This document shows positions 1-64,000 of a DNA stretch of 64,000 nt, piece after piece. The position numbers and the translations under genes are program-made. Source of the stretch: Barthelona sp. PCE (Eukaryota). How positions within the stretch are numbered: position 1 is the first letter of the stretch; the number at the start of each line of letters is the position of its first letter. The stretch spans positions 1,240,001 through 1,304,000 of the forward strand of contig JAUFOR010000008.1 of the NCBI GenBank assembly GCA_040285745.1, given 5' to 3'. The notes beneath the pieces are model-generated. The model was not told the DNA's origin. It did not search any database and was given only the letters and a program-made list of their open reading frames with translations.

Positions 1-1
1 T

Positions 2-130
2 AGACTGCCAGTTACACTTCTCCCGACAGCACCAGGACTTATTGAAGTTGGTGGAATCCAAGTTCAATTCACTTCAATTCATCAAAACAAGCAGAGAAAC
101 GCATCTCTGGGATCGATAATAGTAGAATAG
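2..130 (+). CDS. 3' end of a gene truncated by the window edge (…RLPVTLLPTAPGLIEVGGIQVQF…IIVE*), possibly a TRAPP-subunit-like beta-sandwich C-terminus
   Basis: Open frame from base 2 to TAG at 128-130, converging on the next gene with a 10-bp gap as is usual in this window; family guess is weak. Confidence 0.45.
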   Translation, partial: RLPVTLLPTAPGLIEVGGIQVQFTSIHQNKQRNASLGSIIVE

Positions 131-140
131 AAACACTTTA

Positions 141-3100
141 TTATACAGTTTGCTCCATATTTTGAATAAACGCTGTTAGAGTTGCGCATTTCTCCTTGAG
201 TACATCTACTTCATTAGCATATGCAAGTTCAACACGGCGGAGGCGATCAAGCTCAGCGTGTTCAGCACCACTCAAACCCAGTTCAGGAGTCTGGTTGTTT
301 CTCAACTTCGCAATGAGGGCATGACATTCATTTAATTGCACAGTGAGTGCCTCGTGTGTCGCCTTCAACCCATTCAGATCCTTTTCGCGCTGAACAGCTT
401 CGTCTTCAGCAGCAACCTTTGCGTTTGTCATCTCTGTCAAACTCAGTTCGAGGCTATTTGTCTTCTGAGCACCATCCTCTACAGCAGTCTTCAAGACATC
501 AAGCTGATCGGTGAGTTCCATGACGGTTGTGTCGTTCTCAAGCTCTGTGATCTTTTTCGTTAACTCCTTAATTGTTCGCTCATGCTTGAATTTCTCAGCA
601 GAAAGTGATGCGATCTCGTCTGTGAAGCTGTTGTTCTCGGCAAGATTCGTCTCCAGTTTCCTACGCAGAGTAAGCATATCTCCCTTCTGTGTGCTTAACG
701 CCTCCTCGAGCTTCTTGAGCTTTGATATCTCAATCATAAGCTCCGTTTTCTTACCCTTCAGGTAGTATATCTCATCCTTCATGGCAGTCTCGTTAATGCG
801 CATCAGCTCCATAGCATCGTTGTTGCTCTTAAGCCTGTCTTCAGCGACAGATGAACGTGAATCAAGTTCTCCATTGAGCTTAGAAAGCTCTTCAAACTTC
901 ATCTGGAGTGCACTGAGCTTCTCCTCCACATGCTCCTTTTCTTGCTTGGTGTTCTTCAAATCTGCCAACTGCTCTTCCGCAAAAATCATTTGTGTTCGGA
1001 TGTTGCTCAAATCTGCCTCCTGTGTAGCAAATGACTCTCTTAGAGTGCGTAGCTCAGCATCAAGAAGCTCCTTCTCGCGAATAACGCCACCGTTCTCGTC
1101 CAAGTGCAACTTCTCAGCTGTCAAGATCTTTGCCTTTAGTTTTTTGACATCTGTCTTGTAATCAGCAAGCTGCAACTCAAGCTCCTTAACAGTTTGGTTG
1201 TACACGTCACGAACATCAATAGTTTCGGCCAATTCATCTTTGATGGCGCTGTTTTGTTTCATCAACTCGTCCAAGCTCTCTTGATGAGCTGAAGCTGATT
1301 CCTTTGCTTGTTGAGAGATTGATCTAATTTTATCGTTGAGCTCAACGTTCTCTGATCGCAGCATTCGCACTTGACTTTCAGTAAGGCGCAATTCCTCGTT
1401 TAACTTTGATTTTGCATCTTCACCGTCTCCGAGCTGAGATGAATAACTGTCAATGGTGTTCTCAAGTTCACGAATACGATGATCACGTTGCTCAATAGTC
1501 TTAACAAGATCGTTATTAATACCGTTATAGTTGTTAATCTCAGACCTCGCATCTGCAAGTGATGCGTTGAGTGCATCAATCTGTGCAAGGTGGTCCTCGA
1601 TCGTCTTCTCCAAGCGCGTTATATTGTCGTTCTTTGTAACAATCGTCTTGCAGTAAGATTTAAGCGATGAATCAGTGTGAGAAATAATGCTGCTAACAAA
1701 CGCTTTGGCGCCTGCAACCTGTTTGCGCATTGTCATGAGCTGGGCCTCGAGTTGATCCATACGCTCATTTTTCTCGGATAATACCTTGGCGACAGTATCG
1801 ACGCTCAAAGCAGTCATGTCAGTGTGCATATCACGCAACATGTCCTTGAGATGAAGAATGCGCTCGTCACGCTCCTCAATGGCCTGTTTAGAGTTCTGAA
1901 CAATCTTGTTCAGCGTGTGCACTTGGCCGTTTGCCTGCTGGATTTTCTCCTGAGCAGAAACAAGCGACTCAGTGGTTTCCTGTAACGAGTCCATGATCTC
2001 ACCGATGCGGTTGTCACGCTCGGTGAGTTGTTCTGTGCTTGCCTCACGAGCCTCATCAGCATCGCGTTCAAGCTGGGTGATCTCATCAATCTTCAACGAA
2101 ATGGTCTCCTTTAGCAGTGAAACTGTGTTACCATAATCGGCAATCTCGCCATCACGATGCTGAACCTCGCTGATAAGGTCAGATATCTGCTTATCAAGTG
2201 CCTGAACTTCTTCAGCATGCTTGGCAACTGTAGAATCACCGCTGCTAAGAATTGTTTGAATTTCCAACGCTTTCTGTGTGATCTCGTCCTCTTTCTCGAC
2301 GATTGTACGTTCCTTATCACTAATCTCACCACGCAATTCAGCTACCCGTGACTCTAGCTCACCAATGGCGGAGATGCGTTCCTTAACAACTTCATCCTTC
2401 TCGGCAATGGTTACAAGCAAACTGTCAATTTCATCCTTGTACTTGGCCTTTAAGCGATCCACAAGCTGTTTCTCGGATATTAAATCAATCTCCATGGCTG
2501 ATAACTTCTCCTCCAGTTCACACTTGTCACGATCAAGACGATCAATAACATCAGACATCTCTGCCTTTGACTTGGCCCACTTCTCGGCCTCTTCCTCAGA
2601 AAGAATATCCTTATCAACAATGACTGCTTCCAAGTCAGCAACCTCCTTGGCCAAAGTAATCTTCTCAGATTCAAAAGTGTTGCGCTCGTTTTCTGTTGCG
2701 CTCTGGCTCGAACGTAACTCAGAAATCTTCTGCATCATCTCCTCAACCTGACACACAGCTGCGATCTTATCACGACGCATCTGTTCAAGCTCGGACTTGT
2801 GTCCGCTCTCCAACTTGGCAATCATGCTGCGCTCATCACTCAGTTTCAAACGTAGGTTATGCACCTCCTCCTTAACACGGGCTAGGTCCTTGTCACGGGT
2901 AGCGAGGTTCACTTCGCTCTTCTCTAGCTGAGCGGTCGCCTCTTTCAGCTTGTCTGCGCTTGTCTGCAATAAAGACTGGGCTTCCTCATCCTGGGCTTGG
3001 AGCAGCTGCTCTAGTTGAATGAAGCTTGTTTCAAGTTCGTCGTAGCTCATGTTCATCTCGTTGAGATCTGCCATGAGACGTTGGTTCTCAGCCGTAAGCT

Positions 3101-4433
3101 CTGAGTTATCATCCATAGTAGTCTTCAACTCTCGTTCTAAAACCTTATGCTGCGCTGTATGTGATTCGATCAAGTCGCTCTTCTCTTCAACGAGACTTGT
3201 GAGTTCGTTACGGTAGTTCTGAAGCTTGGATTCGACCGCCTTCAACTGATTAGCATGAAGTGTGGCAGCGTTCTGCTTCTCTCTTTTCAGTGATGAAATC
3301 TCTTCATTTAGCTGACCAATAAGCTCAGCATTGTTCATCTTCGTTGAACGGAAGCTCTCAATATTCTCCTTCAAGTTCTCAGAATTGCTCATCAATAAAT
3401 CTTCATAGTGCAACTTTGTTTTCTCAATCTCTCTTTCAAAATTCTCTCTCATCTTCACATTCTCCTCTTGGAGAGATGCGACGCGGCTAGTAAGCTCGAC
3501 ACGCTCCTCTCCGAAGCGTTTGTCACGATCTTGACTGATTGACTGAGTGGCAACCTGCTTCTTAAGTGCCTCAGCATACTTTGATGATAAATCATCGAGC
3601 TTCTCCTGAAGTGAAGTAACAAGCACATCTTTTGATGCAAGTTGGTCCTCGTGTAGGTTTCTAATCTCCTGCACACTGCTCTCAAGGTTTAAAAGACTGT
3701 TCTCCTTTGTTTTGAGTAATGAAACTGTTTGTTCAAGTTGCTGTTTCGAATCAGCTAGTTGTAATGTGATGATCTGGTTCTGGGTCTGTAAATCAACAAT
3801 TTTCTGCTCCATCTCATGCATCTCGGTTACATGGCGTTTATCAACTGTTTCCATTGCGCTGGTTTTGTCTTTCTCGAATGAAAGCAGTTGTTGACGCAGA
3901 GTATCACGCTCGTCGCTCAAAACACTGCTCAGGTGGCGGGCTTGCTGAAGATCTTCATCCTTTAAACGAATTTGAAGATGCAAGTCCTCAATCTTTGTTG
4001 ATAACATAGATTGTTCATGGTTTTTGATCGAATCATCCTTACGGAGAGCCTCCAGTTGGGACATGAGCCCATCAATCTGCTCCTTATACCTGCTTTCGAC
4101 CTTTGTGAATTTCTCAGAGTTGGAAATAATGGTAGTATCCAGGATAGAACGCTGCATCTCCAGCTTCTCGATCTTTTCATTCTGCTCGTGGATCTGCTGC
4201 GTCATATCCGTAATGCGAAGTTGCAAACCACTAATCTCACCAGACTTCTCCTTCAACTGAACCTCGGAGGATAAAGCGGTCTTGGTAGTTGTCTTGGGGG
4301 ATGCAAAGGGTGAAATGACCGTATCAGGAACAACCCTGCTGCTTGATACAGCCAATGTTGAATTTAAACGAGGGGTATGTCTACTTCTCAACAAATCCAG
4401 TTTGGCTTGCAAGTCCTTCAGGTTGGTAGACAT
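141..4433 (-). CDS. Large coiled-coil protein (1430 aa), function unknown
   Basis: Long ORF, E/K/L/Q-rich heptad pattern over almost the whole length. Confidence 0.9.
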   Translation of the reverse strand: MSTNLKDLQAKLDLLRSRHTPRLNSTLAVSSSRVVPDTVISPFASPKTTTKTALSSEVQLKEKSGEISGLQLRITDMTQQIHEQNEKIEKLEMQRSILDTTIISNSEKFTKVESRYKEQIDGLMSQLEALRKDDSIKNHEQSMLSTKIEDLHLQIRLKDEDLQQARHLSSVLSDERDTLRQQLLSFEKDKTSAMETVDKRHVTEMHEMEQKIVDLQTQNQIITLQLADSKQQLEQTVSLLKTKENSLLNLESSVQEIRNLHEDQLASKDVLVTSLQEKLDDLSSKYAEALKKQVATQSISQDRDKRFGEERVELTSRVASLQEENVKMRENFEREIEKTKLHYEDLLMSNSENLKENIESFRSTKMNNAELIGQLNEEISSLKREKQNAATLHANQLKAVESKLQNYRNELTSLVEEKSDLIESHTAQHKVLERELKTTMDDNSELTAENQRLMADLNEMNMSYDELETSFIQLEQLLQAQDEEAQSLLQTSADKLKEATAQLEKSEVNLATRDKDLARVKEEVHNLRLKLSDERSMIAKLESGHKSELEQMRRDKIAAVCQVEEMMQKISELRSSQSATENERNTFESEKITLAKEVADLEAVIVDKDILSEEEAEKWAKSKAEMSDVIDRLDRDKCELEEKLSAMEIDLISEKQLVDRLKAKYKDEIDSLLVTIAEKDEVVKERISAIGELESRVAELRGEISDKERTIVEKEDEITQKALEIQTILSSGDSTVAKHAEEVQALDKQISDLISEVQHRDGEIADYGNTVSLLKETISLKIDEITQLERDADEAREASTEQLTERDNRIGEIMDSLQETTESLVSAQEKIQQANGQVHTLNKIVQNSKQAIEERDERILHLKDMLRDMHTDMTALSVDTVAKVLSEKNERMDQLEAQLMTMRKQVAGAKAFVSSIISHTDSSLKSYCKTIVTKNDNITRLEKTIEDHLAQIDALNASLADARSEINNYNGINNDLVKTIEQRDHRIRELENTIDSYSSQLGDGEDAKSKLNEELRLTESQVRMLRSENVELNDKIRSISQQAKESASAHQESLDELMKQNSAIKDELAETIDVRDVYNQTVKELELQLADYKTDVKKLKAKILTAEKLHLDENGGVIREKELLDAELRTLRESFATQEADLSNIRTQMIFAEEQLADLKNTKQEKEHVEEKLSALQMKFEELSKLNGELDSRSSVAEDRLKSNNDAMELMRINETAMKDEIYYLKGKKTELMIEISKLKKLEEALSTQKGDMLTLRRKLETNLAENNSFTDEIASLSAEKFKHERTIKELTKKITELENDTTVMELTDQLDVLKTAVEDGAQKTNSLELSLTEMTNAKVAAEDEAVQREKDLNGLKATHEALTVQLNECHALIAKLRNNQTPELGLSGAEHAELDRLRRVELAYANEVDVLKEKCATLTAFIQNMEQTV

Positions 4434-4557
4434 CTGAAGAATCCCGTTCTGTTGGTGAAAAAGAAAACAAATTTAAGTACAAGTAAACTGGTCGTGTTAT
4501 CGTTTAAACTTCTCTTTTCATTTATCAACTGTTTTCTTGGGCTTAATGTAGAGTGTA

Positions 4558-6108
4558 ATGCGATTATTTTTTTTGTTGCTGGTGTTTACTCCAGCTTTCT
4601 GTTACATTATCAATACTTCAACGATTGTTGATTCGATTACAGTCATAAACACATACGCATTCACAAATAGGGGTGTTGTGCATAATTTAACAGTCAACTA
4701 CAGGGGTACCAACGATGTTGGAACTGTTGGGATTCTTTTTCAACATATAGACGAGTATAACAGGCTCGTACAACACAGTAGAGGCAACTTCTCCACCCCC
4801 TGCAAACTCTTTTACAATGAAACATTTGCAAATGATCACCGGGGTCAATACTTTACAGAAGCTTTCTTTTCCGCTCCAAATGAGACTCAAATCACAGGCA
4901 CTGCCTTCGATGTGCCGCGTGCCGGTGTATACTATCTCACAGTAGCTCCTCTTACGGATACCTGCTTTGGTGATTCGGAGCTAGATTTGTTTTATGTTCC
5001 AATGAATGGTAATCATCATCTGACAGCAATGTTCATCTCGGTCCCGAAAACGCAGCAAATTTTCTGTATCATTCATGTTTTGTGTTTTTTTGTTGTTTCC
5101 TATATTTTATTCAAATTTAAAGCAAATGTTCCAACATATTTTTCCCTTTTTGCTGTTTTCTTCATTATGGATGCACTGTATGCTTACTGGAGATACCGTA
5201 TTTTTAAAGAATACGATGATATAGGAACGTACCCTTCGGATACAATCATGAGAGTATTTGGTTATCTGAGCAACGTGATGCTGACCGTGCCAATGATGCT
5301 TTGTGCTAAAGGAGTGCAAATAACAAGACTCAGTCTTACTCATTCAGAGCGTAGGTCCTTTGTGATTATGTCGCTATTGTTTTTTGCCTTGCTCTTCCTT
5401 CCTTTCCCATCAAATAATCTTGCATTCATCATACCCGCATTCTTCATGTATTCAGGTGTTGAGATCAATCTGAAGGTCCTCATACTGCAGACTCAGCGTG
5501 CTCATCACATTGAGCCAAGACCCCTTCTTTCAGTCGGGGATCTACCAAGGCGTTGGAACCTGATTGTGAGAAGAAGCACTTGTATATGTGTTAGGCATAC
5601 TTCCAAACACCACAACTTCCACTATCCTGTGAGCAGGAAAGTACGTCTTTATTCTGCATTTAAACGTTTGTTCACAGCATATTTACTCATGATGGCTGCG
5701 TTTGTTACCGCAATAACAGTAATTTGGATACGATTCATGGATTTCAGCTACGTTTTTGCATTAATATACATTAGTGAGATAGTTCTTGTATTCTCTATCG
5801 TCATTATTGTGTGTGCTGCTATGGACTTCACGAATGAAAATCCAATAGTAGACGATCAGCTAATACTTGAGATGAATCTTGATAATATTAGTTTTGTCAC
5901 CGGTGGTAAATTCGGTTCACTTGCTGCACCGTTGTGTTCACAATGCTTCTACAAGACTGATTCGCTACATAGTATCCCAAATGTCTTGCCTCCAAACCGA
6001 AGCAGCATGTCTTACACTGCTGTTGAAATCGAAGAGAGTGCGATTATCTCATTACAGGATCAGGATAGTGAAGATGACATTAGTATAATTGAACATGGTA
6101 TGGTATGA
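4558..6108 (+). CDS. Signal-peptide, multi-pass membrane protein, GPR107/TMEM87 (GOST)-like
   Basis: Hydrophobic N-terminus, luminal domain with several N-x-S/T sites, ~7 hydrophobic segments, KVRLYSAF motif before the last two helices. Confidence 0.6.
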   Translation: MRLFFLLLVFTPAFCYIINTSTIVDSITVINTYAFTNRGVVHNLTVNYRGTNDVGTVGILFQHIDEYNRLVQHSRGNFSTPCKLFYNETFANDHRGQYFTEAFFSAPNETQITGTAFDVPRAGVYYLTVAPLTDTCFGDSELDLFYVPMNGNHHLTAMFISVPKTQQIFCIIHVLCFFVVSYILFKFKANVPTYFSLFAVFFIMDALYAYWRYRIFKEYDDIGTYPSDTIMRVFGYLSNVMLTVPMMLCAKGVQITRLSLTHSERRSFVIMSLLFFALLFLPFPSNNLAFIIPAFFMYSGVEINLKVLILQTQRAHHIEPRPLLSVGDLPRRWNLIVRRSTCICVRHTSKHHNFHYPVSRKVRLYSAFKRLFTAYLLMMAAFVTAITVIWIRFMDFSYVFALIYISEIVLVFSIVIIVCAAMDFTNENPIVDDQLILEMNLDNISFVTGGKFGSLAAPLCSQCFYKTDSLHSIPNVLPPNRSSMSYTAVEIEESAIISLQDQDSEDDISIIEHGMV

Positions 6109-6133
6109 TCAATATTAAGTAAACATTTACATA

Positions 6134-7030
6134 TTATCTGCGACCTTTAACAATATTCTTTGGTTTAGGAGCTGTCTTGAGAGCAGCTTCATAATCCATA
6201 ACACCTTGCTCGGTTCTAATACCGGCCTTGGCCTGAACAAAGAAAGGAACAGATTGCCACTCTAGCTTGAAAGAGCACTTACCAATCTTCTGACCGTTAT
6301 CAGCGATAAGGTTACCATTATGTGAGGTGCTTGATCCTTCACCCTTGGGAAGCTTGTTTTCGATCTTGATACTGGCTGTTCCGAGTAAGGCTGAACCAAT
6401 AAGTCTTTTTCTGTAAGCCTTGAACACGAACTCTTCTTCTACGAAAGAACGAATGCCGCGGTATGAACCGGACACAATGTCATTCACAGCGTCCCACTTG
6501 GGGCGATCTGTGGATGAAATCACACCACTCTCAACAGTCTTATTCTCACTCTTGAGGGTGATCGAGCACCAGTAATCTTCACGATCGGGCTGATCAAGAT
6601 TGAATGAAACGGCAGAGGGCTTCATGACGACCTTTCCAACGTGCTGAACGGAGATATTAGCTCTAATACGGCCAACAAAGGTGTTCATTTGGGCGTTGAA
6701 AATTGCTAAATCAATTGAGCTGGGACCTGTGAGCATAGTGTGGAAATCAACACCGACTGTGCCCATCAGTTCATCGCTCATAATACGATTACGCTCGTAC
6801 ACTTCAATTTGGAAGGCCAAGCTATCAGTAATATCATCTTCATTCAACTCGAGCTCAAAGGTCTTGTTGAATTTAAAAACAGGGTTGAGGTTATCCCAGA
6901 TTGTGTCTGTTTTGTAAGTTTGACCTCCAATGAGAAAGTGAATCTGGGTATCATTACTGTTACCATCCATAGGCTGGACTTGGGCACTAACGTTGGAAAT
7001 TGTGAAAATGAACTTTGTATCACGGTTCAT
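6134..7030 (-). CDS. Tandem C2-domain protein
   Basis: YKTDTIWDNLNPVF…FQIEVYERNRIMSDELMGTV and a second degenerate repeat (STDRPKWD…FKAYRKRLIGSALLGTA). Confidence 0.8.
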   Translation of the reverse strand: MNRDTKFIFTISNVSAQVQPMDGNSNDTQIHFLIGGQTYKTDTIWDNLNPVFKFNKTFELELNEDDITDSLAFQIEVYERNRIMSDELMGTVGVDFHTMLTGPSSIDLAIFNAQMNTFVGRIRANISVQHVGKVVMKPSAVSFNLDQPDREDYWCSITLKSENKTVESGVISSTDRPKWDAVNDIVSGSYRGIRSFVEEEFVFKAYRKRLIGSALLGTASIKIENKLPKGEGSSTSHNGNLIADNGQKIGKCSFKLEWQSVPFFVQAKAGIRTEQGVMDYEAALKTAPKPKNIVKGRR

Positions 7031-7322
7031 GATGAATTGAGATTAAAGAAAGGAGAAAAAAGTATATTCAAGCTGTTATATACATGGTGGCATTCCGAAG
7101 ACCACCATGTTGTACGTTTTACCCACCTTACATCACATATTTTTGCGTTTCACGCCTTAAAAAAAAAAACTACCAAAAATTGGATTTTTTGTGAAATAGT
7201 TTAACGTGGATACTACGACAATACAGGATTCTAGAATATTTGGGAGGGTATGGCAGTATTTTACAGGCTTAAACGTACAAGTGCATAATCACCAAACAAA
7301 TGTTGTACTAAACAGTATTTAT

Positions 7323-7976
7323 TTACTTCCTACGCTTCAGTTCGTTGGCCAACCAGTCAAAGCCCAAATAAATTGAACGAACATCATTCAATGCAGAGCA
7401 AGGTTGAGCAAACCAAGTTTGAGTGAGTTTGTCAAGCTCGACAACCTTAACAACTTCTCTGGGATCAAGAGCATCGGGGAGATCTTGCTTGTTGATGAGA
7501 AGCAACACAGTACATTCTGCCAAACGAGGATCGGACAAAGACTCATGTAATACACACTTGACACATCCTTCTTCACAACCGACACCACCACAGTTAAGAC
7601 GGTTGACATCAGCTGAGTCGATAACGAAGACTACGGCATCTGTATCATCATAATAGTAGTTCCAAAGGTTTCTAAATCTAAAAATTAGTTAGGGTCATAT
7701 TATTATCAGTACACAAATAACTTTGTTAAATGCTCTGGCTTAAGGTATTCCATACGTCTTTTGGCCACCAATATCGTAACAATTAATCTTGAGAGAACCG
7801 ATTTCCAGATCAGTTGCTGAAAACCCAACAGTAATTCTTGTGTCAATGCTAGATTCATCGACGTACTTGAGACGCTTGATGATTGCGGTCTTACCAGCAC
7901 TGTCCAGACCAATTAGAACGATTTTGGCTTCAATTCTCGATAATGCGTTCAAAACTCTTGAAATTAACTTTCCCAT
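7323..7976 (-). CDS. ARF/ARL-family small GTPase, 191 aa, two exons (7976-7756, 7677-7323)
   Basis: MG start, GLDSAGKT, DIGGQ, NKQD, CSA motifs; splicing restores GGQKTFRNLWNYYYDDTDAVVFVIDS. Confidence 0.92.
7678..7755 (-). other. Spliceosomal intron (78 nt) in the ARF/ARL gene
   Basis: GTATGG…CCCTAACTAATTTTTAG; removal joins the two ORF halves in frame. Confidence 0.9.
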
Positions 7977-8374
7977 TGCTTCTTTTGTTGCTGTTTAAGG
8001 CTAAGAAAATAAAAATATAAAGGATAACTCCGTGTTTAAAGGGAGAAACTATTCTGCAAAGCTGAGGTTACAGTTGGAAGCATTCGCACGGTGTCACACT
8101 CCTTTAATGGCTACTCAATGATGCTAAAACCATACTTAAGTCCTTCAACGCACTTCAACAAAGAGAATGGAATATACTAAACCATTGACATATTAGCACA
8201 ATAATTAACTGGTTAACCACATTTTACTTGCATCACAGTTATCAGTTGATTCTCAGAAATTCATAGTAAGGTGAAATTGTATTGTTTTCTCCTTTTCTTC
8301 TCATAGCGAAGTTTTAACGTTCTTTTTGGATAAATTTGATAAATACACGGCATGAAAGTTCTTTGATGCAAAAT

Positions 8375-10604
8375 ATTGTTTTTCTTTTACTGAGGTATAG
8401 CAGGCAGGGGTAAAGGTCGAGATGTACAGGGGCCTAGTTGGCGAGGAAGTCAAGGGGCAGAGGCTTAGTCATGAACGCTTCACGCTCAGGGCCAACTGAT
8501 ACGAAGTGTACCGGCACGCCAGTAAACTCTTCGATGAACTCAACGATATCCTTGGCAGATTGGGGGAGCAGATCGTACTGCCTTACATCGGCAACCTCTC
8601 CAGGGCCGGGCATAGTTGTGTAAATAGGCTTGGCATCAAATTGCTGTTGAGCCGAAAAAGGAACGTGGTCCAGAATTGTGCCATCAGGAAGCTCGTATGC
8701 TGTGCAAATCTTGATCTCCTTGAACTGACTGAGGACATCTAGCATCGTTAGCGCACAGATATTGGCGCCGGAAGTTGTGAGTGAGTGCTTGAGGGCAACA
8801 AGATCGAGCCATGTACAACGTCTGGGACGACCTGTGGTTGTACCGAACTCGTTTCCAACAACACGAATTGCATCAGCGGTCTCGGATTCAATCTCTGATT
8901 CTCCAACAAGAGGGCCTGCACCAACACGAACAGAGTATACCTTGCTTACGCCGAGGATGACGTCGAGTGAGTTGGGAAGAAGACCTGTGCTCTGGGGAAT
9001 ACCAAGAGTCGTTGTGTGTGATGATGTGCAGTAGGGAGATGTGGACCAATCAATGTCGAGAAAGAAACCATTGGCGAGCTCGACGAGGATGGAGTCACCG
9101 CGGTTACTGGCTTCACGGAGCATGGCCTCAGCGCCTTCGAAGACATAGGGCATGACGTATGATCTGAGTTCCATGAACTTGTCGAAAACCTGCTGAGGGT
9201 CGAAAGGTTCGAACTCGATCTTGTGCTCGGCAGCAAGAGCGCCAAGGACGACGTTCTTGTAGCGACAAACACGGAAGATCTTCTCCTGTATGTCAGCAAC
9301 AGGCATACAAAGATCACCCATACGCATGGCACGGGAACGGGCGCACTTGTCAGCGTATGCGGGGCCGATACCGGACTTGGTTGTACCGATCTTGTTCTTA
9401 CCTGTACGGCTAGCCTCGTTAATGCAGTCCTCAGTGATGTGCCAAGGCATGATGATGTGAGCACGAGAAGAGATCTTGAGCTGCTCGGGAGTACGCTCAA
9501 TACCCAGCTCGTTGCGGGCACGCTCGAGCTCCTTTACGAGCTGAGGCATGTAGATAGCCATTCCTGCACCCATAACAGAGATGATATCGTCATGGAAAAT
9601 TGTTGAGGGAAGTAGGTGAACGTCGAATGAGATAAGCTCGTCTCCCTTCATGATCTTGATTACGTGGCCTGCGTTGTGACCACCGTTAGCACGAACGGAA
9701 TATTTGACATGAGTAGTGATGTCGTAAGATGAACCCTTCTTGGAAGGTGAACGACCCATGGATGAAAGAAGGTCAACGAACTTTCCCTTGCCCTCGTCAC
9801 CGACTTGAGCGCCGAAAGCGACGATAGAACGGGCGTTGTAAAGCTTGGAGTCCATGGGAGTAATGGTAGTTGGATGGTAATGCATAAAGTTACTAAATGT
9901 GAGTTTTTCAGGTTGAGGAGCACACAACATACGAATGAAGTAATAAAACAAAAAGCATAATACTTGTAGAAAGTATATATTCATGGCAGGTGGTCCCCTG
10001 CAAATTGGGTAAAAAACGTTAACCCACGTGTACATCTTCGTATGTACCTTGCTCAGCCGTAAAATATACAAAAATATCTATAGATGCCAACAAAAATTCT
10101 TAAAAGAGAAGATAAGTTGCTAAGAATGAGGTTAAAAAAACTTTTTTTACCCTTTTGCGAACCCTTCTTTTTTAAAGTTGTGCTGTATCGCGTACTTGAT
10201 GCAGCGATAGTGTTGATTCATGTTCCAGGGTCATATCGTAGTCTTATGAAGAAAGCTCTCTTTTTTTCCGAATATTGTAAAATCTAATGCTTCTGTGCGT
10301 GTGGTTGACTGATCTTATCCTACCCTTGCTGTTTTTTGCACGCTTCTACCTATCTATGGTGAGGATAAATTTTTTGGTTCGTATAATCGTGTGTTGTCAA
10401 CCCTAGCTGAGGTGTAAATGTCATATCCAGGCTACAATGCGAAGGAAATATTCGTTTTGACAATGTGCGCCGAGATCCTTTTTCTCGATGATTGTGTGTT
10501 CTTAGTCGTGTTTTCAGTGGCTTTGAAGCTGTAATATGGCGTGTTGCCACCACAACAGCTCTAGGTGGCAAATGACGGTGCAATATGTAAAGCAGGCAAT
10601 TCAA
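8375..10604. repeat. Left arm of a ~2.23-kb inverted duplication
   Basis: Reverse complement of 13765-15994 (paired coordinates sum to 24369); mirrored ORF tracks. Confidence 0.97.
8434..9855 (-). CDS. purA: Adenylosuccinate synthetase, copy 1 (473 aa from MDSKLY)
   Basis: GAQVGDEGKGK, GGHNAGH, IGTTKSGIGPAYADK, EFGTTTGRPRR, SVGPER; start placed at the ATG just before the conserved domain. Confidence 0.95.
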   Translation of the reverse strand: MDSKLYNARSIVAFGAQVGDEGKGKFVDLLSSMGRSPSKKGSSYDITTHVKYSVRANGGHNAGHVIKIMKGDELISFDVHLLPSTIFHDDIISVMGAGMAIYMPQLVKELERARNELGIERTPEQLKISSRAHIIMPWHITEDCINEASRTGKNKIGTTKSGIGPAYADKCARSRAMRMGDLCMPVADIQEKIFRVCRYKNVVLGALAAEHKIEFEPFDPQQVFDKFMELRSYVMPYVFEGAEAMLREASNRGDSILVELANGFFLDIDWSTSPYCTSSHTTTLGIPQSTGLLPNSLDVILGVSKVYSVRVGAGPLVGESEIESETADAIRVVGNEFGTTTGRPRRCTWLDLVALKHSLTTSGANICALTMLDVLSQFKEIKICTAYELPDGTILDHVPFSAQQQFDAKPIYTTMPGPGEVADVRQYDLLPQSAKDIVEFIEEFTGVPVHFVSVGPEREAFMTKPLPLDFLAN

Positions 10605-10675
10605 ATGTTCTGTATTTCACAATTTACCCGCTTAAAATATTACTATGCCAACAATACATTGTCAAAAAACTAGTA

Positions 10676-11229
10676 TAGAAACAATAAAAATTATTCAAGA
10701 AAAGTTGAGGATCATTTTTCACTACATACACCAGATTTTAAGCATCTGCTACCCCCATACTCATCGTTCACTGCTGGTCCTGATCAGGAAGATCCTGCAA
10801 ATGATTTTGAACAGAGAATGGAAGAACGTACTTTATTTAATTCTTATACTGAAGTAGGTTTATTGACGTCGGGGAACGCTCACGTGGGAAGGCTCGCCTT
10901 CACGTGTAGAGGGTGTTTCGTCCGGGAAGTGGCCTAAAACCTTTTTTTTTTAAAACCGTATCGGGTCCTACGGACACCTACTACACATGACGGTTCGCTT
11001 CGTCCCCCTCCGCTGTTTACTACCTCAAGTATAAAGTCTGAAGGCTAGCGCCTGTATGTCACCATCACAATTTTTCGGTTTCCTATTTACTTATTTGTTC
11101 TATTTAGTAATTGAAATACTGCTATTTTCAGATGAATGGAATTCCAAACTATGGTAGCCCCGTATGCGGCACCATATCCGAACTTAGATCTCTGTTCCCG
11201 TTAACATGGACTTGACTGGAAGAAAATCA
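10676..11229. ncRNA. Candidate structured non-coding element, copy A (conserved flanks around a branched hairpin core at 10844-11034)
   Basis: Collinear similarity to 44666-45262 including a 31-nt identical block; no shared reading frame; self-complementary core. The repeat is directly visible, RNA function is inferred. Confidence 0.6.
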
Positions 11230-11259
11230 TTGGAATTGCATCTACTAAAATGTGTAAAT

Positions 11260-13437
11260 CTATATGACTGCTGTATTGTTCATCATTGCATGATAATTGG
11301 GCATATGATACTCAACGATGGACGCCTCTGCCATAAACGAAGGAAGGTGGAACCTTTCCACAGTGGGATTCGTTGATTCTGGGTCTTGCTCAACGTTGTA
11401 TGTTTTCAACACCATTGTCTTGGTTTCTTCTTCGTAAATAACTTCCTGAACAACGTTATTAGGCATATTTACGCTGTGAATATCGTTGCCAATATTTGGT
11501 AAAATAGTATTTGTAAAAAATCGCATTTCAATAACGCCATTAACAATGGATACCTTATTAATACCTTGATCTACTTGAATGTACGAATCACCTATGAAAT
11601 TAAAGAAACAGTTACCATCCACTTCATCAACATCTGAATATTTATATATCAAAACGGGTTCCAAAAAAATTCCTGTTGACCAATCTAAACAATGCATATA
11701 CTGTTCCTCACCATCATTATTGTATTTATATGTAACAAAGAGCTGGTGGTCAGCTGTATCTGTTAATGGATGATGACAGAAGACTACATTCGAAACATCA
11801 TCGCCATGATGAAAAGTGATGTGCTTTTGAACCTCAACATCATTATTATTGATCAGCAATTGTAAAAAATGTGTTGAATTAGTACAACTAACACACACAG
11901 AACTTCCAGTGACTGAAGGCTTGCAATCATTTATGTACTCATTTGGTGGAAGCTCCAAAACTTTTGTATTACCAAGATAACCTTGACAAACATTTTCATT
12001 ATACTCAATAAAAAATGGTAACCCAAGAACTAAGCTAACATAACTCAAAAAGCCATCATTTTCAAAAGGAGTTATTATTGGTTTTGATTCTGAGCCTTCC
12101 CAGTGTATTTTAACTATTTCTGGATCTGGTCTTGCATCACACTGTGCAATCATAAAGAAATGCTCTTCCTCAAATGGGTGCATCGATAGTTCTCTGTAAT
12201 TCTTTTCGAACATTAAACTATCGTTAGTCATAACGCTTTTATGTGTGACGATTCTTTTTTCTTTGAAGTAAAAGTAACACTGTCTTTTCATAGTGCTGTC
12301 TGTAAAATGTGCTGTACCATCATACATAACTCTGTGAGGCCAAAAATTTTGCAATCGAATCACCTCGTTATTGACATTTCTAAACTTTATAGGACCAAAA
12401 ACACCCGTTGCATTACAAGTTCCTAAAAACTGGCATTGTTCATTATGAAAAGAATTCGCCAAGTCAAGGTGTTTTATATTATCAAATTGAATATATTCAC
12501 TGCATAAATCACCAGTTGACGACTTAAGCTCCCCGTTTTCAATATGAACAACAGTACAAATAGAGCTATTATAGAAAAGCGCAGAAAATTCATCTTGTGT
12601 CAATGTGAACAAGGAAAAACAAGAACAGTAAGATATTTTCAACTCTACTAACTGTGGGAATCTTTCCAATAGGTCAACACGGTTTCGTTTACGGTCAAAA
12701 ATGATCAATTCTTCAAATCCTCTGCCAAATGAGGCAAAACAAACACATTCAGCATTGTCACATCCAATACAGCTTTGATTATGGACACCTTCTAGCTGTA
12801 CGATATCCGGCTCATGAGCCTCGTCCATATCATCTACGCAGAAATTGTAGTGGAATAACGAAAAACCATTTTCATAATTGCTCATTAATACATATTCAAT
12901 GGAACAATTGCTGTTGGTGGTGTAATGGTTGTATTCTCCAAGGCACCGGTACCGTTCTGTTAGAATATTGAGAATGTAACAATGAGTCGATTCTCCATTC
13001 TGGTGTTCTTCATCAACCTCTGCAATAGAAAAAAAAATGTGGTTCTCATCTAATGGAACAAATTCGCTCGATACATATTTTTGTAAATTATCCAAATCAT
13101 CAAAAGGGAAACGAATCTTTCTGTTTGTGTGTTCATCACTGTTAATTTCGTTGAAATACAGGATTTCAAGATCAGTTAATTGATTATTTTCGCTAAAATG
13201 CTGTTCAACGATCATATATCCTGCTCCAGCTTTTCGCTTGTAATAATACTGAAGTGATTCACACGTTTCTTCAACATATCCACAAAATTCTTCCCCATCA
13301 ACAGCATCAATGAGATTGTGTAAATGAGTGTCTTCTCTAGTTTTGACCATTCTAACACCCTGACCTTCAAAAATAATTTGCCCCTCGGGAAAGGCCCCGA
13401 TGATAAGGTCATCCTCGAATTTACGGATACGAGGCAT
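11260..13437 (-). CDS. Orphan AT-rich, beta-strand-like protein (725 aa)
   Basis: Long ATG-initiated ORF with no recognisable family motif. Confidence 0.85.
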   Translation of the reverse strand: MPRIRKFEDDLIIGAFPEGQIIFEGQGVRMVKTREDTHLHNLIDAVDGEEFCGYVEETCESLQYYYKRKAGAGYMIVEQHFSENNQLTDLEILYFNEINSDEHTNRKIRFPFDDLDNLQKYVSSEFVPLDENHIFFSIAEVDEEHQNGESTHCYILNILTERYRCLGEYNHYTTNSNCSIEYVLMSNYENGFSLFHYNFCVDDMDEAHEPDIVQLEGVHNQSCIGCDNAECVCFASFGRGFEELIIFDRKRNRVDLLERFPQLVELKISYCSCFSLFTLTQDEFSALFYNSSICTVVHIENGELKSSTGDLCSEYIQFDNIKHLDLANSFHNEQCQFLGTCNATGVFGPIKFRNVNNEVIRLQNFWPHRVMYDGTAHFTDSTMKRQCYFYFKEKRIVTHKSVMTNDSLMFEKNYRELSMHPFEEEHFFMIAQCDARPDPEIVKIHWEGSESKPIITPFENDGFLSYVSLVLGLPFFIEYNENVCQGYLGNTKVLELPPNEYINDCKPSVTGSSVCVSCTNSTHFLQLLINNNDVEVQKHITFHHGDDVSNVVFCHHPLTDTADHQLFVTYKYNNDGEEQYMHCLDWSTGIFLEPVLIYKYSDVDEVDGNCFFNFIGDSYIQVDQGINKVSIVNGVIEMRFFTNTILPNIGNDIHSVNMPNNVVQEVIYEEETKTMVLKTYNVEQDPESTNPTVERFHLPSFMAEASIVEYHMPNYHAMMNNTAVI

Positions 13438-13764
13438 ATAAAAGTAGTTTGCCGTGATGAAACAAGTGTAAAAAGAGATAGCATAGATTTGAGTTGATTG
13501 TATGGCATATTTCTAAAATGTTCAATTTTATGACAAATGAGAATCGTTTAGAAAGCCGTTGCAAATGTTTACTTTTTTGTACTCTCATCAATAAACTATA
13601 AATTTTTCTCTTTGCAATTTATTCCTTTTTGTCGTTTAAATATTAATAATTATTCGGTTAAATGCTCTTTTAACGCCTATCTAATGGAAATGTGGCTTGA
13701 TTTTTTTTTTTGCTAGCAAAAATGGTAATTAAATGTTTCATTCAAGAAAATTGAATTTTTTTGA

Positions 13765-15994
13765 TTGAATTGCCTGCTTTACATATTGCACCGTCATTTG
13801 CCACCTAGAGCTGTTGTGGTGGCAACACGCCATATTACAGCTTCAAAGCCACTGAAAACACGACTAAGAACACACAATCATCGAGAAAAAGGATCTCGGC
13901 GCACATTGTCAAAACGAATATTTCCTTCGCATTGTAGCCTGGATATGACATTTACACCTCAGCTAGGGTTGACAACACACGATTATACGAACCAAAAAAT
14001 TTATCCTCACCATAGACAGGCAGAAGCGTGCAAAAAACAGCAAGGGTAGGATAAGATCAGTCAACCACACGCACAGAAGCATTAGATTTTACAATATTCG
14101 GAAAAAAAGAGAGCTTTCTTCATAAGACTACGATATGACCCTGGAACATGAATCAACACTATCGCTGCATCAAGTACGCGACACAGCACAACTTTAAAAA
14201 AGAAGGGTTCGCAAAAGGGTAAAAAAAGTTTTTTTAACCTCATTCTTAGCAACTTATCTTCTCTTTTAAGAATTTTTGTTGGCATCTATAGATATTTTTG
14301 TATATTTTACGGCTGAGCAAGGTACATACGAAGATGTACACGTGGGTTAACGTTTTTTACCCAATTTGCAGGGGACCACCTGCCATGAATATATACTTTC
14401 TACAAGTATTATGCTTTTTGTTTTATTACTTCATTCGTATGTTGTGTGCTCCTCAACCTGAAAAACTCACATTTAGTAACTTTATGCATTACCATCCAAC
14501 TACCATTACTCCCATGGACTCCAAGCTTTACAACGCCCGTTCTATCGTCGCTTTCGGCGCTCAAGTCGGTGACGAGGGCAAGGGAAAGTTCGTTGACCTT
14601 CTTTCATCCATGGGTCGTTCACCTTCCAAGAAGGGTTCATCTTACGACATCACTACTCATGTCAAATATTCCGTTCGTGCTAACGGTGGTCACAACGCAG
14701 GCCACGTAATCAAGATCATGAAGGGAGACGAGCTTATCTCATTCGACGTTCACCTACTTCCCTCAACAATTTTCCATGACGATATCATCTCTGTTATGGG
14801 TGCAGGAATGGCTATCTACATGCCTCAGCTCGTAAAGGAGCTCGAGCGTGCCCGCAACGAGCTGGGTATTGAGCGTACTCCCGAGCAGCTCAAGATCTCT
14901 TCTCGTGCTCACATCATCATGCCTTGGCACATCACTGAGGACTGCATTAACGAGGCTAGCCGTACAGGTAAGAACAAGATCGGTACAACCAAGTCCGGTA
15001 TCGGCCCCGCATACGCTGACAAGTGCGCCCGTTCCCGTGCCATGCGTATGGGTGATCTTTGTATGCCTGTTGCTGACATACAGGAGAAGATCTTCCGTGT
15101 TTGTCGCTACAAGAACGTCGTCCTTGGCGCTCTTGCTGCCGAGCACAAGATCGAGTTCGAACCTTTCGACCCTCAGCAGGTTTTCGACAAGTTCATGGAA
15201 CTCAGATCATACGTCATGCCCTATGTCTTCGAAGGCGCTGAGGCCATGCTCCGTGAAGCCAGTAACCGCGGTGACTCCATCCTCGTCGAGCTCGCCAATG
15301 GTTTCTTTCTCGACATTGATTGGTCCACATCTCCCTACTGCACATCATCACACACAACGACTCTTGGTATTCCCCAGAGCACAGGTCTTCTTCCCAACTC
15401 ACTCGACGTCATCCTCGGCGTAAGCAAGGTATACTCTGTTCGTGTTGGTGCAGGCCCTCTTGTTGGAGAATCAGAGATTGAATCCGAGACCGCTGATGCA
15501 ATTCGTGTTGTTGGAAACGAGTTCGGTACAACCACAGGTCGTCCCAGACGTTGTACATGGCTCGATCTTGTTGCCCTCAAGCACTCACTCACAACTTCCG
15601 GCGCCAATATCTGTGCGCTAACGATGCTAGATGTCCTCAGTCAGTTCAAGGAGATCAAGATTTGCACAGCATACGAGCTTCCTGATGGCACAATTCTGGA
15701 CCACGTTCCTTTTTCGGCTCAACAGCAATTTGATGCCAAGCCTATTTACACAACTATGCCCGGCCCTGGAGAGGTTGCCGATGTAAGGCAGTACGATCTG
15801 CTCCCCCAATCTGCCAAGGATATCGTTGAGTTCATCGAAGAGTTTACTGGCGTGCCGGTACACTTCGTATCAGTTGGCCCTGAGCGTGAAGCGTTCATGA
15901 CTAAGCCTCTGCCCCTTGACTTCCTCGCCAACTAGGCCCCTGTACATCTCGACCTTTACCCCTGCCTGCTATACCTCAGTAAAAGAAAAACAAT
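13765..15994. repeat. Right arm of the ~2.23-kb inverted duplication
   Basis: Reverse complement of 8375-10604 with at least three substitutions (14017, 14021, 14182). Confidence 0.97.
14514..15935 (+). CDS. purA: Adenylosuccinate synthetase, copy 2
   Basis: Translation identical to copy 1. Confidence 0.95.
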   Translation: MDSKLYNARSIVAFGAQVGDEGKGKFVDLLSSMGRSPSKKGSSYDITTHVKYSVRANGGHNAGHVIKIMKGDELISFDVHLLPSTIFHDDIISVMGAGMAIYMPQLVKELERARNELGIERTPEQLKISSRAHIIMPWHITEDCINEASRTGKNKIGTTKSGIGPAYADKCARSRAMRMGDLCMPVADIQEKIFRVCRYKNVVLGALAAEHKIEFEPFDPQQVFDKFMELRSYVMPYVFEGAEAMLREASNRGDSILVELANGFFLDIDWSTSPYCTSSHTTTLGIPQSTGLLPNSLDVILGVSKVYSVRVGAGPLVGESEIESETADAIRVVGNEFGTTTGRPRRCTWLDLVALKHSLTTSGANICALTMLDVLSQFKEIKICTAYELPDGTILDHVPFSAQQQFDAKPIYTTMPGPGEVADVRQYDLLPQSAKDIVEFIEEFTGVPVHFVSVGPEREAFMTKPLPLDFLAN

Positions 15995-16157
15995 TTTGTT
16001 TCGCCTCTCCTCTCTTCATTGCTTATGTGCACGTATTATAGGGTGCACATATCTTGGCCTCAACTGTTTTTGAGAATACTCAGTTGATTGTAGTAAACTT
16101 GGATTTTGGGAATTACTCCTTTTCAACAACTTTCAACAACTTACTTTGTGTATAGAA

Positions 16158-16862
16158 ATGACTGAATCAAAAGCGTTTGGGTACGTGAACAATTTACAGA
16201 AGAGAATAGAGAACTTGGAGAAGAAACTCTTAAAGATTGAGTCAAACTCTTCTAAACCTCGCAGCCAACTGAATGCGGATCAAATCCAACAGATTGATGA
16301 CAAGCCAAGCATTGAAAGCAACAAAGCATTAATGGAACGCTTGTTTGTTAAAGCTAAAACTTTTGCCATTGCTGCTCAGGAGCAAATGGATCTATGTATT
16401 AAGGAGGAGCGCGAAATTGCAGCTGCTCAAGTGGAGGAAGCAATTGAAAACACTCATAATGAGGAGGCTGAAGATTTCCTCACTTTTGCTCAAATGATCA
16501 CTTTTGTACGGTTCTTGGAGAGTAATCCTGATCTTATTGGACTTCTTGAACGTGAACGTGAGATTTGGGGTATGCACGGTAGAGAGGTTCCTGATGTTAC
16601 TCCTCTTTATGATTTATCATTACTGCTTGGTTTACTTGATGGAGGCACTGAAGAAATAGCCAAATGTTACAGTGAATTGATTGCTTTTGCTAAAAACAAC
16701 AATGAGCTTATTATTTATGTCGAAACATCATCCATTGTGACTGAAGGTGTTCTTCCTGATGAACCAGAGCCAGAACCAGAACCGGAACCGGAAAGCAGAG
16801 TTAAATTCGGCACAATTCAAGGGGAAATGACTCTTCCAGAGATCACGTTTGGATTCAATTAG
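16158..16862 (+). CDS. Hypothetical protein with a Caprin-like N-terminal coiled coil and an (EP)n tract
   Basis: KRIENLEKKLLKIE…LNADQIQQI resembles the Caprin HR1 start; first ATG at 16158. Confidence 0.55.
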   Translation: MTESKAFGYVNNLQKRIENLEKKLLKIESNSSKPRSQLNADQIQQIDDKPSIESNKALMERLFVKAKTFAIAAQEQMDLCIKEEREIAAAQVEEAIENTHNEEAEDFLTFAQMITFVRFLESNPDLIGLLEREREIWGMHGREVPDVTPLYDLSLLLGLLDGGTEEIAKCYSELIAFAKNNNELIIYVETSSIVTEGVLPDEPEPEPEPEPESRVKFGTIQGEMTLPEITFGFN

Positions 16863-16877
16863 AAGTAAATGCAGACA

Positions 16878-18554
16878 CTATTTGTGGATGATGATTTGCG
16901 TACCATCAATCTGTTCCAGTCTTAGATGACGCTCGTTAGCAACAATGAGAAGATTGATAAGCGCATTCGCATGCGAACAGTGAGGTACAATTCTTTGGAT
17001 TTTCTTTGTGAGCGATGAGAAGCTGTCTGGCTCCTCCCCCTTCTCATCTAACTGGACGTTGATGGCCCCCTTCACTGCTACAGGATCACAGAGGATGACT
17101 TGACCTACCATTGTTCGTTTCCTCCTCGAAATCTCCTCTTCTTCACCGTTCTCATAATCAGCTATGTCTGGCACAATGTCCATTCCTACGTCCATGTCCG
17201 GGATGTCCGGTAGATCGTACTGATCAGGAACACCGAATGCAACGTCAAAACTTTCAGGGATTGTGTACTCCTCTTCTTCTTTCCCTTTAGTTGTTGTACG
17301 GTCAGCGTGCCAGTGTAAGCTGACACCGTTGGTGTTTTTCCTGAAATTGTTAACTGAAATCCGAAGGTTTCTTGTAAAGTGGCTTGACACGTCTATTTTT
17401 TTAACCTTCTTAAGCTTCTTACGGAACAGTTTCTTCTTCTTCTTATCCTCGCATTCATACTCACATAACTCTAATACAGTATCAAGGTTAAAGGATAAAC
17501 TTAATTTTTCTTTCTTCTTCGTCTCCTTCTTGCTTCTCTTTGTTTTAACTGTATCAATTGCACCTCTCCTCCGCTTCTTATTCTTGGAATGGACCCAAGA
17601 TGTGAGACCAGCCCAATTCGATGATTGGAAGTTTGGATCGTAATACTCATTAGTATCTAGCTCAAGAATCGAGCTTAGACCCTCAACAAATCTCTTTTTC
17701 TCTATAACCCTGTGTAGGCCATCTGAGTTTGAATCAACAGTATCCGCAGACCGCTGCAAGTTTGTGTATGCTTGAGTTTCGAGCAAAGGAATATCTGTGC
17801 ATTCTTGAGGAACCGTAACTTCCATATCTATTAAGTCGTCCATATCAGGCATGTCAGGAAGGTCAGGAATGCCAATATCTTCGTTTTCACATACTACAGG
17901 CATCTCACCTACATTTTCTTCAACTTCCTCTTTTACCTTTTCTTCTTCAATGTGAACGCTGGGCTCCTCATTTATCGTCTCGAATGATAAGCCCTGCAAC
18001 TTTGTACGCATGCGTTGCTTAACAGCGGCATCTCTAACGCTTCTTGCTTGATTTAGATCAAAAATCGGTTTTGAATCTTCAAACAGAAGCTTAGCACTCA
18101 GTAGACCCCCTGATGCTGTTTGATCGAGACGTTGTGCCAATCTTGAGTAATAGGGGTCACAAACACGAAGCTCCATTAATGTTTGTTCCATTGTCAAGAT
18201 ACATTTGTTTGTGTCTAAATTGCGCACAGATGTATTCTTCTTTTTTCGAGATTTCTTAGCCTTTTCCTTTGATTTCTCACCAGAATCATCTTCCTCATCA
18301 TCTTCCTCGTCCACTTCCGTGCTACAATATAGTTTAGATTGAAGTGCACTCGCCTCTTTAAGGAGGGAGTCAATTTTCTTTGAATAAACACTTGAAAATA
18401 TCTCAATCGCGGCCCCAGCAATGCCAAAATTCATTTTTGCATCTTCTTCTGCAAATTCTATGAGCTCATTAGCTTTACGAAGAAACAGCGTTTGCTCCTC
18501 TTGAGATTTGAGCTTCTCCTCAATTCCACGTCGAAAAAGGGTTGCAAAATCCAT
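16878..18554 (-). CDS. Condensin kleisin subunit (CAP-H/CAP-H2 family)
   Basis: MNFGIAGAAIEIFSSVYSKKIDSL, DPYYSRLAQRLDQTASGGLL and C-terminal ALINLLIVANERHLRLEQ kleisin motifs. Confidence 0.75.
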   Translation of the reverse strand: MDFATLFRRGIEEKLKSQEEQTLFLRKANELIEFAEEDAKMNFGIAGAAIEIFSSVYSKKIDSLLKEASALQSKLYCSTEVDEEDDEEDDSGEKSKEKAKKSRKKKNTSVRNLDTNKCILTMEQTLMELRVCDPYYSRLAQRLDQTASGGLLSAKLLFEDSKPIFDLNQARSVRDAAVKQRMRTKLQGLSFETINEEPSVHIEEEKVKEEVEENVGEMPVVCENEDIGIPDLPDMPDMDDLIDMEVTVPQECTDIPLLETQAYTNLQRSADTVDSNSDGLHRVIEKKRFVEGLSSILELDTNEYYDPNFQSSNWAGLTSWVHSKNKKRRRGAIDTVKTKRSKKETKKKEKLSLSFNLDTVLELCEYECEDKKKKKLFRKKLKKVKKIDVSSHFTRNLRISVNNFRKNTNGVSLHWHADRTTTKGKEEEEYTIPESFDVAFGVPDQYDLPDIPDMDVGMDIVPDIADYENGEEEEISRRKRTMVGQVILCDPVAVKGAINVQLDEKGEEPDSFSSLTKKIQRIVPHCSHANALINLLIVANERHLRLEQIDGTQIIIHK

Positions 18555-18613
18555 GATAAGGGATGTAGATAATAGAACGCTTGTTTTTGTTTTACTTCCT
18601 TAATCATAAAGTT

Positions 18614-19456
18614 ATGGGCAAGGTGGTTGTTATTGGAAAGTATGCCGGAGAATTATTGGGTTTAGAACCAGTAGAAACTATTGAAGAGCTATGTTCTGAT
18701 TTATTTCGCAAGCACGGGGATGCAACACACATCCTTATGTCACAGGACGTGCACAGAAACTTGCAGATTTGTGCCTTATTGATGTACAGCAGAGTCTTTG
18801 TTTTTTGCACCAATGAAAGTGATCTTGACATACTTCAGTCGCTGGAAATGAGCGTATCTGATGTTAGTTGGGGCGAATACGAGTCACAACAGTATTTATA
18901 TTATATGCAGACAGAAAACCACCAAACTTTTTGTTCACCACCGGTTGTTCGAGTTGCAAGCATCCTCAATCGCAACTTACCAGAGCGGAGGCGTGCAATT
19001 TTCGGCACAACAAACGTAGAGTCGCTTTGGAACGATATCGACTTACATTTTCCTGATGTTTCTTGCAGGATAGTTGGAAATGCCGTCATAAACGATGGAA
19101 GTATTAGGGCAGAGGTCGACGAGCTCCCTAAGGAGCGCCAGATAGGCTTCCTGAAGAAGAAAGACATCCAGCTGTTTTCTAAGCTTAAGCTCTTGATGAA
19201 ATTTGTCGATGATATTAATGTTGAAGACATGCCAATTATTAATGGTTGGACAGGTTGGTTTCACAGCTACCCTTACCGTTGTCGAGTTACAATAACCGAC
19301 ATCGAAGAGGCTCAAGGATCTTTTCATTTTATTACTGTGTTCATGGAAGAAAAGTGCTATGTAGAGACGTTTCGCGAACACTCTACAAGCAACGTGGTGG
19401 CCCTGTCAGGAAAAAGCAGCGTCTGCAACGGGATTATTCTTGAAAAACAGATGTAA
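18614..19456 (+). CDS. Protein with an eEF1A/eRF3/HBS1-like C-terminal beta-barrel region but no intact GTPase motifs
   Basis: PIINGWTGWFHS…CRVTITDI…EEKCYVETFREH…VCNGII parallels translational GTPase domain III. Confidence 0.5.
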   Translation: MGKVVVIGKYAGELLGLEPVETIEELCSDLFRKHGDATHILMSQDVHRNLQICALLMYSRVFVFCTNESDLDILQSLEMSVSDVSWGEYESQQYLYYMQTENHQTFCSPPVVRVASILNRNLPERRRAIFGTTNVESLWNDIDLHFPDVSCRIVGNAVINDGSIRAEVDELPKERQIGFLKKKDIQLFSKLKLLMKFVDDINVEDMPIINGWTGWFHSYPYRCRVTITDIEEAQGSFHFITVFMEEKCYVETFREHSTSNVVALSGKSSVCNGIILEKQM

Positions 19457-19469
19457 TTTTCTTATATTA

Positions 19470-20249
19470 TCAATTATCAATTTTCGGTAAATCAATAACC
19501 AGTACTGGATAGCTGAATTTCGCAACAGCAGCTTCCATATTAACGTTTTTCATGTTGAAATTTGGTATTTCTTTGAATTTAATGTATAACTTAACAAAGT
19601 TACTCTCGGAGACCATTCTTAACCGATTATCTTGTGCAAGACCGTTCTCATTCCTTAACTTCTCTCCATAATCAAGCATGGTCTCAAGAAAAACGCCATC
19701 GCTGTTAATCCGTAAAGTGTCAATGTAACTAGTAAAAATCACAGTTGTGATTCTGAAAGAACTAGAATTTTCAACAATACAATATTGAAGAGGTTTATCA
19801 GGGTCAGTTATCTTTGCACTGAACGTTTCTTTTGTCCCCTCCTCTTCTAATGTTGGGAAAACACCCAAAACATTACACTCGTGTATTAAAGGTAGCAGTT
19901 CATTACGGTACTGTTCAATATTTTCTGGACTATCATATCCGCTCTTAAAGGCTATTCCCGAGTATTCTCGTCTTCCTGGTGAAAAAGTCCTCCGGTTTGA
20001 TAAGACTTTTTTCATACATTTGAATAATGTACTTCCTGCAAATCTGCACTCAATTGGAACCATTTCCTGATAGAATTTGTTGAATTGACCTCTTTCAATT
20101 GACTCATTCTTCCGTACACAAATAAATTGAAGAAAAAAAAGTTTGTTGATCTGTTCTTTTGATTTTGTAAGCTGACTAACTGGCGTCTGAATTAGACTTT
20201 CTGATCGTTTCCCCTTCTTGCGTCTTGGTGTACAACCGTGTGGAACCAT
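19470..20249 (-). CDS. Hypothetical protein, possible RFX-type winged-helix domain
   Basis: SIERGQFNKFY…STLFKCMKKVL…REYSGIAFK pattern and a basic N-terminus. Confidence 0.45.
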   Translation of the reverse strand: MVPHGCTPRRKKGKRSESLIQTPVSQLTKSKEQINKLFFLQFICVRKNESIERGQFNKFYQEMVPIECRFAGSTLFKCMKKVLSNRRTFSPGRREYSGIAFKSGYDSPENIEQYRNELLPLIHECNVLGVFPTLEEEGTKETFSAKITDPDKPLQYCIVENSSSFRITTVIFTSYIDTLRINSDGVFLETMLDYGEKLRNENGLAQDNRLRMVSESNFVKLYIKFKEIPNFNMKNVNMEAAVAKFSYPVLVIDLPKIDN

Positions 20250-20505
20250 TATCTTTTAAATAAAACACTTTCAAACAAGAATTATTTAGACTGATTTGCT
20301 ACTTTTAATTGAGTTAAAAACTAATAAAAACTTGGTTAAGCCAAAAAACTCAAGAAATGAATTTGAATTAGACGTGATAATTATTGTTACATCTTTATCA
20401 TCAATTTTTAAGGAATAATTTTTTGTTTGAGGGATTGTATTGTGTTTTGGGGAATTACTTGTGAATGTTTATTGAAAAAAAAAGCAAGCTAAACATAACT
20501 TCGGA

Positions 20506-22356
20506 TTAATAAAGACACAGGTTCTCTGCATAAACTCCAAAGTTGGTGAGAACGCTGCATGAGGCTTTTTGAAGCAGACTGCTAATAGGTAAAGTAAAAA
20601 CACTGTGCATGCACGATGTATATAGCTTATCAAATGAGATAACTTGCTTTTCAACACACAAAGCATCGAGAGCCAGTCGAGTGCGTGTGACACATCCATT
20701 TGAATGTGAAGATGTAACGTATTCAGAGGTTTCCCATTGAGTGTTAGGTAGCATACCTCTCCTAACGTATGTTTCCCCATCAAAAACAAACGCCACACCA
20801 TCCAGGAGCACGGCACCGGGCGCAGTGAAGAGGAATTCTGAGTATTCGTGGATGATTTCGGTAAATTTCAACTCAGTCAAACACTGAATCATAAATGTTT
20901 TAGATATACCGCCAATGGTTGCTTGAACAATAGCCTCCATGGGAGCATACGGGTTGGCTGTGATGGCGGTGACCTGTTCACATTCAAGTATGGCAGTGAC
21001 TGGCTGGCCGATAATCTCATCAACTGAGTAGACATCAAACCTATTGCCACAGACAACCCACACTGTGTCATCGCAAAGACTATATCCTGAAACTGGCTGC
21101 GTGGTAGGAAGCTCGGTGGAGTCAATGACGAACAAGTTCCTCTTGTTTAGTGGGCACACACAATGCCCCTCGTTAAAGACAATAAGTTTGGGATCAAGCA
21201 TAACGCTAGCGTCACGGGGGTCCAATCTGTGACGCAGCTCGTTGCCAAAATACACCTCAAAGATGTGTCCCTTCCGTACCAGGTACCCAACTTTGACTGA
21301 TCCCCTGTAGTCAGTTGGGACAATGTTGTATACGTCTCCACTGACACGCCAGCTGGGGTCGGGCCGCAGTATTGTGATGTGGGGCGTGTCTGTGTCGATG
21401 AATACGTACTTTGAGTTCTTTTCATCGTGGAAAAATGGAAGACAGTGATGATTCGATTTCTTCAAGACCATGTTCTCCTCAAACGTAAAGAGAGGGGACG
21501 CCTTCGACTCGGTGATGCCGCATCGCATGTACATGCCATTGCTGTAGCAGTATAGTGTGTTTGAGAGCAGAACGAAATCTGAAAAAGAAAACTTGTGAAT
21601 TCCGCTTTCTCTGATGAGAGAATCACGCTTGAAAGTAAGCCCTCCATCGTTGTCAACAAACACAATGTGCTCTCCGAAGCGTACTATACGTCTATGAGGA
21701 AGGGCATGAGGCAAATTGAACTCAATAGTATTGCATGACAGTGTTCCATCAGAAACTATGTATGTGACATATCTGTTATTGTCGATCGCAACAACAGCTT
21801 CCTCGCCCGGCGTCATGTCAAGGCAACAGTACGAAACACCCATTAACGGATGGTTTTGTTCGAAATATGGTATTGTTTGAGTCAACATAACTTTTTCACG
21901 AATTTCACAATCCTTAACCAGATACAAGTTGCCTCCCCAGAAAAAGTGGTCCATTTTGGAGCCTTCAAAACCAGCTACTGTGATATCCACCAGAAAATCA
22001 ACAACCTGGATTTCGTCATCCATAAAGATCATCATATTTTGGCTATTTAGGACACAGTAAGTGGTAGAAGGGGTGAAATCTCTCGAAACACAATGTGATG
22101 ACTGTTTTGTAAATACATTTCTTTCTAATTTGTATAAAAATATGGAAATTTCAGTTTCGTTTGTTTTCTCAATATGATAGTATGTCTCGGGGGACATATA
22201 GCACCTCTTCACTCTGTGGGGTCCGCATACAATGCTACCTTCGTTTTCTAGCATAAATACATAATTTCCATCCGTGGGCTGCTCTTTATGGATCGCTGTG
22301 TATGTTTCATCGTGCGAATATGAGTGCTGCTTCCCACTAAGCCATGTTCTGAACAT
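20506..22356 (-). CDS. Orphan beta-strand-like protein (616 aa)
   Basis: Long ATG-initiated ORF; no known motif recognised. Confidence 0.85.
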   Translation of the reverse strand: MFRTWLSGKQHSYSHDETYTAIHKEQPTDGNYVFMLENEGSIVCGPHRVKRCYMSPETYYHIEKTNETEISIFLYKLERNVFTKQSSHCVSRDFTPSTTYCVLNSQNMMIFMDDEIQVVDFLVDITVAGFEGSKMDHFFWGGNLYLVKDCEIREKVMLTQTIPYFEQNHPLMGVSYCCLDMTPGEEAVVAIDNNRYVTYIVSDGTLSCNTIEFNLPHALPHRRIVRFGEHIVFVDNDGGLTFKRDSLIRESGIHKFSFSDFVLLSNTLYCYSNGMYMRCGITESKASPLFTFEENMVLKKSNHHCLPFFHDEKNSKYVFIDTDTPHITILRPDPSWRVSGDVYNIVPTDYRGSVKVGYLVRKGHIFEVYFGNELRHRLDPRDASVMLDPKLIVFNEGHCVCPLNKRNLFVIDSTELPTTQPVSGYSLCDDTVWVVCGNRFDVYSVDEIIGQPVTAILECEQVTAITANPYAPMEAIVQATIGGISKTFMIQCLTELKFTEIIHEYSEFLFTAPGAVLLDGVAFVFDGETYVRRGMLPNTQWETSEYVTSSHSNGCVTRTRLALDALCVEKQVISFDKLYTSCMHSVFTLPISSLLQKASCSVLTNFGVYAENLCLY

Positions 22357-22626
22357 CTAATATTTGCGAGAATGGATGTAAAGAAAAACAGCTTTTCAAA
22401 TTTTTTGTGAGCGATCAGATGGCCATTTACTCAACAATGTGCAAGCGAAGGAATAACACGTGAGGTATACCTGTATATGGTTAACTTGCGGAATCTTCAT
22501 TTTCCTAATTGTGTTTGCAATTTCCCACAGTTTAGTGGATCATTATCCTATCACAGGTTGTTTACAAAGACTAAATTCTGATTAAGAATCGTTTTGTATT
22601 AATTCTTCTTTTTAAAGCTTGAAGAT

Positions 22627-23844
22627 ATGATCACCACGGTGAATTACATCTTAAACACTGACACATTCCAGTTTGAGGAGCAGGAGATCTGGACCGACGA
22701 CAATGGGTTCTTTTTCACCGATGAAAATGCAGCTAGTGAGATTCCACAGGAATACGTTCTCCCTAAGGATGTTACAGGGGATGCTATGCTTTCTGAGTTT
22801 GAAGACAACCTTAAAAAGTTGAGGCTTGATAATATTCCGCTGAATTCAAGAACCGTTGATCTTGCACTTCCAGTGCGTCAGTTCAAGCGTACAGCATCGG
22901 CTCTAACCAGGCTTCCCGTCGCATCTGAGCCCGAGGAAGATCCTGATGTAGTCCAGGAGTTGCCGGTTAAAGATGAGTCACCCGTCATAAGAGAGTTTCA
23001 CAATCTTGACGAAGACGAGATGGAAGAGCGGTGGAACGATTGGGTTCCTGCACCAGGTGATCCAGTATGGATATATTGGTGTGATAGTTTCGCTCAGTTC
23101 TATCCGGGTACAGTTAAAGAAGTCCAGGATGACCCGGTGGATACACTCCATGTGTCGTATGATGACTGGGGCACAGACTGGGACGAATGGATCTCTCTTG
23201 ACCGCAGTTATGTGATGGGTGTGAAGCATGTTGATAAGCTTATCACAGATTTCAACGTCAGGAACCAGATGGAAGGGATTGGGACACAGAAGACTCGATC
23301 AGAGCCAGTCATTAGGAGGACAAGCCATAGATCAGTATCAAATGTGTTGAAAAAAAATTTTGCCTTCAGCCACTGCGTAGTTTCATTTTTTGCAAATGAC
23401 AGGAACGGGCCCATATGTATCAGTGCGTTTACGATCCGTGAGCTCATCAGTTTCCTTAAAGACAAGGAGGTTTCCAGCAAAAAGATCTCAAGTTTGTTAG
23501 AGTTGTTCGTAAACGAGTTTAAAGAGTTTATTGCTGATTGTATTGAGAGCTTCAAGACCGGGTATGCGGATTACATCGATGTACATGAAGAAAAGAAAGT
23601 AATGAGAGATGCTTATGCACTTGTAATGGAAAATTATGAATTCCTTCGATCGTTGGCAGTATCACGCTACGATGGTCTCCCAGCCGAATACATGCTCGTC
23701 ATTACTGCGCTATCCATGTCAGAGTCTAATGCATCAGATTTCAAGCGTTTTCATTCAATAGCACCTGTCTTTGAAGAATTTCTGTCACAGGAATCTTATC
23801 ATCCAGCTGCTTATACACTGTCTTTATTCTCGCTAGAACCTTGA
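22627..23844 (+). CDS. Tudor/chromo-barrel domain protein
   Basis: PGDPVWIYW…FYPGTVKEV…LHVSYDDWGTDWDEWI. Confidence 0.7.
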   Translation: MITTVNYILNTDTFQFEEQEIWTDDNGFFFTDENAASEIPQEYVLPKDVTGDAMLSEFEDNLKKLRLDNIPLNSRTVDLALPVRQFKRTASALTRLPVASEPEEDPDVVQELPVKDESPVIREFHNLDEDEMEERWNDWVPAPGDPVWIYWCDSFAQFYPGTVKEVQDDPVDTLHVSYDDWGTDWDEWISLDRSYVMGVKHVDKLITDFNVRNQMEGIGTQKTRSEPVIRRTSHRSVSNVLKKNFAFSHCVVSFFANDRNGPICISAFTIRELISFLKDKEVSSKKISSLLELFVNEFKEFIADCIESFKTGYADYIDVHEEKKVMRDAYALVMENYEFLRSLAVSRYDGLPAEYMLVITALSMSESNASDFKRFHSIAPVFEEFLSQESYHPAAYTLSLFSLEP

Positions 23845-24915
23845 TTTGCTGCTGCGGCGTGAGTTAGGTTTTGAAGTAATGGTTGTCGAAACAGCTCCAC
23901 CATTGTTGTTTTCTGCCGTCATCTCAGCGATAACAACCTTTCTCTGCCAAGTCTCAACTTGCTTCTTCAGGGTTTGCAGGTCAGCATTGATCTGTATATA
24001 TTCATAAATGGAAGGACCCTCACCATGCTCTGATTGCAATTTTAGGGTAGCAGCCTCTGTCTCCAAGGAATCATTTTGTTGCATGATGCTATCAATATCG
24101 TCAGTAAGCTTAGAGATTAGCTGTTTCTTAGTGTTGATCTCTTTCTTTAACTTTGTATTGTCAACTAGTAGCACGCTAAGTTTATCCTTCAGAGTATTAA
24201 GTGCTTGAGTCATATTACCACTAATAAGTTTCAAACCGAGTAGCTCTGCGTTCTTCTGCTCAAGAGTGTCAGCGAACTGTCTTGTTTCGATACGTAACTC
24301 CTCAAAATCAATTTGTTGAAAGTTTTCTCCAAAGTTTTGCTTGTTATGCAGTTGAAACTTTGTTTTTTTGATATTCTTACGTAAATTGCTGATCTTTAAA
24401 CGCATTTTCTCGATCTTTGACTTCTTTCCCTTGAGTAAATTTTTGTAATAACGCTTCACTAATTCAATTTCACTATCTGAACCCAAAATCTTCTCCAGGT
24501 CTATTGTCTCTTTCTTAATCTCAGTGCATCGCTGCTTGCAGCTCTCGAGCATTGCAATAAGCCTGCTACGGAACTGTTCTCCTTGAACCTTGACACTTTC
24601 ACCGTCATCACGAAGATCATCGAGTTCCTTCTGAATTGTTTGGTATTTTTGATCCAGGTTGAGGAAGAAGCGGCCCTTCTTACGAATCTCGCTCTCATTA
24701 ACGGCTGCAACTTGAGCAGCATGTCTCTGAAGGTATGATTCAAATAGAGTATTTTCACGCTGCAAGAACTCATTGTTTCGCATGATAGCGTCGATCTTTT
24801 CCTCCACAATAGGTAAATCTTCATTATACGGAAGGTACAATTCAAAAACCGATTTTGAAGACTTTGCAGAGTATACTGATGGTGCAGATCTGTTTCCACC
24901 GCCAACTACAGACAT
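23833..24915 (-). CDS. CCDC113: Cilia/flagella-associated coiled-coil protein CCDC113/CFAP263-like (DUF4201)
   Basis: ENTLFESYLQR, LNLDQK, KIEKMRLK, GENFQQIDFEELRIE, KNAELLGLK. Confidence 0.8.
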   Translation of the reverse strand: MSVVGGGNRSAPSVYSAKSSKSVFELYLPYNEDLPIVEEKIDAIMRNNEFLQRENTLFESYLQRHAAQVAAVNESEIRKKGRFFLNLDQKYQTIQKELDDLRDDGESVKVQGEQFRSRLIAMLESCKQRCTEIKKETIDLEKILGSDSEIELVKRYYKNLLKGKKSKIEKMRLKISNLRKNIKKTKFQLHNKQNFGENFQQIDFEELRIETRQFADTLEQKNAELLGLKLISGNMTQALNTLKDKLSVLLVDNTKLKKEINTKKQLISKLTDDIDSIMQQNDSLETEAATLKLQSEHGEGPSIYEYIQINADLQTLKKQVETWQRKVVIAEMTAENNNGGAVSTTITSKPNSRRSSKSRF

Positions 24916-25032
24916 GGTACAATAAAAATTAGGCGAAAAAAACTTGAAAAAAGTAATAAATGCAGACACACTTATTTCTTCTGTTATACACTGATCTTTA
25001 TTGTGTTTCTTACTACAAATCTAACTCAGGGA

Positions 25033-26692
25033 CTACACGGCATCACGGGCACGAGGACCACGCATCCTAGGACCACCTGACTTACGAGCCATAATGATCT
25101 GATCAACACTGAGCACAGTGGTGGCTGCATCGACAGCGAACTTGAAAGCCCACTTCTTAGCGAGGAGGTGATCGAAGATACGCTTCTCCATAACGTCAAC
25201 AAGACCATGTTCTTCGATATCGATACCAACTGCGGTCTCACCACGGATGTGAGCAGCGAGTAAGGAAGAAAGGATCTCAACGCTGGACATACCGGAGTTC
25301 TCAGAGAGAATCCTAGGAATGACCTGAAGAGCTTTACCAAAACCAGAGATTGCGTATTGAGCAAGACCAGGGGTCTTCTCACCAATCTCGGTAAGGAGCT
25401 TGGACAATTCCATGTCGACTGCACCAGCACCGGGGAGGAAGCCGGGATCGCGGGTAATTGCCTTAACAACGTTGATACCATCATCAATAGCACGGGAATA
25501 ATCGTTCAAGATTTCCTCGGTAGAACCACGGATGACAATAGAAGCCATACCACTAGTACCGTCCTGCTCAAAGACAGTAACGTTACGGCCACCAATATCC
25601 TGAACACGAACGCTGGTACAGTAACCGCACTGAGCGTCGGTGGGGATGTTGAGATCAGACAAGATGTTAGCGCGGACGACCTTGGCGACACGGCGCATAT
25701 CCCACTTGGAGGGGCACTTGAGGACCATAATATCGAATGCCTCACAGAAGTGAAGGGCGAGATCGGAGACGGTACCGTTGGTGATGATGACGTTGATTCC
25801 AGCATCCTTCATTTGGAGGATAGTCTTGCGGATAAGCTGCTCCTCACCCTCTGAGAAGTCCATGTACTCCTGAGCGGTGTTGACAACGACAGCACCCTTG
25901 GTCTCACCACGGTCGAGCTGCAGGGAGCAACCGAACATAGCGATCTTGGCGTTGACGACGCTGTCAATGGTTCCCATAGGGAAACGGTTAAGAACGAAAC
26001 CATTTACGAGTCTTGAAGATGAAATGGTAGCACCAGTGAGCTTAACTACACGAACGTTATCGACGTTGAACTTACGGATGTCCTTGGGCATGACACGAAG
26101 ACAAGCATCAACGACAAAGGGGCAGAGAATACCCTCAAGACCAGATTGCTTTGAAGCAATAACGGGGTTGATAACCTCAATGAGCTGATCTCTGTTGGTG
26201 ATATCCTCAACAGTGTGACAGACAAGGGTAGGGAGAATCTTCTCGAGCTCAGCGTAAGCAATCTTATAACCACTGATAATCTCAGAAACGTGGAGTCCAG
26301 ACTTGATCAGCTTGCCGGCCTCTTGAAGAAGCTCACCAGCAAAGATCATAGCGAAGTTAGTGCCATCACCAATTTCTTGCTCTTGGTTCTTAGCAGCGTC
26401 GATCAATAAACGGGGTGCGGGGTGGTCTACCTCTAATTCTTGGACCATTGTGGCAGCATCTGAAGTGATAAACAGCTTACCAGCGTGATTAATAATCATT
26501 TTGTTGCAGCCTAAATGTTAATTCATTTCTACACTGAAATTTGCGTTTCGACATACCGTTGGGACCAAGAGAGGTCATGATAATTTGTACAAACTCCTTC
26601 ACGGCGGTAATATTTCTCATGATAGCTTCATCGATACCTTGCAGGCTTTGGGTACCTTCCTTAAGCAACTGTGGTTGACCTCTGATACTCAT
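25033..26692 (-). CDS. CCT8: Chaperonin CCT/TRiC subunit theta, two exons (26692-26557, 26510-25033)
   Basis: Spliced SLGPNGCNKMIINHAGKLFITSDAAT, EIGDGTN, FNVDNVRVVK, PSKWDMRR, VDQIIMARKSGGP. Confidence 0.95.
26511..26556 (-). other. Spliceosomal intron (46 nt) in CCT8
   Basis: GTATGT…ATTAACATTTAG; removal restores the LGPNGxNKM motif. Confidence 0.92.
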
Positions 26693-26893
26693 GACTACTT
26701 AAAAGTCTACGAAAAAAAGAACAAGGTGGGAAATAGTTATGCGCCCATCGAAAACTCCAATTTCAAGCGATATAACAAAATTTTACTTAGAAACAGCCGT
26801 ATATGGGGTGTTTCAATGGAGAAACACGTGTCCGTTGTGAATGCGGACATTATACGAAAAAACCTGCCTTTGATCTTTTCCACCTTTATTTAA

Positions 26894-27121
26894 ATGAATA
26901 CAAGCTATTCTGACATACAAAACCTGTTAAAGCAAGCAGTTCAGCAGCAAGACACGATACTCGAGCGATACAAACACACTCTCAAGATTCAATGTGCAAA
27001 TCAGCTCGGTCTCGATGTTCTGGCTCATGACATTGCCGCATCTCGTTCTAAAGACAACGAACACGAACATTCCTCAGCAATTAGCCACCTAAACAACCAT
27101 AAGAGCGACAAACGCGAATAA
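26894..27121 (+). CDS. Possible small helical protein (75 aa)
   Basis: ATG-initiated ORF filling an otherwise empty gap; 3' end overlaps RCE1 by 33 bp. Confidence 0.35.
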   Translation: MNTSYSDIQNLLKQAVQQQDTILERYKHTLKIQCANQLGLDVLAHDIAASRSKDNEHEHSSAISHLNNHKSDKRE

Positions 27122-27856
27122 TGCTGCAATAGACTTAAATATGAACTGCGGTCCCTCGATCGTAAGCATTAGTTCAAATGGGGGGAAGCCAAGGTAGTTG
27201 CAAAACGAGTGGCAGAGCATACATGCAAACACAGATCCAGATTTGACCCTCACAATAGAAACAAGACAGCCAAAAAGAGAACTGAATGCAACTTGTCCAA
27301 AGATCTCCGCACGAGGTTTACGTTTATCAGTTAAATGATGGAAGTGGAGCAGACCAAAAATAAAGCTGGAGACGATACAAGCCGTCATTGGGTTAAATGA
27401 TAGGGTCATGAGTGTGATTGGCATGATCTGACGAAACATCATTTCCTCTGCAAACGGGACAAATGTGATAACTACTATGTCGCTGATATCAGTAGGAACC
27501 TTTAAACGTTTGGATTTGATAAAAAAAAGTAAGGTAGGAAGGAATAATACAACAAACGCTAAGCATGTGGATAATGCGTGCCAAAAGTGGAATCCATACA
27601 GCCCCACTATGTATTTAAATCCATAATGAAGAGGAACAGTTACATCAAGGAGGTGTACAACAAATACTCCAATTGCACATGACAAGACTGTCGAGACTCC
27701 ACGCGCCACCATTTTGGACCCCGGGACCTTTGAATCTTTCCTCAAAAACGGAAGATGCAGTGGAACAATATAAATGAATGCCAGAAAGACAGTTAGCACA
27801 ATAACAAGTGGAATGCTCACATGTACACCATGATAATGGATGAAATGACCAGGCAT
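27089..27856 (-). CDS. RCE1: CAAX prenyl protease 2 (Rce1/CPBP family)
   Basis: PFAEEMMFR, FGLLHFHH, CHSFCNYLGFP in a hydrophobic protein. Confidence 0.88.
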   Translation of the reverse strand: MPGHFIHYHGVHVSIPLVIVLTVFLAFIYIVPLHLPFLRKDSKVPGSKMVARGVSTVLSCAIGVFVVHLLDVTVPLHYGFKYIVGLYGFHFWHALSTCLAFVVLFLPTLLFFIKSKRLKVPTDISDIVVITFVPFAEEMMFRQIMPITLMTLSFNPMTACIVSSFIFGLLHFHHLTDKRKPRAEIFGQVAFSSLFGCLVSIVRVKSGSVFACMLCHSFCNYLGFPPFELMLTIEGPQFIFKSIAALFAFVALMVV

Positions 27857-27915
27857 TATACTAAAAATTCAAGAGAGCCAGTATAAATTGGAAAAACAGC
27901 CTAATCTTATTATGT

Positions 27916-30900
27916 TTATTGTCTGCGCTTTCTGGAACGAGAAGGAGACTTGTTCTTCTTCTTATTCTTATTGAAGAAACGTTCATAACCACGCATTTTG
28001 TGAGAATTCCTCTTGTTGAGTGTGGAAACAGCCATAGGAATGTAAGCCATTGCTGTTTCACCTTTTCGTTCAACATCACCTCCAGCCTTCTTGCTTCTGT
28101 AACGGGCACCGCTCTCATAACCAGAAATCTTTGATGCTAAAACCTCTCGTGATCGAACTTTTTGGAATTTCTTGGGTGGGGCAGAGAAATTCTTCTTCTT
28201 ATGCTTGACAGCAACACCGTCGACGTCTTCCATATCTTCAATATTCTCCATTTCTTCCTTACTGATGCTTTCAGCAACACCCTTCTCCAAAATCATTTTG
28301 CCATCGATTTCATCAAAATCTTCATCATCGCTGAAATCGCTGATGTCCGTCTTAGTGACAGAGGCAAGAAGATCGCTGATGGAACCGTCCTCGTCAACAC
28401 GGTGGAATTTTTCTTCGCCATTGGCGCGCTCCTTCATCTCTTCACGTTTCTTCTTCCAAGCCTCCTTGCGCTCCTTTGCCTTGCGCTTACGCCTCCTCAG
28501 GTCCTTCAGTATGTTTTTGACCCACTGCGCTTCGGTACTGTTCGGTGCGATGGATCCGCGAGCGGTTTGTCCAGCATTTCGTGCAGGGAACAGCTCTGCG
28601 ACAATAGCAAGAGTTTCTTCCGTTCTGCGCTTTAGGAGACGCTCCATGATAACACGTACTTCCTCCTTTTTGGGATAGACAATACAGAAGAGGACAATGT
28701 CAGACAGATACTTCTTGTCTATGAGGTTAAAGAAGCGAGCCTTCATCAGCTCAAAGATGAGCTTCATGAGGGCCTGGTTCATAGTGAATGACAGCTCTGA
28801 AAAATCACTCTCCAAATTCGAAAAGATATACTCGAGCATCTTGTTGATGATATCACCATCCATCATCGACTGCATATCAGCCTCGGTCAAAACCAGTCGG
28901 TAAAAATGGAAGATGGTTGATAACGCCATGTGATCAGTGGAGTCTATAATGTAGTCCGTCGTTTGGCTGATGATGTCTGCCAGGGTGGCGTCTTCTTCCT
29001 CAAGTTTGGCCTGGATGTACAGGACAAGTACTTGGGCACCACGCTTCCTAACACGGGCTGTCTTGGATTTGAGGGCGACGAGACCGTGGTGACGGAGCAA
29101 CGTCTTCATATCCTCACTTGCCTCCGTTGAATAAACAGCAATGACAAGATCCAGGTAGTCTTTAAGGATAGCATTAGGCACTACATCCATTGCAAGGGCT
29201 CCATCTCCATCAAATGCATCTCTGATCGTGTCAAGAACACCTGTTCCGAACTGATGGACACACGTGGCCGTTAAAGTCAGCGCTTTTGATCGTAGCTTGT
29301 TGCTCTTCTCACTCAGCAAGGTGCTGCTGAACTCCAACAGCTCTGTAGCATCCGGAATATACGCAGCAAACACGACAAGCACATCGGTGTACATGACAAT
29401 GGTACGCTCACCTTCTGCCTCATCTATTTTTTCCTTAATCTTTCCGAAATAGGTGACAACGTCTTCTTCTGCGACAAAGGGTAGAATCGCTTCCATACCT
29501 TCGATACACAGGCGCTGATGCTTTGCGAGGGTCTTTTCCTTGCTGATCAGAGATAAAAGCGATCGAAGATAACGCGTGGCTACCTTTGATGCAACCTCGC
29601 GTACGTCATCGTTGGTCTTATCAATGCTCTCATAAATGATGATGAGGGAACGTATGACGTTGATACCAATGGGGGAGAATCCCATCATTTTACCGAATTT
29701 TGGTGCAACTTCAGGGAATGTACTTACGAAATCATCAGGGTTGTCACAAAACTTGGGCAACAGTCCCCAGATGGTCATAGTCATGAGCTCATAATACTGA
29801 GCGAGGGCGGCGCTATCAGTTTTTGATAAACGCAAACACTGTAGTGCGAGAGGGTAAAGAAAATCGAAAAAATCTGATAAATTGGGATTATCCACTCCCA
29901 TTTTTATGATATCAAAGATAAAAATCTTTGGGGAGTCATCTTGAACAAAATCAACGGGAAGTAATGTAAAAAATGTTTTAAAACCTACAGCACACATAAT
30001 ATTCTTGAAAAGGACTTGTAAATCTTTTGGCATTTCCTCTGAGAAGAAGTTTAGTCTAATATCCTCTAGGTTAGTGAGTATTTCATCATACTTTAAGGAT
30101 TCTACAGGGAAAACACTAAAACTAATGCCAAGAATTCCAAAAACAGTATCCCAAACCTTTTGGAAGCGCATTGTGAGCGTCCGCCTAAAGAATTCTTCAA
30201 TTTGAGATGTAATTTCTGCCTCAAGCTGGGGAAACTCATTGTTAAGTAAAAACCAACGCCATCTTTTGCAGACGACGCGATGACCCCATGAATCCAGGTG
30301 GTTGAGGCACTTTCCGACAAGGACAAGCATGTGTTGAACCTGTAAGAGGACGTAGTCAATGGAAATGATATCCAATTCTTCATCGATCTTCAAAAAGGCT
30401 ATGAAACTTTTCATAGCAAAACCACATGCGGAGAGGTAAGAAGCCAGTGATTTCTGGCTGCTGAGCGACTTCTGGGTGAGGTTTAATGCTTTATCGTAAG
30501 TCATATGTATAGCTTCGATGGAATATCCCTCCATATCCTCCTTAATGCCAAAATACTGGATTCCCTTGTTAAGGAGTGAGAAAAACTCGTCAAAGACCTC
30601 TGCTACGGTGTGAACAACTCTTGTTGAAGCGAGGGCGACATCATCAAGACAGAAATCGAGGAAGTTGAGAAGGTTCTTCGTGTTTGCAAGTGAGCTGTAC
30701 GATAAGAAGGGCATGACATCCTTCACAAGAAGGAGAACCTGCACGCAGATAGCGGGGGAGCGCTTCATCTCAGCGTCAAGATCGATAATGAATTTCGACA
30801 TGACGGCGTTCATTTTTTCGACGCCACGAAGATGCGCCCAGCAGAAACAAGCGATACGCTGGACGGTCTCACAGACAGCCTTCCTGATTCGCTCGTCAGG

Positions 30901-31401
30901 GTGAAGACAGTGGTCCATTACATTACGTAACACACTGTGGCACTCGCTGTCGGTCATTATATGCACGACACTCATCAAAAGGTACTGCAAGCACTCAAGA
31001 GCTAGCTGGATAGGCTTCGGACCGGTCTCTTCTAAATCGTATGCAAAGATTGCAGTCAGTAAACTCGACCAAACTCTAAATCTTTGCTCTAAAATGTTCT
31101 GTCCAATGAATGGTAGGAACTTGAGGAGGCAGTTGAGGATACCTGAAGCCTCAGAAGTTCCGACCTTTGGATCCTTGAGACCGCTGAAAAGTGATGCAAC
31201 GTATGCAACAGGAGAGTGCTCAAGCCCCTTTTCCTCGATGATCTTGTGTGAGATTTGGAATGCTTGCAACGTGCGAGCACCCAACTCGTCTCCCTTATGG
31301 TTTTCGATCTTAGAAACGATTACTTCTTCATCGTAGACGTCTTCGCCCCAAAAAACTATGTCACTCATTGCGACACCAAACTGTTTAGGCCCCTTTCCCA
31401 T
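27916..31401 (-). CDS. RRP12: RRP12-like HEAT-repeat ribosome biogenesis protein
   Basis: IWGLLPKFCDNPDD and C-terminal SGARYRSKKAGGDV…AYIPM; start placed at MGKGPK. Confidence 0.85.
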   Translation of the reverse strand: MGKGPKQFGVAMSDIVFWGEDVYDEEVIVSKIENHKGDELGARTLQAFQISHKIIEEKGLEHSPVAYVASLFSGLKDPKVGTSEASGILNCLLKFLPFIGQNILEQRFRVWSSLLTAIFAYDLEETGPKPIQLALECLQYLLMSVVHIMTDSECHSVLRNVMDHCLHPDERIRKAVCETVQRIACFCWAHLRGVEKMNAVMSKFIIDLDAEMKRSPAICVQVLLLVKDVMPFLSYSSLANTKNLLNFLDFCLDDVALASTRVVHTVAEVFDEFFSLLNKGIQYFGIKEDMEGYSIEAIHMTYDKALNLTQKSLSSQKSLASYLSACGFAMKSFIAFLKIDEELDIISIDYVLLQVQHMLVLVGKCLNHLDSWGHRVVCKRWRWFLLNNEFPQLEAEITSQIEEFFRRTLTMRFQKVWDTVFGILGISFSVFPVESLKYDEILTNLEDIRLNFFSEEMPKDLQVLFKNIMCAVGFKTFFTLLPVDFVQDDSPKIFIFDIIKMGVDNPNLSDFFDFLYPLALQCLRLSKTDSAALAQYYELMTMTIWGLLPKFCDNPDDFVSTFPEVAPKFGKMMGFSPIGINVIRSLIIIYESIDKTNDDVREVASKVATRYLRSLLSLISKEKTLAKHQRLCIEGMEAILPFVAEEDVVTYFGKIKEKIDEAEGERTIVMYTDVLVVFAAYIPDATELLEFSSTLLSEKSNKLRSKALTLTATCVHQFGTGVLDTIRDAFDGDGALAMDVVPNAILKDYLDLVIAVYSTEASEDMKTLLRHHGLVALKSKTARVRKRGAQVLVLYIQAKLEEEDATLADIISQTTDYIIDSTDHMALSTIFHFYRLVLTEADMQSMMDGDIINKMLEYIFSNLESDFSELSFTMNQALMKLIFELMKARFFNLIDKKYLSDIVLFCIVYPKKEEVRVIMERLLKRRTEETLAIVAELFPARNAGQTARGSIAPNSTEAQWVKNILKDLRRRKRKAKERKEAWKKKREEMKERANGEEKFHRVDEDGSISDLLASVTKTDISDFSDDEDFDEIDGKMILEKGVAESISKEEMENIEDMEDVDGVAVKHKKKNFSAPPKKFQKVRSREVLASKISGYESGARYRSKKAGGDVERKGETAMAYIPMAVSTLNKRNSHKMRGYERFFNKNKKKNKSPSRSRKRRQ

Positions 31402-31917
31402 GTTTTTAAAGCGATATTGATAAAGAACGAGAAAGTGAACATATTCACTTGTTGAGTATTTTGGTGACAGCGTGTGCATATTTCTATCCATATAGATCCC
31501 TTTAAGTGTGCATGATAGTTGGTTCAATGTTTAGAACCTGCATAGCATTTTTTTACATATTTATATGTGAGTATTTGGATTTTTTTCGTTCCACGAGGAA
31601 CTTTTTTTGTTTGTTACACATATTTTGGGTGGTATATTTTCTGTGGAGTACTCATATTTTGGGTTTTGGGATTTTATTTGTTTATGTATTTTATCGCTTT
31701 GTTGTGGCAGGGGCTCTGTTAATCGTAGATTTGTTGCCGTTGCAATGTGGTGGGGCATCAAAACTAATTGTAAATAACTGAATTTCCTTTTTCAGACCTT
31801 TTCCAAGTAGCCCAAGGCTGCTCTATTTTCTTTCCAACTTTAACACTTAGTTGGATATTCTGCACATTCACACATTTAACTTAAACCTTTAACACACTTT
31901 TATTTATTTTTTTCTCA

Positions 31918-33138
31918 ATGCTCGGTGTTCCTGGATCAAATTCAGACGGTGAACAAACACTTTACCCAGAGATGCTTTTCAATATCACACGTTTTCGACG
32001 TCCAATTTCCTTTTCCCATCTCATTTGGCTTTTGTGGATACCATTCGGATTCTGCTTGATGGTGATCAGAATCCTCCTGCTCTTATTGTCATCAGCAATT
32101 CTCTTCAGGCTTTCAGCTCTGCTCCACTTTGAAGATCAATTCTTCCGCATATTTGCCCTTTTCATGGGTTTTGTGATCAAGGTAGATGATCCTACTGGTC
32201 TGATGCGCAACCACACATGCCCTGTCATCGTTGCTAACCACACAAGTGAGTTTGACTCAGTTGCTATTAGAGTTCTATTTGGCAACCGCATGTCTATCAT
32301 TGCACCCAAGTTTTACAAGAAGAGTATGCTCACCCGTAGCTTTGTCCACCTCCTGAACCCTCTATACACAGAAATTAAGAAGGAGAGGAGATATATTCTA
32401 CAGCAGAAAATTAAGAAGCATGTTAATGAACTCGGTGATGAGAAACCTCTCATTCTCTTCCCTGAGGGATGTCTGAGTAATGGAAAGCATTGTTTATTGC
32501 AATACCAAAAGTTTTGTTTTTCATTAGAAAAGAAAGTATTAGTTTTGGCTTTGCGATTCAATAACCCGTTCCACAAGGTCCTCAATCTTGACCACCTGAC
32601 TGCCAGCGTACTTAGCAATATTCTATGGATGTTTTCATGTCCGTATAATGTGATTGAGGCACATCCTATAGAAGAAGCTGCCATTGAAGAGGGGGAGACC
32701 CCAATTGACTTTGCTGCACGTTGCCAGGAGGTTACAGCCAGGCACCTTGGCCTTGATCCTTCGATGTTATCAAAGAAAGATAAGTATAAGCTCGTTAAGA
32801 AGTATTTCGCAATCCGTAACGTCAAGTATGATTCTGACGCGCTGGGCTTTAAGTTCGGGCTAGGCCTTCAATCGTATGATAATGCTATTGACAAGCACTC
32901 TCGTCGTGTACACCGTCGTGAGGCAAGAAGAGAACGTAGAGCAGAACGTAGGCGCGAAAGACGAGAGCGTGGTGAAAACAGTGAACCAAGAGTACGTAGA
33001 AGAAGAGTTCCAAGAACCCCAAGAACCCCCAGACGACCAATGCGTCGTCGTGCTGTAAGCACTGTCAAGCGTGGCTTCCGTTTTGTGGGCCATGGTGTTG
33101 CTGGAACCCTCCTGAGGTCAAAAAATAAGCAGGAATAA
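31918..33138 (+). CDS. Lysophospholipid acyltransferase / AUP1-like protein with an Arg-rich tail
   Basis: VANHTSEFD (HxxxxD) and LILFPEG motifs, N-terminal membrane segment. Confidence 0.82.
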   Translation: MLGVPGSNSDGEQTLYPEMLFNITRFRRPISFSHLIWLLWIPFGFCLMVIRILLLLLSSAILFRLSALLHFEDQFFRIFALFMGFVIKVDDPTGLMRNHTCPVIVANHTSEFDSVAIRVLFGNRMSIIAPKFYKKSMLTRSFVHLLNPLYTEIKKERRYILQQKIKKHVNELGDEKPLILFPEGCLSNGKHCLLQYQKFCFSLEKKVLVLALRFNNPFHKVLNLDHLTASVLSNILWMFSCPYNVIEAHPIEEAAIEEGETPIDFAARCQEVTARHLGLDPSMLSKKDKYKLVKKYFAIRNVKYDSDALGFKFGLGLQSYDNAIDKHSRRVHRREARRERRAERRRERRERGENSEPRVRRRRVPRTPRTPRRPMRRRAVSTVKRGFRFVGHGVAGTLLRSKNKQE

Positions 33139-33182
33139 TTAGTAAATATTGGATTCTTGTTTTGATATAAAATCCTCTTTCA

Positions 33183-34574
33183 ATGCCATTCGATACATCT
33201 AGGCCTTTTATGGGGTCTGAAAGTGGCACGTTAACCTCCACAGTACCAGAATTGACGCTCCCTTCAGAAGATTTCGAAAGTTTACCTTCTTCTTTGCCTT
33301 CTTTCGATCCGTTCAACGAAGGTGAGACTTTCGAGACGTACGGGGTCGATCACCTGTCCACGATGCCTGAACACACGCTGGGAAATATACAGTTTACAAA
33401 CCCAAATGAGGTTAAAGAGCAACTTGACGTTAAACAGAATACACTCTACTACGAAGACAGTGTTTCGGAGGAGGACATCCCAGATCCTATTTTAGAGCTC
33501 GAAGTAGATTCATTTTCTAAACCAGATTTTGAATCCTCTTCCAATCCTTTTGGAATACGAGAATTTTATCCCAAACCGAAAACAATCCCGGCCAGGGTCT
33601 CATCGTCCTTTAACAGTCGTCCATTCTCTTTCCAAAAACAATCACAGCAAAATAATTCTTTGAATCTTAATTCACAAACATTGAACTATAATGCATTACC
33701 ACAATTCACTCCAAAGTTCCTCCCCAACCTTAATCAGTTCGAGGAACATAAAGGAGCAGTTATTTATTATCATAACAAGTACAAAATTGGGTTTTTAATT
33801 AACACAAAACGTGAATTGCTGTTTTTTTCCTTTCCTTCAAAGCTTTTCATAGGACATCCGGTCAAGTACCGCATAGGACAAGGTACAAATGCTCTCAAGA
33901 TAGCTGGAGGGATATTCCCCAACCAGCGCACTGAATCGTTCGTTAATGGCACTGTCCAGCATGGTTTTGTTTATAAATGGCTCCGGTTCTATGGTTTCTT
34001 AAAGTGCCAGTGCGGCCTTGAGGTGTACTTCACAAAGGATCGCGTCAGAAACAACGTGCCTATTAGAGAGGGTGACGTTGTTAAGTTCAACGCCGCATAT
34101 TCAAATGGTAAGCCCCAGGCACGTAACGTAGAGGTGTTAGGTAGACTCCCACCCCTCCTCATAGGATTTGTACTCGCAGTCATCAATGATGGTATCTTTA
34201 TATACTCGCCTGGTGCAGACATGGGGGTGAGTATGAACCAGAGCGATGCGTACAAGTATACAAATTGCATCTTCTTCTCGAACATTGCGATGAACATTGG
34301 TCAGATCGTAACCTTCACGGCCGGAGTCGACACAACAGGTTATTGGCAAGCAAGCAATCTCATGCTGCTGAATCCAATGGGATCAGGCCGAGTCTCGCAA
34401 TGGGACGGGCGTAAAGGCGAGGGATACATTGATTTCCACTCCCTTAAAGTATACATCCACAGTTCACATTTACAATCGAAACGGGATGTGGAGTTGGGTG
34501 ATGAGATATCGTTCGTTTTAGTGTTTGATAAGCTCATTCCACAGGCTAGAGAGGCAGTGTTGATCCAGATGTAG
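33183..34574 (+). CDS. Multiple cold-shock/OB-fold nucleic-acid-binding protein
   Basis: GFVYKWLRFYGFL…VYF…EGDVVKF…PQARNV and GRVSQWDGRKGEGYI…VYIH…GDEISF…PQARE repeats. Confidence 0.75.
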   Translation: MPFDTSRPFMGSESGTLTSTVPELTLPSEDFESLPSSLPSFDPFNEGETFETYGVDHLSTMPEHTLGNIQFTNPNEVKEQLDVKQNTLYYEDSVSEEDIPDPILELEVDSFSKPDFESSSNPFGIREFYPKPKTIPARVSSSFNSRPFSFQKQSQQNNSLNLNSQTLNYNALPQFTPKFLPNLNQFEEHKGAVIYYHNKYKIGFLINTKRELLFFSFPSKLFIGHPVKYRIGQGTNALKIAGGIFPNQRTESFVNGTVQHGFVYKWLRFYGFLKCQCGLEVYFTKDRVRNNVPIREGDVVKFNAAYSNGKPQARNVEVLGRLPPLLIGFVLAVINDGIFIYSPGADMGVSMNQSDAYKYTNCIFFSNIAMNIGQIVTFTAGVDTTGYWQASNLMLLNPMGSGRVSQWDGRKGEGYIDFHSLKVYIHSSHLQSKRDVELGDEISFVLVFDKLIPQAREAVLIQM

Positions 34575-34647
34575 CTCTAGCACGATAGATAGTTAGTAAA
34601 TAGCAGTAGTTACAATTGCTTTTAATTTATAATCAATTCTTTACATG

Positions 34648-36735
34648 CTAGAATGCGTGTTTCACTTGCGAATCACGCCAATCTGAAAGCATCGCAAGTA
34701 TATCGTTCTCAAGCGTATCGTCTTTGGGCGCCTCACTCACACTCTCGTTGGCCAAATCCTGCATCTCTTTCTGTGCTTCTTCAGGTAGTTCCTCATAGTC
34801 CAACTGCTTCTTTGGCGAAGATTCAGAGGGTGCGTATGATAATTCACTTCCCTCGAGATACTTCTTTGCGTTTTCAACGTGCTCAACTGAAACATTCATT
34901 GGAGACCTGAATTCATCAGGCAACGGTGATGGCTTGATCTCAATAATGTGAGACCTGACCTCCTCTGACGGACTCGGTTGATAACAACTGTATGGAGGAC
35001 CCAGGGGACCTGGTACAGGGATGTGCTCCTTCTTAGGCGTATCTCTGATAGGAATCTGTACATCATCCACAAACATGGGCTTCTTCTGCTTGGCTTTGCT
35101 GCTTGTTGTTGGTGAAAGATAATGCGATGATGCTTTAGAAGAGGCAGACAATCGACGATGGGGCGTATGCACTGGGCTTGTGTACACCTTAGGTTTGAGC
35201 GTCTTTGCCGTTACAGGAGAAAAGGTGCACCCATCTAACTCACTTTCTGTTAGCAGCTCTCTCTTTCTGTTCAAGTGACGCTCCTTATACTCAAGAAACT
35301 TGACACCTCGGGAATACAGGTTGCCTTCGCGCTGCATCTCCTCAGCTATTATCTTTGTTGTTTGATCAAGTGAGGGTGAGAAGGTACACTTTGCCTTCTC
35401 TTCCTCTTCGATTTTCTTACGGAGTTGTTCGATCTTCTCCTTCTTCCTCATCTCCCACTCAATGCTCGACTTGTAAGCCTTTCCGCGTTTTGTACGCTGT
35501 TTGCGTGTCTCACCCAGATTACTCTTTCCAATCTTCTTTGTCGATCTCAAAATAGACGATGAAGAGTGTCCAAGAGGGGAACGGTGCGTGGTAGGTGACA
35601 TATGCGAAGGGGAAGTATACAGAGGCTTGCGCGGTGAGCTAGCCTTACTCAATATCTTCTTTGTTTTGTTGTTGATCTTTGGCGTGTGTGTGCATTCTTT
35701 TTGATCTTGCGATGGTGAGAGTGATTTATACTTCTTCTTCAACTTCCTACGCTCGTATAACTCAGTAAAAGTGCTGCTGTTTGTCATAACCTCTTCATTA
35801 GTATCAGGTACGAAATACTCCATCCCTGTTTCCTTGTCCTTCAGTTCCTCCTTAATTAGCTTCTCACGCAGCTTCTCACGCTTATACTCGAACTCCTCGG
35901 CATCATCGTATAGCCTGTTAGACACCACGCCCTCTTGTACACCTAGACGACGCGATTTCTTTGATAATTGAGGTGTGAAAGTTACATTCTCATCCAAAAT
36001 CTCTTCAGGCATATTCACACGTCTGTAGTGCTCGTCTGCGTACAGATCCCAGTCCTTAAAGATCGATCTGCGATTGTTTGATCTCTTCAACAATCTCTCG
36101 GACTGGAGTGAGGGTTTAGCACGAATCTTGAGCTCCTTCTCTTCCTCCTCGTTGATGTCATTGTCAACGTTGTCGATATTCTGGCGGCGGCGCTCATCCC
36201 ACTTCTTATTGTACTCATAAAAACTCATACCCTTGTATTGACGTTTGGCTAGTTTTCGTGAAGTGAAGGATATTTTTGGTTTGTTCTGAAGCTCTTCAAC
36301 CTCTTTCGACTGGAGTTTCTGTCGTTTTTCCTCAATCCCACGGTCACGGTTTGCCTCAAGTGCCAAACCACGGTGATATAACTCATCACCTTTTGATTCA
36401 AAGTGAGTTGGCATCACATACTCAAAAGGTCTCCTCTTGGGTGATTTGGACTTGGAAGACATGTTGATGATTGGTTTACGCTTCTTAGGCGACTTTGAAG
36501 GTGTATTATTTGATTCCTCCAATATCTCTGGGAGTTTGGCAGGAATCTCAGCTTGTTCATCTGTCTCTGTGTGTGTATTAGTGTCTGCGGGGGATTCTAT
36601 GACCTCTAACGGTACCTCTTGCACTGAGTTTGAAATTTGATCTGTTGTGACTGAGGCTTTACGCATAGGGTTGGCTTGCATCTCCACGGCCTCGGGAGTA
36701 CCTGTCACTGATATGTCGCTACTCATGCTGCTCAT
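34648..36735 (-). CDS. Low-complexity protein with repeated (C)TFxPxI/L motifs, probably cytoskeleton-associated
   Basis: VTFTPQLSKKS, CTHTPKINNKT, CTFSPSLDQTT, CTFSPVT, each after a charged helix. Confidence 0.7.
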   Translation of the reverse strand: MSSMSSDISVTGTPEAVEMQANPMRKASVTTDQISNSVQEVPLEVIESPADTNTHTETDEQAEIPAKLPEILEESNNTPSKSPKKRKPIINMSSKSKSPKRRPFEYVMPTHFESKGDELYHRGLALEANRDRGIEEKRQKLQSKEVEELQNKPKISFTSRKLAKRQYKGMSFYEYNKKWDERRRQNIDNVDNDINEEEEKELKIRAKPSLQSERLLKRSNNRRSIFKDWDLYADEHYRRVNMPEEILDENVTFTPQLSKKSRRLGVQEGVVSNRLYDDAEEFEYKREKLREKLIKEELKDKETGMEYFVPDTNEEVMTNSSTFTELYERRKLKKKYKSLSPSQDQKECTHTPKINNKTKKILSKASSPRKPLYTSPSHMSPTTHRSPLGHSSSSILRSTKKIGKSNLGETRKQRTKRGKAYKSSIEWEMRKKEKIEQLRKKIEEEEKAKCTFSPSLDQTTKIIAEEMQREGNLYSRGVKFLEYKERHLNRKRELLTESELDGCTFSPVTAKTLKPKVYTSPVHTPHRRLSASSKASSHYLSPTTSSKAKQKKPMFVDDVQIPIRDTPKKEHIPVPGPLGPPYSCYQPSPSEEVRSHIIEIKPSPLPDEFRSPMNVSVEHVENAKKYLEGSELSYAPSESSPKKQLDYEELPEEAQKEMQDLANESVSEAPKDDTLENDILAMLSDWRDSQVKHAF

Positions 36736-37247
36736 CCGAGAAAGTGTAAAACGGTAAAACAAATTTTTTTATTTTCGTTGACCTTGATTAACCTGCTTCA
36801 GGACGGATATGTGTTGCGTTTGACGCGTTACGCATGTGATTATCCCATAATCTATGGATAGTGTGATTTTTTTAGACAAAAACCTTATCATATTCAGTCA
36901 AGCTATGTTTTCAGTTATTTTCCCATGTTTTGAATCCATTATGTGCCAATAACACCATAAAAGTATCTCCTGAATTTGAAGAATGGTAGAATCTGTTGTG
37001 CAAATTGAAATACATTTTGTGGGCATATCGTATGTTTTATGACGTATATATTGAGTGAAATGGCTATTTGGTCCAGCTATGCGTTAGTAAACTGATGTTG
37101 AAGATGAATTGCAATTTTGTATAAATTTGTGCATATTACATGCATTCATTATCGTCAATAACGGTTTAGAGGGTAGACACCTTAACTGAACCAATAATAT
37201 ATGCACATAATTCTGTTTATTGTCAAACATTCCTTTTCACTGCACAC

Positions 37248-38012
37248 ATGAACCATTACACCAACCAGATGCTCAAAAAGTCTCACGTGTCGCGTTCTAA
37301 GCAGTCAGTTGCTTCAGATAGAATCGCCAGGAGCTGGGTTCAAGCTTTTTGTCTAAAACGTGGCAATGAACTGTTCTGTGAGGTTGATGCAGACTATATT
37401 CAAGACGACTTCAACCTCATTGGCCTTCATAACATTGTCCCGTTTTTTCAACAGAGCAAACGCATGATTTTAGATCAATTCGATAGTACCAAATACAACA
37501 ACACACAATTATACAGCTTTTCTGAGGGTGCCCGACTGCTTTACGGACTCATACATCTGCGATTTATTCTTACAACGAAGGGGCTCTTGAAAATGGCAAA
37601 GAAACATGTATCCGGTCATTTCGGAATTTGCCCTCGCGTAAAGTGTAACAAACAAAAGGTAGTACCCGTGGGACTACACGACAACATTGGAGAAAGCAAT
37701 GTTCGACTTTATTGCCCCAAATGCAATAATGTTTATGAGCCTCCACATTCTCGTCATAAATCTGTTGACGGTGGCTTCTTCGGAACAACTTTTCCTCACC
37801 TTTTCCTGTTGGAGTTCCCTAAATTCAGAAAATTTCAGTTATATGAAACGTTTACACCAAAGATTTTTGGCTTTAAAATTAGAAAACCAGATGCTGAACC
37901 AAAAAAAGAAGAGCAGCCTAAACCAAACATGACAGAACCTACAAACGATAACAGGAATAGCTTGCCTAACCTCCTCCCTACTAATTCAACTGTTAAGAAC
38001 GTCGTGCAGTAG
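37248..38012 (+). CDS. CSNK2B: Casein kinase II regulatory subunit beta
   Basis: FCEVDADYIQDDFNLIGL, LLYGLIHLRFILT, CPRVKC…YCPKC, DGGFFGTTFPH. Confidence 0.93.
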   Translation: MNHYTNQMLKKSHVSRSKQSVASDRIARSWVQAFCLKRGNELFCEVDADYIQDDFNLIGLHNIVPFFQQSKRMILDQFDSTKYNNTQLYSFSEGARLLYGLIHLRFILTTKGLLKMAKKHVSGHFGICPRVKCNKQKVVPVGLHDNIGESNVRLYCPKCNNVYEPPHSRHKSVDGGFFGTTFPHLFLLEFPKFRKFQLYETFTPKIFGFKIRKPDAEPKKEEQPKPNMTEPTNDNRNSLPNLLPTNSTVKNVVQ

Positions 38013-38433
38013 TTATTTGAATAAATCAGTGCTTTTAATGTTGTTTATGTTTTTTTCTCCTGATGCATACTTGCACATCTGGTTATTCGACCCATGTTAC
38101 AACGTGCAATGTATTTTGTGGCTGTTTGCAATTGGGTTGTTGTGTTTTCAAAAGATAGGATTTAGGAAAGCGATATCTCAGTTTTGATGAAGATACGGTC
38201 AGCTTTACTCTCCAGATATGTGCTTTGTGGGCCAGGTTATTTGGGTAAATTCATGCATTTGGGTTTTTTATTGGTTGTCCTCATTTTAGTCATAAATCAT
38301 GTGGATTTTCGAGTTGTATGGACATATAGTTCAAATAATCCACATTCCAATATCGTAATATCATGGATACATACTACCTAACGATTTAGTAATTGTGTCA
38401 TTTTTTTTATCCCTTTTCACGCATCGCTGTTTC

Positions 38434-41130
38434 ATGAAATACTTTTCTGTTGTTAAAAATAGTTTTGAAGAGGTTAAAATAGCTTTCCTGAGGTATTGTG
38501 AGGATAAATCACTGAAATGGAAAAAATCAGATGGGATTGAAGGGATTAATGATCAATGCTTTTACATTTATACTAAAGAGGCTAATAACAACTATTTAGA
38601 TTTAGACACTACCGAAAGACTTAAGTATATTTACCAGAACGACAAAGTTTTTGGAGTTATCAAACCAGAAGAATTTGAAAATCATTGTATTGTTATATTA
38701 CGTGATTCAGAAGGTATTAAAATCCTTAAGGATCTATTTTTAGACTTCGATATTGATTTTCCACGGTTTTATGCTGCTAAAATGGGAATGTTCAATGACC
38801 AAATTGCCACAATTACCGAGTACGAACAACTTCAGTGGTCAACTATTAAAAAGAAACCGTTCAAGATGGTAAAGAGCACTTCTGATTCGGAGGGATTGGA
38901 TCTTGAGGAGAGTTCTTTGGGTTTATACAGTGAAATACACTTTAAAATCAATACTGAAGTTGAAGAAAATGCGCAAAGTCAGAAACAGAATGCAGAAGAA
39001 TTTTTTTGTGACTCGTACAGAAAAGAAGCTATATACACACCGTATGCAATTGGTTTTAACCATACTGAAACCAGTGATCAATTGATAAGAAAAATTATTT
39101 GTTGTTATAACAATGAGCAACTGCCACTTGATATTGTACAGCCATGTTTAAAGAAAGTTTCGCTTGAAAATGATCATTTCCTTAGCTATTTTAGCTGTGT
39201 TGATGAAGTAGAGCTGAATATTCCATCTGAAATGATTGGTGAGGATAACTCAGTTTATTGTACCAATAAGATAGGTTTTTTATCATTATTTGCTGCAATG
39301 GTTGCAGTAGAGAGAGATATTGATTCGTCTGAGGATCTAATTATCAATTTAAGTACTGTCTTGGAATATTTTGATAAGTTCAAACAGATTGCAGAATGTT
39401 TTAGAAAACATTCCGAAAATTGTTTTTTTATTGCCAAATTTGAAGGAATTCAAACAAGACCAATTAGGTTTTCAACAGCTGATGGGGCTCCTCTACAACA
39501 GAATTTAATTCAGAATCCAATTAGGGCCATTAGTCCCTACCATCATGGAGGAGCAAACGGATTTGATACAACGTTTCGATCTAAACCCATTGAAGCAGCG
39601 GATGATTTAAGAAGTTGGGTTAATAGTATTTTGGATTTAAGTCATCCTAATTTCTTTATTCTAAGCTGTGTTTTAGGAATGTTGATGAAGCATTTAAAAG
39701 TTGGTGGGAAAATCTTTTTGCATAATGTTACTGTTCTTCATCGAGTTGATAACGTATGTGTTGTTTATTCTGATGGTGTATGGAGAAGATTTACGAATAA
39801 TTTCATTGAAAATATTAATGATAGGGTCGAACAAATATTTGAACTGAGCAGAAGAATATTCGAAGATATTTTTCCTGAAGATAGCATCCCTTTATATCAA
39901 TCTAAGAACATGATGAAAAGAAAGGAAGATGGAAAAACCACTAAAGTTCCTAGAATTGGAAAAAATTGGTTACCAAAGTTTAAACATAAACATATGGCAG
40001 AGAGTGAAGTCAACTGTACTATTGCTTTATGCAAGCAAAATGTTTTGCTTGATAAAGATTGTGTTTATCCACTTGACGGTAAAGAAAATTTTGAGCTTTG
40101 TGATATATTATTATTTGATCGAACAAACAGAAAACAGTATTTCCTTCATGTCAAGAACGATAAAGATGACGAAAAAGTTTTTAATCAGTTACACACCTCT
40201 TATGATATGATCAATTCATCCTTTTTCAAAATGAATGATGAGTTGAAGGATAAGGTAGAAAACAGTATCAAAAATCGATTAACATCTACTAATGATGATT
40301 CTAATACATTTATCACTAATTCCGACTTAAATCCAGATAAGTATTGTTTTGGAGTTGTTTTTGTTACTAATCTTCCGACTAGAGTGTTTGAAGGAGAAAG
40401 TATAAGTCTAAAGCTAAGTGTATTGCGTGCAAAAAGAATCATTGGTAATCGGTTTATACTGGGAACTTTTCCCGCTCAACATGCAGAGTACAGATGGATT
40501 GAAAAAAAAATACCATGCATCAGACCAATTATAAGAATGCCCAATTTAAGTGATTACAACCTTATAATAAGTAAGAAGTTTTGTAATGCAATTCTGGATG
40601 ATGAAACAATCTTCTATGATTTGTTGAAAGATGTTAACGACAATCGTTTATTGAACAGTAACTTAGTTTATGTGCTTGATAGATCGATTAATGAGCGTGA
40701 TAAGTATTCAATGTTGGTGTTAGAGTTTAAGCATGCTTTTTCTTGTAATAATGGACAGAGTTTACTACATTTTTTTGTTCCCATTGTTTGCATGATGGTT
40801 GAGGGCAAGAAGCAGTTTATTCCATTCATGCACTTCCATTCGATGTGTCCGTTGGAATACAATCCTCATCTTAATTTATCAACAGTTATAAGTGATTTGG
40901 TAGAGAGAAATAGACACATACAAAAAAAAACAAAAACACCAAAAGGCTGTATGTTTTACGATATTTCCAATGAAAAATGGAAAAATGAACTATTTGAGAT
41001 TGTAGGTGCTGTCAAACACATTAATGATCATTCTAAGTTTTTGCATCCGTTCAAATTGAATCCTTCACTTAATCGTGCCCGTAGAATACAATCTGATGGT
41101 ATTGACCCAAAAATTCAAGCAACTCAATAA
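38434..41130 (+). CDS. AT-rich 898-aa protein with a TIGR04141/DUF6119-like putative nuclease domain
   Basis: DGVWRRFTNNFIENIN…ESEVN…LLDKD…FELCDILL…FLHVKN…VFNQLHTS. Confidence 0.6.
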   Translation: MKYFSVVKNSFEEVKIAFLRYCEDKSLKWKKSDGIEGINDQCFYIYTKEANNNYLDLDTTERLKYIYQNDKVFGVIKPEEFENHCIVILRDSEGIKILKDLFLDFDIDFPRFYAAKMGMFNDQIATITEYEQLQWSTIKKKPFKMVKSTSDSEGLDLEESSLGLYSEIHFKINTEVEENAQSQKQNAEEFFCDSYRKEAIYTPYAIGFNHTETSDQLIRKIICCYNNEQLPLDIVQPCLKKVSLENDHFLSYFSCVDEVELNIPSEMIGEDNSVYCTNKIGFLSLFAAMVAVERDIDSSEDLIINLSTVLEYFDKFKQIAECFRKHSENCFFIAKFEGIQTRPIRFSTADGAPLQQNLIQNPIRAISPYHHGGANGFDTTFRSKPIEAADDLRSWVNSILDLSHPNFFILSCVLGMLMKHLKVGGKIFLHNVTVLHRVDNVCVVYSDGVWRRFTNNFIENINDRVEQIFELSRRIFEDIFPEDSIPLYQSKNMMKRKEDGKTTKVPRIGKNWLPKFKHKHMAESEVNCTIALCKQNVLLDKDCVYPLDGKENFELCDILLFDRTNRKQYFLHVKNDKDDEKVFNQLHTSYDMINSSFFKMNDELKDKVENSIKNRLTSTNDDSNTFITNSDLNPDKYCFGVVFVTNLPTRVFEGESISLKLSVLRAKRIIGNRFILGTFPAQHAEYRWIEKKIPCIRPIIRMPNLSDYNLIISKKFCNAILDDETIFYDLLKDVNDNRLLNSNLVYVLDRSINERDKYSMLVLEFKHAFSCNNGQSLLHFFVPIVCMMVEGKKQFIPFMHFHSMCPLEYNPHLNLSTVISDLVERNRHIQKKTKTPKGCMFYDISNEKWKNELFEIVGAVKHINDHSKFLHPFKLNPSLNRARRIQSDGIDPKIQATQ

Positions 41131-41355
41131 ACAAAAGACTTTTTCTGCTTTTTCAAAATGGCTATAAGTTATTCCTTGATGATATGAGTGCATTTGAGCA
41201 AGAAAACATCTTATACTAAAGCATTTGGGTTTTTTAGGTTTTTTTTCTTTACATTTGGGCTTTCTTGAGGATCTTCCTTCCCAAAAGGGATGAACTTTGC
41301 TATTTAGAGTTAGTTTGAATTCAGATTTTCTAAGGTTCAAACATGGTCCATTGAT

Positions 41356-43740
41356 ATGTCCGTTATGACTCTTATTACCCTTTTACAATTTTCGATTGCT
41401 GACTTCTCAGCAAGCAGCCTCTGTAATCACCTTCGAGGCTGTTTAACAAACAATAACGATTACAAACCTAATATCCACAAGGTGCAGTGCATTAGCAACT
41501 CAGATCTTTGTTTGGATAAATTTTCTTCCCTATTTACCGACTGGGACGACTATGGTGATCTCGATGATGGCATTACACGCGAGATATACCTGTTTTTTGC
41601 TGCTAATTCAGATGAGTTAGTTCTTGCTCTGTTACCTTCTTTAGAAGTGGATTTTTTCAGTGGATTACCTCCTAACAATGAGGTTTTTGCTCGTATAATG
41701 CGAGAATTGGCCCTGATTCCGTACGGATCACACCCTACCTGCTTTCTTGGAAAAACTGAAATACCCTTTGACGATGTTCTTGAAAAAGCCAAGCCAATCA
41801 GCACATGTTGCATTGAATATTCTCAGCCACAGCGCTTTACACTGATAGATGACCCTTCTACCTCAATGGATATCTCTCAAGCGCTTATAACATCTACTAG
41901 TATCAAGCTAACAGTGCAGAGCACCGATTTTTACCGGTGTTGTTACCTCATTGCTTTCTGTCAGAAGAATCAGCGCTCCGTTACTAATCAAAACGATGTT
42001 TATGCAAAATTAGCCTCTGCCTTGCATAATAAGTGCTTTTCCAGCGTTAGCGAACTTAAAGCATGGAATATCAGCACATTCTGGGCAAAAAAAAAAAAAT
42101 TTCTTCACTCTGGGAGGTTTTGCATTCGTAATCAAGTTGCAATTATGCTTAATATATCTTGTGCCTATCTCTGCCTCGGTGATATCAGCCGCAATCAAGC
42201 TGTTGCTGATTTTTTGAAAGGCAATTTTAAATGCACGGAGTGGAATGTAAGCGTTCGCCCAAAGTTTTCTACCAATGTTTTGGAGCTGAAAATGAAGTTC
42301 CCTTTGTGCTCAAACAATTCCAACTTTTTGGATTATCTAGCAAGCAATGGTTGTTTTGATGACTACATTGTTACTGAATTTTCTGGCATTTTTCCGAAGA
42401 AGTTTTTAACTTGCAAAACATCATTTAGTCCCGAAAATCTTCTGAAATGGCAGAGAAATATCTTAAAGAATAGCTTTGATCAACGTTTGAAGCAGCTTTT
42501 TTGGGATAATACCTCTGCTGAGTGCCGTGAATTAATGAACAACTATTTCCTCCCTGAACACATTCGTTCAGCAAAACTTTCCGATATTACCATAGACTCA
42601 TCACACTTTCCATTTTTTCAAAACCATTCAATACGAAATGTTGTTCACTTCACTGAATGTATGGGAAATAAGGTTGCTGGTCAACTCGTGAAGTCTATCA
42701 ATATGGATGCTGTGAGTGTTATAAATCTCAGAGACAAAGACTTAAAGCTTCAATCATCCAACTCACAAAGCGTTGAACTCTGTGATATAGCTGAGTTCAA
42801 AGATGGACTGCTTTTCCTGCACATGGTTAAGAACATTAAAAAATGCAGGGAAGTCATTCCTCAAACAGCAAAAGTGATTAGCCTCTTTCAAACAGAGCCC
42901 ACCAGATTTCTTTCTGTGTTGAAGTCTGTACTGCTGACTGCAGGTGCCAGCAAAGTTGGTGGTTTTGATTTCGAGTTGATTGATGCGCTTGAGCTGAAGG
43001 ATATTCGATTTGTAGTCAGTCTTTTTGGATTAAGGACCGAACTCTCCACGGACTGTATATCTTTGTTGTTGACGCTGAACACTGCTTCTGGTGGCCTTGT
43101 CCATGTAACGCACTTGCCAACTCAGGAACAAGTCTACGTGTACGGTAGTGTTCCTTCAAGAACTGATGTTTTCCACTTCAGTCGTAGTCTAGATCATGTG
43201 GACAACTGGACAACTCTCAAGCAAGTTACGCTGATCTGCAGGCTTCTTTATGATTTCGATGTGTTTTCGTGTCCAAAGTACGGAAATTTGGAAGTGAGGG
43301 ATATTATGTATTACTCTGATGATATCATTAATGATGATGATGTGATTATGCTGCTTTTCTGTGTCCAGCTGCAGGGTAGGGAAGAACAGTACTATGTTCC
43401 ATTGTTTAAGCTGAAAGGTTACCATTTCGCATTCAACAATCACTCAATTCCATTGATTTCAACCAATTCGTTCAATGCAAGCTGCCAATCCTTGGCAGAA
43501 GCAGCAAAGACATCTTTTAAGGAGATGTATAAACAATCAACGGAGAATATTCAAGTAACTTATGCTGGTTATGTACCGCACGGGAAATGCCAACATTTTA
43601 CTGCGCTTGAACCGTTCAAGTTGCGCAGCGTGCGACCCTTATCTTGCGCATCTGCACATAAGAAGGCGAATAGACAGAACCGACGTACTAAACTACGTGC
43701 ATCAAAGTGTGCATCTCGTAGATCGATGCGATCTATGTGA
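41356..43740 (+). CDS. Diverged tandem paralog (794 aa) of the preceding gene
   Basis: LRDKD…VELCDIAE…LHMVKN…VIPQ, plus shared YYVPLF/QFIPFM and PFKL C-terminal motifs. Confidence 0.55.
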   Translation: MSVMTLITLLQFSIADFSASSLCNHLRGCLTNNNDYKPNIHKVQCISNSDLCLDKFSSLFTDWDDYGDLDDGITREIYLFFAANSDELVLALLPSLEVDFFSGLPPNNEVFARIMRELALIPYGSHPTCFLGKTEIPFDDVLEKAKPISTCCIEYSQPQRFTLIDDPSTSMDISQALITSTSIKLTVQSTDFYRCCYLIAFCQKNQRSVTNQNDVYAKLASALHNKCFSSVSELKAWNISTFWAKKKKFLHSGRFCIRNQVAIMLNISCAYLCLGDISRNQAVADFLKGNFKCTEWNVSVRPKFSTNVLELKMKFPLCSNNSNFLDYLASNGCFDDYIVTEFSGIFPKKFLTCKTSFSPENLLKWQRNILKNSFDQRLKQLFWDNTSAECRELMNNYFLPEHIRSAKLSDITIDSSHFPFFQNHSIRNVVHFTECMGNKVAGQLVKSINMDAVSVINLRDKDLKLQSSNSQSVELCDIAEFKDGLLFLHMVKNIKKCREVIPQTAKVISLFQTEPTRFLSVLKSVLLTAGASKVGGFDFELIDALELKDIRFVVSLFGLRTELSTDCISLLLTLNTASGGLVHVTHLPTQEQVYVYGSVPSRTDVFHFSRSLDHVDNWTTLKQVTLICRLLYDFDVFSCPKYGNLEVRDIMYYSDDIINDDDVIMLLFCVQLQGREEQYYVPLFKLKGYHFAFNNHSIPLISTNSFNASCQSLAEAAKTSFKEMYKQSTENIQVTYAGYVPHGKCQHFTALEPFKLRSVRPLSCASAHKKANRQNRRTKLRASKCASRRSMRSM

Positions 43741-43901
43741 TGGACTGTGAGGCAAGTAGTTTACTTCGTGGGTGTGATTAGGATTGTTTCCTTCCGCAAC
43801 TGTCTGTTTATAAGTAAATATTTATTTTTATATAAAACCTTTTTTCAAATAAGTACACTGAGAGGCACCCACATGGGTCTATAAGCTTTATTAAGCACAG
43901 A

Positions 43902-44366
43902 TTAGCAACGTTGCTGTCTGACACCGTGCTTGAAGATATAGAAGAAGGGGACGGTCTCGCCAGCCTCGTTCTCCTTCCATTCAGAAAAGACAATGGAACC
44001 TTCCTCGTTCATAGACTCACCAGTGTAGAACTCCAAATCGGAAGCCTTGCCCAGAATAAACTTGGCAGCGGCAGGGGCCTTGGCCATGAAGTCGGCAACC
44101 TCATCGTTCCTACCCTCGCCCTCGAGTGTCTCCTTAACCTTACGCATGAAGGCCTTAATGTAGCTCTTAAGCTGCTTCTTGTTGAAACCAGTAGAAACCA
44201 GACGGTTGTAGTGGACAATGTTAATGATTTGTTCATCTTCATCATCGGGGTTGGTAGTCATGGCACCCTCGAACTGCAAAATAGCACCATCACAGAGTTC
44301 CTGGTGGGGAAAAGCATCGGTGCATAGTTCGTCACCTTCAGCTATGATGCAAGTATAAAGAATCAT
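43902..44366 (-). CDS. TCTP: Translationally controlled tumour protein
   Basis: MILYTCIIAEGDELCTDAFP, INIVHYNRL, FYTGESMN, FKHGV. Confidence 0.93.
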   Translation of the reverse strand: MILYTCIIAEGDELCTDAFPHQELCDGAILQFEGAMTTNPDDEDEQIINIVHYNRLVSTGFNKKQLKSYIKAFMRKVKETLEGEGRNDEVADFMAKAPAAAKFILGKASDLEFYTGESMNEEGSIVFSEWKENEAGETVPFFYIFKHGVRQQRC

Positions 44367-44665
44367 TGTACTTATAAGTTAAACAAACGAAAAAGGTTGA
44401 ATAATGTAGAAGAAGGAAAAAAAATTAAACTTCTTTGTAAAACGACATAATTTCTACATTCACGAGACAAAGCAACTCAATACGCCAGTTTCAACAGTGA
44501 AGATATGCAAAATGCAAACATATAGAGAAGAATTTCTTTAAGAGTATCCAAACAAGATTCTATTAACATGTAGACTCACAATTTCCCATATCATATGGAA
44601 AAAATGTCAAATTTACTGTTTAAAAAATCATTTAAAATGTTAAAGCATTTTAAACTCAATTTACT

Positions 44666-45262
44666 TAGAAACAGAATTTTTTTAAGCATGGGTAAAAAGT
44701 TTGAGGCGTTTTTCAAAGAATCTAGCAAAAAAAGAGCTGCAGAATCAGGAATTGGTATCGTTCACGAATGACCCTAATACGAAGATTCTGCAATTGATCT
44801 TCAAGAGATAATTTAACAGAACGTATGCAGGTGTATTTCAATTTCTCACCTCGTAGGAGGTTGTAAATTTACTTCGGAGTTAGACACTTGTACGGGAGTT
44901 GCGAGCTCCCTCGAGTGCTGTGCTTGCACTGAGAATTGTTCTAGAGCCCTTTTTTTTAAATAAAAGGGGAGAAAGAAATGATGTAAGTACTCACAGAGTA
45001 CAAGAGGGAAGATCGCGTGTCTACTCCTCAGTAGATTTACTCCTACGAAATAGCGTGTTATTCACAAGCGTGCCATTTTAAGGTTTCCTATTTATTTTAT
45101 TTGTACTATTTAGTAATTGAAATACTACTATTTTCAGATGTATGTTCCAAACTGTGAAGAAGGTACCCGTTTGCGGCACCATATCCGAACTTAGATCTCT
45201 GTAAAGAATCTGTTTATTCTCCCTTACTACCCGTTAACATGGATGAGACTGGAAGAAAATCA
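44666..45262. ncRNA. Candidate structured non-coding element, copy B (branched hairpin core at 44851-45048)
   Basis: Same flanking blocks as 10676-11229; TCGTAGGAG…CTCCTACGA outer stem with several nested helices. Confidence 0.6.
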
Positions 45263-45541
45263 ACAATTGAAACACTGTAATTTTTTTTCCAGATGTTAAA
45301 GTACACACTTCTCTGTTACCAAAAGTGTAAGTGAGAATGTTGAGTCAATTTTCTGACTAACTATCATCTTACTTAAAAGAAGTCAATAATTTAAGAACAG
45401 GTTTCCCTATAATCAAATATGCAACATTAAATGTAAAAAATCCTTTCTATTGTGGCACTTAATTCTTCAAATCAAGCAAAATTTTTACCAGTACAACAAA
45501 AGTTGGTGGAATACGTTTTATCACCCCCTTATCTTATTAAA

Positions 45542-46552
45542 ATGATTTATGCTGTCAACGCGTGTATAAACTTCGCTATTCTCGTCTTGACATCGGTCTA
45601 CTCCATCTTTATCATTCACAAGCTGAAGAGCCGAAATGAAAATCCTCTCACAAAGTTTTCTGCAAGCGCTAAAATAACGGCTTCGATTGTACTCATCATT
45701 TCAGCCTTTGTTCTAGTTGTAGTATTTGTGTTAGACTTTTTTAACTTCACAACACTTTTCTTCCTTTGTTTGATTGCAGCAATCGGTATCCCTGCTGTTA
45801 TGCTCTTCATATTCTATCCCCTCTCAACGATTTTAACCAGCAAAAAGATTAAAATTCCAGGTCTTGGACAGGTATTTATTGCAAACACTGTTGGTTTCTT
45901 TATTTCTGCAGCAATCATTGCGGTTTTCCTCGTGTACAGGAAGAATGAGTTCATCATAATGTTTGTTGTATGCTCAATTTGTTGTTATTTCATTTCCAAT
46001 CTAAATTTTGCATCTACATTATCACTTTTCGTCTTTGTTAGTGTATTCTCAATCTACGAGCTCATTCAGTACAACCTCACCCCTTCGAAGCACCTTTGCT
46101 CCATTGCCTGTGAGTGGGACACATACCCTCCCGTATTGCCTACATCTCTCTACCTTTCCATTCAGGGTACATCTGCCTTCAGTATCACGTCAGTGATCGT
46201 CACGGGTGCGGTCCTTGCCCACTTCCGAAAGCTTGACGAGAAGCTCAACGGTAGATTCCTCATTAAGGGTTACGTAGGGTTGTGTGTAGCATTTGCTGCA
46301 GGTTTATCTTTGGCAATGTATACCAATCACGGCTTGCCCTTCCTGCCCTTCTCTGCCGTCATGCTGCTCATCGTCCTTGTTTTGGAGAATGTGAGTTTGA
46401 GAAAGCGTGGAAAAGTACACAAAACTTTGGATAAGGTGGAGACGAACAAACTAGTTACAGAAGCTGAAATGGATCCTATTAGTATTGAAATCGAGGTTCA
46501 GAGCGATGTTGAAGTGGAGGACGATATTTCAGAAATTTCAAAACATCGTTAA
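45542..46552 (+). CDS. Signal-peptide-peptidase/presenilin-like membrane protein lacking the catalytic motifs
   Basis: Multi-pass topology with FSIYEL, LPTSL, FSITSVIVTG and HGLPFL at the positions of YD, LPxKL, LGxGD and QPAL. Confidence 0.6.
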   Translation: MIYAVNACINFAILVLTSVYSIFIIHKLKSRNENPLTKFSASAKITASIVLIISAFVLVVVFVLDFFNFTTLFFLCLIAAIGIPAVMLFIFYPLSTILTSKKIKIPGLGQVFIANTVGFFISAAIIAVFLVYRKNEFIIMFVVCSICCYFISNLNFASTLSLFVFVSVFSIYELIQYNLTPSKHLCSIACEWDTYPPVLPTSLYLSIQGTSAFSITSVIVTGAVLAHFRKLDEKLNGRFLIKGYVGLCVAFAAGLSLAMYTNHGLPFLPFSAVMLLIVLVLENVSLRKRGKVHKTLDKVETNKLVTEAEMDPISIEIEVQSDVEVEDDISEISKHR

Positions 46553-46588
46553 TGATTTTGATAGTAAAAACATTTTTAAATCAATAAT

Positions 46589-47137
46589 TTACTCAGAACC
46601 TCGATTAACTATGGTGTCCATAAGTATCGTGTCCATTCCAATCTCGTACTCAGCATATTCTAGTCGCTTAGCGCGTTTTAGGAATAAAATATTTGCTGTC
46701 GGACAAGCAATCATCCTATTAAAAGGGACTTCTTGCTTCTCGGTGGTGCTCTCGTGCTCGTGTGTGGGGAAAAACTCAACACGTGCTGTTGTTTCTGATG
46801 GAAAACTCTTACAAATACCTCTGTACAATGCGGTGGTGTATACTTTCTCATCTTCAAGGTAATACTGTGCCATAACCAAATCACCAACTTCTACGTCGAT
46901 TTCCCAGCTCAGTGGCATGAGGAAGCTACCTGGGAGTGTGATAATCGGTTGTTCTTTATCGTGCGGATCGCGAAGATAGAAAACACCTTCGCTGTCGTCA
47001 TAATCCACCACCTGGAAGGTGCTGTAGCCCTCAATGTCAGAACCAACAAAATATGGTGCTGCTACAATTGTGTTTGTGGGAAAAGGCTGTACGTTTGAAG
47101 CCTGTGCTGATTTCTTGCTTGATGATGCTTTTGGCAT
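46589..47137 (-). CDS. SGF29-like tandem Tudor protein
   Basis: FQVVDYD…FYLRDP and GDLVMAQY…TTALYRG. Confidence 0.55.
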   Translation of the reverse strand: MPKASSSKKSAQASNVQPFPTNTIVAAPYFVGSDIEGYSTFQVVDYDDSEGVFYLRDPHDKEQPIITLPGSFLMPLSWEIDVEVGDLVMAQYYLEDEKVYTTALYRGICKSFPSETTARVEFFPTHEHESTTEKQEVPFNRMIACPTANILFLKRAKRLEYAEYEIGMDTILMDTIVNRGSE

Positions 47138-47320
47138 TTGCTAATCTTCAGAAATTGAGTGAATACCCAGGAATAAATGCAAGAAAGGGATCAATTTATG
47201 AAAACAAGAAACAATTGGCCTTAAACACCGAACTTGGGTTCCATCTGGATGCAGATACCACAATACCATATTTTTCGCTTGTTAAGGTGGTAATACAAAT
47301 AAGTCCCATATCTCACTTCG

Positions 47321-48175
47321 ATGATAACATTCTTTGGTGTTTTTGCATTTACAACCGTCCTTCTTTTGGGTATCATTGGCGGATTCCTTCCCCTACTTGT
47401 TTACAAGTGTGTAACCCCAAGCAGAATTGATTCATTTACTGCAAAGGCAAACCTCTTTGCCGGTGGTGTATTTCTCTCCGCAGCTTTTGTCCACCTCCTC
47501 CCCGACGCATTCGAAGAGCTCACTGAACTCACTGAAAATGCACCATTTAATGTCAGTGGAGTCATTCTCTTCTTCTCTTTCCTTTTTATCATGATCCTGG
47601 ATCAGAGCACCCACGGAAGCGCGCACGGCCACAAGGATAAGGTGGAGATTGATATTGAGGAAGAGCACAGCCACAATGATTTATTGCTAACTACAAAAGG
47701 CGAGGCTTCAAACAGTGGTATACTGCTAGCAGTACTACTCAGTGTGCACTCGCTTTTTGCTGGTCTCTCACTTGGTCTTACAAGCGACACAGGTGCATAT
47801 GCAATTCTTATTGCCATTTACGCCCATAAAGGAACAGCTGCGTTCTCTCTGGGCATCGCCCTAGACCCCTTCACCACTTCCCGCAAGACATACTCCAGAA
47901 TAATCCTTGCTTTTAGTGCCTGTACCCCAGTTGGGATCGCACTAGGTATTTTCTTGAAGACACTCTTTGAGGAATATACCACCGTCGTCACCTGGTTCAG
48001 TGGCGTCGGCTCAATCATTGCTTGTGCCACGTTCCTTTATGTCGGAATCATTGAGCTAATCATGCCATACTACAAGAAGAAAATTTCTGCTGCAAAGAGC
48101 GGTTTTTACATTGTGCTCGGTGGTATTGTTATGATCATCGTTGCCATTCTTGAATCTGTTTATGGAGATGAATAA
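47321..48175 (+). CDS. ZIP-family zinc/iron transporter
   Basis: FAGGVFLSAAFVHLLPDA, His-rich loop, LSVHSLFAGLSLG, AHKGTAAFSLG. Confidence 0.92.
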   Translation: MITFFGVFAFTTVLLLGIIGGFLPLLVYKCVTPSRIDSFTAKANLFAGGVFLSAAFVHLLPDAFEELTELTENAPFNVSGVILFFSFLFIMILDQSTHGSAHGHKDKVEIDIEEEHSHNDLLLTTKGEASNSGILLAVLLSVHSLFAGLSLGLTSDTGAYAILIAIYAHKGTAAFSLGIALDPFTTSRKTYSRIILAFSACTPVGIALGIFLKTLFEEYTTVVTWFSGVGSIIACATFLYVGIIELIMPYYKKKISAAKSGFYIVLGGIVMIIVAILESVYGDE

Positions 48176-48186
48176 TTCTATTATAA

Positions 48187-48497
48187 CTACTGGTCTTTCT
48201 GGTTGTTTAATGATGTCACAATCTCCTCAAGCTCGTTGATACGTGAATTCATACCGTCAACTTAATGTTAGTCTGTTACAAAAAAAAATCGCAACTTCCT
48301 TTCCCTTGTCAATAACACAGTAAATTGAATCGCAATCCCTGTGCAAAGTGAGAAGAGTGCATCTTTAAAACCATACTTTTGCTTAAAATGGTGTCAGCCA
48401 TGTTTTGAAAACGCTGCTTCATCTCGTTCAATGTATCTTCAACGACGCGATCCAGGTCCTGGGCAGTCTCGATCTTTTTGTCCTCTGGGCTCGACAT
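48187..48497 (-). CDS. HSBP1: Heat shock factor binding protein 1-like, 64 aa, two exons (48497-48377, 48260-48187)
   Basis: Spliced product AQDLDRVVEDTLNEMKQRFQNMADTILSKIDGMNSRINELEEIV follows the HSBP1 pattern. Confidence 0.85.
48261..48376 (-). other. Spliceosomal intron (116 nt) in HSBP1
   Basis: GTATGG…GACTAACATTAAG; removal restores the conserved frame. Confidence 0.85.
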
Positions 48498-48547
48498 CTA
48501 TATATAATGCTGTGATAAGGTGATTATTTTCCTTTGCAACTTTAAAA

Positions 48548-50200
48548 ATGATTTCTCGCTTGCACAATGGTTGTGTGCGGAGCAGGGGGCTTATGCGGGG
48601 GCTCGCCGGCGTAAAATCTACACAAAATGTCTTGTTTGGGGAAGATGCCATTCAGCAACTAAAGGTTGGCGTTGACTGTATCCATAATGCTGTGGCTTCA
48701 ACGCTCGGGCCCAGGGGCAGGAACGTCCTCATTGACACAGAATACTTCCCACGGGTCACCAAAGACGGGTACACGGTTGCTCAGAATCTCACGCTTTCGG
48801 ATCGCTTCCCCAACATGGCTGTGAGCCTGATAAAGCAGGCTGCCCTGAAAACAAACACTGAAGCCGGTGACGGAACAACAACCGCCACGATTCTTGCGTG
48901 TTCGATCTTCAACGAAGCGCAGAAGCGTATTTCGTCTGGTTGCCATCCTGTAGAGCTCCGCCGTGGCATCGAGCGTGCCGTGGCAGTCGCAGAGAAGGTG
49001 TTGAATGATCTTAAAAGACCACTTTCCAAGGAGCACACAGAAACTATTGCTTACATATCATGTGGTGATGACCCTTCATTAACTGCACTTCTGATGGAGG
49101 CGTTCGATGCAGTGGGTCCTGACGGGGTCGTACACGTCGAACGTGGTAATGAGTTTAAGGTTGACGTCGCTGAGGGTTTCATTTATCCATCAGGGCCATT
49201 ACCGCATGTTTTACACAATAGCGCGACTGTATCCGTAGACAAGGCGCTCATCGTCGCTACTGGAGACCCCATAAACAGGGTCGATGAGATCGTGCCACTT
49301 TTACAAAAGCTCCACTCAACAAAAAAATCGTGCTTACTGATTGCACCTGACTTTGCCGACGATGTGAAGACGACACTGCTGGTAAATAGAGTGAGGGGTA
49401 CAGTTGACGTTATTCCAGTCAAAGCAGTCGGGTATGGATCAAAGCAGGTGCTCCAGCTGGAAGACTTGTGCTCAGCTACAGGCGCCATGCTCATATCCAG
49501 AGCGGATGACGGGTCCCTGGAGTCTCTCAAGGACGAGCACTTTGGTTTGGTGGAGCGGGCGATTATATCTCCAAGTCAGATTGCATTGACCCCATCCTCA
49601 AACGAAGATATAGCGTCTGCCGTCACAGAAAGGGTGCAAGAGCTGCAGAAGGAGCTGGAAACAACAGAAATGGAGTACGACAAAACACTAATTCAAATGC
49701 GACTGGGTCGCCTTCGTGGATGCACAGCGACAATCACAGTTGGCGGACTGTCGGACGTCGATGTCGACGAGAAGAAGGATAGGCTGGTCGATGCTGTTCA
49801 TGCCGTTCACGTAGCTTCGAAAGAGGGTGTCGTGCCTGGTGGCGGTGCCACACTACTGCTTGCAGCCCAGAAGGTGCGTGATGAGCTCGGCAAGGCAAGG
49901 ACATTCGATGAAAGAGGAGGAATGGAAGCGGTCGAGAGCGCCTTACGCCAGCCGATCATGAGACTATGTAAGAACGCCAATATTGACGCTGGGCTCATTA
50001 TGCAGCGCATCACCGCAGCAGTAACGCCAGGAGACGTGGTTTACGATGCTGAAAATGGCGTGTTTGGAAACCCTTATGAAATAGGAGTTTTGGATCCCGT
50101 AGCCGTCGAGTTAGCTGCATTGAGGAACGCAGCATCTGTCAGCGGTACACTTGTCACGGCATCAACAATCATTTCAAAGCCACAGAATAATGAGGAGTAA
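48548..50200 (+). CDS. cpn60: Chaperonin 60 (mitochondrial/MRO type), divergent
   Basis: STLGPRGRNV, VTKDGYTVA, EAGDGTTTAT, EKKDRLVDA, GVVPGGG; Arg-rich N-terminal extension. Confidence 0.93.
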   Translation: MISRLHNGCVRSRGLMRGLAGVKSTQNVLFGEDAIQQLKVGVDCIHNAVASTLGPRGRNVLIDTEYFPRVTKDGYTVAQNLTLSDRFPNMAVSLIKQAALKTNTEAGDGTTTATILACSIFNEAQKRISSGCHPVELRRGIERAVAVAEKVLNDLKRPLSKEHTETIAYISCGDDPSLTALLMEAFDAVGPDGVVHVERGNEFKVDVAEGFIYPSGPLPHVLHNSATVSVDKALIVATGDPINRVDEIVPLLQKLHSTKKSCLLIAPDFADDVKTTLLVNRVRGTVDVIPVKAVGYGSKQVLQLEDLCSATGAMLISRADDGSLESLKDEHFGLVERAIISPSQIALTPSSNEDIASAVTERVQELQKELETTEMEYDKTLIQMRLGRLRGCTATITVGGLSDVDVDEKKDRLVDAVHAVHVASKEGVVPGGGATLLLAAQKVRDELGKARTFDERGGMEAVESALRQPIMRLCKNANIDAGLIMQRITAAVTPGDVVYDAENGVFGNPYEIGVLDPVAVELAALRNAASVSGTLVTASTIISKPQNNEE

Positions 50201-50253
50201 AGTTAGATATTGATGCAGGTGTATTACCAATTTCTTCCTTTTTCTCAACTTCT

Positions 50254-51798
50254 ATGTTAGATTTAATCGGTTTCAAGGGTCTCATTGGATATGCCGTGTA
50301 TTTTGTTATCATATGCATTATTTGCGTTTGGCAAATTAACAAACTAGCAGATCCTGAACAGTCAGAGGGTAGCTCCAAGACTGTGGCGGCTGTCGGCATG
50401 ATCATTGCCTTCATGGCGTTATCCATCATCCCAATTGACGTGTTCAACGTTAACAATGCTGATGCTGTTTCATGGGACGTGTATGACACTCGTGCAACCA
50501 CTATTAAGGCCGTGTACATCATTGTATTCGTCCTCATGATACTGTACATGTTTGTCCTCGTTCCTTTGGTCTACTTTTACTATGAGGAGGGTGAGATTCA
50601 CAGTTCATCTGACCGTATGCGTGCGGCCATCCGCTATACCGTCATGTTCCTCGTGATACTGCTGATACTGATCGTGGCAGGCATTTTTTTCGGCCCATCA
50701 CTCGATAATCTCGACCCCGACCTCGATTGGGCAAAGAAGGTCCTCTCAGACTCGCTCACCCTCAACGCCCTCTACTTTGTGGTTGGCATCTTTGCTGCAA
50801 TAGGTGTTGTCATATTTGTCCTCTTTACTGGCTTTGGTATGGCATGGATTCCGATTCGTATGATGGCTTTACCGTGTCTGTCTGGTGAATCTTTCTTCTC
50901 ACAAGAGAAGAAGAGCCTTAATAAGCTCATTAATTCCACGTCAAGAAACGAGCCTGCTTCAACAACTGGGCGTTTTAATGCTGTTTCTAAGAAACGTAGC
51001 TCTTACGGATATACCAGCGTTCGCACCGTCAACGATAAGCAGAAGGCCCTCGAGGAGAAGATATCAAAGTACGATCGGAACAGAAAACTTCTGGCTCCTT
51101 TCAGTGTAATTCTTGGTATCCTTCTCTTTTTCTCCAATCTCTGCATTGTAATCGCCCTGGCGTTCACAGCACTGGGAACTTTCGGCGGTGCTGACTTTGC
51201 AGAATACACCAATGTGAATTTTGTTGACAAGTTGATTGGTGTTTTGATTGATTACACCCCGATGGATTTCATTGCGTTTTCAGTCATTATCCTGCTCCTG
51301 TTCTTCATCACGATGCAGGCCATCATCCGCCTGGACATTGGATGCCTCGTGTGTTCCCTGTTTAAGTTGGAAAAGAAAAAGTCAGATACTCAGGCACTCC
51401 TTCTCTTCGGTGTATACATGGCATTCTTCCTTTTTGCACAGTCGCAGGTCCTGTATACGCTGACGCCCCAGTACGCGACGTTCGGGTCGCTCACGTACAT
51501 CAATGAGACAACAATCGACATTGTGACGGGTGAAACGCATAACGTTACTTTACCTTGCTCTTGGTCAGCTTTGAACGATACAAGGCCCCTTGACCCGAGT
51601 GCCCCATCACTTTGCGTGCCTTCAGAGATGGCAAAGGTTCACCAGTCATTGATTTTGAACCCCATATTCAAGCAAATTTTCACCTACGCCAATGTTGGCT
51701 TCATTGCTATTTATGTTCTGGCAACATTCTATAGTCTGGTAACAGCAATGGCACCGAAAAAGGTTGAGGAGGACGAACTTCGTAGACCGTATGTTTAA
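50254..51798 (+). CDS. LMBR1-domain membrane protein (LMBD1-like)
   Basis: IIPIDVF, FVLVPLVYFYYEE, TGFGMAWIP, LTPQYATFG. Confidence 0.82.
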   Translation: MLDLIGFKGLIGYAVYFVIICIICVWQINKLADPEQSEGSSKTVAAVGMIIAFMALSIIPIDVFNVNNADAVSWDVYDTRATTIKAVYIIVFVLMILYMFVLVPLVYFYYEEGEIHSSSDRMRAAIRYTVMFLVILLILIVAGIFFGPSLDNLDPDLDWAKKVLSDSLTLNALYFVVGIFAAIGVVIFVLFTGFGMAWIPIRMMALPCLSGESFFSQEKKSLNKLINSTSRNEPASTTGRFNAVSKKRSSYGYTSVRTVNDKQKALEEKISKYDRNRKLLAPFSVILGILLFFSNLCIVIALAFTALGTFGGADFAEYTNVNFVDKLIGVLIDYTPMDFIAFSVIILLLFFITMQAIIRLDIGCLVCSLFKLEKKKSDTQALLLFGVYMAFFLFAQSQVLYTLTPQYATFGSLTYINETTIDIVTGETHNVTLPCSWSALNDTRPLDPSAPSLCVPSEMAKVHQSLILNPIFKQIFTYANVGFIAIYVLATFYSLVTAMAPKKVEEDELRRPYV

Positions 51799-51876
51799 AG
51801 TAAATGTAAGTAATAGAGTGTTTTCTCATTCCAGTCCTTATTCATTACTTTTTTTGGGGTGCATGAAATAAGCAGT

Positions 51877-54744
51877 ATGACATCAGTGACCGTTCGAGAA
51901 CGGATTAAGTACCTAAAAAGCGAAATTAAAGGTTTCGAAAGATCATTTCAACAAATTAATGGCCGAAAACCAACAAAAAAAGATATCACTGTGACGATTT
52001 CGCAGTATATAGTGGAGTTTAAGACGTTAAAATCGCAATTGAAAGACAAAAAGACGAAACTTACTGATCATATACAAGGAGAGGTAAGACCTCGCTCTAC
52101 GATTACACCCAGGAGTATATCTAGAGGTACCCCCTTCTCACCAGTGACTCCAAGCTCTCCATCAAGCGCTGTGTCACAGTTTTCTCCAATATCGATTCTA
52201 AAACCCTTCAGCCCTGCGAATATTAGCCCCCCTTCCCTGCCCATGGCATCTGCTCCAGAGCAACCAGGATCTGTCTTTGAGATCATTCGACCTGCAGCGA
52301 AACATGCACAGCCTTATCAAAGCATCTTTTCTTCTTCTACCAATCCCAAAATGATAGTTCAAGCGACATCACCTGTTTCTCCGGGTCCGGTGATGAGTCC
52401 TATGAGCCCGTGGGAACGTGAAGACGAGGAGGCAACAAGCCCTAATTTCTTGAGCGATGACGATCCGATAGAGAGCCCTGGGTTCGAGCCTGCGCCTTAC
52501 GTATCGCCCGTGCAGAGGCGCTCGAAAAGTAAGCAACTCAGGATAACGACAAAGCTGGATTTTGATATGCCTGCATCCCAGCTGGCTGCCTGTCGCACTC
52601 TAGAGTTTCTCGAGACCACAACCAAAAAACAGCGCGTGTACAGCAGTCGCAGACACACAAAATCATCTTTCAAAGCAAGAAGGGGTGGCCGTAGAAAACT
52701 TGTTGAGGATTTGGAGGTGAGCGACACGTTTGACAGATTCGAAAAGAAAAGAACCGACTCTCTGAGTATTAAGCAGAACCCACGCATGATTGGGCGATCT
52801 CTTGCTGAGTATTTTGACAGCCGAGACATTGAGCCGAGACAATACCAAACGGAAGTGGTACACTCCATAATACAGAATAAGAACACGCTTCTCATCGCAC
52901 CGACTGGCTACGGAAAATCAGTTACGTACCAGATCGCTGCAGAAATCGCAATAGAGGAAAACAGAGGTGTTGTTGTCGTCATTGCTCCTCTAATTTCACT
53001 AATGGACGACCAAATACGTACTCTACCACCGCGTCTTCAGGAGAGAACGGGTGTTTTCAAGTACGGGGGCGCAAACGAGACGGTTTTGAAGGGCGTGATT
53101 GATGGTACCATAAAAATAGTTTTCCTCGCAGTGGAGCGTTTAAGCACCCCTATTTTCGCAAGGTTTATGGCAGCGTGCACTGTAGCGTTTGTTGTCATCG
53201 ATGAGGCCCACTGTATTTCAGAATGGAGTCATACATTTCGCCCAGCATATTTTGACATTCCCGTTAAGTTCACAAAGGATACCCCCTTCCTGGGCTTGAC
53301 CGCGACTGCCAGTCAGCGTGTGATTCGGTCAATATCAGCGTACCTTGGCATAGAAAATGTCTTCAGACCGCCGAAAATTATCAACACATGCTACAACTAT
53401 CGTGGTATTCTCTGTCGCAACTTTGAGGACCGCATGCGTGTCTTCTATGACGTTGTGAAGCGCCTTGGACCCAACGATAAGCTGTTGGTTTACTTCAATT
53501 TTACGCAACACATTGAGGCTGTGCAGGATATGCTCCAACGTAAAAAAGTCCCGTGCGCAACGTACTACGGTAGAAAAAACACACAGGATAAGGAGTTCGC
53601 GCAGAATGCCTTCCTCGAGGGTAAGATTCGCATTCTGTTGATCACCACTTCATTTGCAATGGGCATAGATATACCTGACATCACCAGGCTCGTTATGTTC
53701 AGCGTCCCACGTTCCCCTGAGATGTTCGTGCAGGTAGGAGGCCGTGTGGGTCGTGGAGACCCGTCCAAAACGTACCCAATTGACATTCTTTTTGACCGCA
53801 ATGAGTTCTACACAGTACACACATCCATAGCCCGCCAGCTCCCTCCAAAGGCACACCTGGTGGATGCTGTGAGCCGATGGCTGCTCCGAGACACGGCAGA
53901 CGATCGCTGTATTTACTGCTATCATGATCGACTATCAAGTGATCAGACAGACGTTGCGTGTAATATTCTACTTTCTTTGCTACAAAACGCAGGCGTGCCC
54001 GTGAAAAAGACACCTCAGAAGACGGCAATTATGCTAAGAATCAAGTTCGCGTCGATGGACGACCGAGTCCAGAAGAATATGGTCCCTTCCTTTTTTAATG
54101 TATTGCGGGCTGCCTCCGTTCCTCACCCGTTCCAGCGGCAGTTCTTCATGGTCAACATGCTGAATCTCCTCGAGGATGGAATGAGTCTAGAGGATGCAAA
54201 AGCTGAGGTCGACCACCTGAAGCAGGAGAAGTTGCTGACGGCCGTCTTCGTTGACCGAAACTGGCTGGTGTCCTCGATCGAAATGGACACCGATTTTAGC
54301 ATACTGCAGGCTACTGACCTGGCCCATGAGTGCAACACCAGATTCTGCGCGATTAATAGTGTCAATGCAGCACGCTTTCAATATCTCTCGGACAGAATCC
54401 ATAAGCGATGCCGTCACAGCACGTTCGAGGATGTCACAAACTCGATGAACAACAGCTTGATGGAGTACCTGAACCACGAAACAGGAACGCTGCAGGTTGA
54501 TAATAGTGACTTATTTTTACCTTTGGACGAGGATGTGAAGCGCGATATAGAGACTTATTATGCGTCAGTTGTCACCCGTGAGCCTCGCCTTGCAGGTTAT
54601 AACTTCTACAATCAACTATACGCCACTCAACAGGATAGGAGAATATCCACGGTCGTAAACGAGACGGAACAGTTGCAGCACGACATCAACGACATCATTA
54701 TTTACATAGAACAGTTAGCAGAAGATGCAGAGAAAGTGATGTAA
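51877..54744 (+). CDS. RECQL4: RecQ4-like DNA helicase with an Sld2-like N-terminus
   Basis: LKSEIKGFERSFQQINGRKPTKKDI; PTGYGKS; DEAHCISEWSHTFRPAY; LTATA; FAMGID. Confidence 0.8.
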   Translation: MTSVTVRERIKYLKSEIKGFERSFQQINGRKPTKKDITVTISQYIVEFKTLKSQLKDKKTKLTDHIQGEVRPRSTITPRSISRGTPFSPVTPSSPSSAVSQFSPISILKPFSPANISPPSLPMASAPEQPGSVFEIIRPAAKHAQPYQSIFSSSTNPKMIVQATSPVSPGPVMSPMSPWEREDEEATSPNFLSDDDPIESPGFEPAPYVSPVQRRSKSKQLRITTKLDFDMPASQLAACRTLEFLETTTKKQRVYSSRRHTKSSFKARRGGRRKLVEDLEVSDTFDRFEKKRTDSLSIKQNPRMIGRSLAEYFDSRDIEPRQYQTEVVHSIIQNKNTLLIAPTGYGKSVTYQIAAEIAIEENRGVVVVIAPLISLMDDQIRTLPPRLQERTGVFKYGGANETVLKGVIDGTIKIVFLAVERLSTPIFARFMAACTVAFVVIDEAHCISEWSHTFRPAYFDIPVKFTKDTPFLGLTATASQRVIRSISAYLGIENVFRPPKIINTCYNYRGILCRNFEDRMRVFYDVVKRLGPNDKLLVYFNFTQHIEAVQDMLQRKKVPCATYYGRKNTQDKEFAQNAFLEGKIRILLITTSFAMGIDIPDITRLVMFSVPRSPEMFVQVGGRVGRGDPSKTYPIDILFDRNEFYTVHTSIARQLPPKAHLVDAVSRWLLRDTADDRCIYCYHDRLSSDQTDVACNILLSLLQNAGVPVKKTPQKTAIMLRIKFASMDDRVQKNMVPSFFNVLRAASVPHPFQRQFFMVNMLNLLEDGMSLEDAKAEVDHLKQEKLLTAVFVDRNWLVSSIEMDTDFSILQATDLAHECNTRFCAINSVNAARFQYLSDRIHKRCRHSTFEDVTNSMNNSLMEYLNHETGTLQVDNSDLFLPLDEDVKRDIETYYASVVTREPRLAGYNFYNQLYATQQDRRISTVVNETEQLQHDINDIIIYIEQLAEDAEKVM

Positions 54745-54754
54745 CAAGAATAAA

Positions 54755-57187
54755 CTAATAATACTCAACGGAAGCTGTGGATGGTGAGAATGCAATGCGA
54801 AAAACATCAGCCTCACCTGGTTCATGTTCTGGCGGTACTATAAGCGGCGTTTCAACTCTGTTGGGCGATTTAATCTTGCTTCTCCATTGAGGGGCAATTC
54901 TAATCGAGAATTTGATTGAGAGATATATTAATAGACGCATTACAAAATAAATTATGCCCAAAAACACAACATTTATCCCAATATTGACGTTTCCGAATCC
55001 ATAGAAGTCAAGAACAGCATCTCCGTCAGTAAACGGACACTGATCGCCAACTAGCTCATCTGGTGTGCAAGTAAAAGCAAGCCCGGCGAATTCGTTGTCG
55101 AGAATGATCTCATACGAATATGTAAGGAAAGAGATATACCTTACCCACGATATAACGCCCAGTGGTCCTGTGGACTCTCCCCCAGCAGCTGAAGTAAAAA
55201 ATCCAGCATATAAGAAGAATAATGTCATTGTTAGAGGACCAAGGATCTGTGCCAGTAACATGTTGTTGGACACTGCTGCTATAAAGAAGCCCCATGATTC
55301 TGCGCACGCTACCGCGAAAAAAAGAGCCATATAAAAGATAAGAAAATGAGTAAAGCTAGGCTGAAAGCCAATAATCCAATACACAATCAGGGAGAACACC
55401 AACGGAAAGAACAGTTGGCCTATCATCCCAAGTAGTGTCTTTGCTAAGAAGTAAGAGAAAGGCGAAAAGAATTTCTCAAACAACTCTCTTCTTAAAACTT
55501 CTTTTTCAGCTTGAAAGCTGGATATAATCGCCTGCACGGGCGAGAAACTCACCAGAAGCAACAAAAAAAACAAAGACCCAAAACGAGTTGCTATTCCTCT
55601 CTGCGTGTTGGGTATTTGGAAGAAAGTAAATGCTGCTAACAACGCCATAACTATCATGAGCAGGAAGCGAGCAAAGAAGAACGACCGGTTGCGCGTGTAC
55701 ACCCTCCACTCACGGCTAAGAAGAGTGAACAGCTGTCGGGTAAACGGAACAGTTATATGAAAGGCTGTCTTGACTGGCTCGTTTGTCTCGTATCTCCTCT
55801 CGTGTTCGGCAGCCTCTTCCATGAACACAGCTCTTCCACTGCGACGGATCTTTGTCAGTGATTGGTCGGGTAGAACCAGCGGGTTACCCTCAGATGATGT
55901 AAGTGCCTCAATGAGTGCATCAGCGGGGTTCTTATTGTCAGCAATCGGGTACCCTTCCTCTGCGATTAGGTTCATGATGGAATCTACGGTACCGTACGCG
56001 ATTACACGACCACCAACAAGAACGACAATTTTGTCAAAGAGAGCGAGCGCCTCAGTCCGCGGTTGGTGTACTGAGAGCACTGTGGGGATGTGTTTAAGCG
56101 CATTGATGTTACGCACGAGCTGCAGTACGGCCTTTGCATTTGACGCATCCAACCCAGTTGTTATTTCGTCGCCTAAAAATAACATGGAACTGCTCAATAG
56201 CTTGAACCCGATATGGACCCTCTTCAGCTCACCTCCTGAAAGCGACACGATGTGGCTCTTCCTCCTATGCCATAATCCCAGCTCTCTGATAAAATAGTCA
56301 GCCAAATTCTCCGCTTGATCCATCGTAAGTCGCAAACGAAGATATGCTGTAAACCGTATGGCTTCCTCAACAGTAAGTGCTCCGTTAATGACGTCTGCTT
56401 GTGGGAGATACGAAATAAGGCCGCTCAAGGAGTAAACACTATTTATATGCATACCATCTGCATAGTAACTTCCGGATAACTCCCCCGACTCTATTCTCCC
56501 AGAAAGCTTATCTAAAAGAGTGCTTTTTGATGATCCTGAGATACCCATGATACCCAACACTTCACCTGGCAGTGTTTTTAAAAAAATCGATCTCAACAGT
56601 TGGACCCCGTGACGCCTTCTTGTAGCATAACTAAGGTCACGTACAAATATGTCAATATGACCTTGTGTCTCAAACGCCAATCTCCTTAAAATTCCACTTC
56701 GAATAACCTCCTCAAAGTATAAATGTTTGCTTTCCAGATCATTCACAACGCTTTCTATCCCTGTTTCGGGTGGAACGGCCATAAAATACATGTGTTGGTC
56801 TGTTTCTACTAACTGAAACCCGTTGTTGAGGTCAAGCACGAACTCCCTGTGTGTTTTAAATACAAACAGCTCTGTACAATCCACATCCACTCCTATCTCA
56901 TGCATGTATGGAGTCAAGGCGGCTGGACTTTGCTCAAATTCATCCAAGAATGATGAATCATGAATCTGAAATTTCTGTGTAACAACACCTTCTGACTCAA
57001 AATCCTCGCGTAAAAGTTCCACGGAGTCATTTTGAACGACAACAAAAACAAAAAAACCTCCTCCTGAAAAGAAACGATAATCTGGCAAGTCTACATAATA
57101 TTGTGTCACCATAATCTCATTTTTAACCCCGTAAACACTAGCTATTCGCATATAGCTACGAATGTTAAGTCTCAAAACCCTCTCCAT
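54755..57187 (-). CDS. ABCG (White-type) half transporter with an N-terminal extension
   Basis: GISGSSKST, LSGGELKR, DEITTGLD, VHQPR, NPAD, C-terminal ABC2 membrane domain. Confidence 0.92.
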   Translation of the reverse strand: MERVLRLNIRSYMRIASVYGVKNEIMVTQYYVDLPDYRFFSGGGFFVFVVVQNDSVELLREDFESEGVVTQKFQIHDSSFLDEFEQSPAALTPYMHEIGVDVDCTELFVFKTHREFVLDLNNGFQLVETDQHMYFMAVPPETGIESVVNDLESKHLYFEEVIRSGILRRLAFETQGHIDIFVRDLSYATRRRHGVQLLRSIFLKTLPGEVLGIMGISGSSKSTLLDKLSGRIESGELSGSYYADGMHINSVYSLSGLISYLPQADVINGALTVEEAIRFTAYLRLRLTMDQAENLADYFIRELGLWHRRKSHIVSLSGGELKRVHIGFKLLSSSMLFLGDEITTGLDASNAKAVLQLVRNINALKHIPTVLSVHQPRTEALALFDKIVVLVGGRVIAYGTVDSIMNLIAEEGYPIADNKNPADALIEALTSSEGNPLVLPDQSLTKIRRSGRAVFMEEAAEHERRYETNEPVKTAFHITVPFTRQLFTLLSREWRVYTRNRSFFFARFLLMIVMALLAAFTFFQIPNTQRGIATRFGSLFFLLLLVSFSPVQAIISSFQAEKEVLRRELFEKFFSPFSYFLAKTLLGMIGQLFFPLVFSLIVYWIIGFQPSFTHFLIFYMALFFAVACAESWGFFIAAVSNNMLLAQILGPLTMTLFFLYAGFFTSAAGGESTGPLGVISWVRYISFLTYSYEIILDNEFAGLAFTCTPDELVGDQCPFTDGDAVLDFYGFGNVNIGINVVFLGIIYFVMRLLIYLSIKFSIRIAPQWRSKIKSPNRVETPLIVPPEHEPGEADVFRIAFSPSTASVEYY

Positions 57188-57245
57188 ATTGCAATAGGGA
57201 TGTTTTTCTATTTACAACTATTTCAGCCAGGTCAGATCAACGCGC

Positions 57246-59180
57246 ATGATTGACTCCGATTCAGATGGGATGGAGACGACCCTGATGCACACAGAACTTC
57301 ACTTTAATCAATTCGGGCCTAACAACAGCGATGATGATAACACTATGATGGATATGACACTTCCTATGATGGCCATACCACAGCAGTCAAAGCAGAATGT
57401 TGCGACCATGAGTCGGCGGAAATCAAAAAAGCACAAAAACGTGAGTATTGATGAGGATGATGATACTACGATGATGGATGTAACCGCGCTTAATACACAT
57501 ATGATAACGGCCCCCAACATGGTCCATGCGATGCCTGGGAGTCGCCAAACAGAAAAAAGTGAGGTTTTTAATGATTCTAGTGATTTGATTGATGACAGCA
57601 TCATGGATGAGACAGAAATGGATATCACCATCGTAGGGTCCTCCCCAGAGCCCTCACCCGTCAAAAAAACAACTCCCATGGAGATGACTGCCATAGAACC
57701 AGAGCAAAAGCCAGAGCCAAAGGTTGAAGCAAGTTTGGGTGGCTTTAGTTTAGATGACATGCTTAACAACATTAAGTCACAAATAACAACCGACCTGGAG
57801 CACCGCGATGCGCAGCTTGAGAGCATCGGTCAATTTGAATCATTTGCGGAGTACATTACAAATCAGAATCTTCTAAGCGATGTGACAAAGGGTCAGCCGC
57901 GGCTTATCACAGTGACTGGTGAGGAAATCGACGACAAGCACAGCGCTTCCCATATTGAGACTGCGCTGCTTCTAAGCATGCAGTGTATGAAACAGGGAAC
58001 CACTGATGCGCTCACTGATCTAAAGGGGAGCGCTGACCCAGCCGTCGCAAGCACATACACACCCAAAATGCACCCGTTGTTTAAGCAGAGCGCACCACAA
58101 CGGCTTCAAACTGAGAAGGTAATCCAGAACAAAGCAGCAAAGTATTTCAGGGAACATATGAGCGAGCTCGAGCTTGAGTACGCCACACACATACACAAGG
58201 CGGTTGTTGAGGAAACAGATATGATCAGCGATAGGATGAAAAGCATTGCTCAGTCGAAAGAGCGTATTGAGAACCTAACAGTTCGGGTTGGAGCACATAT
58301 TGATGCGGTCCAGGGTGAGAATGATAAGAAAAGAGATGAACAGAGGGATCTGTTTGCCGAACGCAATCGACTTGAAACAGTATTGGCACAAAAGGCTAGA
58401 AATTTAGATTTACTCATGCAACAATTAAAGAAAAAAGCACCTACTAAGAAAACAAATGTTTGGAGCAAGATGGAAGAGGAACTGAAGGCGGAATTGTCAA
58501 AAATTCAGGAAAAACGTGGTCTATCTTTTAAGGAGGTCACGGAGGATGTAATGTATATCAATGTGCGGCCTCTTATATCCCTCCGCCTTGAAATACTGCC
58601 AGAAACCATGCAAACGAAAGAACTAGGCTTCTCTGTGGGATTCAACCCCTTTCCTGAAAATCGAAACTTTCACCAGGAAGAGCTTGACGTTATACAGGCT
58701 CTATACGAGCAGTACATTGGGCTCATCGATGCTGGGGACCAGATTTCTTGCACAATGAGTGATGTGAGCGAGTGGTTAAGAAGAATCGAGGATTATCGCA
58801 TTCAACTCATAAAGGGAATGGAATTTGTTCTTCTAATCATGCGAAGGACGCTGTTTTCGTTGGATCTGGAAATAGAGAGAGCAGCAGGTCAAGATACTAC
58901 CATTTTTATCGTTATTGACTTGTTTATTGGAAAAATTGCTTACAGCGTCACCGAAAATGCGTTCAGTATATGTAGTGGATTTGAGGCCTGTTATGCCGAC
59001 GTCAACCAAGTTCTTTTGGAAAGTGAAGATAAGATGCAGTTATCCTTAGAAGAAGTACTCACTGAGACTTTCCAGGATAATGTATATACAATGTTGAAAG
59101 AAGTGTATCGGGTTATAGAAATGGAGTATACAGACGTTTTTGATCCTCAGGATAGTTGCATTTTGTATTATTTCGAATAA
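57246..59180 (+). CDS. KNL1/Spc105-like kinetochore scaffold
   Basis: MELT-like repeats (METT, MDMT, MDVT, MDIT, MEMT) after acidic stretches, a central coiled coil and a globular C-terminus. Confidence 0.65.
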   Translation: MIDSDSDGMETTLMHTELHFNQFGPNNSDDDNTMMDMTLPMMAIPQQSKQNVATMSRRKSKKHKNVSIDEDDDTTMMDVTALNTHMITAPNMVHAMPGSRQTEKSEVFNDSSDLIDDSIMDETEMDITIVGSSPEPSPVKKTTPMEMTAIEPEQKPEPKVEASLGGFSLDDMLNNIKSQITTDLEHRDAQLESIGQFESFAEYITNQNLLSDVTKGQPRLITVTGEEIDDKHSASHIETALLLSMQCMKQGTTDALTDLKGSADPAVASTYTPKMHPLFKQSAPQRLQTEKVIQNKAAKYFREHMSELELEYATHIHKAVVEETDMISDRMKSIAQSKERIENLTVRVGAHIDAVQGENDKKRDEQRDLFAERNRLETVLAQKARNLDLLMQQLKKKAPTKKTNVWSKMEEELKAELSKIQEKRGLSFKEVTEDVMYINVRPLISLRLEILPETMQTKELGFSVGFNPFPENRNFHQEELDVIQALYEQYIGLIDAGDQISCTMSDVSEWLRRIEDYRIQLIKGMEFVLLIMRRTLFSLDLEIERAAGQDTTIFIVIDLFIGKIAYSVTENAFSICSGFEACYADVNQVLLESEDKMQLSLEEVLTETFQDNVYTMLKEVYRVIEMEYTDVFDPQDSCILYYFE

Positions 59181-59220
59181 ATAGTGTTGTTTTCATTTTA
59201 TTTCTCCATTTCTGTAATTT

Positions 59221-61431
59221 ATGCGTTCTTCTCACGTGTTTGGGTCATTATCCGACGAAGCTGCGGCGAGAACGCTTCAGGTGCTTAAAAAAAAGGATGC
59301 AGACATTGAAAAGTTACAAGAACTTGTCGAAACCCTTACTTTGAAGATTAAGCAGGAGGGGCACAGCCACATGATCGGGATTGAGGCCATTGAGGATGAG
59401 AAAATGGCTGAACTTGATGAACTGCGCACTGCGCACAAGTATGAAATTGAACAGCTAAAGAATCAATTGGAAGATGCTGGAGTGGCGAAACGTGGTATGG
59501 AAGATGAACACGCCCGTATTGTTGAACAAAGCCAAAAAGCCATTAAGGAAGTTGAAGTTTCTCTTAAAGAGATGGTTGGACAATATAACGAGCTGGAATC
59601 CGTCCACAGGACTGCTCGTGAGACTGTTATCCGTTACGAGGAGAGACTTCGCTCAGAACATAATACAAGGAAATCTCTAGAGAAATTGGTTGAGCATCAG
59701 CAGGAAGAGCTTGACCGAATCAAGCAATTGAATTCACATCAGATTGAACAGCGAGATGCGTCTATAGATGCGCTGAATAAGGAGTTAAAGGAGAATAATG
59801 AGGAGATTCATGAGTTGAAAAAAGTAGTCATGAATGCAGAGGCAACAGAACTTCTTTTGAACGATAAAATCCACACATTGGAGGTGGCCAGCGCCCAACG
59901 TGAGTCCCAGAAGGAGATCGCAGTGTCTGAAAACGTTGAAAGAATCGCTCAACTCCAAGCCGAAGTCTTGAATGCTAAATCCCATTTCCATGCGTTAAAG
60001 TCAGTTTACAATCAGGAACGACTAGAGATATCCGAGCAACTGCAGGAGTATGCCAAAAAGAGCAAGCCTAAACCGCGTAAAAGAAAGAAAGGTGCAAAGA
60101 AGAAAAAACCATCCGCGGCACCTTTGCCTGTTCTTTTATCGGACCATGAAATGCAGCAAAGACTGCTCAAGAAGGAGGTACAGCTCCTGCGTCAGCGCCT
60201 TCTTGACGTTAGGGCAATATTTGGAGATAACCCCACTCGATTAGTAGAGCTCATCAGGCTGCAGACAGCCACGTTCAATTTTGATGATGTCGCTGAACAT
60301 GCTCGCATATCAGTAGTTGCTGAGAACTGGCGCAGTCGTTGCGAGTTACTTGAGAGAGAGATTTCGGACCTGACTGCACAAGTAGAAAAGCTCAGTCAAA
60401 CAAAGGCGAGCGACGTTGAATCTATGCGTATTGAGAGCAAGAGCGTTATGAGGGAGTCGAACGAGAGGTTGCAGAAGGCAATTGCAAAGGCTGCGCGCCT
60501 GGAGAGCGATTTAGAGAATATGCGTTTTGAGTTGAACAGGGTTAAGGAGGAGAGCACTCGTCAGAGATCTATTCTGAAGAACTATAAAACGCAGATCAAG
60601 GCTTTAGAAAGCGAGGTGTCAAGCCTCAATGCTAAAAACGTAACACTTGAAGCCCAGTCACTTTCTGCAAAGCCTGTTTTAGGTCAACTGCAACAGGAAC
60701 TGGATCAACGTCGTTCTGAAATCGATAAATTGAAGAGTGCTGTACACCGCCACCGCATCCGTGCTGAGTCCAACGAAAAGAAGTGTGAGGGTCTTCAAGC
60801 TTCGATCAAGGAAAAGGAAACTACCGCACAACGAACAGAAAAGAAAAACAACAGTCTCATCCATCAGCTAAGAAGGAATATTAAAGAGCATCAATTGGAA
60901 ATCATGGAGTTGAAGAGTGATACGAGCAGATATGACGAACTTACAAGCATTATTTCTGTTAACAAGACGAAATATGAGGACAAGCTCAAAAAATATAAGG
61001 CAGAGATTTCAACTCTTAAAACTGCATTGGATACTGCAAACAGAGAGATTTTGCTGTTTAAGGAAAACGAAGAAGAAGAGGAAAGTGTTGATTATGAAGC
61101 AATTGGCAATCAAATTTCATTACTGTTAAACTCCCTGTTAAAGCTTGTTAACGGGTTCTGGCACTTTGCAAACACACAACCCAGCCTAATCATGGATGAA
61201 TACTCGATACCAGACGATCTGGAGCTCAGCAACGATGATATCGCGGCTGTCACCAACGTCTACAATGCACAACTCGATGCGTTCATGCGTCAGCTGGAAT
61301 CGGTTAACAGGATGTGTATGCAGCTTGATGATGCCGATTCTCTGCACTCTGCAATGAGCTCAATATCGAAGTCGATGGAAATGTACGCATTATTACAAAG
61401 CGAAGTTATCTCAGTACTTAGTGAGAAATAG
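59221..61431 (+). CDS. Coiled-coil protein (736 aa) with an internal Lys-rich segment
   Basis: Heptad-rich ORF; KKSKPKPRKRKKGAKKKK insert. Confidence 0.85.
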   Translation: MRSSHVFGSLSDEAAARTLQVLKKKDADIEKLQELVETLTLKIKQEGHSHMIGIEAIEDEKMAELDELRTAHKYEIEQLKNQLEDAGVAKRGMEDEHARIVEQSQKAIKEVEVSLKEMVGQYNELESVHRTARETVIRYEERLRSEHNTRKSLEKLVEHQQEELDRIKQLNSHQIEQRDASIDALNKELKENNEEIHELKKVVMNAEATELLLNDKIHTLEVASAQRESQKEIAVSENVERIAQLQAEVLNAKSHFHALKSVYNQERLEISEQLQEYAKKSKPKPRKRKKGAKKKKPSAAPLPVLLSDHEMQQRLLKKEVQLLRQRLLDVRAIFGDNPTRLVELIRLQTATFNFDDVAEHARISVVAENWRSRCELLEREISDLTAQVEKLSQTKASDVESMRIESKSVMRESNERLQKAIAKAARLESDLENMRFELNRVKEESTRQRSILKNYKTQIKALESEVSSLNAKNVTLEAQSLSAKPVLGQLQQELDQRRSEIDKLKSAVHRHRIRAESNEKKCEGLQASIKEKETTAQRTEKKNNSLIHQLRRNIKEHQLEIMELKSDTSRYDELTSIISVNKTKYEDKLKKYKAEISTLKTALDTANREILLFKENEEEEESVDYEAIGNQISLLLNSLLKLVNGFWHFANTQPSLIMDEYSIPDDLELSNDDIAAVTNVYNAQLDAFMRQLESVNRMCMQLDDADSLHSAMSSISKSMEMYALLQSEVISVLSEK

Positions 61432-61454
61432 AAGACACTATCAACTATTAACAA

Positions 61455-63944
61455 CTATTTACTACCGAATTGGACCTTAGAAATCATAAATTCATCGTCT
61501 TCTTCATCGGAACTAAAAACAAAAATCTCCTTCTTATTTGTATTCTTTAGCATTGCAGGTGCAACCGATCCAATCGGCAATGTCACCTCTGTGCTGTCTT
61601 CATCCGAAAACACTAGGTCATTCAATGTTTTCTTTGTTTTTGGATTCTGTTGATGATTAAAACCCCATACAATACTGGGTTTAGGTGTGTGATGCAATAC
61701 TCTTGGAATGTTTGGTTTCTTTGTGTGTGACGCATGCGATGGTCTTGACTGCGATATCATGCTACTTGAGTCATCGCTGAATATCTCCTCTGTTCTGATC
61801 GCTGCACTACCTAATATACGGCTGTTCTTCGCATTGCTTTCGTTTATCCTATCAATAAACCGCTGTACATCACGCCTCCCATTCATTGATGGGTTCATGG
61901 TGAGCTCCTTCATCAACTTAAAAACGTGTTTCATATTTGGATGATCCTCTCTCCGCAAACAGAACTTATTCTTCACAGCGGTCTTGAAATCGAGGATATT
62001 GGCTTTCAAACAGCGGAAGAAGAAACCTTGATTTAGGCTATCCTTTCTTCCAGTACATAACTGATGAAAGGCTGAAGCGGTGAGTTTGGCGATTTCCATG
62101 AGGTGTTGTGTTTCGCTAGAATCATCCATAAGCATGGCTTGAGACGAATCAACCGTCCACCTGACCATCCACGGTTCTCTTGATTCGAGGAAACGGTCGC
62201 ACTCCGCTCCGGGTATGAACCTGATAATGGGGTACTGTCCGCTGACGTCAACGACGGGTTCAACGACGTTCTTGTAGAGCGCAAGTACAAGACACGAGTA
62301 TATCTTGGCGGCCTTCATCCTTGAACCCTTGTTGTAACAATTCAGCGCTGAAAGATTCAGGTTACGTATCTTTTTTGCACGAGAGCCTCTCAAAACATCA
62401 GGGAGGATACTTCTCCCAATACCTTTCTCGCCTGCACGTGTGTACTCGCATATCTCCTTCACAGCCTGAGCAACCAATGCAATATCGTCTCGAATGTCAA
62501 CAGTGTCATAATGCGCAACCTTACAAGCAGCGCATGTTCCATTACATTGCTCAACAGAAAAATCGTCCTCGTTCATGAGTGCAAGAAGCTGTTTTCGATG
62601 ACACTCCGTCGAGTTCAAGCACAAGTTGGCCATTCTCAGCAATTTAAACATGACCCTCATCTTATGATCCTTTGATTCCATCGTCTGTGACTCACTGGGG
62701 CGCATAATAAGCCGCAGCGTATCAAAACAGTCTTGAGGCTGGAATAAAACTATAGACTCGGCAGGCTGTCGATCTCGGCCTGCACGACCACTCTCCTGCA
62801 AAAAATGCTCAACACTCTTCGGAATATACGTATGTATAACACCGCGTACGTCTGCCTTGTCGACACCCATGCCGAAAGCGACTGTAGCAACGATAACATT
62901 GATCTCATCGGTCTTCCACTGCTTCTCAACCATCTGGCGCATATCGGGCTCCAACCCTGCATGATAATACGCAACCTTATGTCCCTCTAGGCGTGCATAG
63001 ATATCCTCAGCAGTTGCTCTCTTCAGAACATAAACAATAACTGATTGGTTGCGGAAACGCGAGGAAAGCAAGCGGCGCAACATGGATACGAGGTCATCCT
63101 TTGAAGTACATTGGATGAATTTGTAAGATATGTTAGGTCGATTGAGTGATTGTTTAACAACAAACGGGTCTGCCATGTCCAAAATGCCAATGATCTCCGA
63201 AATGACGGCCTTGGAAGCTGTTGCTGTACATGCAGTGACTGGGACGTTGGGAAATCTCTCTCTGAGTGTGCTTAAGTTCTTGTACGCAACTCTAAAGTCA
63301 TGGCCCCATTGCGAAATACAGTGCGCCTCATCAACAACGAACCTTGCAACGCGCCCAGCTTTCACAGCCTCCTCAAGTGCGACCTGGAAGTCCTGAGACC
63401 GATCAAACATTTCAGGTGAACAGTACAGCAGATCGAGCTTCACTGATGGGTTTCGAAACATGCGTAGCACTTCCATGTGTCTTTGTGGGTCCGTCATCAT
63501 GGATACAAGCCGTTCTGCGCGAACGTTGTTCTCCTTCAGCGCCTCTATTTGGTCGTTCATGAGCGCAATAAGAGGGGAAAAGACAACCGTAACGTTGGTT
63601 TGGATGACTGCAGGGAGTTGGAACGTTAGCGACTTACCTGCTCCAGTTGGGAACAAAATAAACACGTCTAAGTTCCGCAAAACCGCCTGTATAACCTTCT
63701 CCTGGTCCGGTCGAAATGATACATTTCCGAAAACAGTCGTGTTTGTATATCGTATCTCATCTGTGAAAATATCATCAAATGCCTTGTGCTGTGATACGTT
63801 AACCAGGTTTTTTATGTTGATCTTTGGCCTGCGCGCCTCAATTGACTGCACTTCACCTATCAATTGAGTAACATGATCCTGAAAACTACGCAGCTTATAA
63901 CAAATGTCCTTAGTCAGGTGAAATGTCCTGTGATCAATATTCAT
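61455..63944 (-). CDS. RecQ helicase (BLM/Sgs1-like core with RQC zinc region)
   Basis: PTGAGKSL, DEAHCISQWGHDFR, AFGMGVDK, QESGRAGRD, CHRKQLL…CNGTCAAC. Confidence 0.93.
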   Translation of the reverse strand: MNIDHRTFHLTKDICYKLRSFQDHVTQLIGEVQSIEARRPKINIKNLVNVSQHKAFDDIFTDEIRYTNTTVFGNVSFRPDQEKVIQAVLRNLDVFILFPTGAGKSLTFQLPAVIQTNVTVVFSPLIALMNDQIEALKENNVRAERLVSMMTDPQRHMEVLRMFRNPSVKLDLLYCSPEMFDRSQDFQVALEEAVKAGRVARFVVDEAHCISQWGHDFRVAYKNLSTLRERFPNVPVTACTATASKAVISEIIGILDMADPFVVKQSLNRPNISYKFIQCTSKDDLVSMLRRLLSSRFRNQSVIVYVLKRATAEDIYARLEGHKVAYYHAGLEPDMRQMVEKQWKTDEINVIVATVAFGMGVDKADVRGVIHTYIPKSVEHFLQESGRAGRDRQPAESIVLFQPQDCFDTLRLIMRPSESQTMESKDHKMRVMFKLLRMANLCLNSTECHRKQLLALMNEDDFSVEQCNGTCAACKVAHYDTVDIRDDIALVAQAVKEICEYTRAGEKGIGRSILPDVLRGSRAKKIRNLNLSALNCYNKGSRMKAAKIYSCLVLALYKNVVEPVVDVSGQYPIIRFIPGAECDRFLESREPWMVRWTVDSSQAMLMDDSSETQHLMEIAKLTASAFHQLCTGRKDSLNQGFFFRCLKANILDFKTAVKNKFCLRREDHPNMKHVFKLMKELTMNPSMNGRRDVQRFIDRINESNAKNSRILGSAAIRTEEIFSDDSSSMISQSRPSHASHTKKPNIPRVLHHTPKPSIVWGFNHQQNPKTKKTLNDLVFSDEDSTEVTLPIGSVAPAMLKNTNKKEIFVFSSDEEDDEFMISKVQFGSK

Positions 63945-64000
63945 GACATCGTCAGAGCTTAGTGTATGGAAGACTGATGACGATATTTGCTGTTGAAGTG

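What the first reader, a model, noticed from the sequence alone, without database searches (positions are those of the whole stretch)
10676..11229. Candidate new structured-RNA family: conserved flanks around a sequence-variable, structure-conserved core (copy A; partner at 44666-45262)
Seen in sequence: two loci 34 kb apart share ordered blocks. These are AAAAGTT(T)GAGG; ATCGTTCAC…GAAGATyCTGCAAwTGATyTT…AGAACGTA; GGTTTCCTATTTA…TATTTAGTAATTGAAATACTrCTATTTTCAGATG; a 31-nt identical block TGCGGCACCATATCCGAACTTAGATCTCTGT (11165-11195 = 45172-45202); and CCCGTTAACATGGA…GACTGGAAGAAAATCA. Indels between copies break the reading frames, so the similarity is not coding. The GC-richer ~190-nt middle is much less similar between copies yet folds the same way. 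In copy A, TTATACTGAAGTAG (10844) pairs with CTACCTCAAGTATAA (to 11034), GGGGAACG with CGTCCCC, and GTGTAGAGGGTGT with ACACCTACTACAC. There is also a side hairpin GAAGGCTCGCCTTC (10888-10901) and a central T10 run. Inference: a neutrally decaying repeat should not keep pairing while changing sequence. This suggests a multi-copy RNA gene with a constant frame and a variable payload, such as a small-RNA precursor or guide cassette. I do not recognise it as tRNA, snRNA, SRP, RNase P/MRP or a known ribozyme.
Basis: partly seen in the sequence, partly recalled or inferred. Interest (0 to 1): 0.88.

Follow-up and report, generated by a model that had tools for sequence, protein, structure and literature searches.

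The report
Paired non-coding elements with hairpin cores
Two 550-base non-coding stretches in a very compact protist genome share conserved flanks around unrelated, hairpin-forming middles; they may be copies of an unknown RNA gene or gene-boundary element, but transcription could not be tested.

Summary
Copy A (10700-11231) and copy B (44695-45264) share a 5' flank (~76% over 70 nt) and a 3' block (86% over 131 nt, including a 31-nt identical run). These surround cores (10844-11034; 44849-45050) that cannot be aligned. Each core is a long imperfect inverted repeat with a T8-10 run at its tip. Indels of 1, 3, 4 and 26 nt rule out a shared reading frame.

The window is Barthelona sp. PCE, a 10.2-Mb metamonad genome. 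The loci fill the 2nd and 3rd longest ORF-free gaps in the window.

The structured-RNA reading is only partly supported:
- B's hairpin is the strongest fold in the window; A's is modest.
- Arms are 75-77% complementary with no strand bias.
- The best-conserved block has no folding excess.
- Covariation in the cores is untestable.
- The only RNA-specific signal is one 9-bp long-range helix kept in both copies on the - strand (4 of 1000 shuffles).

There is no Rfam hit, tRNA, TIR/TSD, canonical intron common to both copies, or further copy in the window. No RNA run or whole genome was available.

A 79-nt arm of core A occurs elsewhere in another sequence context.

Best guess (0.35): a lineage-specific - strand non-coding RNA gene pair.

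The parts
10700..10843 (-). Copy A, weakly conserved flank (3' tail if the RNA is on the - strand); holds AAAAGTTGAGG, ATCGTTCAC, GAAGATCCTGCAAATGATTTT and AGAACGTA
   Evidence: Local alignment to B scores 47 against 17.0 +/- 2.5 in shuffles, 0 of 300; nhmmer E 8e-38
10800..10808 (-). Copy A, 3' strand of long-range helix P1 (pairs with 11223-11231); next to it, 10809-10817 pairs with 11189-11197 in A only
   Evidence: RNAalifold on the - strand, columns 10-18 with 487-495; common-helix test, 4 of 1000 shuffles
10844..11034 (.). Copy A core: imperfect inverted repeat, arms ~75% complementary, T10 at 10942-10951
   Evidence: The stretch 10863-10941 matches a contig of run X1 exactly, and that contig diverges at the T-run
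11070..11231 (-). Copy A strongly conserved block, with the 31-nt identical run at 11165-11195; AGTAAAT on the - strand at 11085-11091; T-rich stretch ending in ATG at 11132 on the + strand; P1 5' strand at 11223-11231
   Evidence: No folding excess: z -0.36 on -, -1.07 on +
44695..44848 (-). Copy B weakly conserved flank; P1 3' strand at 44793-44801
44849..45050 (.). Copy B core: imperfect inverted repeat, arms ~77% complementary, T8 at 44950-44957
   Evidence: z -5.22 on +, -6.06 on -; strongest outlier of about 2,100 sliding windows; arm score 53 against 20.6 +/- 4.0
45075..45264 (-). Copy B strongly conserved block, with the 31-nt run at 45172-45202, a 26-nt insertion relative to A at about 45203-45228, AATAAAT on the - strand, ATG at 45138 on the + strand, and P1 5' strand at 45256-45264
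   Evidence: No folding excess: z -0.87 on -, +0.68 on +

Best explanation
The two loci are paralogous copies of a lineage-specific non-coding RNA gene of Barthelona sp. PCE, about 480-570 nt long and most likely read from the - strand.

In this reading the RNA starts with a conserved, A/U-rich and largely single-stranded 160-190-nt domain. That domain would be a binding platform for protein or another RNA. It is followed by a long rod-like hairpin whose sequence is free to change, and it ends in a less conserved tail.

A 9-bp helix between the first nucleotides of the RNA and the start of the tail clamps the conserved domain and the hairpin together.

Shown: homology, non-coding character, hairpins at the same position, and the conserved helix.
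Inferred: transcription, strand, RNA ends and any function.
For: 1. The conserved unit is small and sits between unrelated genes: ADSS and a 725-aa ORF at A, TCTP and a 336-aa ORF at B. The flanking proteins show no similarity.
2. Conservation is patchy: 86-100% in the 3' block, ~76% in the 5' flank and none in the core. The non-homologous part coincides with the inverted-repeat boundaries.
3. Both cores form a long hairpin with a T/A run at the tip.
4. One long-range helix of 9 bp is kept at aligned columns in both copies, but only on the - strand. Three of its 9 pairs differ between copies and all stay paired (A-U to U-A, A-U to G-U, U-A to U-G). In a column-shuffle test, 4 of 1000 shuffles reach 9 bp. 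The best common helix on the + strand is 5 bp in that test. A wider scan of the flank columns finds none longer than 7 bp.
5. Folding z-scores are lower on the - strand in all four comparisons. Cores: A -2.78 vs -0.90, B -6.06 vs -5.22. Full length: A -2.03 vs -0.39, B -5.06 vs -2.45.
6. The genome is highly streamlined, with 83.5% of the window in long ORFs and a median gap of 142 nt. The loci occupy the 2nd and 3rd longest gaps (1224 and 1163 nt). The longest gap holds an ordinary two-exon GTPase gene.
Against: - No expression data could be obtained.
- The hairpin arms are only 75-77% complementary. They carry 10 and 14 non-wobble mismatches and 24-26 gap columns, and wobble-type mismatches are split evenly between strands. 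This is what a neutrally decaying DNA palindrome looks like.
- A's hairpin is not among the top 25 of about 2,100 windows.
- The best-conserved block has no folding excess on either strand.
- The helix test was chosen after looking at the data and rests on two sequences.
- A poly(A)-signal-like AGTAAAT (A) or AATAAAT (B) lies on the - strand between the conserved block and the hairpin. If used, it would cut the proposed RNA.
- In A the proposed 5' end is only 29 nt past the stop codon of the 725-aa ORF.
- There is no Rfam match.
Confidence: 0.35

Rival explanations
1. A DNA-level gene-boundary module, duplicated once. The conserved block carries promoter and poly(A) signals, and the inverted repeat acts as a cruciform, pause or terminator element that insulates neighbouring genes. 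No stable RNA product is involved.
For: - On the + strand the block is a T-rich stretch ending in ...TTTTCAG ATG, like the sequence upstream of known start codons in the window.
- Its 12-mer ATTTAGTAATTG recurs 39-50 nt upstream of the start of the gene at 38434. There are 3 matches in the window against 0.43 expected, two of them in the paralogues themselves.
- On the - strand it carries AGTAAAT or AATAAAT. By eye, 13 of 31 genes have (A/T)GTAAA or AATAAA within 40 nt after the stop codon.
- The block is unstructured as RNA.
- The hairpin shows no strand bias.
- Another strong hairpin sits at the convergent ends of two genes, 43660-43810, z -4.77.
Against: - The two copies stand in different gene contexts. 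A is downstream of a - strand ORF with no + strand gene after it. B has no - strand gene upstream. One shared boundary function is therefore hard to name.
- 160 nt at 86-100% identity is far more than other promoters or terminators in the window share with each other (nhmmer finds nothing else).
- It does not explain the - strand helix.
Confidence: 0.2
2. Two old copies of a dispersed repeat or non-autonomous mobile element. Its ends are conserved and its interior has been replaced by palindromic or captured DNA. It has no present function.
For: - A ~550-nt non-coding unit lies in two unrelated gene contexts.
- The 3' homology boundary is sharp, at ...GAAGAAAATCA.
- The interiors are unrelated.
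- 79 nt of A's core (10863-10941) is identical to part of a 196-nt contig of run X1. That contig continues differently exactly at the T-run, while nothing else of 8.5 kb around it is covered. That arm therefore exists elsewhere, probably at higher copy number.
- Arm divergence (~25%) resembles flank divergence.
Against: - No terminal inverted repeats or target-site duplications were seen at the homology boundaries on reading the sequence. The 9-bp complementary pair lies inside the homologous unit, not at its ends.
- No LTR-like TSD and no Helitron ends.
- Only two copies in 64 kb.
- Two unrelated palindromes inserted at exactly the same site would need a site-specific mechanism.
- Junk of 2 x 1.2 kb is unexpected in a 10.2-Mb genome (paper passages).
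- No hits in viral, phage or plasmid collections.
Confidence: 0.2
3. The hairpin is a 'zipper stem' inside a long spliceosomal intron of an unannotated + strand transcript, with a 5' splice site at AGAAC|GTA and a 3' splice site at TTTTCAG|ATG. The stem brings the splice sites together, so only pairing is conserved, not sequence.
For: - AGAAC|GTA is conserved in both copies (GTACTT in A, GTATGC in B), and TTTTCAG|ATG is identical in both.
- The two real introns in the window are short, 46 and 78 nt. A ~300-nt intron might therefore need a stem.
- From recall: long Giardia introns and some yeast introns have such stems.
Against: - Both real introns have GTATG(T/G) ... YTAAC ... TAG.
- The candidate has no YTAAC within about 40 nt of the CAG, and A's 5' site matches only GTA.
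- B has stops in all three frames just before the donor, so the upstream 'exon' is non-coding.
- The most conserved sequence would be intronic.
Confidence: 0.08
4. A small + strand protein-coding gene starts at the conserved ATG (11132; 45138) and contains a 26-nt intron (11162-11187; 45169-45194).
For: - Removing the same 26 nt, GT(A/T)TGC...GAACTTAG, opens a frame from the ATG through PVNMD(L/E)TGRKS in both copies.
- The +1 nt and +26 nt indels sum to 27, so the frame is restored.
- The context upstream of the ATG looks like a promoter.
Against: - The products differ in length (72 aa in A, 38 aa in B) and share only about 15 residues.
- A's frame runs antisense into the 725-aa ORF.
- The putative intron (25 of 26 nt identical) is better conserved than the 'exons'.
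- Its branch region is GAAC rather than YTAAC, and B's donor is GTTTGC.
- No protein in the 5.8-billion-sequence collection shares words with an ORF of the block. That search used a different, - strand frame.
Confidence: 0.07

Closest known systems
Hairpin-RNA (hpRNA / pri-miRNA-like) loci, where an inverted duplication of a target sequence is transcribed and diced
   Same: A long imperfect inverted repeat of about 190-200 nt sits inside a constant sequence frame. One arm of core A is identical over 79 nt to a sequence found in another context.
   Different: No small-RNA or expression data are available. The arms pair at only 75-77%. Whether the organism has Dicer or Argonaute was not established: one paper holds both search words and was not read.
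Giardia ncRNA genes (snoRNA, snRNA, RNase P/MRP) with an A/T-rich initiator and a conserved 12-nt 3' processing motif (PMC3510501, passages read)
   Same: Intergenic ncRNA genes in a compact metamonad genome that escape standard models, with a constant flanking signal around different RNAs.
   Different: The Giardia motif CCTTYNHTHAA is not enriched in the window (4 matches against 4.3 expected) and is absent from both loci. The conserved part here is 160 nt, not 12.
Non-autonomous DNA transposons, foldback elements and MITEs
   Same: Dispersed copies with conserved outer parts, a heterogeneous interior and an internal palindrome.
   Different: No TIRs at the homology ends and no TSDs were seen. 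Only two copies are in view. The palindromes differ completely between copies.
Intron 'zipper' stems (long introns of Giardia and budding yeast; recalled, not read here)
   Same: A stem conserved in position but not in sequence, lying between conserved GTA and CAG motifs.
   Different: The branch-site consensus of this organism (YTAAC) is missing, and no coding exons flank it.
RNase P RNA and RNase MRP RNA as a paralogous pair (analogy only)
   Same: Two RNAs in one genome share 5' and 3' core segments closed by a terminal helix, but have different middle domains.
   Different: Neither family matches in Rfam, even at E up to 10. A CR-I-like AAGUCC is present in A only. 86% identity over 131 nt is far more than P and MRP RNAs share (recalled).

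Membership tests
Any Rfam 15 family (including U1, U2, U4, U5, U6, U3, 5S, SRP, RNase P/MRP, telomerase RNA, snoRNAs) | Covariance-model score at or above the gathering threshold, or at least the same family matching both copies | tested here: not met
   There were 0 matches at gathering in the whole window. At E up to 10, the 14 sub-threshold matches (9.5-22.3 bits, apart from one 7.7-bit tmRNA match outside the element) never hit the same family in both copies.
tRNA / tmRNA | Cloverleaf detected by ARAGORN | tested here: not met
   0 genes in the window
MITE / DNA transposon | Terminal inverted repeats at the ends of the homologous unit | tested here: not met
   The ends (AAAAGTTGAGG... and ...GAAGAAAATCA) are not inverted copies of each other. 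The 9-bp complementary pair lies internally, because homology continues about 100 nt beyond it on one side.
MITE / DNA transposon / LTR | Target-site duplication flanking the unit | tested here: not met
   The flanking 4-10 nt differ at both copies for every boundary tried, on reading the sequence.
MITE / repeat family | Many copies in the genome | not testable with these tools
   The whole genome is not held. There are only 2 copies in the 64 kb.
Spliceosomal intron of this organism | GTATG(T/G) 5' site, YTAAC branch site 5-11 nt before TAG/CAG (consensus from the 2 real introns) | tested here: not met
   No candidate on either strand has all three signals in both copies.
Protein-coding gene | A reading frame kept between the paralogues | tested here: not met
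   Indels of 1, 3, 4 and 26 nt occur and stops lie in all frames. Only a contrived 26-nt-intron model keeps a frame, and the products are dissimilar.
Structured RNA (general) | Folding energy below shuffled controls | tested here: inconclusive
   Core B z -5.2 and -6.1; core A -0.9 and -2.8; 3' block -1.07 to +0.68; full length A -0.39 and -2.03, B -2.45 and -5.06.
Structured RNA (general) | Compensatory base changes | tested here: inconclusive
   The cores are unalignable. One 9-bp helix has 1 double and 2 wobble changes on the - strand, and 4 of 1000 shuffles reach 9 bp. Only two sequences are available.
hpRNA / miRNA-like locus | Small RNAs from the hairpin arms; Dicer and Argonaute present | not testable with these tools
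   No RNA run is listed and no genome is held.
Giardia-type ncRNA gene | 12-nt 3' processing motif CCTTYNHTHAA downstream of the RNA | tested here: not met
   4 matches in the window against 4.3 expected, none in the loci.

The most novel reading that the evidence does not exclude
The loci are cassettes of a constant-frame, variable-hairpin system. A conserved promoter or processing frame expresses a long hairpin whose arm has been copied from another genomic or invading sequence. In core A, 79 nt are identical to a sequence that continues differently in run X1. The hairpin would then yield guide small RNAs against that sequence. This would be an RNAi-type 'captured target' defence or regulatory system in a deep-branching free-living metamonad.
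Probability: 0.07. Interest if true: 0.8.

Novelty: new member of a known kind. Interest (0 to 1): 0.4.

Why it matters
Barthelona sp. PCE is reported to have the smallest genome known for a free-living eukaryote (10.2 Mbp; passage of PMC11316075). A search of the paper library for 'Barthelona' together with 'snRNA' found nothing.

In such a streamlined genome, two 1.2-kb gene-free gaps holding the same conserved 550-nt unit are likely to hold something selected.

If it is an RNA gene, it would be a first lineage-specific ncRNA family for the barthelonid/skoliomonad clade. It would also be a handle on how RNAs are made in relatives of Giardia.

If it is only a decayed repeat, it is ordinary.

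Either way, the finding corrects the idea that structure conservation has been shown: it has not.

Tried and rejected
Searches that returned nothing or could not run:
- Expression: the look-up of sequencing runs listed no RNA holder.
- The single run listed (X1) covers only 79 nt of the 8.5 kb laid.
- Whole genome not held.
- Exact-word scans found nothing. The 25-mer of the 31-nt block gave 0 in metagenome contigs and 0 in viral contigs. A 21-mer of the block gave 0 in viral contigs. A 32-mer of core A gave 0 in metagenome, prokaryote-genome and viral contigs. The X1 loose-end 30-mer gave 0 in the window and in prokaryote genomes.
- blastn of core A against phages and plasmids: no match.
- Protein search with the 51-aa - strand ORF of block B: no candidate.

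Neighbouring proteins:
- The 725-aa ORF next to copy A is not a recognisable nuclease or transposase. It has 0 Pfam families even at E up to 5 and 0 PDB matches. A Fanzor/TnpB-plus-guide-RNA reading was therefore dropped.
- The flanking proteins of A and B are not paralogues.

Resemblances recalled from memory and rejected because Rfam gave no support and the motif order or spacing is wrong:
- U6 (ACAGAGAU on the - strand)
- U2 (CUUAGAUC..UCUGUUC on the + strand; GUAGUA in B only)
- 5S rRNA
- U3 boxes
- U5 loop plus Sm-like site
- RNase P/MRP CR-I

Other readings rejected:
- Telomerase RNA: the block has only a 7-nt match (ACCATAT) to the complement of the reported telomere repeat TATATGGTCT, too short for a template.
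- Point centromere or mating-type-like cassettes: two copies lie 34 kb apart and the cores have no ORFs.
- Solo LTR (TG...CA ends but no TSD) and Helitron (no TC/CTRR ends).
- The bacterial-type promoter/terminator scan was uninformative.
- Gapless inverted-repeat search does not list the cores because of their indels.

Full report
**What the window is**

The 64 kb is eukaryotic and very compact.
- Thirty ORFs of 250 aa or more, plus TCTP, cover 83.5% of it. The median gap between them is 142 nt.
- The standard genetic code is used. Stop codons among 31 ORFs are TAA 14, TAG 13 and TGA 4.
- Pfam finds ordinary eukaryotic genes: CCT subunits, CK2-beta, condensin subunit 2, a ciliary CCDC113/96 protein, a RecQ-type helicase and an ABC transporter.
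- The window's own spliced CCT-theta protein is named in the protein collection as a protein of Barthelona sp. PCE, on a contig of 2,170,504 bases.
- I read passages of the genome paper PMC11316075. They describe a 10.2-Mbp genome, said to be the smallest known for a free-living eukaryote, assembled from Nanopore reads and polished with Illumina, with poly(A)-selected RNA-seq.
- Two real introns in the window give the local splice consensus. CCT-theta has GTATGT...AATTAACATTTAG at 26511-26556, 46 nt. An Arl-type GTPase has GTATGG...CCCTAACTAATTTTTAG at 7678-7755, 78 nt.

- The 31-nt run 11165-11195 equals 45172-45202.
- BLASTN supports the 3' block: 86% over 131 nt (E 7e-37), plus 91% over 33 nt.
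- BLASTN misses the 5' flank, but a local alignment recovers it. The score is 47 against 17.0 +/- 2.5, with 0 of 300 shuffles reaching it; identity is ~76% over 70 nt.
- The cores are not alignable. The score is 22 against 16.8 +/- 2.1 (7 of 300), and the only shared piece is T8AAA at the hairpin tip.
- In the alignment, homology fades out just before each inverted repeat begins and resumes just after it ends. The non-homologous segment is therefore the hairpin itself: 10844-11034 in A and 44849-45050 in B.
- nhmmer profiles of both flanks find only these two copies in the window.
- The flanking genes are unrelated. The duplicated unit is thus only about 550 nt.

**It is not coding**
- The copies differ by indels of 1, 3, 4 and 26 nt inside the conserved block.
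- Conserved nucleotides are read in different frames in A and B.
- B has stop codons in all three + frames just before the core.
- I found one frame-preserving model: a start at the conserved ATG and removal of the same 26 nt in both copies. It gives products of 72 and 38 aa that share only about 15 residues, and its 'intron' would be better conserved than its exons. I give it 0.07.

**How good is the structure evidence?**
- Core B is a very strong hairpin: z -5.22 on +, -6.06 on -, with 0 of 200 shuffles as stable. It is the top outlier of about 2,100 sliding 220-nt windows.
- Core A is modest: z -0.90 on + (34 of 200 shuffles) and -2.78 on - (1 of 200). It is not among the top 25 windows.
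- As an inverted repeat, A is still unlikely by chance. The arm score is 32 against 19.3 +/- 3.6 (3 of 1000). B scores 53 against 20.6 +/- 4.0 (0 of 1000). Among 278 control windows the five highest scores are 34, 35, 36, 42 and 47, and the 47 is copy B itself.
- The arms are only 75% (A) and 77% (B) complementary, with 24 and 26 gap columns.
- Mismatches that would be G-U on the + strand against G-U on the - strand number 4:3 and 2:2. Other mismatches number 10 and 14.
- G-U counts in the two strand folds are 8 against 9 and 5 against 4.
- This symmetry is what a decaying DNA palindrome gives. It does not show selection on one RNA strand.
- Because the cores cannot be aligned, 'pairing kept while sequence changed' cannot be scored as covariation.
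- The best-conserved 3' block has no folding excess: z -0.36 and -0.87 on the - strand, -1.07 and +0.68 on the + strand.

**One RNA-specific signal**
- RNAalifold on the - strand predicts a 9-bp helix between the outer edge of the 3' block and the inner part of the 5' flank. In A it joins 11231-11223 to 10808-10800; in B it joins 45264-45256 to 44801-44793.
- Three of the nine pairs differ between the copies and all stay paired: A-U to U-A, A-U to G-U and U-A to U-G.
- On the + strand the two wobble pairs would be A-C mismatches, and the longest helix common to both copies is 5 bp in that test; a wider scan of the flank columns finds none longer than 7 bp.
- Shuffling alignment columns reaches 9 bp in 4 of 1000 trials.
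- The folding z-scores are also lower on the - strand in all four comparisons.
- This is suggestive. However, it was found post hoc and rests on two sequences.

**Signals that point elsewhere**
- On the + strand the block is a T-rich stretch ending ...TTTTCAG ATG, like the sequence before known start codons here. Its 12-mer ATTTAGTAATTG recurs upstream of the gene starting at 38434.
- On the - strand the block ends with AGTAAAT (A) or AATAAAT (B). By eye, 13 of 31 genes carry (A/T)GTAAA or AATAAA within 40 nt after the stop. This could be a poly(A) signal lying between block and hairpin.
- A third strong hairpin lies at the convergent ends of two genes (43660-43810, z -4.77). Long hairpins may therefore be a general gene-boundary feature.
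- No candidate intron on either strand has the local 5' site, YTAAC branch and 3' site in both copies.

**An unexpected lead**
- The only public run offered (X1, kept as contigs) held 0.08 of the sampled words of copy A.
- Laid on 8000-16500, it covers nothing except 10863-10941. These 79 nt are identical and lie in a 196-nt contig of depth 4.56. The contig diverges exactly where the T10 run begins.
- The left arm of core A therefore exists in another sequence context, at an abundance that the neighbouring single-copy genes do not reach in that run.
- Exact words from the arm and from the diverging part are absent from the metagenome, prokaryote-genome, viral, phage and plasmid collections.
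- This fits either repeated or captured DNA in the core, or a hairpin copied from a target.

**Known families**
- Rfam gives nothing at gathering. At E up to 10 it gives only chance-level matches that never agree between the copies.
- ARAGORN finds no tRNA.
- The Giardia ncRNA 3' motif (PMC3510501, passages read) is not enriched in the window and is absent from both loci.
- No TIR, TSD, LTR or Helitron hallmarks were seen.
- The 725-aa ORF next to copy A has no Pfam or PDB relative.

**Verdict**

The element is real, non-coding and unassigned.
- I put 0.35 on a lineage-specific - strand ncRNA gene pair: a conserved single-stranded domain plus a fast-evolving rod, clamped by a 9-bp helix.
- I put 0.20 on a DNA-level gene-boundary module.
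- I put 0.20 on a decayed dispersed repeat.
- I put 0.08 on a stem-bearing intron and 0.07 on a small spliced gene.

The guide-cassette idea stays open at about 0.07.

Noticed in passing
window 8372-10604 and 13765-15997: A perfect (100%) 2233-nt inverted repeat. Each arm carries a complete adenylosuccinate synthetase gene. The arms flank a 3160-nt spacer that holds copy A and the 725-aa ORF. The inner repeat boundary lies about 95 nt from the start of the conserved unit (10700). This could be a real invertible segment or recent inverted duplication, or an assembly or polishing artefact.
   Followed up: partly
window 10863-10941 (run X1): A 196-nt contig of run X1 matches these 79 nt exactly and then continues with unrelated sequence from the first T of the T10 run. 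Nothing else of 8000-16500 is covered. The origin of that sequence is unknown.
   Followed up: partly
window 43660-43810: A long imperfect hairpin (fold of 43600-43860: -83.7 kcal/mol, z -4.77) straddles the stop codon of the 794-aa ORF, between it and the convergent TCTP gene. It is the second strongest fold in the window.
   Followed up: partly
window 7323-7994 (- strand): The longest ORF-free gap holds a two-exon Arl/Arf-type GTPase gene with a 78-nt intron at 7678-7755 (GTATGG...CTAAC...TAG). The family was recognised by eye and not scanned against Pfam.
   Followed up: partly
window 26762-26796 and 44640-44674: A 35-nt motif (74% identical; both end in TTTACTTAGAAACAG) lies upstream of two - strand housekeeping genes, CCT-theta and TCTP. 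It may be a shared promoter element. It marks the outer edge of copy B's weak homology.
   Followed up: no
window 45293-45395: A possible unannotated first exon of the 336-aa membrane-protein gene. An ATG at 45293 is followed by GTAAGT...CTGACTAAC...AG, only 30 nt past the end of copy B.
   Followed up: no
window 8434-10035 / 14334-15935: Apart from one 36%-identical plant-labelled entry (P0002), the closest relatives of the adenylosuccinate synthetase are only 39-43% identical. The named ones are mostly Planctomycetota/Phycisphaerae. This suggests either fast evolution or lateral gene transfer.
   Followed up: no
window, 40 nt after stop codons: (A/T)GTAAA or AATAAA follows the stop codon within 40 nt in 13 of 31 ORFs by eye. 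It resembles the Giardia AGTRAA poly(A) signal (recalled).
   Followed up: no

Follow-up and report, generated by a model that had tools for sequence, protein, structure and literature searches.

Does the nucleus of a protist hold two bacterial nuclease genes side by side? In the 64-kb stretch of DNA analysed here (the window), two long genes, ORF1 and ORF2, had been taken in a sequence-only reading for a tandem pair of bacterial TIGR04141/DUF6119-like putative nucleases, laterally acquired, duplicated and extended at their C-termini. The host, Barthelona sp. PCE, is a free-living protist whose genome ranks among the smallest known in eukaryotes. Our best reading, to which we give a probability of about 60%, concerns the first gene: ORF1 would descend from an old acquisition of a bacterial DUF6119 gene, which was extended and duplicated, and would encode a putative nuclease of the protist nucleus. 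The place of ORF2 is much less clear-cut, and the two genes are treated separately below.

The locus and its genomic setting

ORF1 and ORF2 are indeed long, co-oriented and uninterrupted (Table 1), and the start codon of ORF1 is backed by P0003, a paralogue that is colinear with it over the full length. The genes are flanked by those for the casein kinase II beta subunit (CK2-beta) and the translationally controlled tumour protein (TCTP), in a window without any N. The gaps measure 421 nt from CK2-beta to ORF1, 225 nt from ORF1 to ORF2 and 161 nt from ORF2 to TCTP, while the median intergenic gap in the window is 120.5 nt (n = 32 gaps), so that the spacing is wider, as described for this region, but only modestly. 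The strong AT-richness of the first gene was confirmed: none of the 33 listed window ORFs is richer in AT than ORF1 (GC 0.323, GC3 0.273), the GC3 of the other 31 having a mean of 0.459, a standard deviation of 0.063 and a minimum of 0.317. The GC3 of ORF2 is ordinary (0.400). GC3 in this window seems to track gene type, with 0.587 for TCTP and 0.27-0.32 for two orphans. An Rfam search gave no match in the window, nor in the segment 44400-45560, and a tRNA search found none.

The main text of the genome paper (PMC11316075) describes a decontaminated assembly of Nanopore and Illumina reads (8 contigs, 10.2 Mb, 40.3% GC); the words "nuclease", "restriction" and "antiviral" do not occur in that main text. 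Two public sequencing runs, both of the same study, matched the locus with small shares (0.09 and 0.06), and no RNA run was among them. Contigs of these runs cover TCTP (43859-44383) and, without any mismatch, 161 nt of ORF2 (42888-43048), and on ORF1 they give just two pieces of 31-40 nt with 4-6 mismatches. As the runs may stem from the source sample they may not be independent, and they say nothing firm on expression.

Table 1. Features of the locus, in window coordinates
Feature	Position (nt)	Strand	Basis or remark
CK2-beta, upstream flank	37248..38012	+	Pfam PF01214, E 5.7e-66
ORF1 (P0001), 898 aa	38434..41130	+	Uninterrupted ORF; diverged eukaryotic relative of DUF6119/TIGR04141
ORF1, region matching the C-terminal half of the DUF6119 profile (residues 440-646)	39751..40371	+	Pfam, HMM, hhalign
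ORF1, putative catalytic signature: E523 (helix), D540, E554-x-C-D557, H572-V-K574, Q585	40000..40188	+	Alignment and model
ORF1, C-terminal extension (residues 681-898, about 220 aa)	40474..41127	+	Bacterial profile ends before this region
ORF2 (P0002), 794 aa	41356..43740	+	Uninterrupted ORF; orphan, perhaps a degenerate and very distant relative of ORF1
ORF2, its sole DUF6119-like part: L458-x-D…E474-L-C-D477-I…H489-M-V-K492…Q503	42727..42864	+	Best local match of every profile tried
TCTP, downstream flank	43902..44366	-	Pfam PF00838, E 2.2e-38

Relation of ORF1 to the DUF6119/TIGR04141 family

Judged by profile comparisons, ORF1 is a strongly diverged relative of the bacterial DUF6119/TIGR04141 family, and the family that had been named for it proved right. 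Pfam PF19614 (DUF6119) matches it with 39.2 bits (E 4.6e-10), above the gathering cut-off of 27 bits, aligning residues 444-621 with profile positions 338-469 of 524, and TIGR04141 is its best NCBIfam match (29.5 bits, E 2.6e-7), below the curated cut-off of 35. An HMM made from 35 bacterial members scores ORF1 at 52.6 bits (HMM positions 337-494), and hhalign of 11 bacterial members against P0001 and P0003 gave a probability of 91.8% (E 7.4e-7, ORF1 residues 436-670). ORF1 matches the family profile over the C-terminal 40% alone; in its N-terminal 430 aa neither Pfam, the HMM nor hhalign detected a likeness to the DUF6119 profile (positions 1-337). PADLOC and PHROGs gave no match for P0001.

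Within the matching region the motifs G-x-W, E-x3-N, L-x-D, E-x-C-D, H-V-K and Q follow one another in ORF1 as they do in the bacterial family, column by column, and the residues concerned fall in conserved columns of a 37-row alignment. Although the mean column identity over these rows is only 18%, every one of the 37 has E523, D557 and K574 unchanged, and W450, D540, E554, H572 and Q585 are kept in at least 90% of them. The C-terminal extension also stood up for ORF1 and is kept in the paralogue, with C695, C717, H800, H802 and C805 invariant between P0001 and P0003. No Pfam family was found for this extension, and its ESM Atlas matches either had a TM below 0.5 or were short.

The only relatives found for ORF1 and ORF2 are proteins of Barthelona sp. 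PCE itself. P0003 (927 aa), encoded on another contig, is 26% identical to ORF1; P0004 is 93% identical to ORF2 and lies on a different contig from P0003. When 1.84 billion representative proteins were searched with ORF1 at E <= 0.001, the protist paralogue was the sole match, with no bacterial, viral or other eukaryotic protein at that threshold. Word-indexed homologue searches (P0001, P0002, and P0001 residues 425-665 at E <= 10) returned the queries themselves only, the ORF1 core had no counterpart on plasmids by tblastn, and a pattern search of the genome contigs yielded 238 pattern matches and 0 relatives. P0003 alone has no match in Pfam or PHROGs and receives 5.4 bits from the bacterial HMM; it carries K at the position of E554 and has no equivalent of Q585.

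ORF2 and its resemblance to ORF1

The motif L-x-D…ELCDI…VK…Q that had been proposed to link the two proteins is present in both. In ORF1 it reads L538-x-D…E554-L-C-D557-I…H572-V-K574…Q585 (nt 40045-40188), and its candidate counterparts in ORF2 are D460, E474, D477, H489, K492 and Q503. Its relative position is alike as well, at residues 554-585 of 898 in ORF1 and 474-503 of 794 in ORF2. The H-M-V-K of ORF2 is one residue longer than the H-V-K of the family, and the two motifs are therefore not identical in spacing.

Beyond this motif, much of what we found would suit an ORF2 that is an unrelated, lineage-specific orphan with the motif by chance, leaving one DUF6119-derived gene at the locus and not a pair. 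ORF2 has no match in Pfam (E <= 10), NCBIfam, PADLOC or PHROGs, falls below the gathering cut-off of PF19614 and receives 2.8 bits from the bacterial HMM, and hhalign assigned it probabilities of 1.3%, 0.4% and 2.8% in three comparisons. BLASTP of whole ORF1 against ORF2 gave nothing significant, the HSP at the motif having an E of 0.19. An unrelated window ORF of 234 aa outscores ORF2 with the bacteria-only HMM (3.1 versus 2.8 bits). The C-terminal motifs said to be shared did not hold up: with an HMM of the C-terminal part of ORF1 and its paralogue, 391-435 of 1000 shuffles score as well as ORF2 does, and with one of the N-terminal part 266-295 of 1000 do. The extra residue in H-M-V-K points the same way, and so does the lack of conserved adjacency: since P0003 and P0004 lie on two different other contigs, ORF1 and ORF2 are not a conserved module. 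ESM Atlas offered no usable match for P0002, and the AlphaFold model of ORF2, built on a 2-row alignment, is unusable (mean pLDDT 30).

Against a chance motif, the combined HMM puts ORF2 above all 2000 decoys (0 of 1000 decoys reach its score, compared with 4-5 of 1000 with the bacterial HMM). The close paralogue P0004, on the contrary, does worse, which weakens the case for kinship: the corresponding counts are 7-10 of 1000 with the combined and 31-47 of 1000 with the bacteria-only HMM. The motif pattern arises in 37 of 200,000 shuffles, in a test made post hoc, and is carried by ORF1 and ORF2 alone among the 33 window ORFs. Moreover, ORF2 adjoins the only DUF6119 gene of the window, is similar to it in size and in the relative position of the motif, and scores on the bacterial profile about as poorly as P0003, which is a proven homologue. 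We put the orphan somewhat under even odds and lean slightly towards ORF2 being an old, degenerate tandem duplicate, which would have kept only the E-x-C-D…H-x-x-K…Q signature. To call it a second DUF6119 copy goes beyond a likeness of about 50 residues with borderline statistics, and to speak of a "tandem pair" of one family claims too much, as ORF2 resembles the family in its motif only and matches no profile.

Predicted fold of ORF1 and its putative nuclease centre

The AlphaFold model of ORF1 has a pLDDT of 60-91 over about residues 400-680 and below 50 over residues 1-430. Residues ~440-680 would form a small beta-meander with the G-x-W, followed by helix-strand-strand-strand-helix-strand; the core elements of the model (H, helix; E, strand) are H523-533, E558-562, E567-575, H579-594, E637-645, H657-673 and E674-681. 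D557 is placed where strand 558-562 begins and H572-V-K574 where strand 567-575 ends, with H572 in the acidic position of the classic (D/E)-x-K motif. The module with E523, D557, H572-x-K574 and Q585 can be read as a metal-dependent nuclease centre of the restriction-endonuclease-like, PD-(D/E)xK type, and its second carboxylate may come from E554 or E523.

A PD-(D/E)xK-like core had been suggested from the motifs. The order of elements in the model fits it, but no significant structural match was obtained: Foldseek with the ORF1 model gave 0 matches at E <= 0.001 both in the PDB, where the best E was 0.14, and among viral models. Nucleases of the restriction-endonuclease fold make up 18 of the 46 PDB matches listed (XPF, Hef, Mus81-Eme1, Shedu, LmuA, Can2, Card1, Hachiman, NucS, FokI, HincII, BstEII and CdiA-CT), and they predominate at the head of that list at non-significant E. 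Sequence searches of the PDB gave no relevant match for P0001, P0002 or a profile of the 37-row alignment. The modelled ORF1 core is compatible with a fold of the PD-(D/E)xK type, the structural match being no more than suggestive.

The DUF6119 fold may also have been kept for something other than cleavage, such as nucleic-acid or ligand binding in a regulatory or structural function, on the bacterial and the protist side alike. A literature search by the family names, which brought up papers on a phytoplasma genome and on nitrogenase, found no characterised DUF6119/TIGR04141 member, and a non-nuclease would fit the lack of a significant match to any nuclease structure, the H at the acidic position of (D/E)-x-K and the loss of E554 and Q585 from P0003, whose 927-aa ORF is nevertheless intact. 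We consider this unlikely, though not to be brushed aside, given that one E, one D and one K are invariant in 37 very divergent sequences, a strictness that a catalytic centre would predict, that restriction-fold nucleases head the Foldseek list and that restriction loci house bacterial members. From these features we infer a nuclease activity for ORF1.

Bacterial DUF6119 loci and a possible role in the protist

DUF6119 is sporadic in bacteria, being found in 56 of 1,905 sampled genomes from 5 phyla (Myxococcota 24/301, Bacillota 11/401, Pseudomonadota 8/401, Bacteroidota 8/401 and Actinomycetota 5/401) and in 0 of 14 control genomes. The bacterial genes often lie beside or within type I restriction operons. 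Among 127 neighbour ORFs of 19 bacterial loci, Pfam matched N6_Mtase 6 times, ResIII 6, HSDR_N 5, Methylase_S 3 and DarT 2, and with PADLOC 6 are a type I MTase, 4 a REase_I and 3 a Specificity_I; of the DUF6119 members themselves, PADLOC matched 0 of 6. At locus L171 the DUF6119 gene stands between hsdS and hsdR, at L167 it is directly upstream of hsdM-hsdS-hsdR, and a Shedu SduA_C gene directly adjoins one bacterial member. For the bacterial family, a link to defence loci holds up. Such a type I restriction-modification setting is not found around the protist ORFs, which sit between CK2-beta and TCTP.

Since bacteria keep the family as an accessory gene in defence islands and type I restriction-modification loci, its activity in the protist would most likely be cleavage of foreign or unwanted nucleic acid; that this serves defence in the eukaryote we infer purely from the bacterial side. 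Quite doubtful is a more far-reaching version, by which a domesticated restriction-locus passenger gave rise to a protist family of ORF1, P0003, a degenerate ORF2 and P0004, with ORF1 and ORF2 acting as a joint defence or genome-surveillance module. If true, ORF1 with its full catalytic signature and ORF2 with its altered motif would represent a new reuse of prokaryotic immunity genes in eukaryotes.

Origin and age of ORF1

We take ORF1 to be a nuclear gene of the very compact genome of Barthelona sp. PCE, a metamonad, whose ancestor was most likely taken from a bacterium long ago. After uptake the gene would have gained its Cys/His-bearing C-terminal extension, its N-terminal part would have diverged beyond recognition, and a duplication would have produced ORF1 and P0003. 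What makes a bacterial origin plausible is the sporadic occurrence of the family among bacteria, the direction of transfer being presumed; and the acquisition would be old because no bacterial core in the sample exceeds 24% identity to that of ORF1 and the paralogue is only 26% identical. The AT-richness of ORF1 was considered as a sign of recent transfer and rejected, the divergence from the bacterial members being too deep and GC3 in the window seeming to track gene type. Of the acquired, duplicated and extended pair that had been proposed, ORF1 retains its share through P0003 and the extension, while ORF2 is at best a candidate duplicate.

In a tree of the core made with bacterial homologues, P0001 and P0003 are sisters (support 98/88), on long branches that lie outside the 35 bacteria sampled and with no nearest donor. 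This placement, and N- and C-terminal regions of the protist proteins for which bacteria have no counterpart, would also fit a source other than a bacterium directly: a virus, another eukaryote, or an ancient eukaryotic gene lost elsewhere. We think this improbable, since there was no viral structural match and no PHROGs match, no other eukaryotic or viral protein appeared among the 1.84 billion representatives, and the family occurs in five bacterial phyla. Bacterial contamination or mis-assembly of the segment is scarcely credible, even though ORF1 has the lowest GC3 of the 33 window ORFs and belongs to an otherwise bacterial family. Bona fide eukaryotic neighbours stand 421 nt before and 161 nt after the pair in one gap-free stretch; the 1.84 billion representatives yield for ORF1, at E <= 0.001, no bacterial protein but the protist paralogue alone; and no sampled bacterial core is nearer than 24% identity. 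In addition, two other large contigs attributed to the same organism carry paralogues of ORF1 and ORF2, an identical 161-nt ORF2 contig occurs in a public run that also contains TCTP (a run that may be the source sample and hence not independent), and the genome was assembled with long reads and cleared of contaminants (PMC11316075).

Significance and comparison with known systems

The finding changes no principle, and a public protein collection already labels ORF1 with a precomputed PF19614 match. As a very divergent natural variant, ORF1 marks E523, D557 and K574 as residues that the family seemingly cannot change, which helps in designing a first biochemical test of the family. According to the main text of their genome paper, barthelonids are already known for adaptive lateral transfers (PMC11316075). 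A DUF6119 gene that became fixed in a eukaryotic nucleus, with an extension and a duplication, would add to the cases of genes from bacterial defence loci that crossed into eukaryotes.

Compared with the bacterial members of PF19614/TIGR04141 (the latter catalogued as "sporadically distributed protein"), which have ~520-600 aa, ORF1 (898 aa) shares the C-terminal module, the order of the motifs and the same invariant E, D and K. It differs from them in its unmatched N-terminal 430 aa and its additional C-terminal extension of about 220 aa with Cys and His residues, in its place in a eukaryotic nucleus and in the absence of restriction-modification neighbours.

The anticodon nucleases PrrC and RloC are encoded as passengers in type I restriction-modification loci. 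In bacteria, DUF6119 genes are found in comparable places (L171, L167), a likeness that is positional only and stops short of the protist genes, since these lack hsd neighbours. The PD-(D/E)xK defence nucleases Shedu SduA, Lamassu LmuA, Card1/Can2 and Hachiman HamA belong to the top Foldseek rows obtained with the ORF1 model (8ti9, 8ps4, 9hr5, 8q3y, 6wxw and 8zue, with E >= 0.3 and probability <= 0.41); these proteins have (D/E)-x-K, whereas ORF1 has H-x-K and no sequence similarity to the solved structures. The cGAS-like enzymes, STING and viperin are bacterial immune genes that were taken up by eukaryotes and have immune functions on both sides. ORF1, whose role is a predicted one, resembles them as a member of a bacterial defence-locus family that would have been fixed and duplicated in a eukaryotic nucleus.

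Identification of a eukaryotic DUF6119 protein

ORF1 is a eukaryotic, extended and duplicated version of the known but uncharacterised DUF6119 family. Pfam profile PF19614 aligned to its residues 444-621 through profile positions 338-469 of 524, with 39.2 bits (cut-off 27, E 4.6e-10), and TIGR04141 was the top NCBIfam match, at 29.5 bits and under its cut-off of 35. As an independent test, we gathered bacterial DUF6119 members by searching genomes of five phyla. An HMM built from 35 full-length bacterial proteins gave ORF1 52.6 bits (HMM 337-494 versus residues 440-646), and when ORF1 and its paralogue P0003 were compared with 11 bacterial members by hhalign, the probability was 91.8% (E 7.4e-7). 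The family assignment of ORF1 in an earlier sequence-only reading was thus correct. In the alignment of the 35 bacterial members with ORF1 and P0003 (37 rows), E523, D557 and K574 are invariant, and W450, D540, E554, H572 and Q585 are kept in at least 90% of the rows, at a mean column identity of only 18%. The first 430 residues of ORF1 match nothing.

Genomic setting of the locus

The locus is as the sequence-only reading described it: two long, uninterrupted, co-oriented ORFs in a real eukaryotic setting, between casein kinase II beta and TCTP genes that are both clearly eukaryotic. The ascribed AT-richness of ORF1 was also borne out, as its GC3 of 0.273 is the lowest of 33 window ORFs; the 31 ORFs other than ORF1 and ORF2 have a mean of 0.459 (sd 0.063, minimum 0.317), and ORF2, at 0.400, is ordinary for the window. 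We consider bacterial contamination excluded for practical purposes: the eukaryotic genes lie 421 and 161 nt away in a gap-free stretch (the window sequence has no N), no bacterial protein is close to ORF1 or ORF2, and both have paralogues elsewhere in the organism's assembly, on further large contigs. Identical contigs for TCTP and 161 nt of ORF2 were seen in two public sequencing runs from a single study, possibly of the source sample.

Gene density is very high, with 33 long ORFs tallied on both strands and a median intergenic distance of 120.5 nt over 32 gaps. An overlap of two convergent ORFs, together with further gaps of 10-25 nt at several sites, shows the genome to be extremely compact. 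Elsewhere, the window holds a perfect inverted repeat, whose arms bear one each of two identical adenylosuccinate synthetase genes (533 aa; Pfam E 6.6e-122). Of all the window ORFs, only ORF1 has a lower GC3 than the orphan ORF between the arms (0.317), which gave no Pfam match and DUF6119 HMM scores at noise level. A non-coding element, the "structured element" of the sequence-only reading, occurs in two copies of ~160-180 nt with blocks 91-97% identical; Rfam gave no match for either copy, and no link of the element to ORF1 or ORF2 was found.

Features of the window (nucleotides), elements of the ORF1 model (residues) and a bacterial DUF6119 gene (nucleotides of its locus)
Feature	Position	Strand	Details
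Inverted repeat, arm 1	8372-10604		2,233 nt; 100% complementary to arm 2
Non-coding element, copy A	~11074-11229		adjoins 725-aa orphan ORF
Orphan ORF	11260-13437	-	725 aa; between the arms
Inverted repeat, arm 2	13765-15997		2,233 nt; 3,160 nt between arms
Convergent ORF	22627-23844	+	
Convergent ORF	23833-24915	-	12-nt overlap at 23833-23844
Casein kinase II beta	37248-38012		flank; Pfam E 5.7e-66
ORF1 (P0001)	38434-41130	co-oriented with ORF2	uninterrupted, 898 aa
ORF2 (P0002)	41356-43740	co-oriented with ORF1	uninterrupted, 794 aa
TCTP	43902-44366	-	flank; Pfam E 2.2e-38
Non-coding element, copy B	~45080-45262		26-nt insertion; between TCTP and next gene
ORF1 model, three short strands	432-454		carry G-x-W
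ORF1 model, helix	455-479		
ORF1 model, helix	523-533		E523 is first residue
ORF1 model, strand	558-562		E554 and D557 just before
ORF1 model, strand	567-575		H572-V-K574 at its end
ORF1 model, helix	579-594		bears Q585
ORF1 model, last elements	637-645, 657-673, 674-681		strand, helix, strand
DUF6119 gene in L171:4114-13240	6965-8575		starts on final base of hsdS (1-base overlap); followed by two small opposite-strand ORFs, then hsdR

Paralogues and age of the probable acquisition

In 1.84 billion representative proteins, a full HMMER search with ORF1 matched a single further sequence, P0003 (PCE1_004595; 927 aa, E 5.3e-21), listed as a Barthelona sp. PCE hypothetical protein. It is 26% identical to ORF1 and colinear with it over the full length, sharing the C-terminal extension, in which C695, C717, H800, H802 and C805 are kept. 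The 90% cluster of ORF2 likewise contains a second Barthelona sp. PCE protein, P0004 (PCE1_002599), which is 93% identical; the differences are concentrated directly behind H-M-V-K and towards the C-terminus, in the last third of the protein. The contigs that carry P0003 and P0004 differ from each other and from that of the window, and ORF1 and ORF2 are not a conserved module. The genome is described as 10.2 Mb in 8 contigs, with 40.3% GC and 5,064 proteins, from a decontaminated Nanopore and Illumina assembly (PMC11316075); the gene density and GC of the window agree with this description.

A core-module tree places ORF1 and P0003 as sisters (support 98/88), on long branches outside all 35 sampled bacterial sequences, and no donor of ORF1 could be named from it. 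This placement, together with the low identity of the two paralogues, indicates that the acquisition was old and that the duplication came afterwards. We therefore reject the low GC of ORF1 as a mark of recent transfer.

Relationship of ORF2 to ORF1

The two ORFs had been read as a tandem DUF6119 pair. ORF1 belongs to the family, but the membership of ORF2 is unproven: it had no match in Pfam, NCBIfam, PADLOC, PHROGs, PDB or Atlas, and its two-row alignment gave hhalign probabilities of 1.3% with ORF1 and P0003, 0.4% with the bacterial members and 2.8% with all 37 rows. BLASTP against ORF1 returned the motif HSP only (E 0.19), and the AlphaFold model of ORF2 had a pLDDT of 30. The H-M-V-K of ORF2 is one residue longer than H-V-K. 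Under the HMM of bacterial members alone, ORF2 (2.8 bits) was outscored by an unrelated window ORF of 234 aa (3.1 bits), and P0004 scored below ORF2 in the test against decoys. Profiles built separately from the N-terminal and the C-terminal part of ORF1 and P0003 scored ORF2 at decoy level (equalled by 266-435 per 1000), so that the C-terminal motifs said to be shared by the two ORFs are unsupported.

Other results suggest that ORF2 may be a remote relative. Residues 458-526 of ORF2 held the best local alignment in each of these comparisons. With decoys made from ORF2, 1000 each by full and by window shuffling, the 2.8 bits of ORF2 with the bacterial HMM were equalled by 4 and 5 decoys per 1000, and its 5.5 bits with an HMM including the ORF1 and P0003 cores were reached by none of the 2 x 1000; P0003, a proven homologue, is likewise low against the bacterial HMM (5.4 bits). 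The core motif noted in both ORFs was indeed found in each, at the coordinates given. Written post hoc as E-x-C-D-[ILVM]-x(5,16)-H-x(1,2)-K-x(5,14)-Q, the full pattern occurs in 37 of 200,000 shuffles and in 25 of the 35 bacterial members; without its final Q, ORF1 and ORF2 are its sole carriers among the 33 ORFs of the window. Taking these opposing scores together with the adjacency of the genes, the comparable lengths of the two proteins and the corresponding location of the motif in them, we give slightly better than even odds to ORF2 having arisen by a very old duplication and degenerated since.

Genomic context of the family in bacteria

DUF6119 matches were obtained in 24 of 301 Myxococcota genomes searched and, among 401 genomes each, in 11 of Bacillota, 8 of Pseudomonadota, 8 of Bacteroidota and 5 of Actinomycetota; the 14 control genomes had none. 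Our literature search found no paper describing the DUF6119/TIGR04141 family, and PADLOC matched none of six bacterial members. In 127 ORFs lying up to four genes from 19 bacterial DUF6119 genes, Pfam reported N6_Mtase (6), ResIII (6), SWI2_SNF2 (5), HSDR_N (5), Methylase_S (3) and phage integrase (2), and PADLOC type I methyltransferases (6), restriction subunits (4) and specificity subunits (3). The DarT ssDNA ADP-ribosyltransferase family was seen in two of these ORFs (best Pfam E 4.9e-56). At the Pseudomonadota locus L171 the DUF6119 gene lies between hsdS and hsdR, an insertion slot within a type I restriction operon; at L167 it is immediately upstream of hsdM-hsdS-hsdR, and at L173 a YgjP-like gene and hsdR adjoin it. 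A second sample, ten flanking ORFs of eight loci chosen by size, comprised HsdM, HsdS, a weak methylase match, Shedu SduA_C, an IS3 transposase, a UvrD-like helicase, DUF4357, a lamin-tail domain and two ORFs with no match. This context suggests a role in defence.

Predicted fold and comparison with known nucleases

The AlphaFold model of ORF1, built from the 37-row alignment, had a mean pLDDT of 49, with 60-91 over approximately residues 400-680. The predicted order of its elements is that expected of a restriction-endonuclease-like core, in line with the resemblance to PD-(D/E)xK nucleases proposed from sequence; no PDB entry reached E <= 0.001 with Foldseek (best E 0.14). All Foldseek scores are lowered because large parts of the query are unmodelled. 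Among the 46 PDB rows listed, 18 are what we take to be restriction-endonuclease-fold nucleases (XPF, Hef, Mus81-Eme1, Shedu, LmuA, Can2, Card1, Hachiman, NucS, FokI, HincII, BstEII and CdiA-CT). Foldseek against a viral library returned nothing, and no solved structure related by sequence was found in PDB. Given the order of elements and the nuclease-rich rows, and with no match reaching significance, a PD-(D/E)xK-type nuclease is most likely the chemistry of ORF1, though unproven; the conserved residues, too, point to a putative nuclease activity. ORF1 differs from the bacterial DUF6119 profile in some 220 extra residues beyond the profile end, and its D…H-x-K motif contrasts with the D…(D/E)-x-K of PD-(D/E)xK nucleases.

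Follow-up and report, generated by a model that had tools for sequence, protein, structure and literature searches.

A 64,000-nt stretch of the genome of Barthelona sp. PCE (the window) carries an unannotated unit of ~0.5-0.65 kb in two copies, A (10763-11229) and B (44757-45262), as revealed by self-comparison. The core of copy B (44851-45048) is a 198-nt imperfect inverted repeat that forms a long hairpin. This hairpin is real, and its fold is far beyond chance. The unit is best explained, tentatively, as a non-coding RNA in which the arms of the hairpin need only pair, with the apex and the flanks carrying specific sequence. The features are listed in Table 1.

Table 1. Features of the two copies of the unit (positions in the window)
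Feature	Position	Strand	Remarks
Helix TCGTAGGAG / CTCCTACGA	44851-59 / 45040-48		
Helix GTAAATTTACT / AGTAGATTTAC	44863-73 / 45030-40		one G.T
Helix GGAG / CTCC	44876-79 / 45024-27		
Helix TAGACAC / GTGTCTA	44881-87 / 45017-23		
Helix CTTGTAC / GTACAAG	44887-93 / 44998-45004		
Helix GTGCTTGCA / TGTAAGTAC	44920-28 / 44982-90		two G.T
Side hairpin GGGAGTT-GCG-AGCTCCC	44894-44910		alternative pairing
T8 run, apex of copy B	44950-44957	+ (A8 on minus)	inside apex segment 44930-44975
Outer helix, left arm	44833-44846		encloses the B hairpin
Outer helix, right arm	45112-45125		inside the conserved right block; identical in copy A
Left block, copy B	44757-44848		77% to A 10763-10845; 63/82 identical, z 9.5
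Left block, copy A	10763-10845		
Right block, copy B	45082-45262		92% to A 11076-11229; 138/150 identical, z 21.7
Right block, copy A	11076-11229		
Core, copy A	10846-11034		homologous position, weak pairing; T10 run 10942-10951
Stretch of 26 nt in B only	45202-45227		holds a small AGAAT/ATTCT stem
GTATGC, 5' splice-site look-alike	44825-44830	+	8 nt before the outer helix; aligned A sequence GTACTT
ATTTTCAG, 3' splice-site look-alike	45130-45137	+	past the outer helix, then ATG; conserved in A at 11125-11132

The arms of the B hairpin comprise ~70 pairs in the minimum-energy folds, of which ~65 are Watson-Crick and 1-5 are G-U. The six helices, the side hairpin and the T8 run had all been picked out in a preliminary description of this DNA, and each is present in the sequence, as is the GAAGGCTCGCCTTC that it placed in copy A (10888-10901). 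The side hairpin is absent from the minimum-energy fold of either strand of B, because GCGAGCTCCCTC pairs instead with GAGGGAAGATCGC of the right arm. The outer helix (14 nt, 93%) forms in folds of the extended B region. A k-turn-like UGAUG/CUGA pair is found in B and is not conserved in A. There is no second hairpin of the A/B type elsewhere in the 64-kb window.

The fold of 44851-45048 has a calculated energy of -76.4 kcal/mol as plus-strand RNA (z -5.72), -70.7 kcal/mol as minus-strand RNA (z -7.83) and -36.2 kcal/mol as DNA (z -5.71), and in each case none of 200 shuffled sequences folds as well. The window was also ranked as 2554 windows of 200 nt, taken from both strands with a 50-nt step and with minimum free energy regressed on composition; the B hairpin occupies first place (minus) and second place (plus). 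Against the same background the core of copy A folds no better than expected as plus-strand RNA (z -0.91, with 35 of 200 shuffles folding as well; rank 1329) or as DNA (z +0.19), and modestly better as minus-strand RNA (z -3.16, rank 101).

Conservation between the two copies is a mosaic, with the flanks and the apex kept, and the arms and the spacer at chance level. Around the T-run at the apex 28 of 38 positions are identical (74%, z 5.3). The left arm (z 1.0), the right arm (z 1.9) and the spacer (z 1.1) align between A and B no better than shuffled sequences. Within the right block the conserved segments are parted by indels of 1, 3, 4 and 26 nt, and the block has no significant fold on either strand (z +0.98 to -1.07). 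Marginal homology continues to the left of the unit as far as ~10617 and 44576 (score 24.5 against a shuffle maximum of 23), and direct comparison gives none between A and B to the right. Comparison of stop-to-stop ORFs and of all six frames reveals no reading frame common to A and B on either strand. Exactly one relative of unit B is present within the 64-kb window. A 23-mer from the right block gives no matches in metagenome, viral and prokaryote-genome collections, and blastn finds no unit-like DNA in 80 metagenome loci with TCTP relatives (best protein identity 37%). Self-comparison of the window reveals no target complementary to segments of the arms.

Between A and B the apex and flanks align beyond chance and the arms do not, and the B arms still form their ~70 pairs; the pairing of B has therefore been kept or remade while its sequence changed. 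To that extent the compensatory pairing proposed in the preliminary description is borne out, but selection at the RNA level is not demonstrated. An alignment of A and B made with MAFFT does give a common consensus fold, though a weak one on both strands: 32 pairs at -17.5 kcal/mol on the plus strand, with 12 pairs changed on both sides, and 34 pairs at -12.2 kcal/mol on the minus strand, with 15 so changed. When the partners are slid as a control, 0-3 pairs are changed on both sides. The counts of doubly changed pairs are biased upward because the structure is derived from the same two sequences, and two sequences are too few for a proper covariation test. Since copy A folds poorly as plus-strand RNA and DNA, and modestly on the minus strand, a common, selected fold is not demonstrated, and selection on the B fold is judged from the sequence to be plausible. 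Paired changes can also arise without selection, by template switching in replication, described in PMC8794818 as a source of hairpins and seeming compensatory changes.

This leads to the most serious alternative, a rather unlikely one, that the hairpin is a quasi-palindrome of DNA without RNA function, in a dispersed repeat or relic. Template switching or intra-strand repair centred on the T-run would keep the arms of B complementary or make them so again, and A would be decaying. That B folds equally well as DNA is as expected for such an origin, and so are the equality of its two strands once G-U pairs are disallowed, the strand symmetry of the G-U-type mismatches in A, and the lack of a significant palindrome in A. 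The genome moreover duplicates and disperses DNA, as shown by a 2233-bp inverted duplication and by a family with at least 33 paralogues. A neutral relic should however decay evenly, and here saturation of the arms contrasts with conservation at the apex and in both flanks; the centre of a palindrome is not normally its constrained part. The hairpin is internal to the unit rather than at its ends, and there are two copies only within 64 kb. Inspection by eye for MITE or foldback ends finds no terminal inverted repeats and no target-site duplication common to both copies; AATTG flanks B only, not A. Should the palindrome act at the level of DNA only, it would be a clean case of paired hairpin changes without RNA-level selection, and a useful caution for covariation claims made from sequence.

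We prefer the reading as a non-coding RNA, to which several observations lead. The B hairpin is the top structural outlier on both strands. The unit sits in one of the two longest gene-free gaps of a compact genome, and its edge falls at the edge of the inverted duplication. Conservation is mosaic, the indels of the right block are not all multiples of three, and A and B have no common frame. The B arms pair despite having lost detectable similarity to those of A, and through the outer helix the structure reaches into the right block, which is conserved. The unit would be transcribed into an RNA whose arms are free to change in sequence as long as they pair, and this pairing would be kept by selection and not by a mutational mechanism. 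The sequence-specific parts would be the run of U at the apex (of A, should the minus strand be the one transcribed) and the flanks, above all the right block of 150-180 nt. The apex and flanking blocks could bind protein or pair with another RNA, and the hairpin next to the conserved module may serve for structure, for stability or for processing of the RNase III type. A search of the window with Rfam 15 gives no matches at the gathering score. At E values up to 10 there are chance-level matches only, none of which lies on the hairpin or is common to A and B, and a tRNA search finds nothing.

The strand of such an RNA is less well defined. The preliminary description had counted four G-U positions on the plus strand of the B helices, and took them to point to plus-strand transcription. 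An excess of G-U pairs on the plus strand of B is indeed present, but the minimum-energy fold contains five and not four. The deduction itself is not supported: the counts for the plus and minus strands are 5 versus 1 in B, and 8 versus 9 in A. Having five of six G-U pairs on the plus strand is not significant (two-sided binomial p ~0.22), and the richness of the plus strand of B in G (51 G, 35 C) makes G-U pairs by chance more likely on that strand. When G-U pairs are forbidden the minimum-energy folds of the two B strands are equal (-70.4 and -69.7). Nor does folding of both strands favour plus, since by z-score the minus strand folds at least as well; in A as in B the minus strand has the more extreme score (-7.83 versus -5.72 in B, -3.16 versus -0.91 in A). 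The strand signal is therefore slight in B and missing from A, and the z-scores run against it.

Other features give no clearer answer. An internal T8 run would stop RNA polymerase III on the plus strand, and this argument, also made in the preliminary description, does not decide between the strands. Signals from the base composition at unpaired positions are mixed. The sequence [AT]GTAAA resembles the AGTRAA-type polyadenylation signal of Giardia, and is found within 60 nt past the stop codon in 11 of 34 ORFs, where ~5% is expected. In each of the two units it is present on either strand, also inside the palindrome, and thus provides no choice of strand. The balance leans to the plus strand if B alone is functional, and to the minus strand if both copies are.

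The window is compact and intron-poor, with 33 long ORFs and a two-exon Arf-like gene, and it encodes the ciliary coiled-coil protein CCDC113/96. The two units fill its two longest gene-free gaps (1175 and 1224 nt), the other gaps being mostly 14-600 nt. Packing is tight. The convergent ORFs 22627-23844 (plus) and 23833-24915 (minus) overlap by 12 nt (23833-23844), and several other convergent pairs are 14-26 nt apart. Unit B lies between the divergent genes for TCTP (minus) and an orphan protein (plus). The annotated neighbour protein of B starts at 45542 and has no upstream exon; this ORF (45542-46552, plus) encodes a predicted membrane protein of 336 aa that matches only itself at E values up to 0.001 in a collection of 5.8 billion proteins. 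A second strong predicted hairpin of ~140 nt with a perfect central palindrome is located at 43669-43808 (region 43641-43900, z -4.48). The stop codon of ORF 41356-43740 lies within it, as does the gap between that ORF and the convergent TCTP gene, and its sequence is unrelated to copies A and B. A 35-nt match (74%) with the word ATTT(T)ACTTAGAAACAG, reading CTGTTTCTAAGTAAA on the minus strand, links 44640-44674, to the left of unit B, with 26762-26796, in the gap upstream of the chaperonin gene; from its sequence, the word may mark a 3'-end signal context or be due to chance.

Unit A lies between tandem minus-strand genes, and its right block ends ~30 nt from the stop codon of a 725-aa minus-strand ORF (11260-13437). 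This ORF and copy A occupy the 3160-bp spacer of the inverted duplication, the arms of which (8372-10604 and 13765-15997; 2233 bp) differ by four mismatches and have sharp ends. The repeat doubles a complete adenylosuccinate synthetase ORF (8434-10035 minus, 14334-15935 plus), the two proteins being 100% identical; it could stem from a genuine, recent duplication or be an artefact of assembly. The left edge of unit A coincides with the inner edge of the repeat (10604/10605), consistent with a discrete unit that the inverted duplication did not include.

The hairpin and the outer helix of B could instead belong to a structured spliceosomal intron on the plus strand (44825-45137), bringing GTATGC and TTTTCAG together, with copy A dead; this is improbable. 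The helix enclosing the B hairpin is preceded at 8 nt by GTATGC and followed at 12 nt by ATTTTCAG, and the genome does have introns beginning with GTATGT or GTATGG. Two were deduced from reading frames, one of 46 nt in the TCP-1 chaperonin gene (26556-26511, minus; GTATGT...TTAACATTTAG) and one of 78 nt in the Arf-like GTPase gene (7755-7678, minus; GTATGG...CTAACTAATTTTTAG; exons 7740-7994 and 7323-7688), and both have a GTATG[TG] 5' site and a YTAAC branch site. A further candidate of 74 nt is located at 38316-38389 (plus), upstream of the ORF at 38434. Passages of PMC6679479 describe long introns of Giardia, Spironucleus and Trichomonas in which folding puts the splice sites 25-45 nt apart; in B the single-stranded distance between the sites would be ~20 nt, below the published range. 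Coding context is also missing, as each of the three frames has a stop codon in the 30 nt that precede 44825, and past 45137 there is no common ORF. The introns of this genome place YTAAC 8-12 nt before YAG, but none precedes the CAG at 45135-37 or at 11130-32. Copy A has GTACTT in place of the 5' site and lacks the outer helix. The 78-nt intron is itself unstructured (z +1.05), and thus this lineage shows no need for such stems.

It is equally doubtful that the unit is a cis-regulatory module of DNA in the divergent region between TCTP and the orphan gene, acting as a promoter or as a nucleosome-excluding poly(dA:dT) tract with factor sites. The palindrome would then be incidental, or reflect the symmetry of protein binding. 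The position of B between divergently oriented genes suits such a role, and the right block lacks an RNA-like fold. A conserved T8-T10 run and an AT-rich conserved segment such as 45090-45137 are of a kind found in promoters. Copy A, however, has a different context, lying between tandem minus-strand genes and abutting a stop codon. Identity of 92% over ~150 nt exceeds what factor sites need, and the other divergent promoters in the window, 59-513 nt in length, are without such a unit.

The proximity of copy A to the 725-aa ORF raises a further explanation, which is more improbable still, that the unit is a minus-strand 3'-flank module (3' UTR, terminator or recombination block) of a multicopy beta-propeller family. 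Copy A would still sit behind its gene (ORF 11260-13437), and B would be a solo copy that has lost its own. Unit A begins ~30 nt past the stop codon of the ORF, and of its blocks the one closest to that codon shows the highest conservation. On the minus strand the right block is followed by AGTAAA in A (11091) or by AATAAA-type words in B. The ORF has at least 33 paralogues, with 41-88% identity and very conserved N- and C-termini, and these carry barthelonid names in NCBI. Its predicted structure is all-beta and tandem beta-propeller-like (mean pLDDT 74.5), with best Foldseek matches to propellers of UTP, IFT and DDB1 type (E ~1e-9), and its sequence matches nothing in Pfam or the PDB. Yet neither the ORF nor its upstream region has left a trace next to B, and comparison of that upstream region with the B right flank reveals no homology. 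The break would have had to fall exactly at the stop codon, and the link to the family rests on a single case, the member next to copy A.

Finally, a protein-coding unit is rejected, as the six-frame comparison gives conserved peptides in every frame of the near-identical block, with frame shifts elsewhere.

Among known RNAs a number of candidates were compared and discarded. The U5 snRNA loop UGCCUUUUACY, with up to two mismatches, has 32 matches in the window where 34.25 are expected, and none lies at either apex. The likeness of CUUAGAUC...UCUGUU on the plus strand of B to the 5' region of U2, and likenesses to the U6 ACAGAGA box (on the minus strand) and to 5S rRNA, are either not conserved in A or have no covariance-model match. 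The 12-nt 3' processing motif of Giardia type, [TAC]C[CA]TT[TC][ATC][CTA]T[CTA]AA (from passages of PMC3510501), has eight matches against 7.07 expected, none of them in either unit. For telomerase RNA, neither unit has a 10-13-nt word complementary to TATATGGTCT, the telomere repeat reported for a barthelonid in passages of PMC11316075; a lone CCCTAA is present in B only. The guide (omega) RNA of a Fanzor or TnpB system was considered in view of the 33 or more paralogues of the ORF next to A, and was set aside because the predicted structure of that ORF is all-beta and propeller-like, and not that of a RuvC-type nuclease.

With the top fold of the region and a module conserved between paralogous copies in a gene-free gap of ~1.2 kb, the unit is a reasonable candidate for a new non-coding RNA. 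To our knowledge, hardly anything has been charted of the non-coding RNAs in metamonad lineages adjacent to Fornicata. The spliceosomal snRNAs of Giardia and Spironucleus escaped standard models, according to passages of PMC3510501 and PMC6679479. More specifically the unit could, though we consider this doubtful, represent a lineage-specific ncRNA family of ~0.5 kb in a deep-branching, free-living metamonad, comprising a conserved, mostly single-stranded module of ~150 nt and a fast-evolving hairpin of ~100 bp with a conserved U- or A-run at its apex. Such a family is possibly a divergent RNP RNA beyond the reach of covariance models, or a Dicer-type hairpin precursor.

The unit resembles several known systems in part. 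Foldback and MITE elements and the template-switch quasi-palindromes described in PMC8794818 share with B an imperfect palindrome with arms of ~100 nt and an AT-rich centre, but here the palindrome is internal to a larger conserved unit, and the centre rather than the arms is conserved. As in the structured introns of diplomonads and parabasalids (in passages of PMC6679479), a long stem-loop in B is bracketed by GTATG- and -CAG-like ends. The lineages are also akin as Metamonada, judged by named protein relatives; the closest named relative of one conserved protein in the window is from an unclassified metamonad (53% identity). The present unit differs from those introns in having no coding exons and no YTAAC, and in that A is without the 5' site and the outer helix. 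Stem-loop I of U5 likewise combines a long stem, interrupted by internal loops, with an apex rich in U, and by eye AAUUUUUCGG (A) and CAUUUUAAGG (B), past the hairpin on the plus strand, are like its Sm site; but there is no Rfam match to U5, and the hairpin is several times longer than in U5. Compared with miRNA precursors, the long imperfect hairpin is present in B and weakly so in A, while the search for a conserved mature-arm segment gives arms at chance (z 1.0 and 1.9); unlike in hairpin RNA and miRNA precursors, no arm segment is conserved between the paralogues A and B. In its overall plan the unit is similar to the stem-loops near snRNA and snoRNA genes that RNase III enzymes (yeast Rnt1, Dicer) cleave, and to pri-miRNA, where a long imperfect hairpin lies beside a conserved module, and the arms drift in sequence yet continue to pair.
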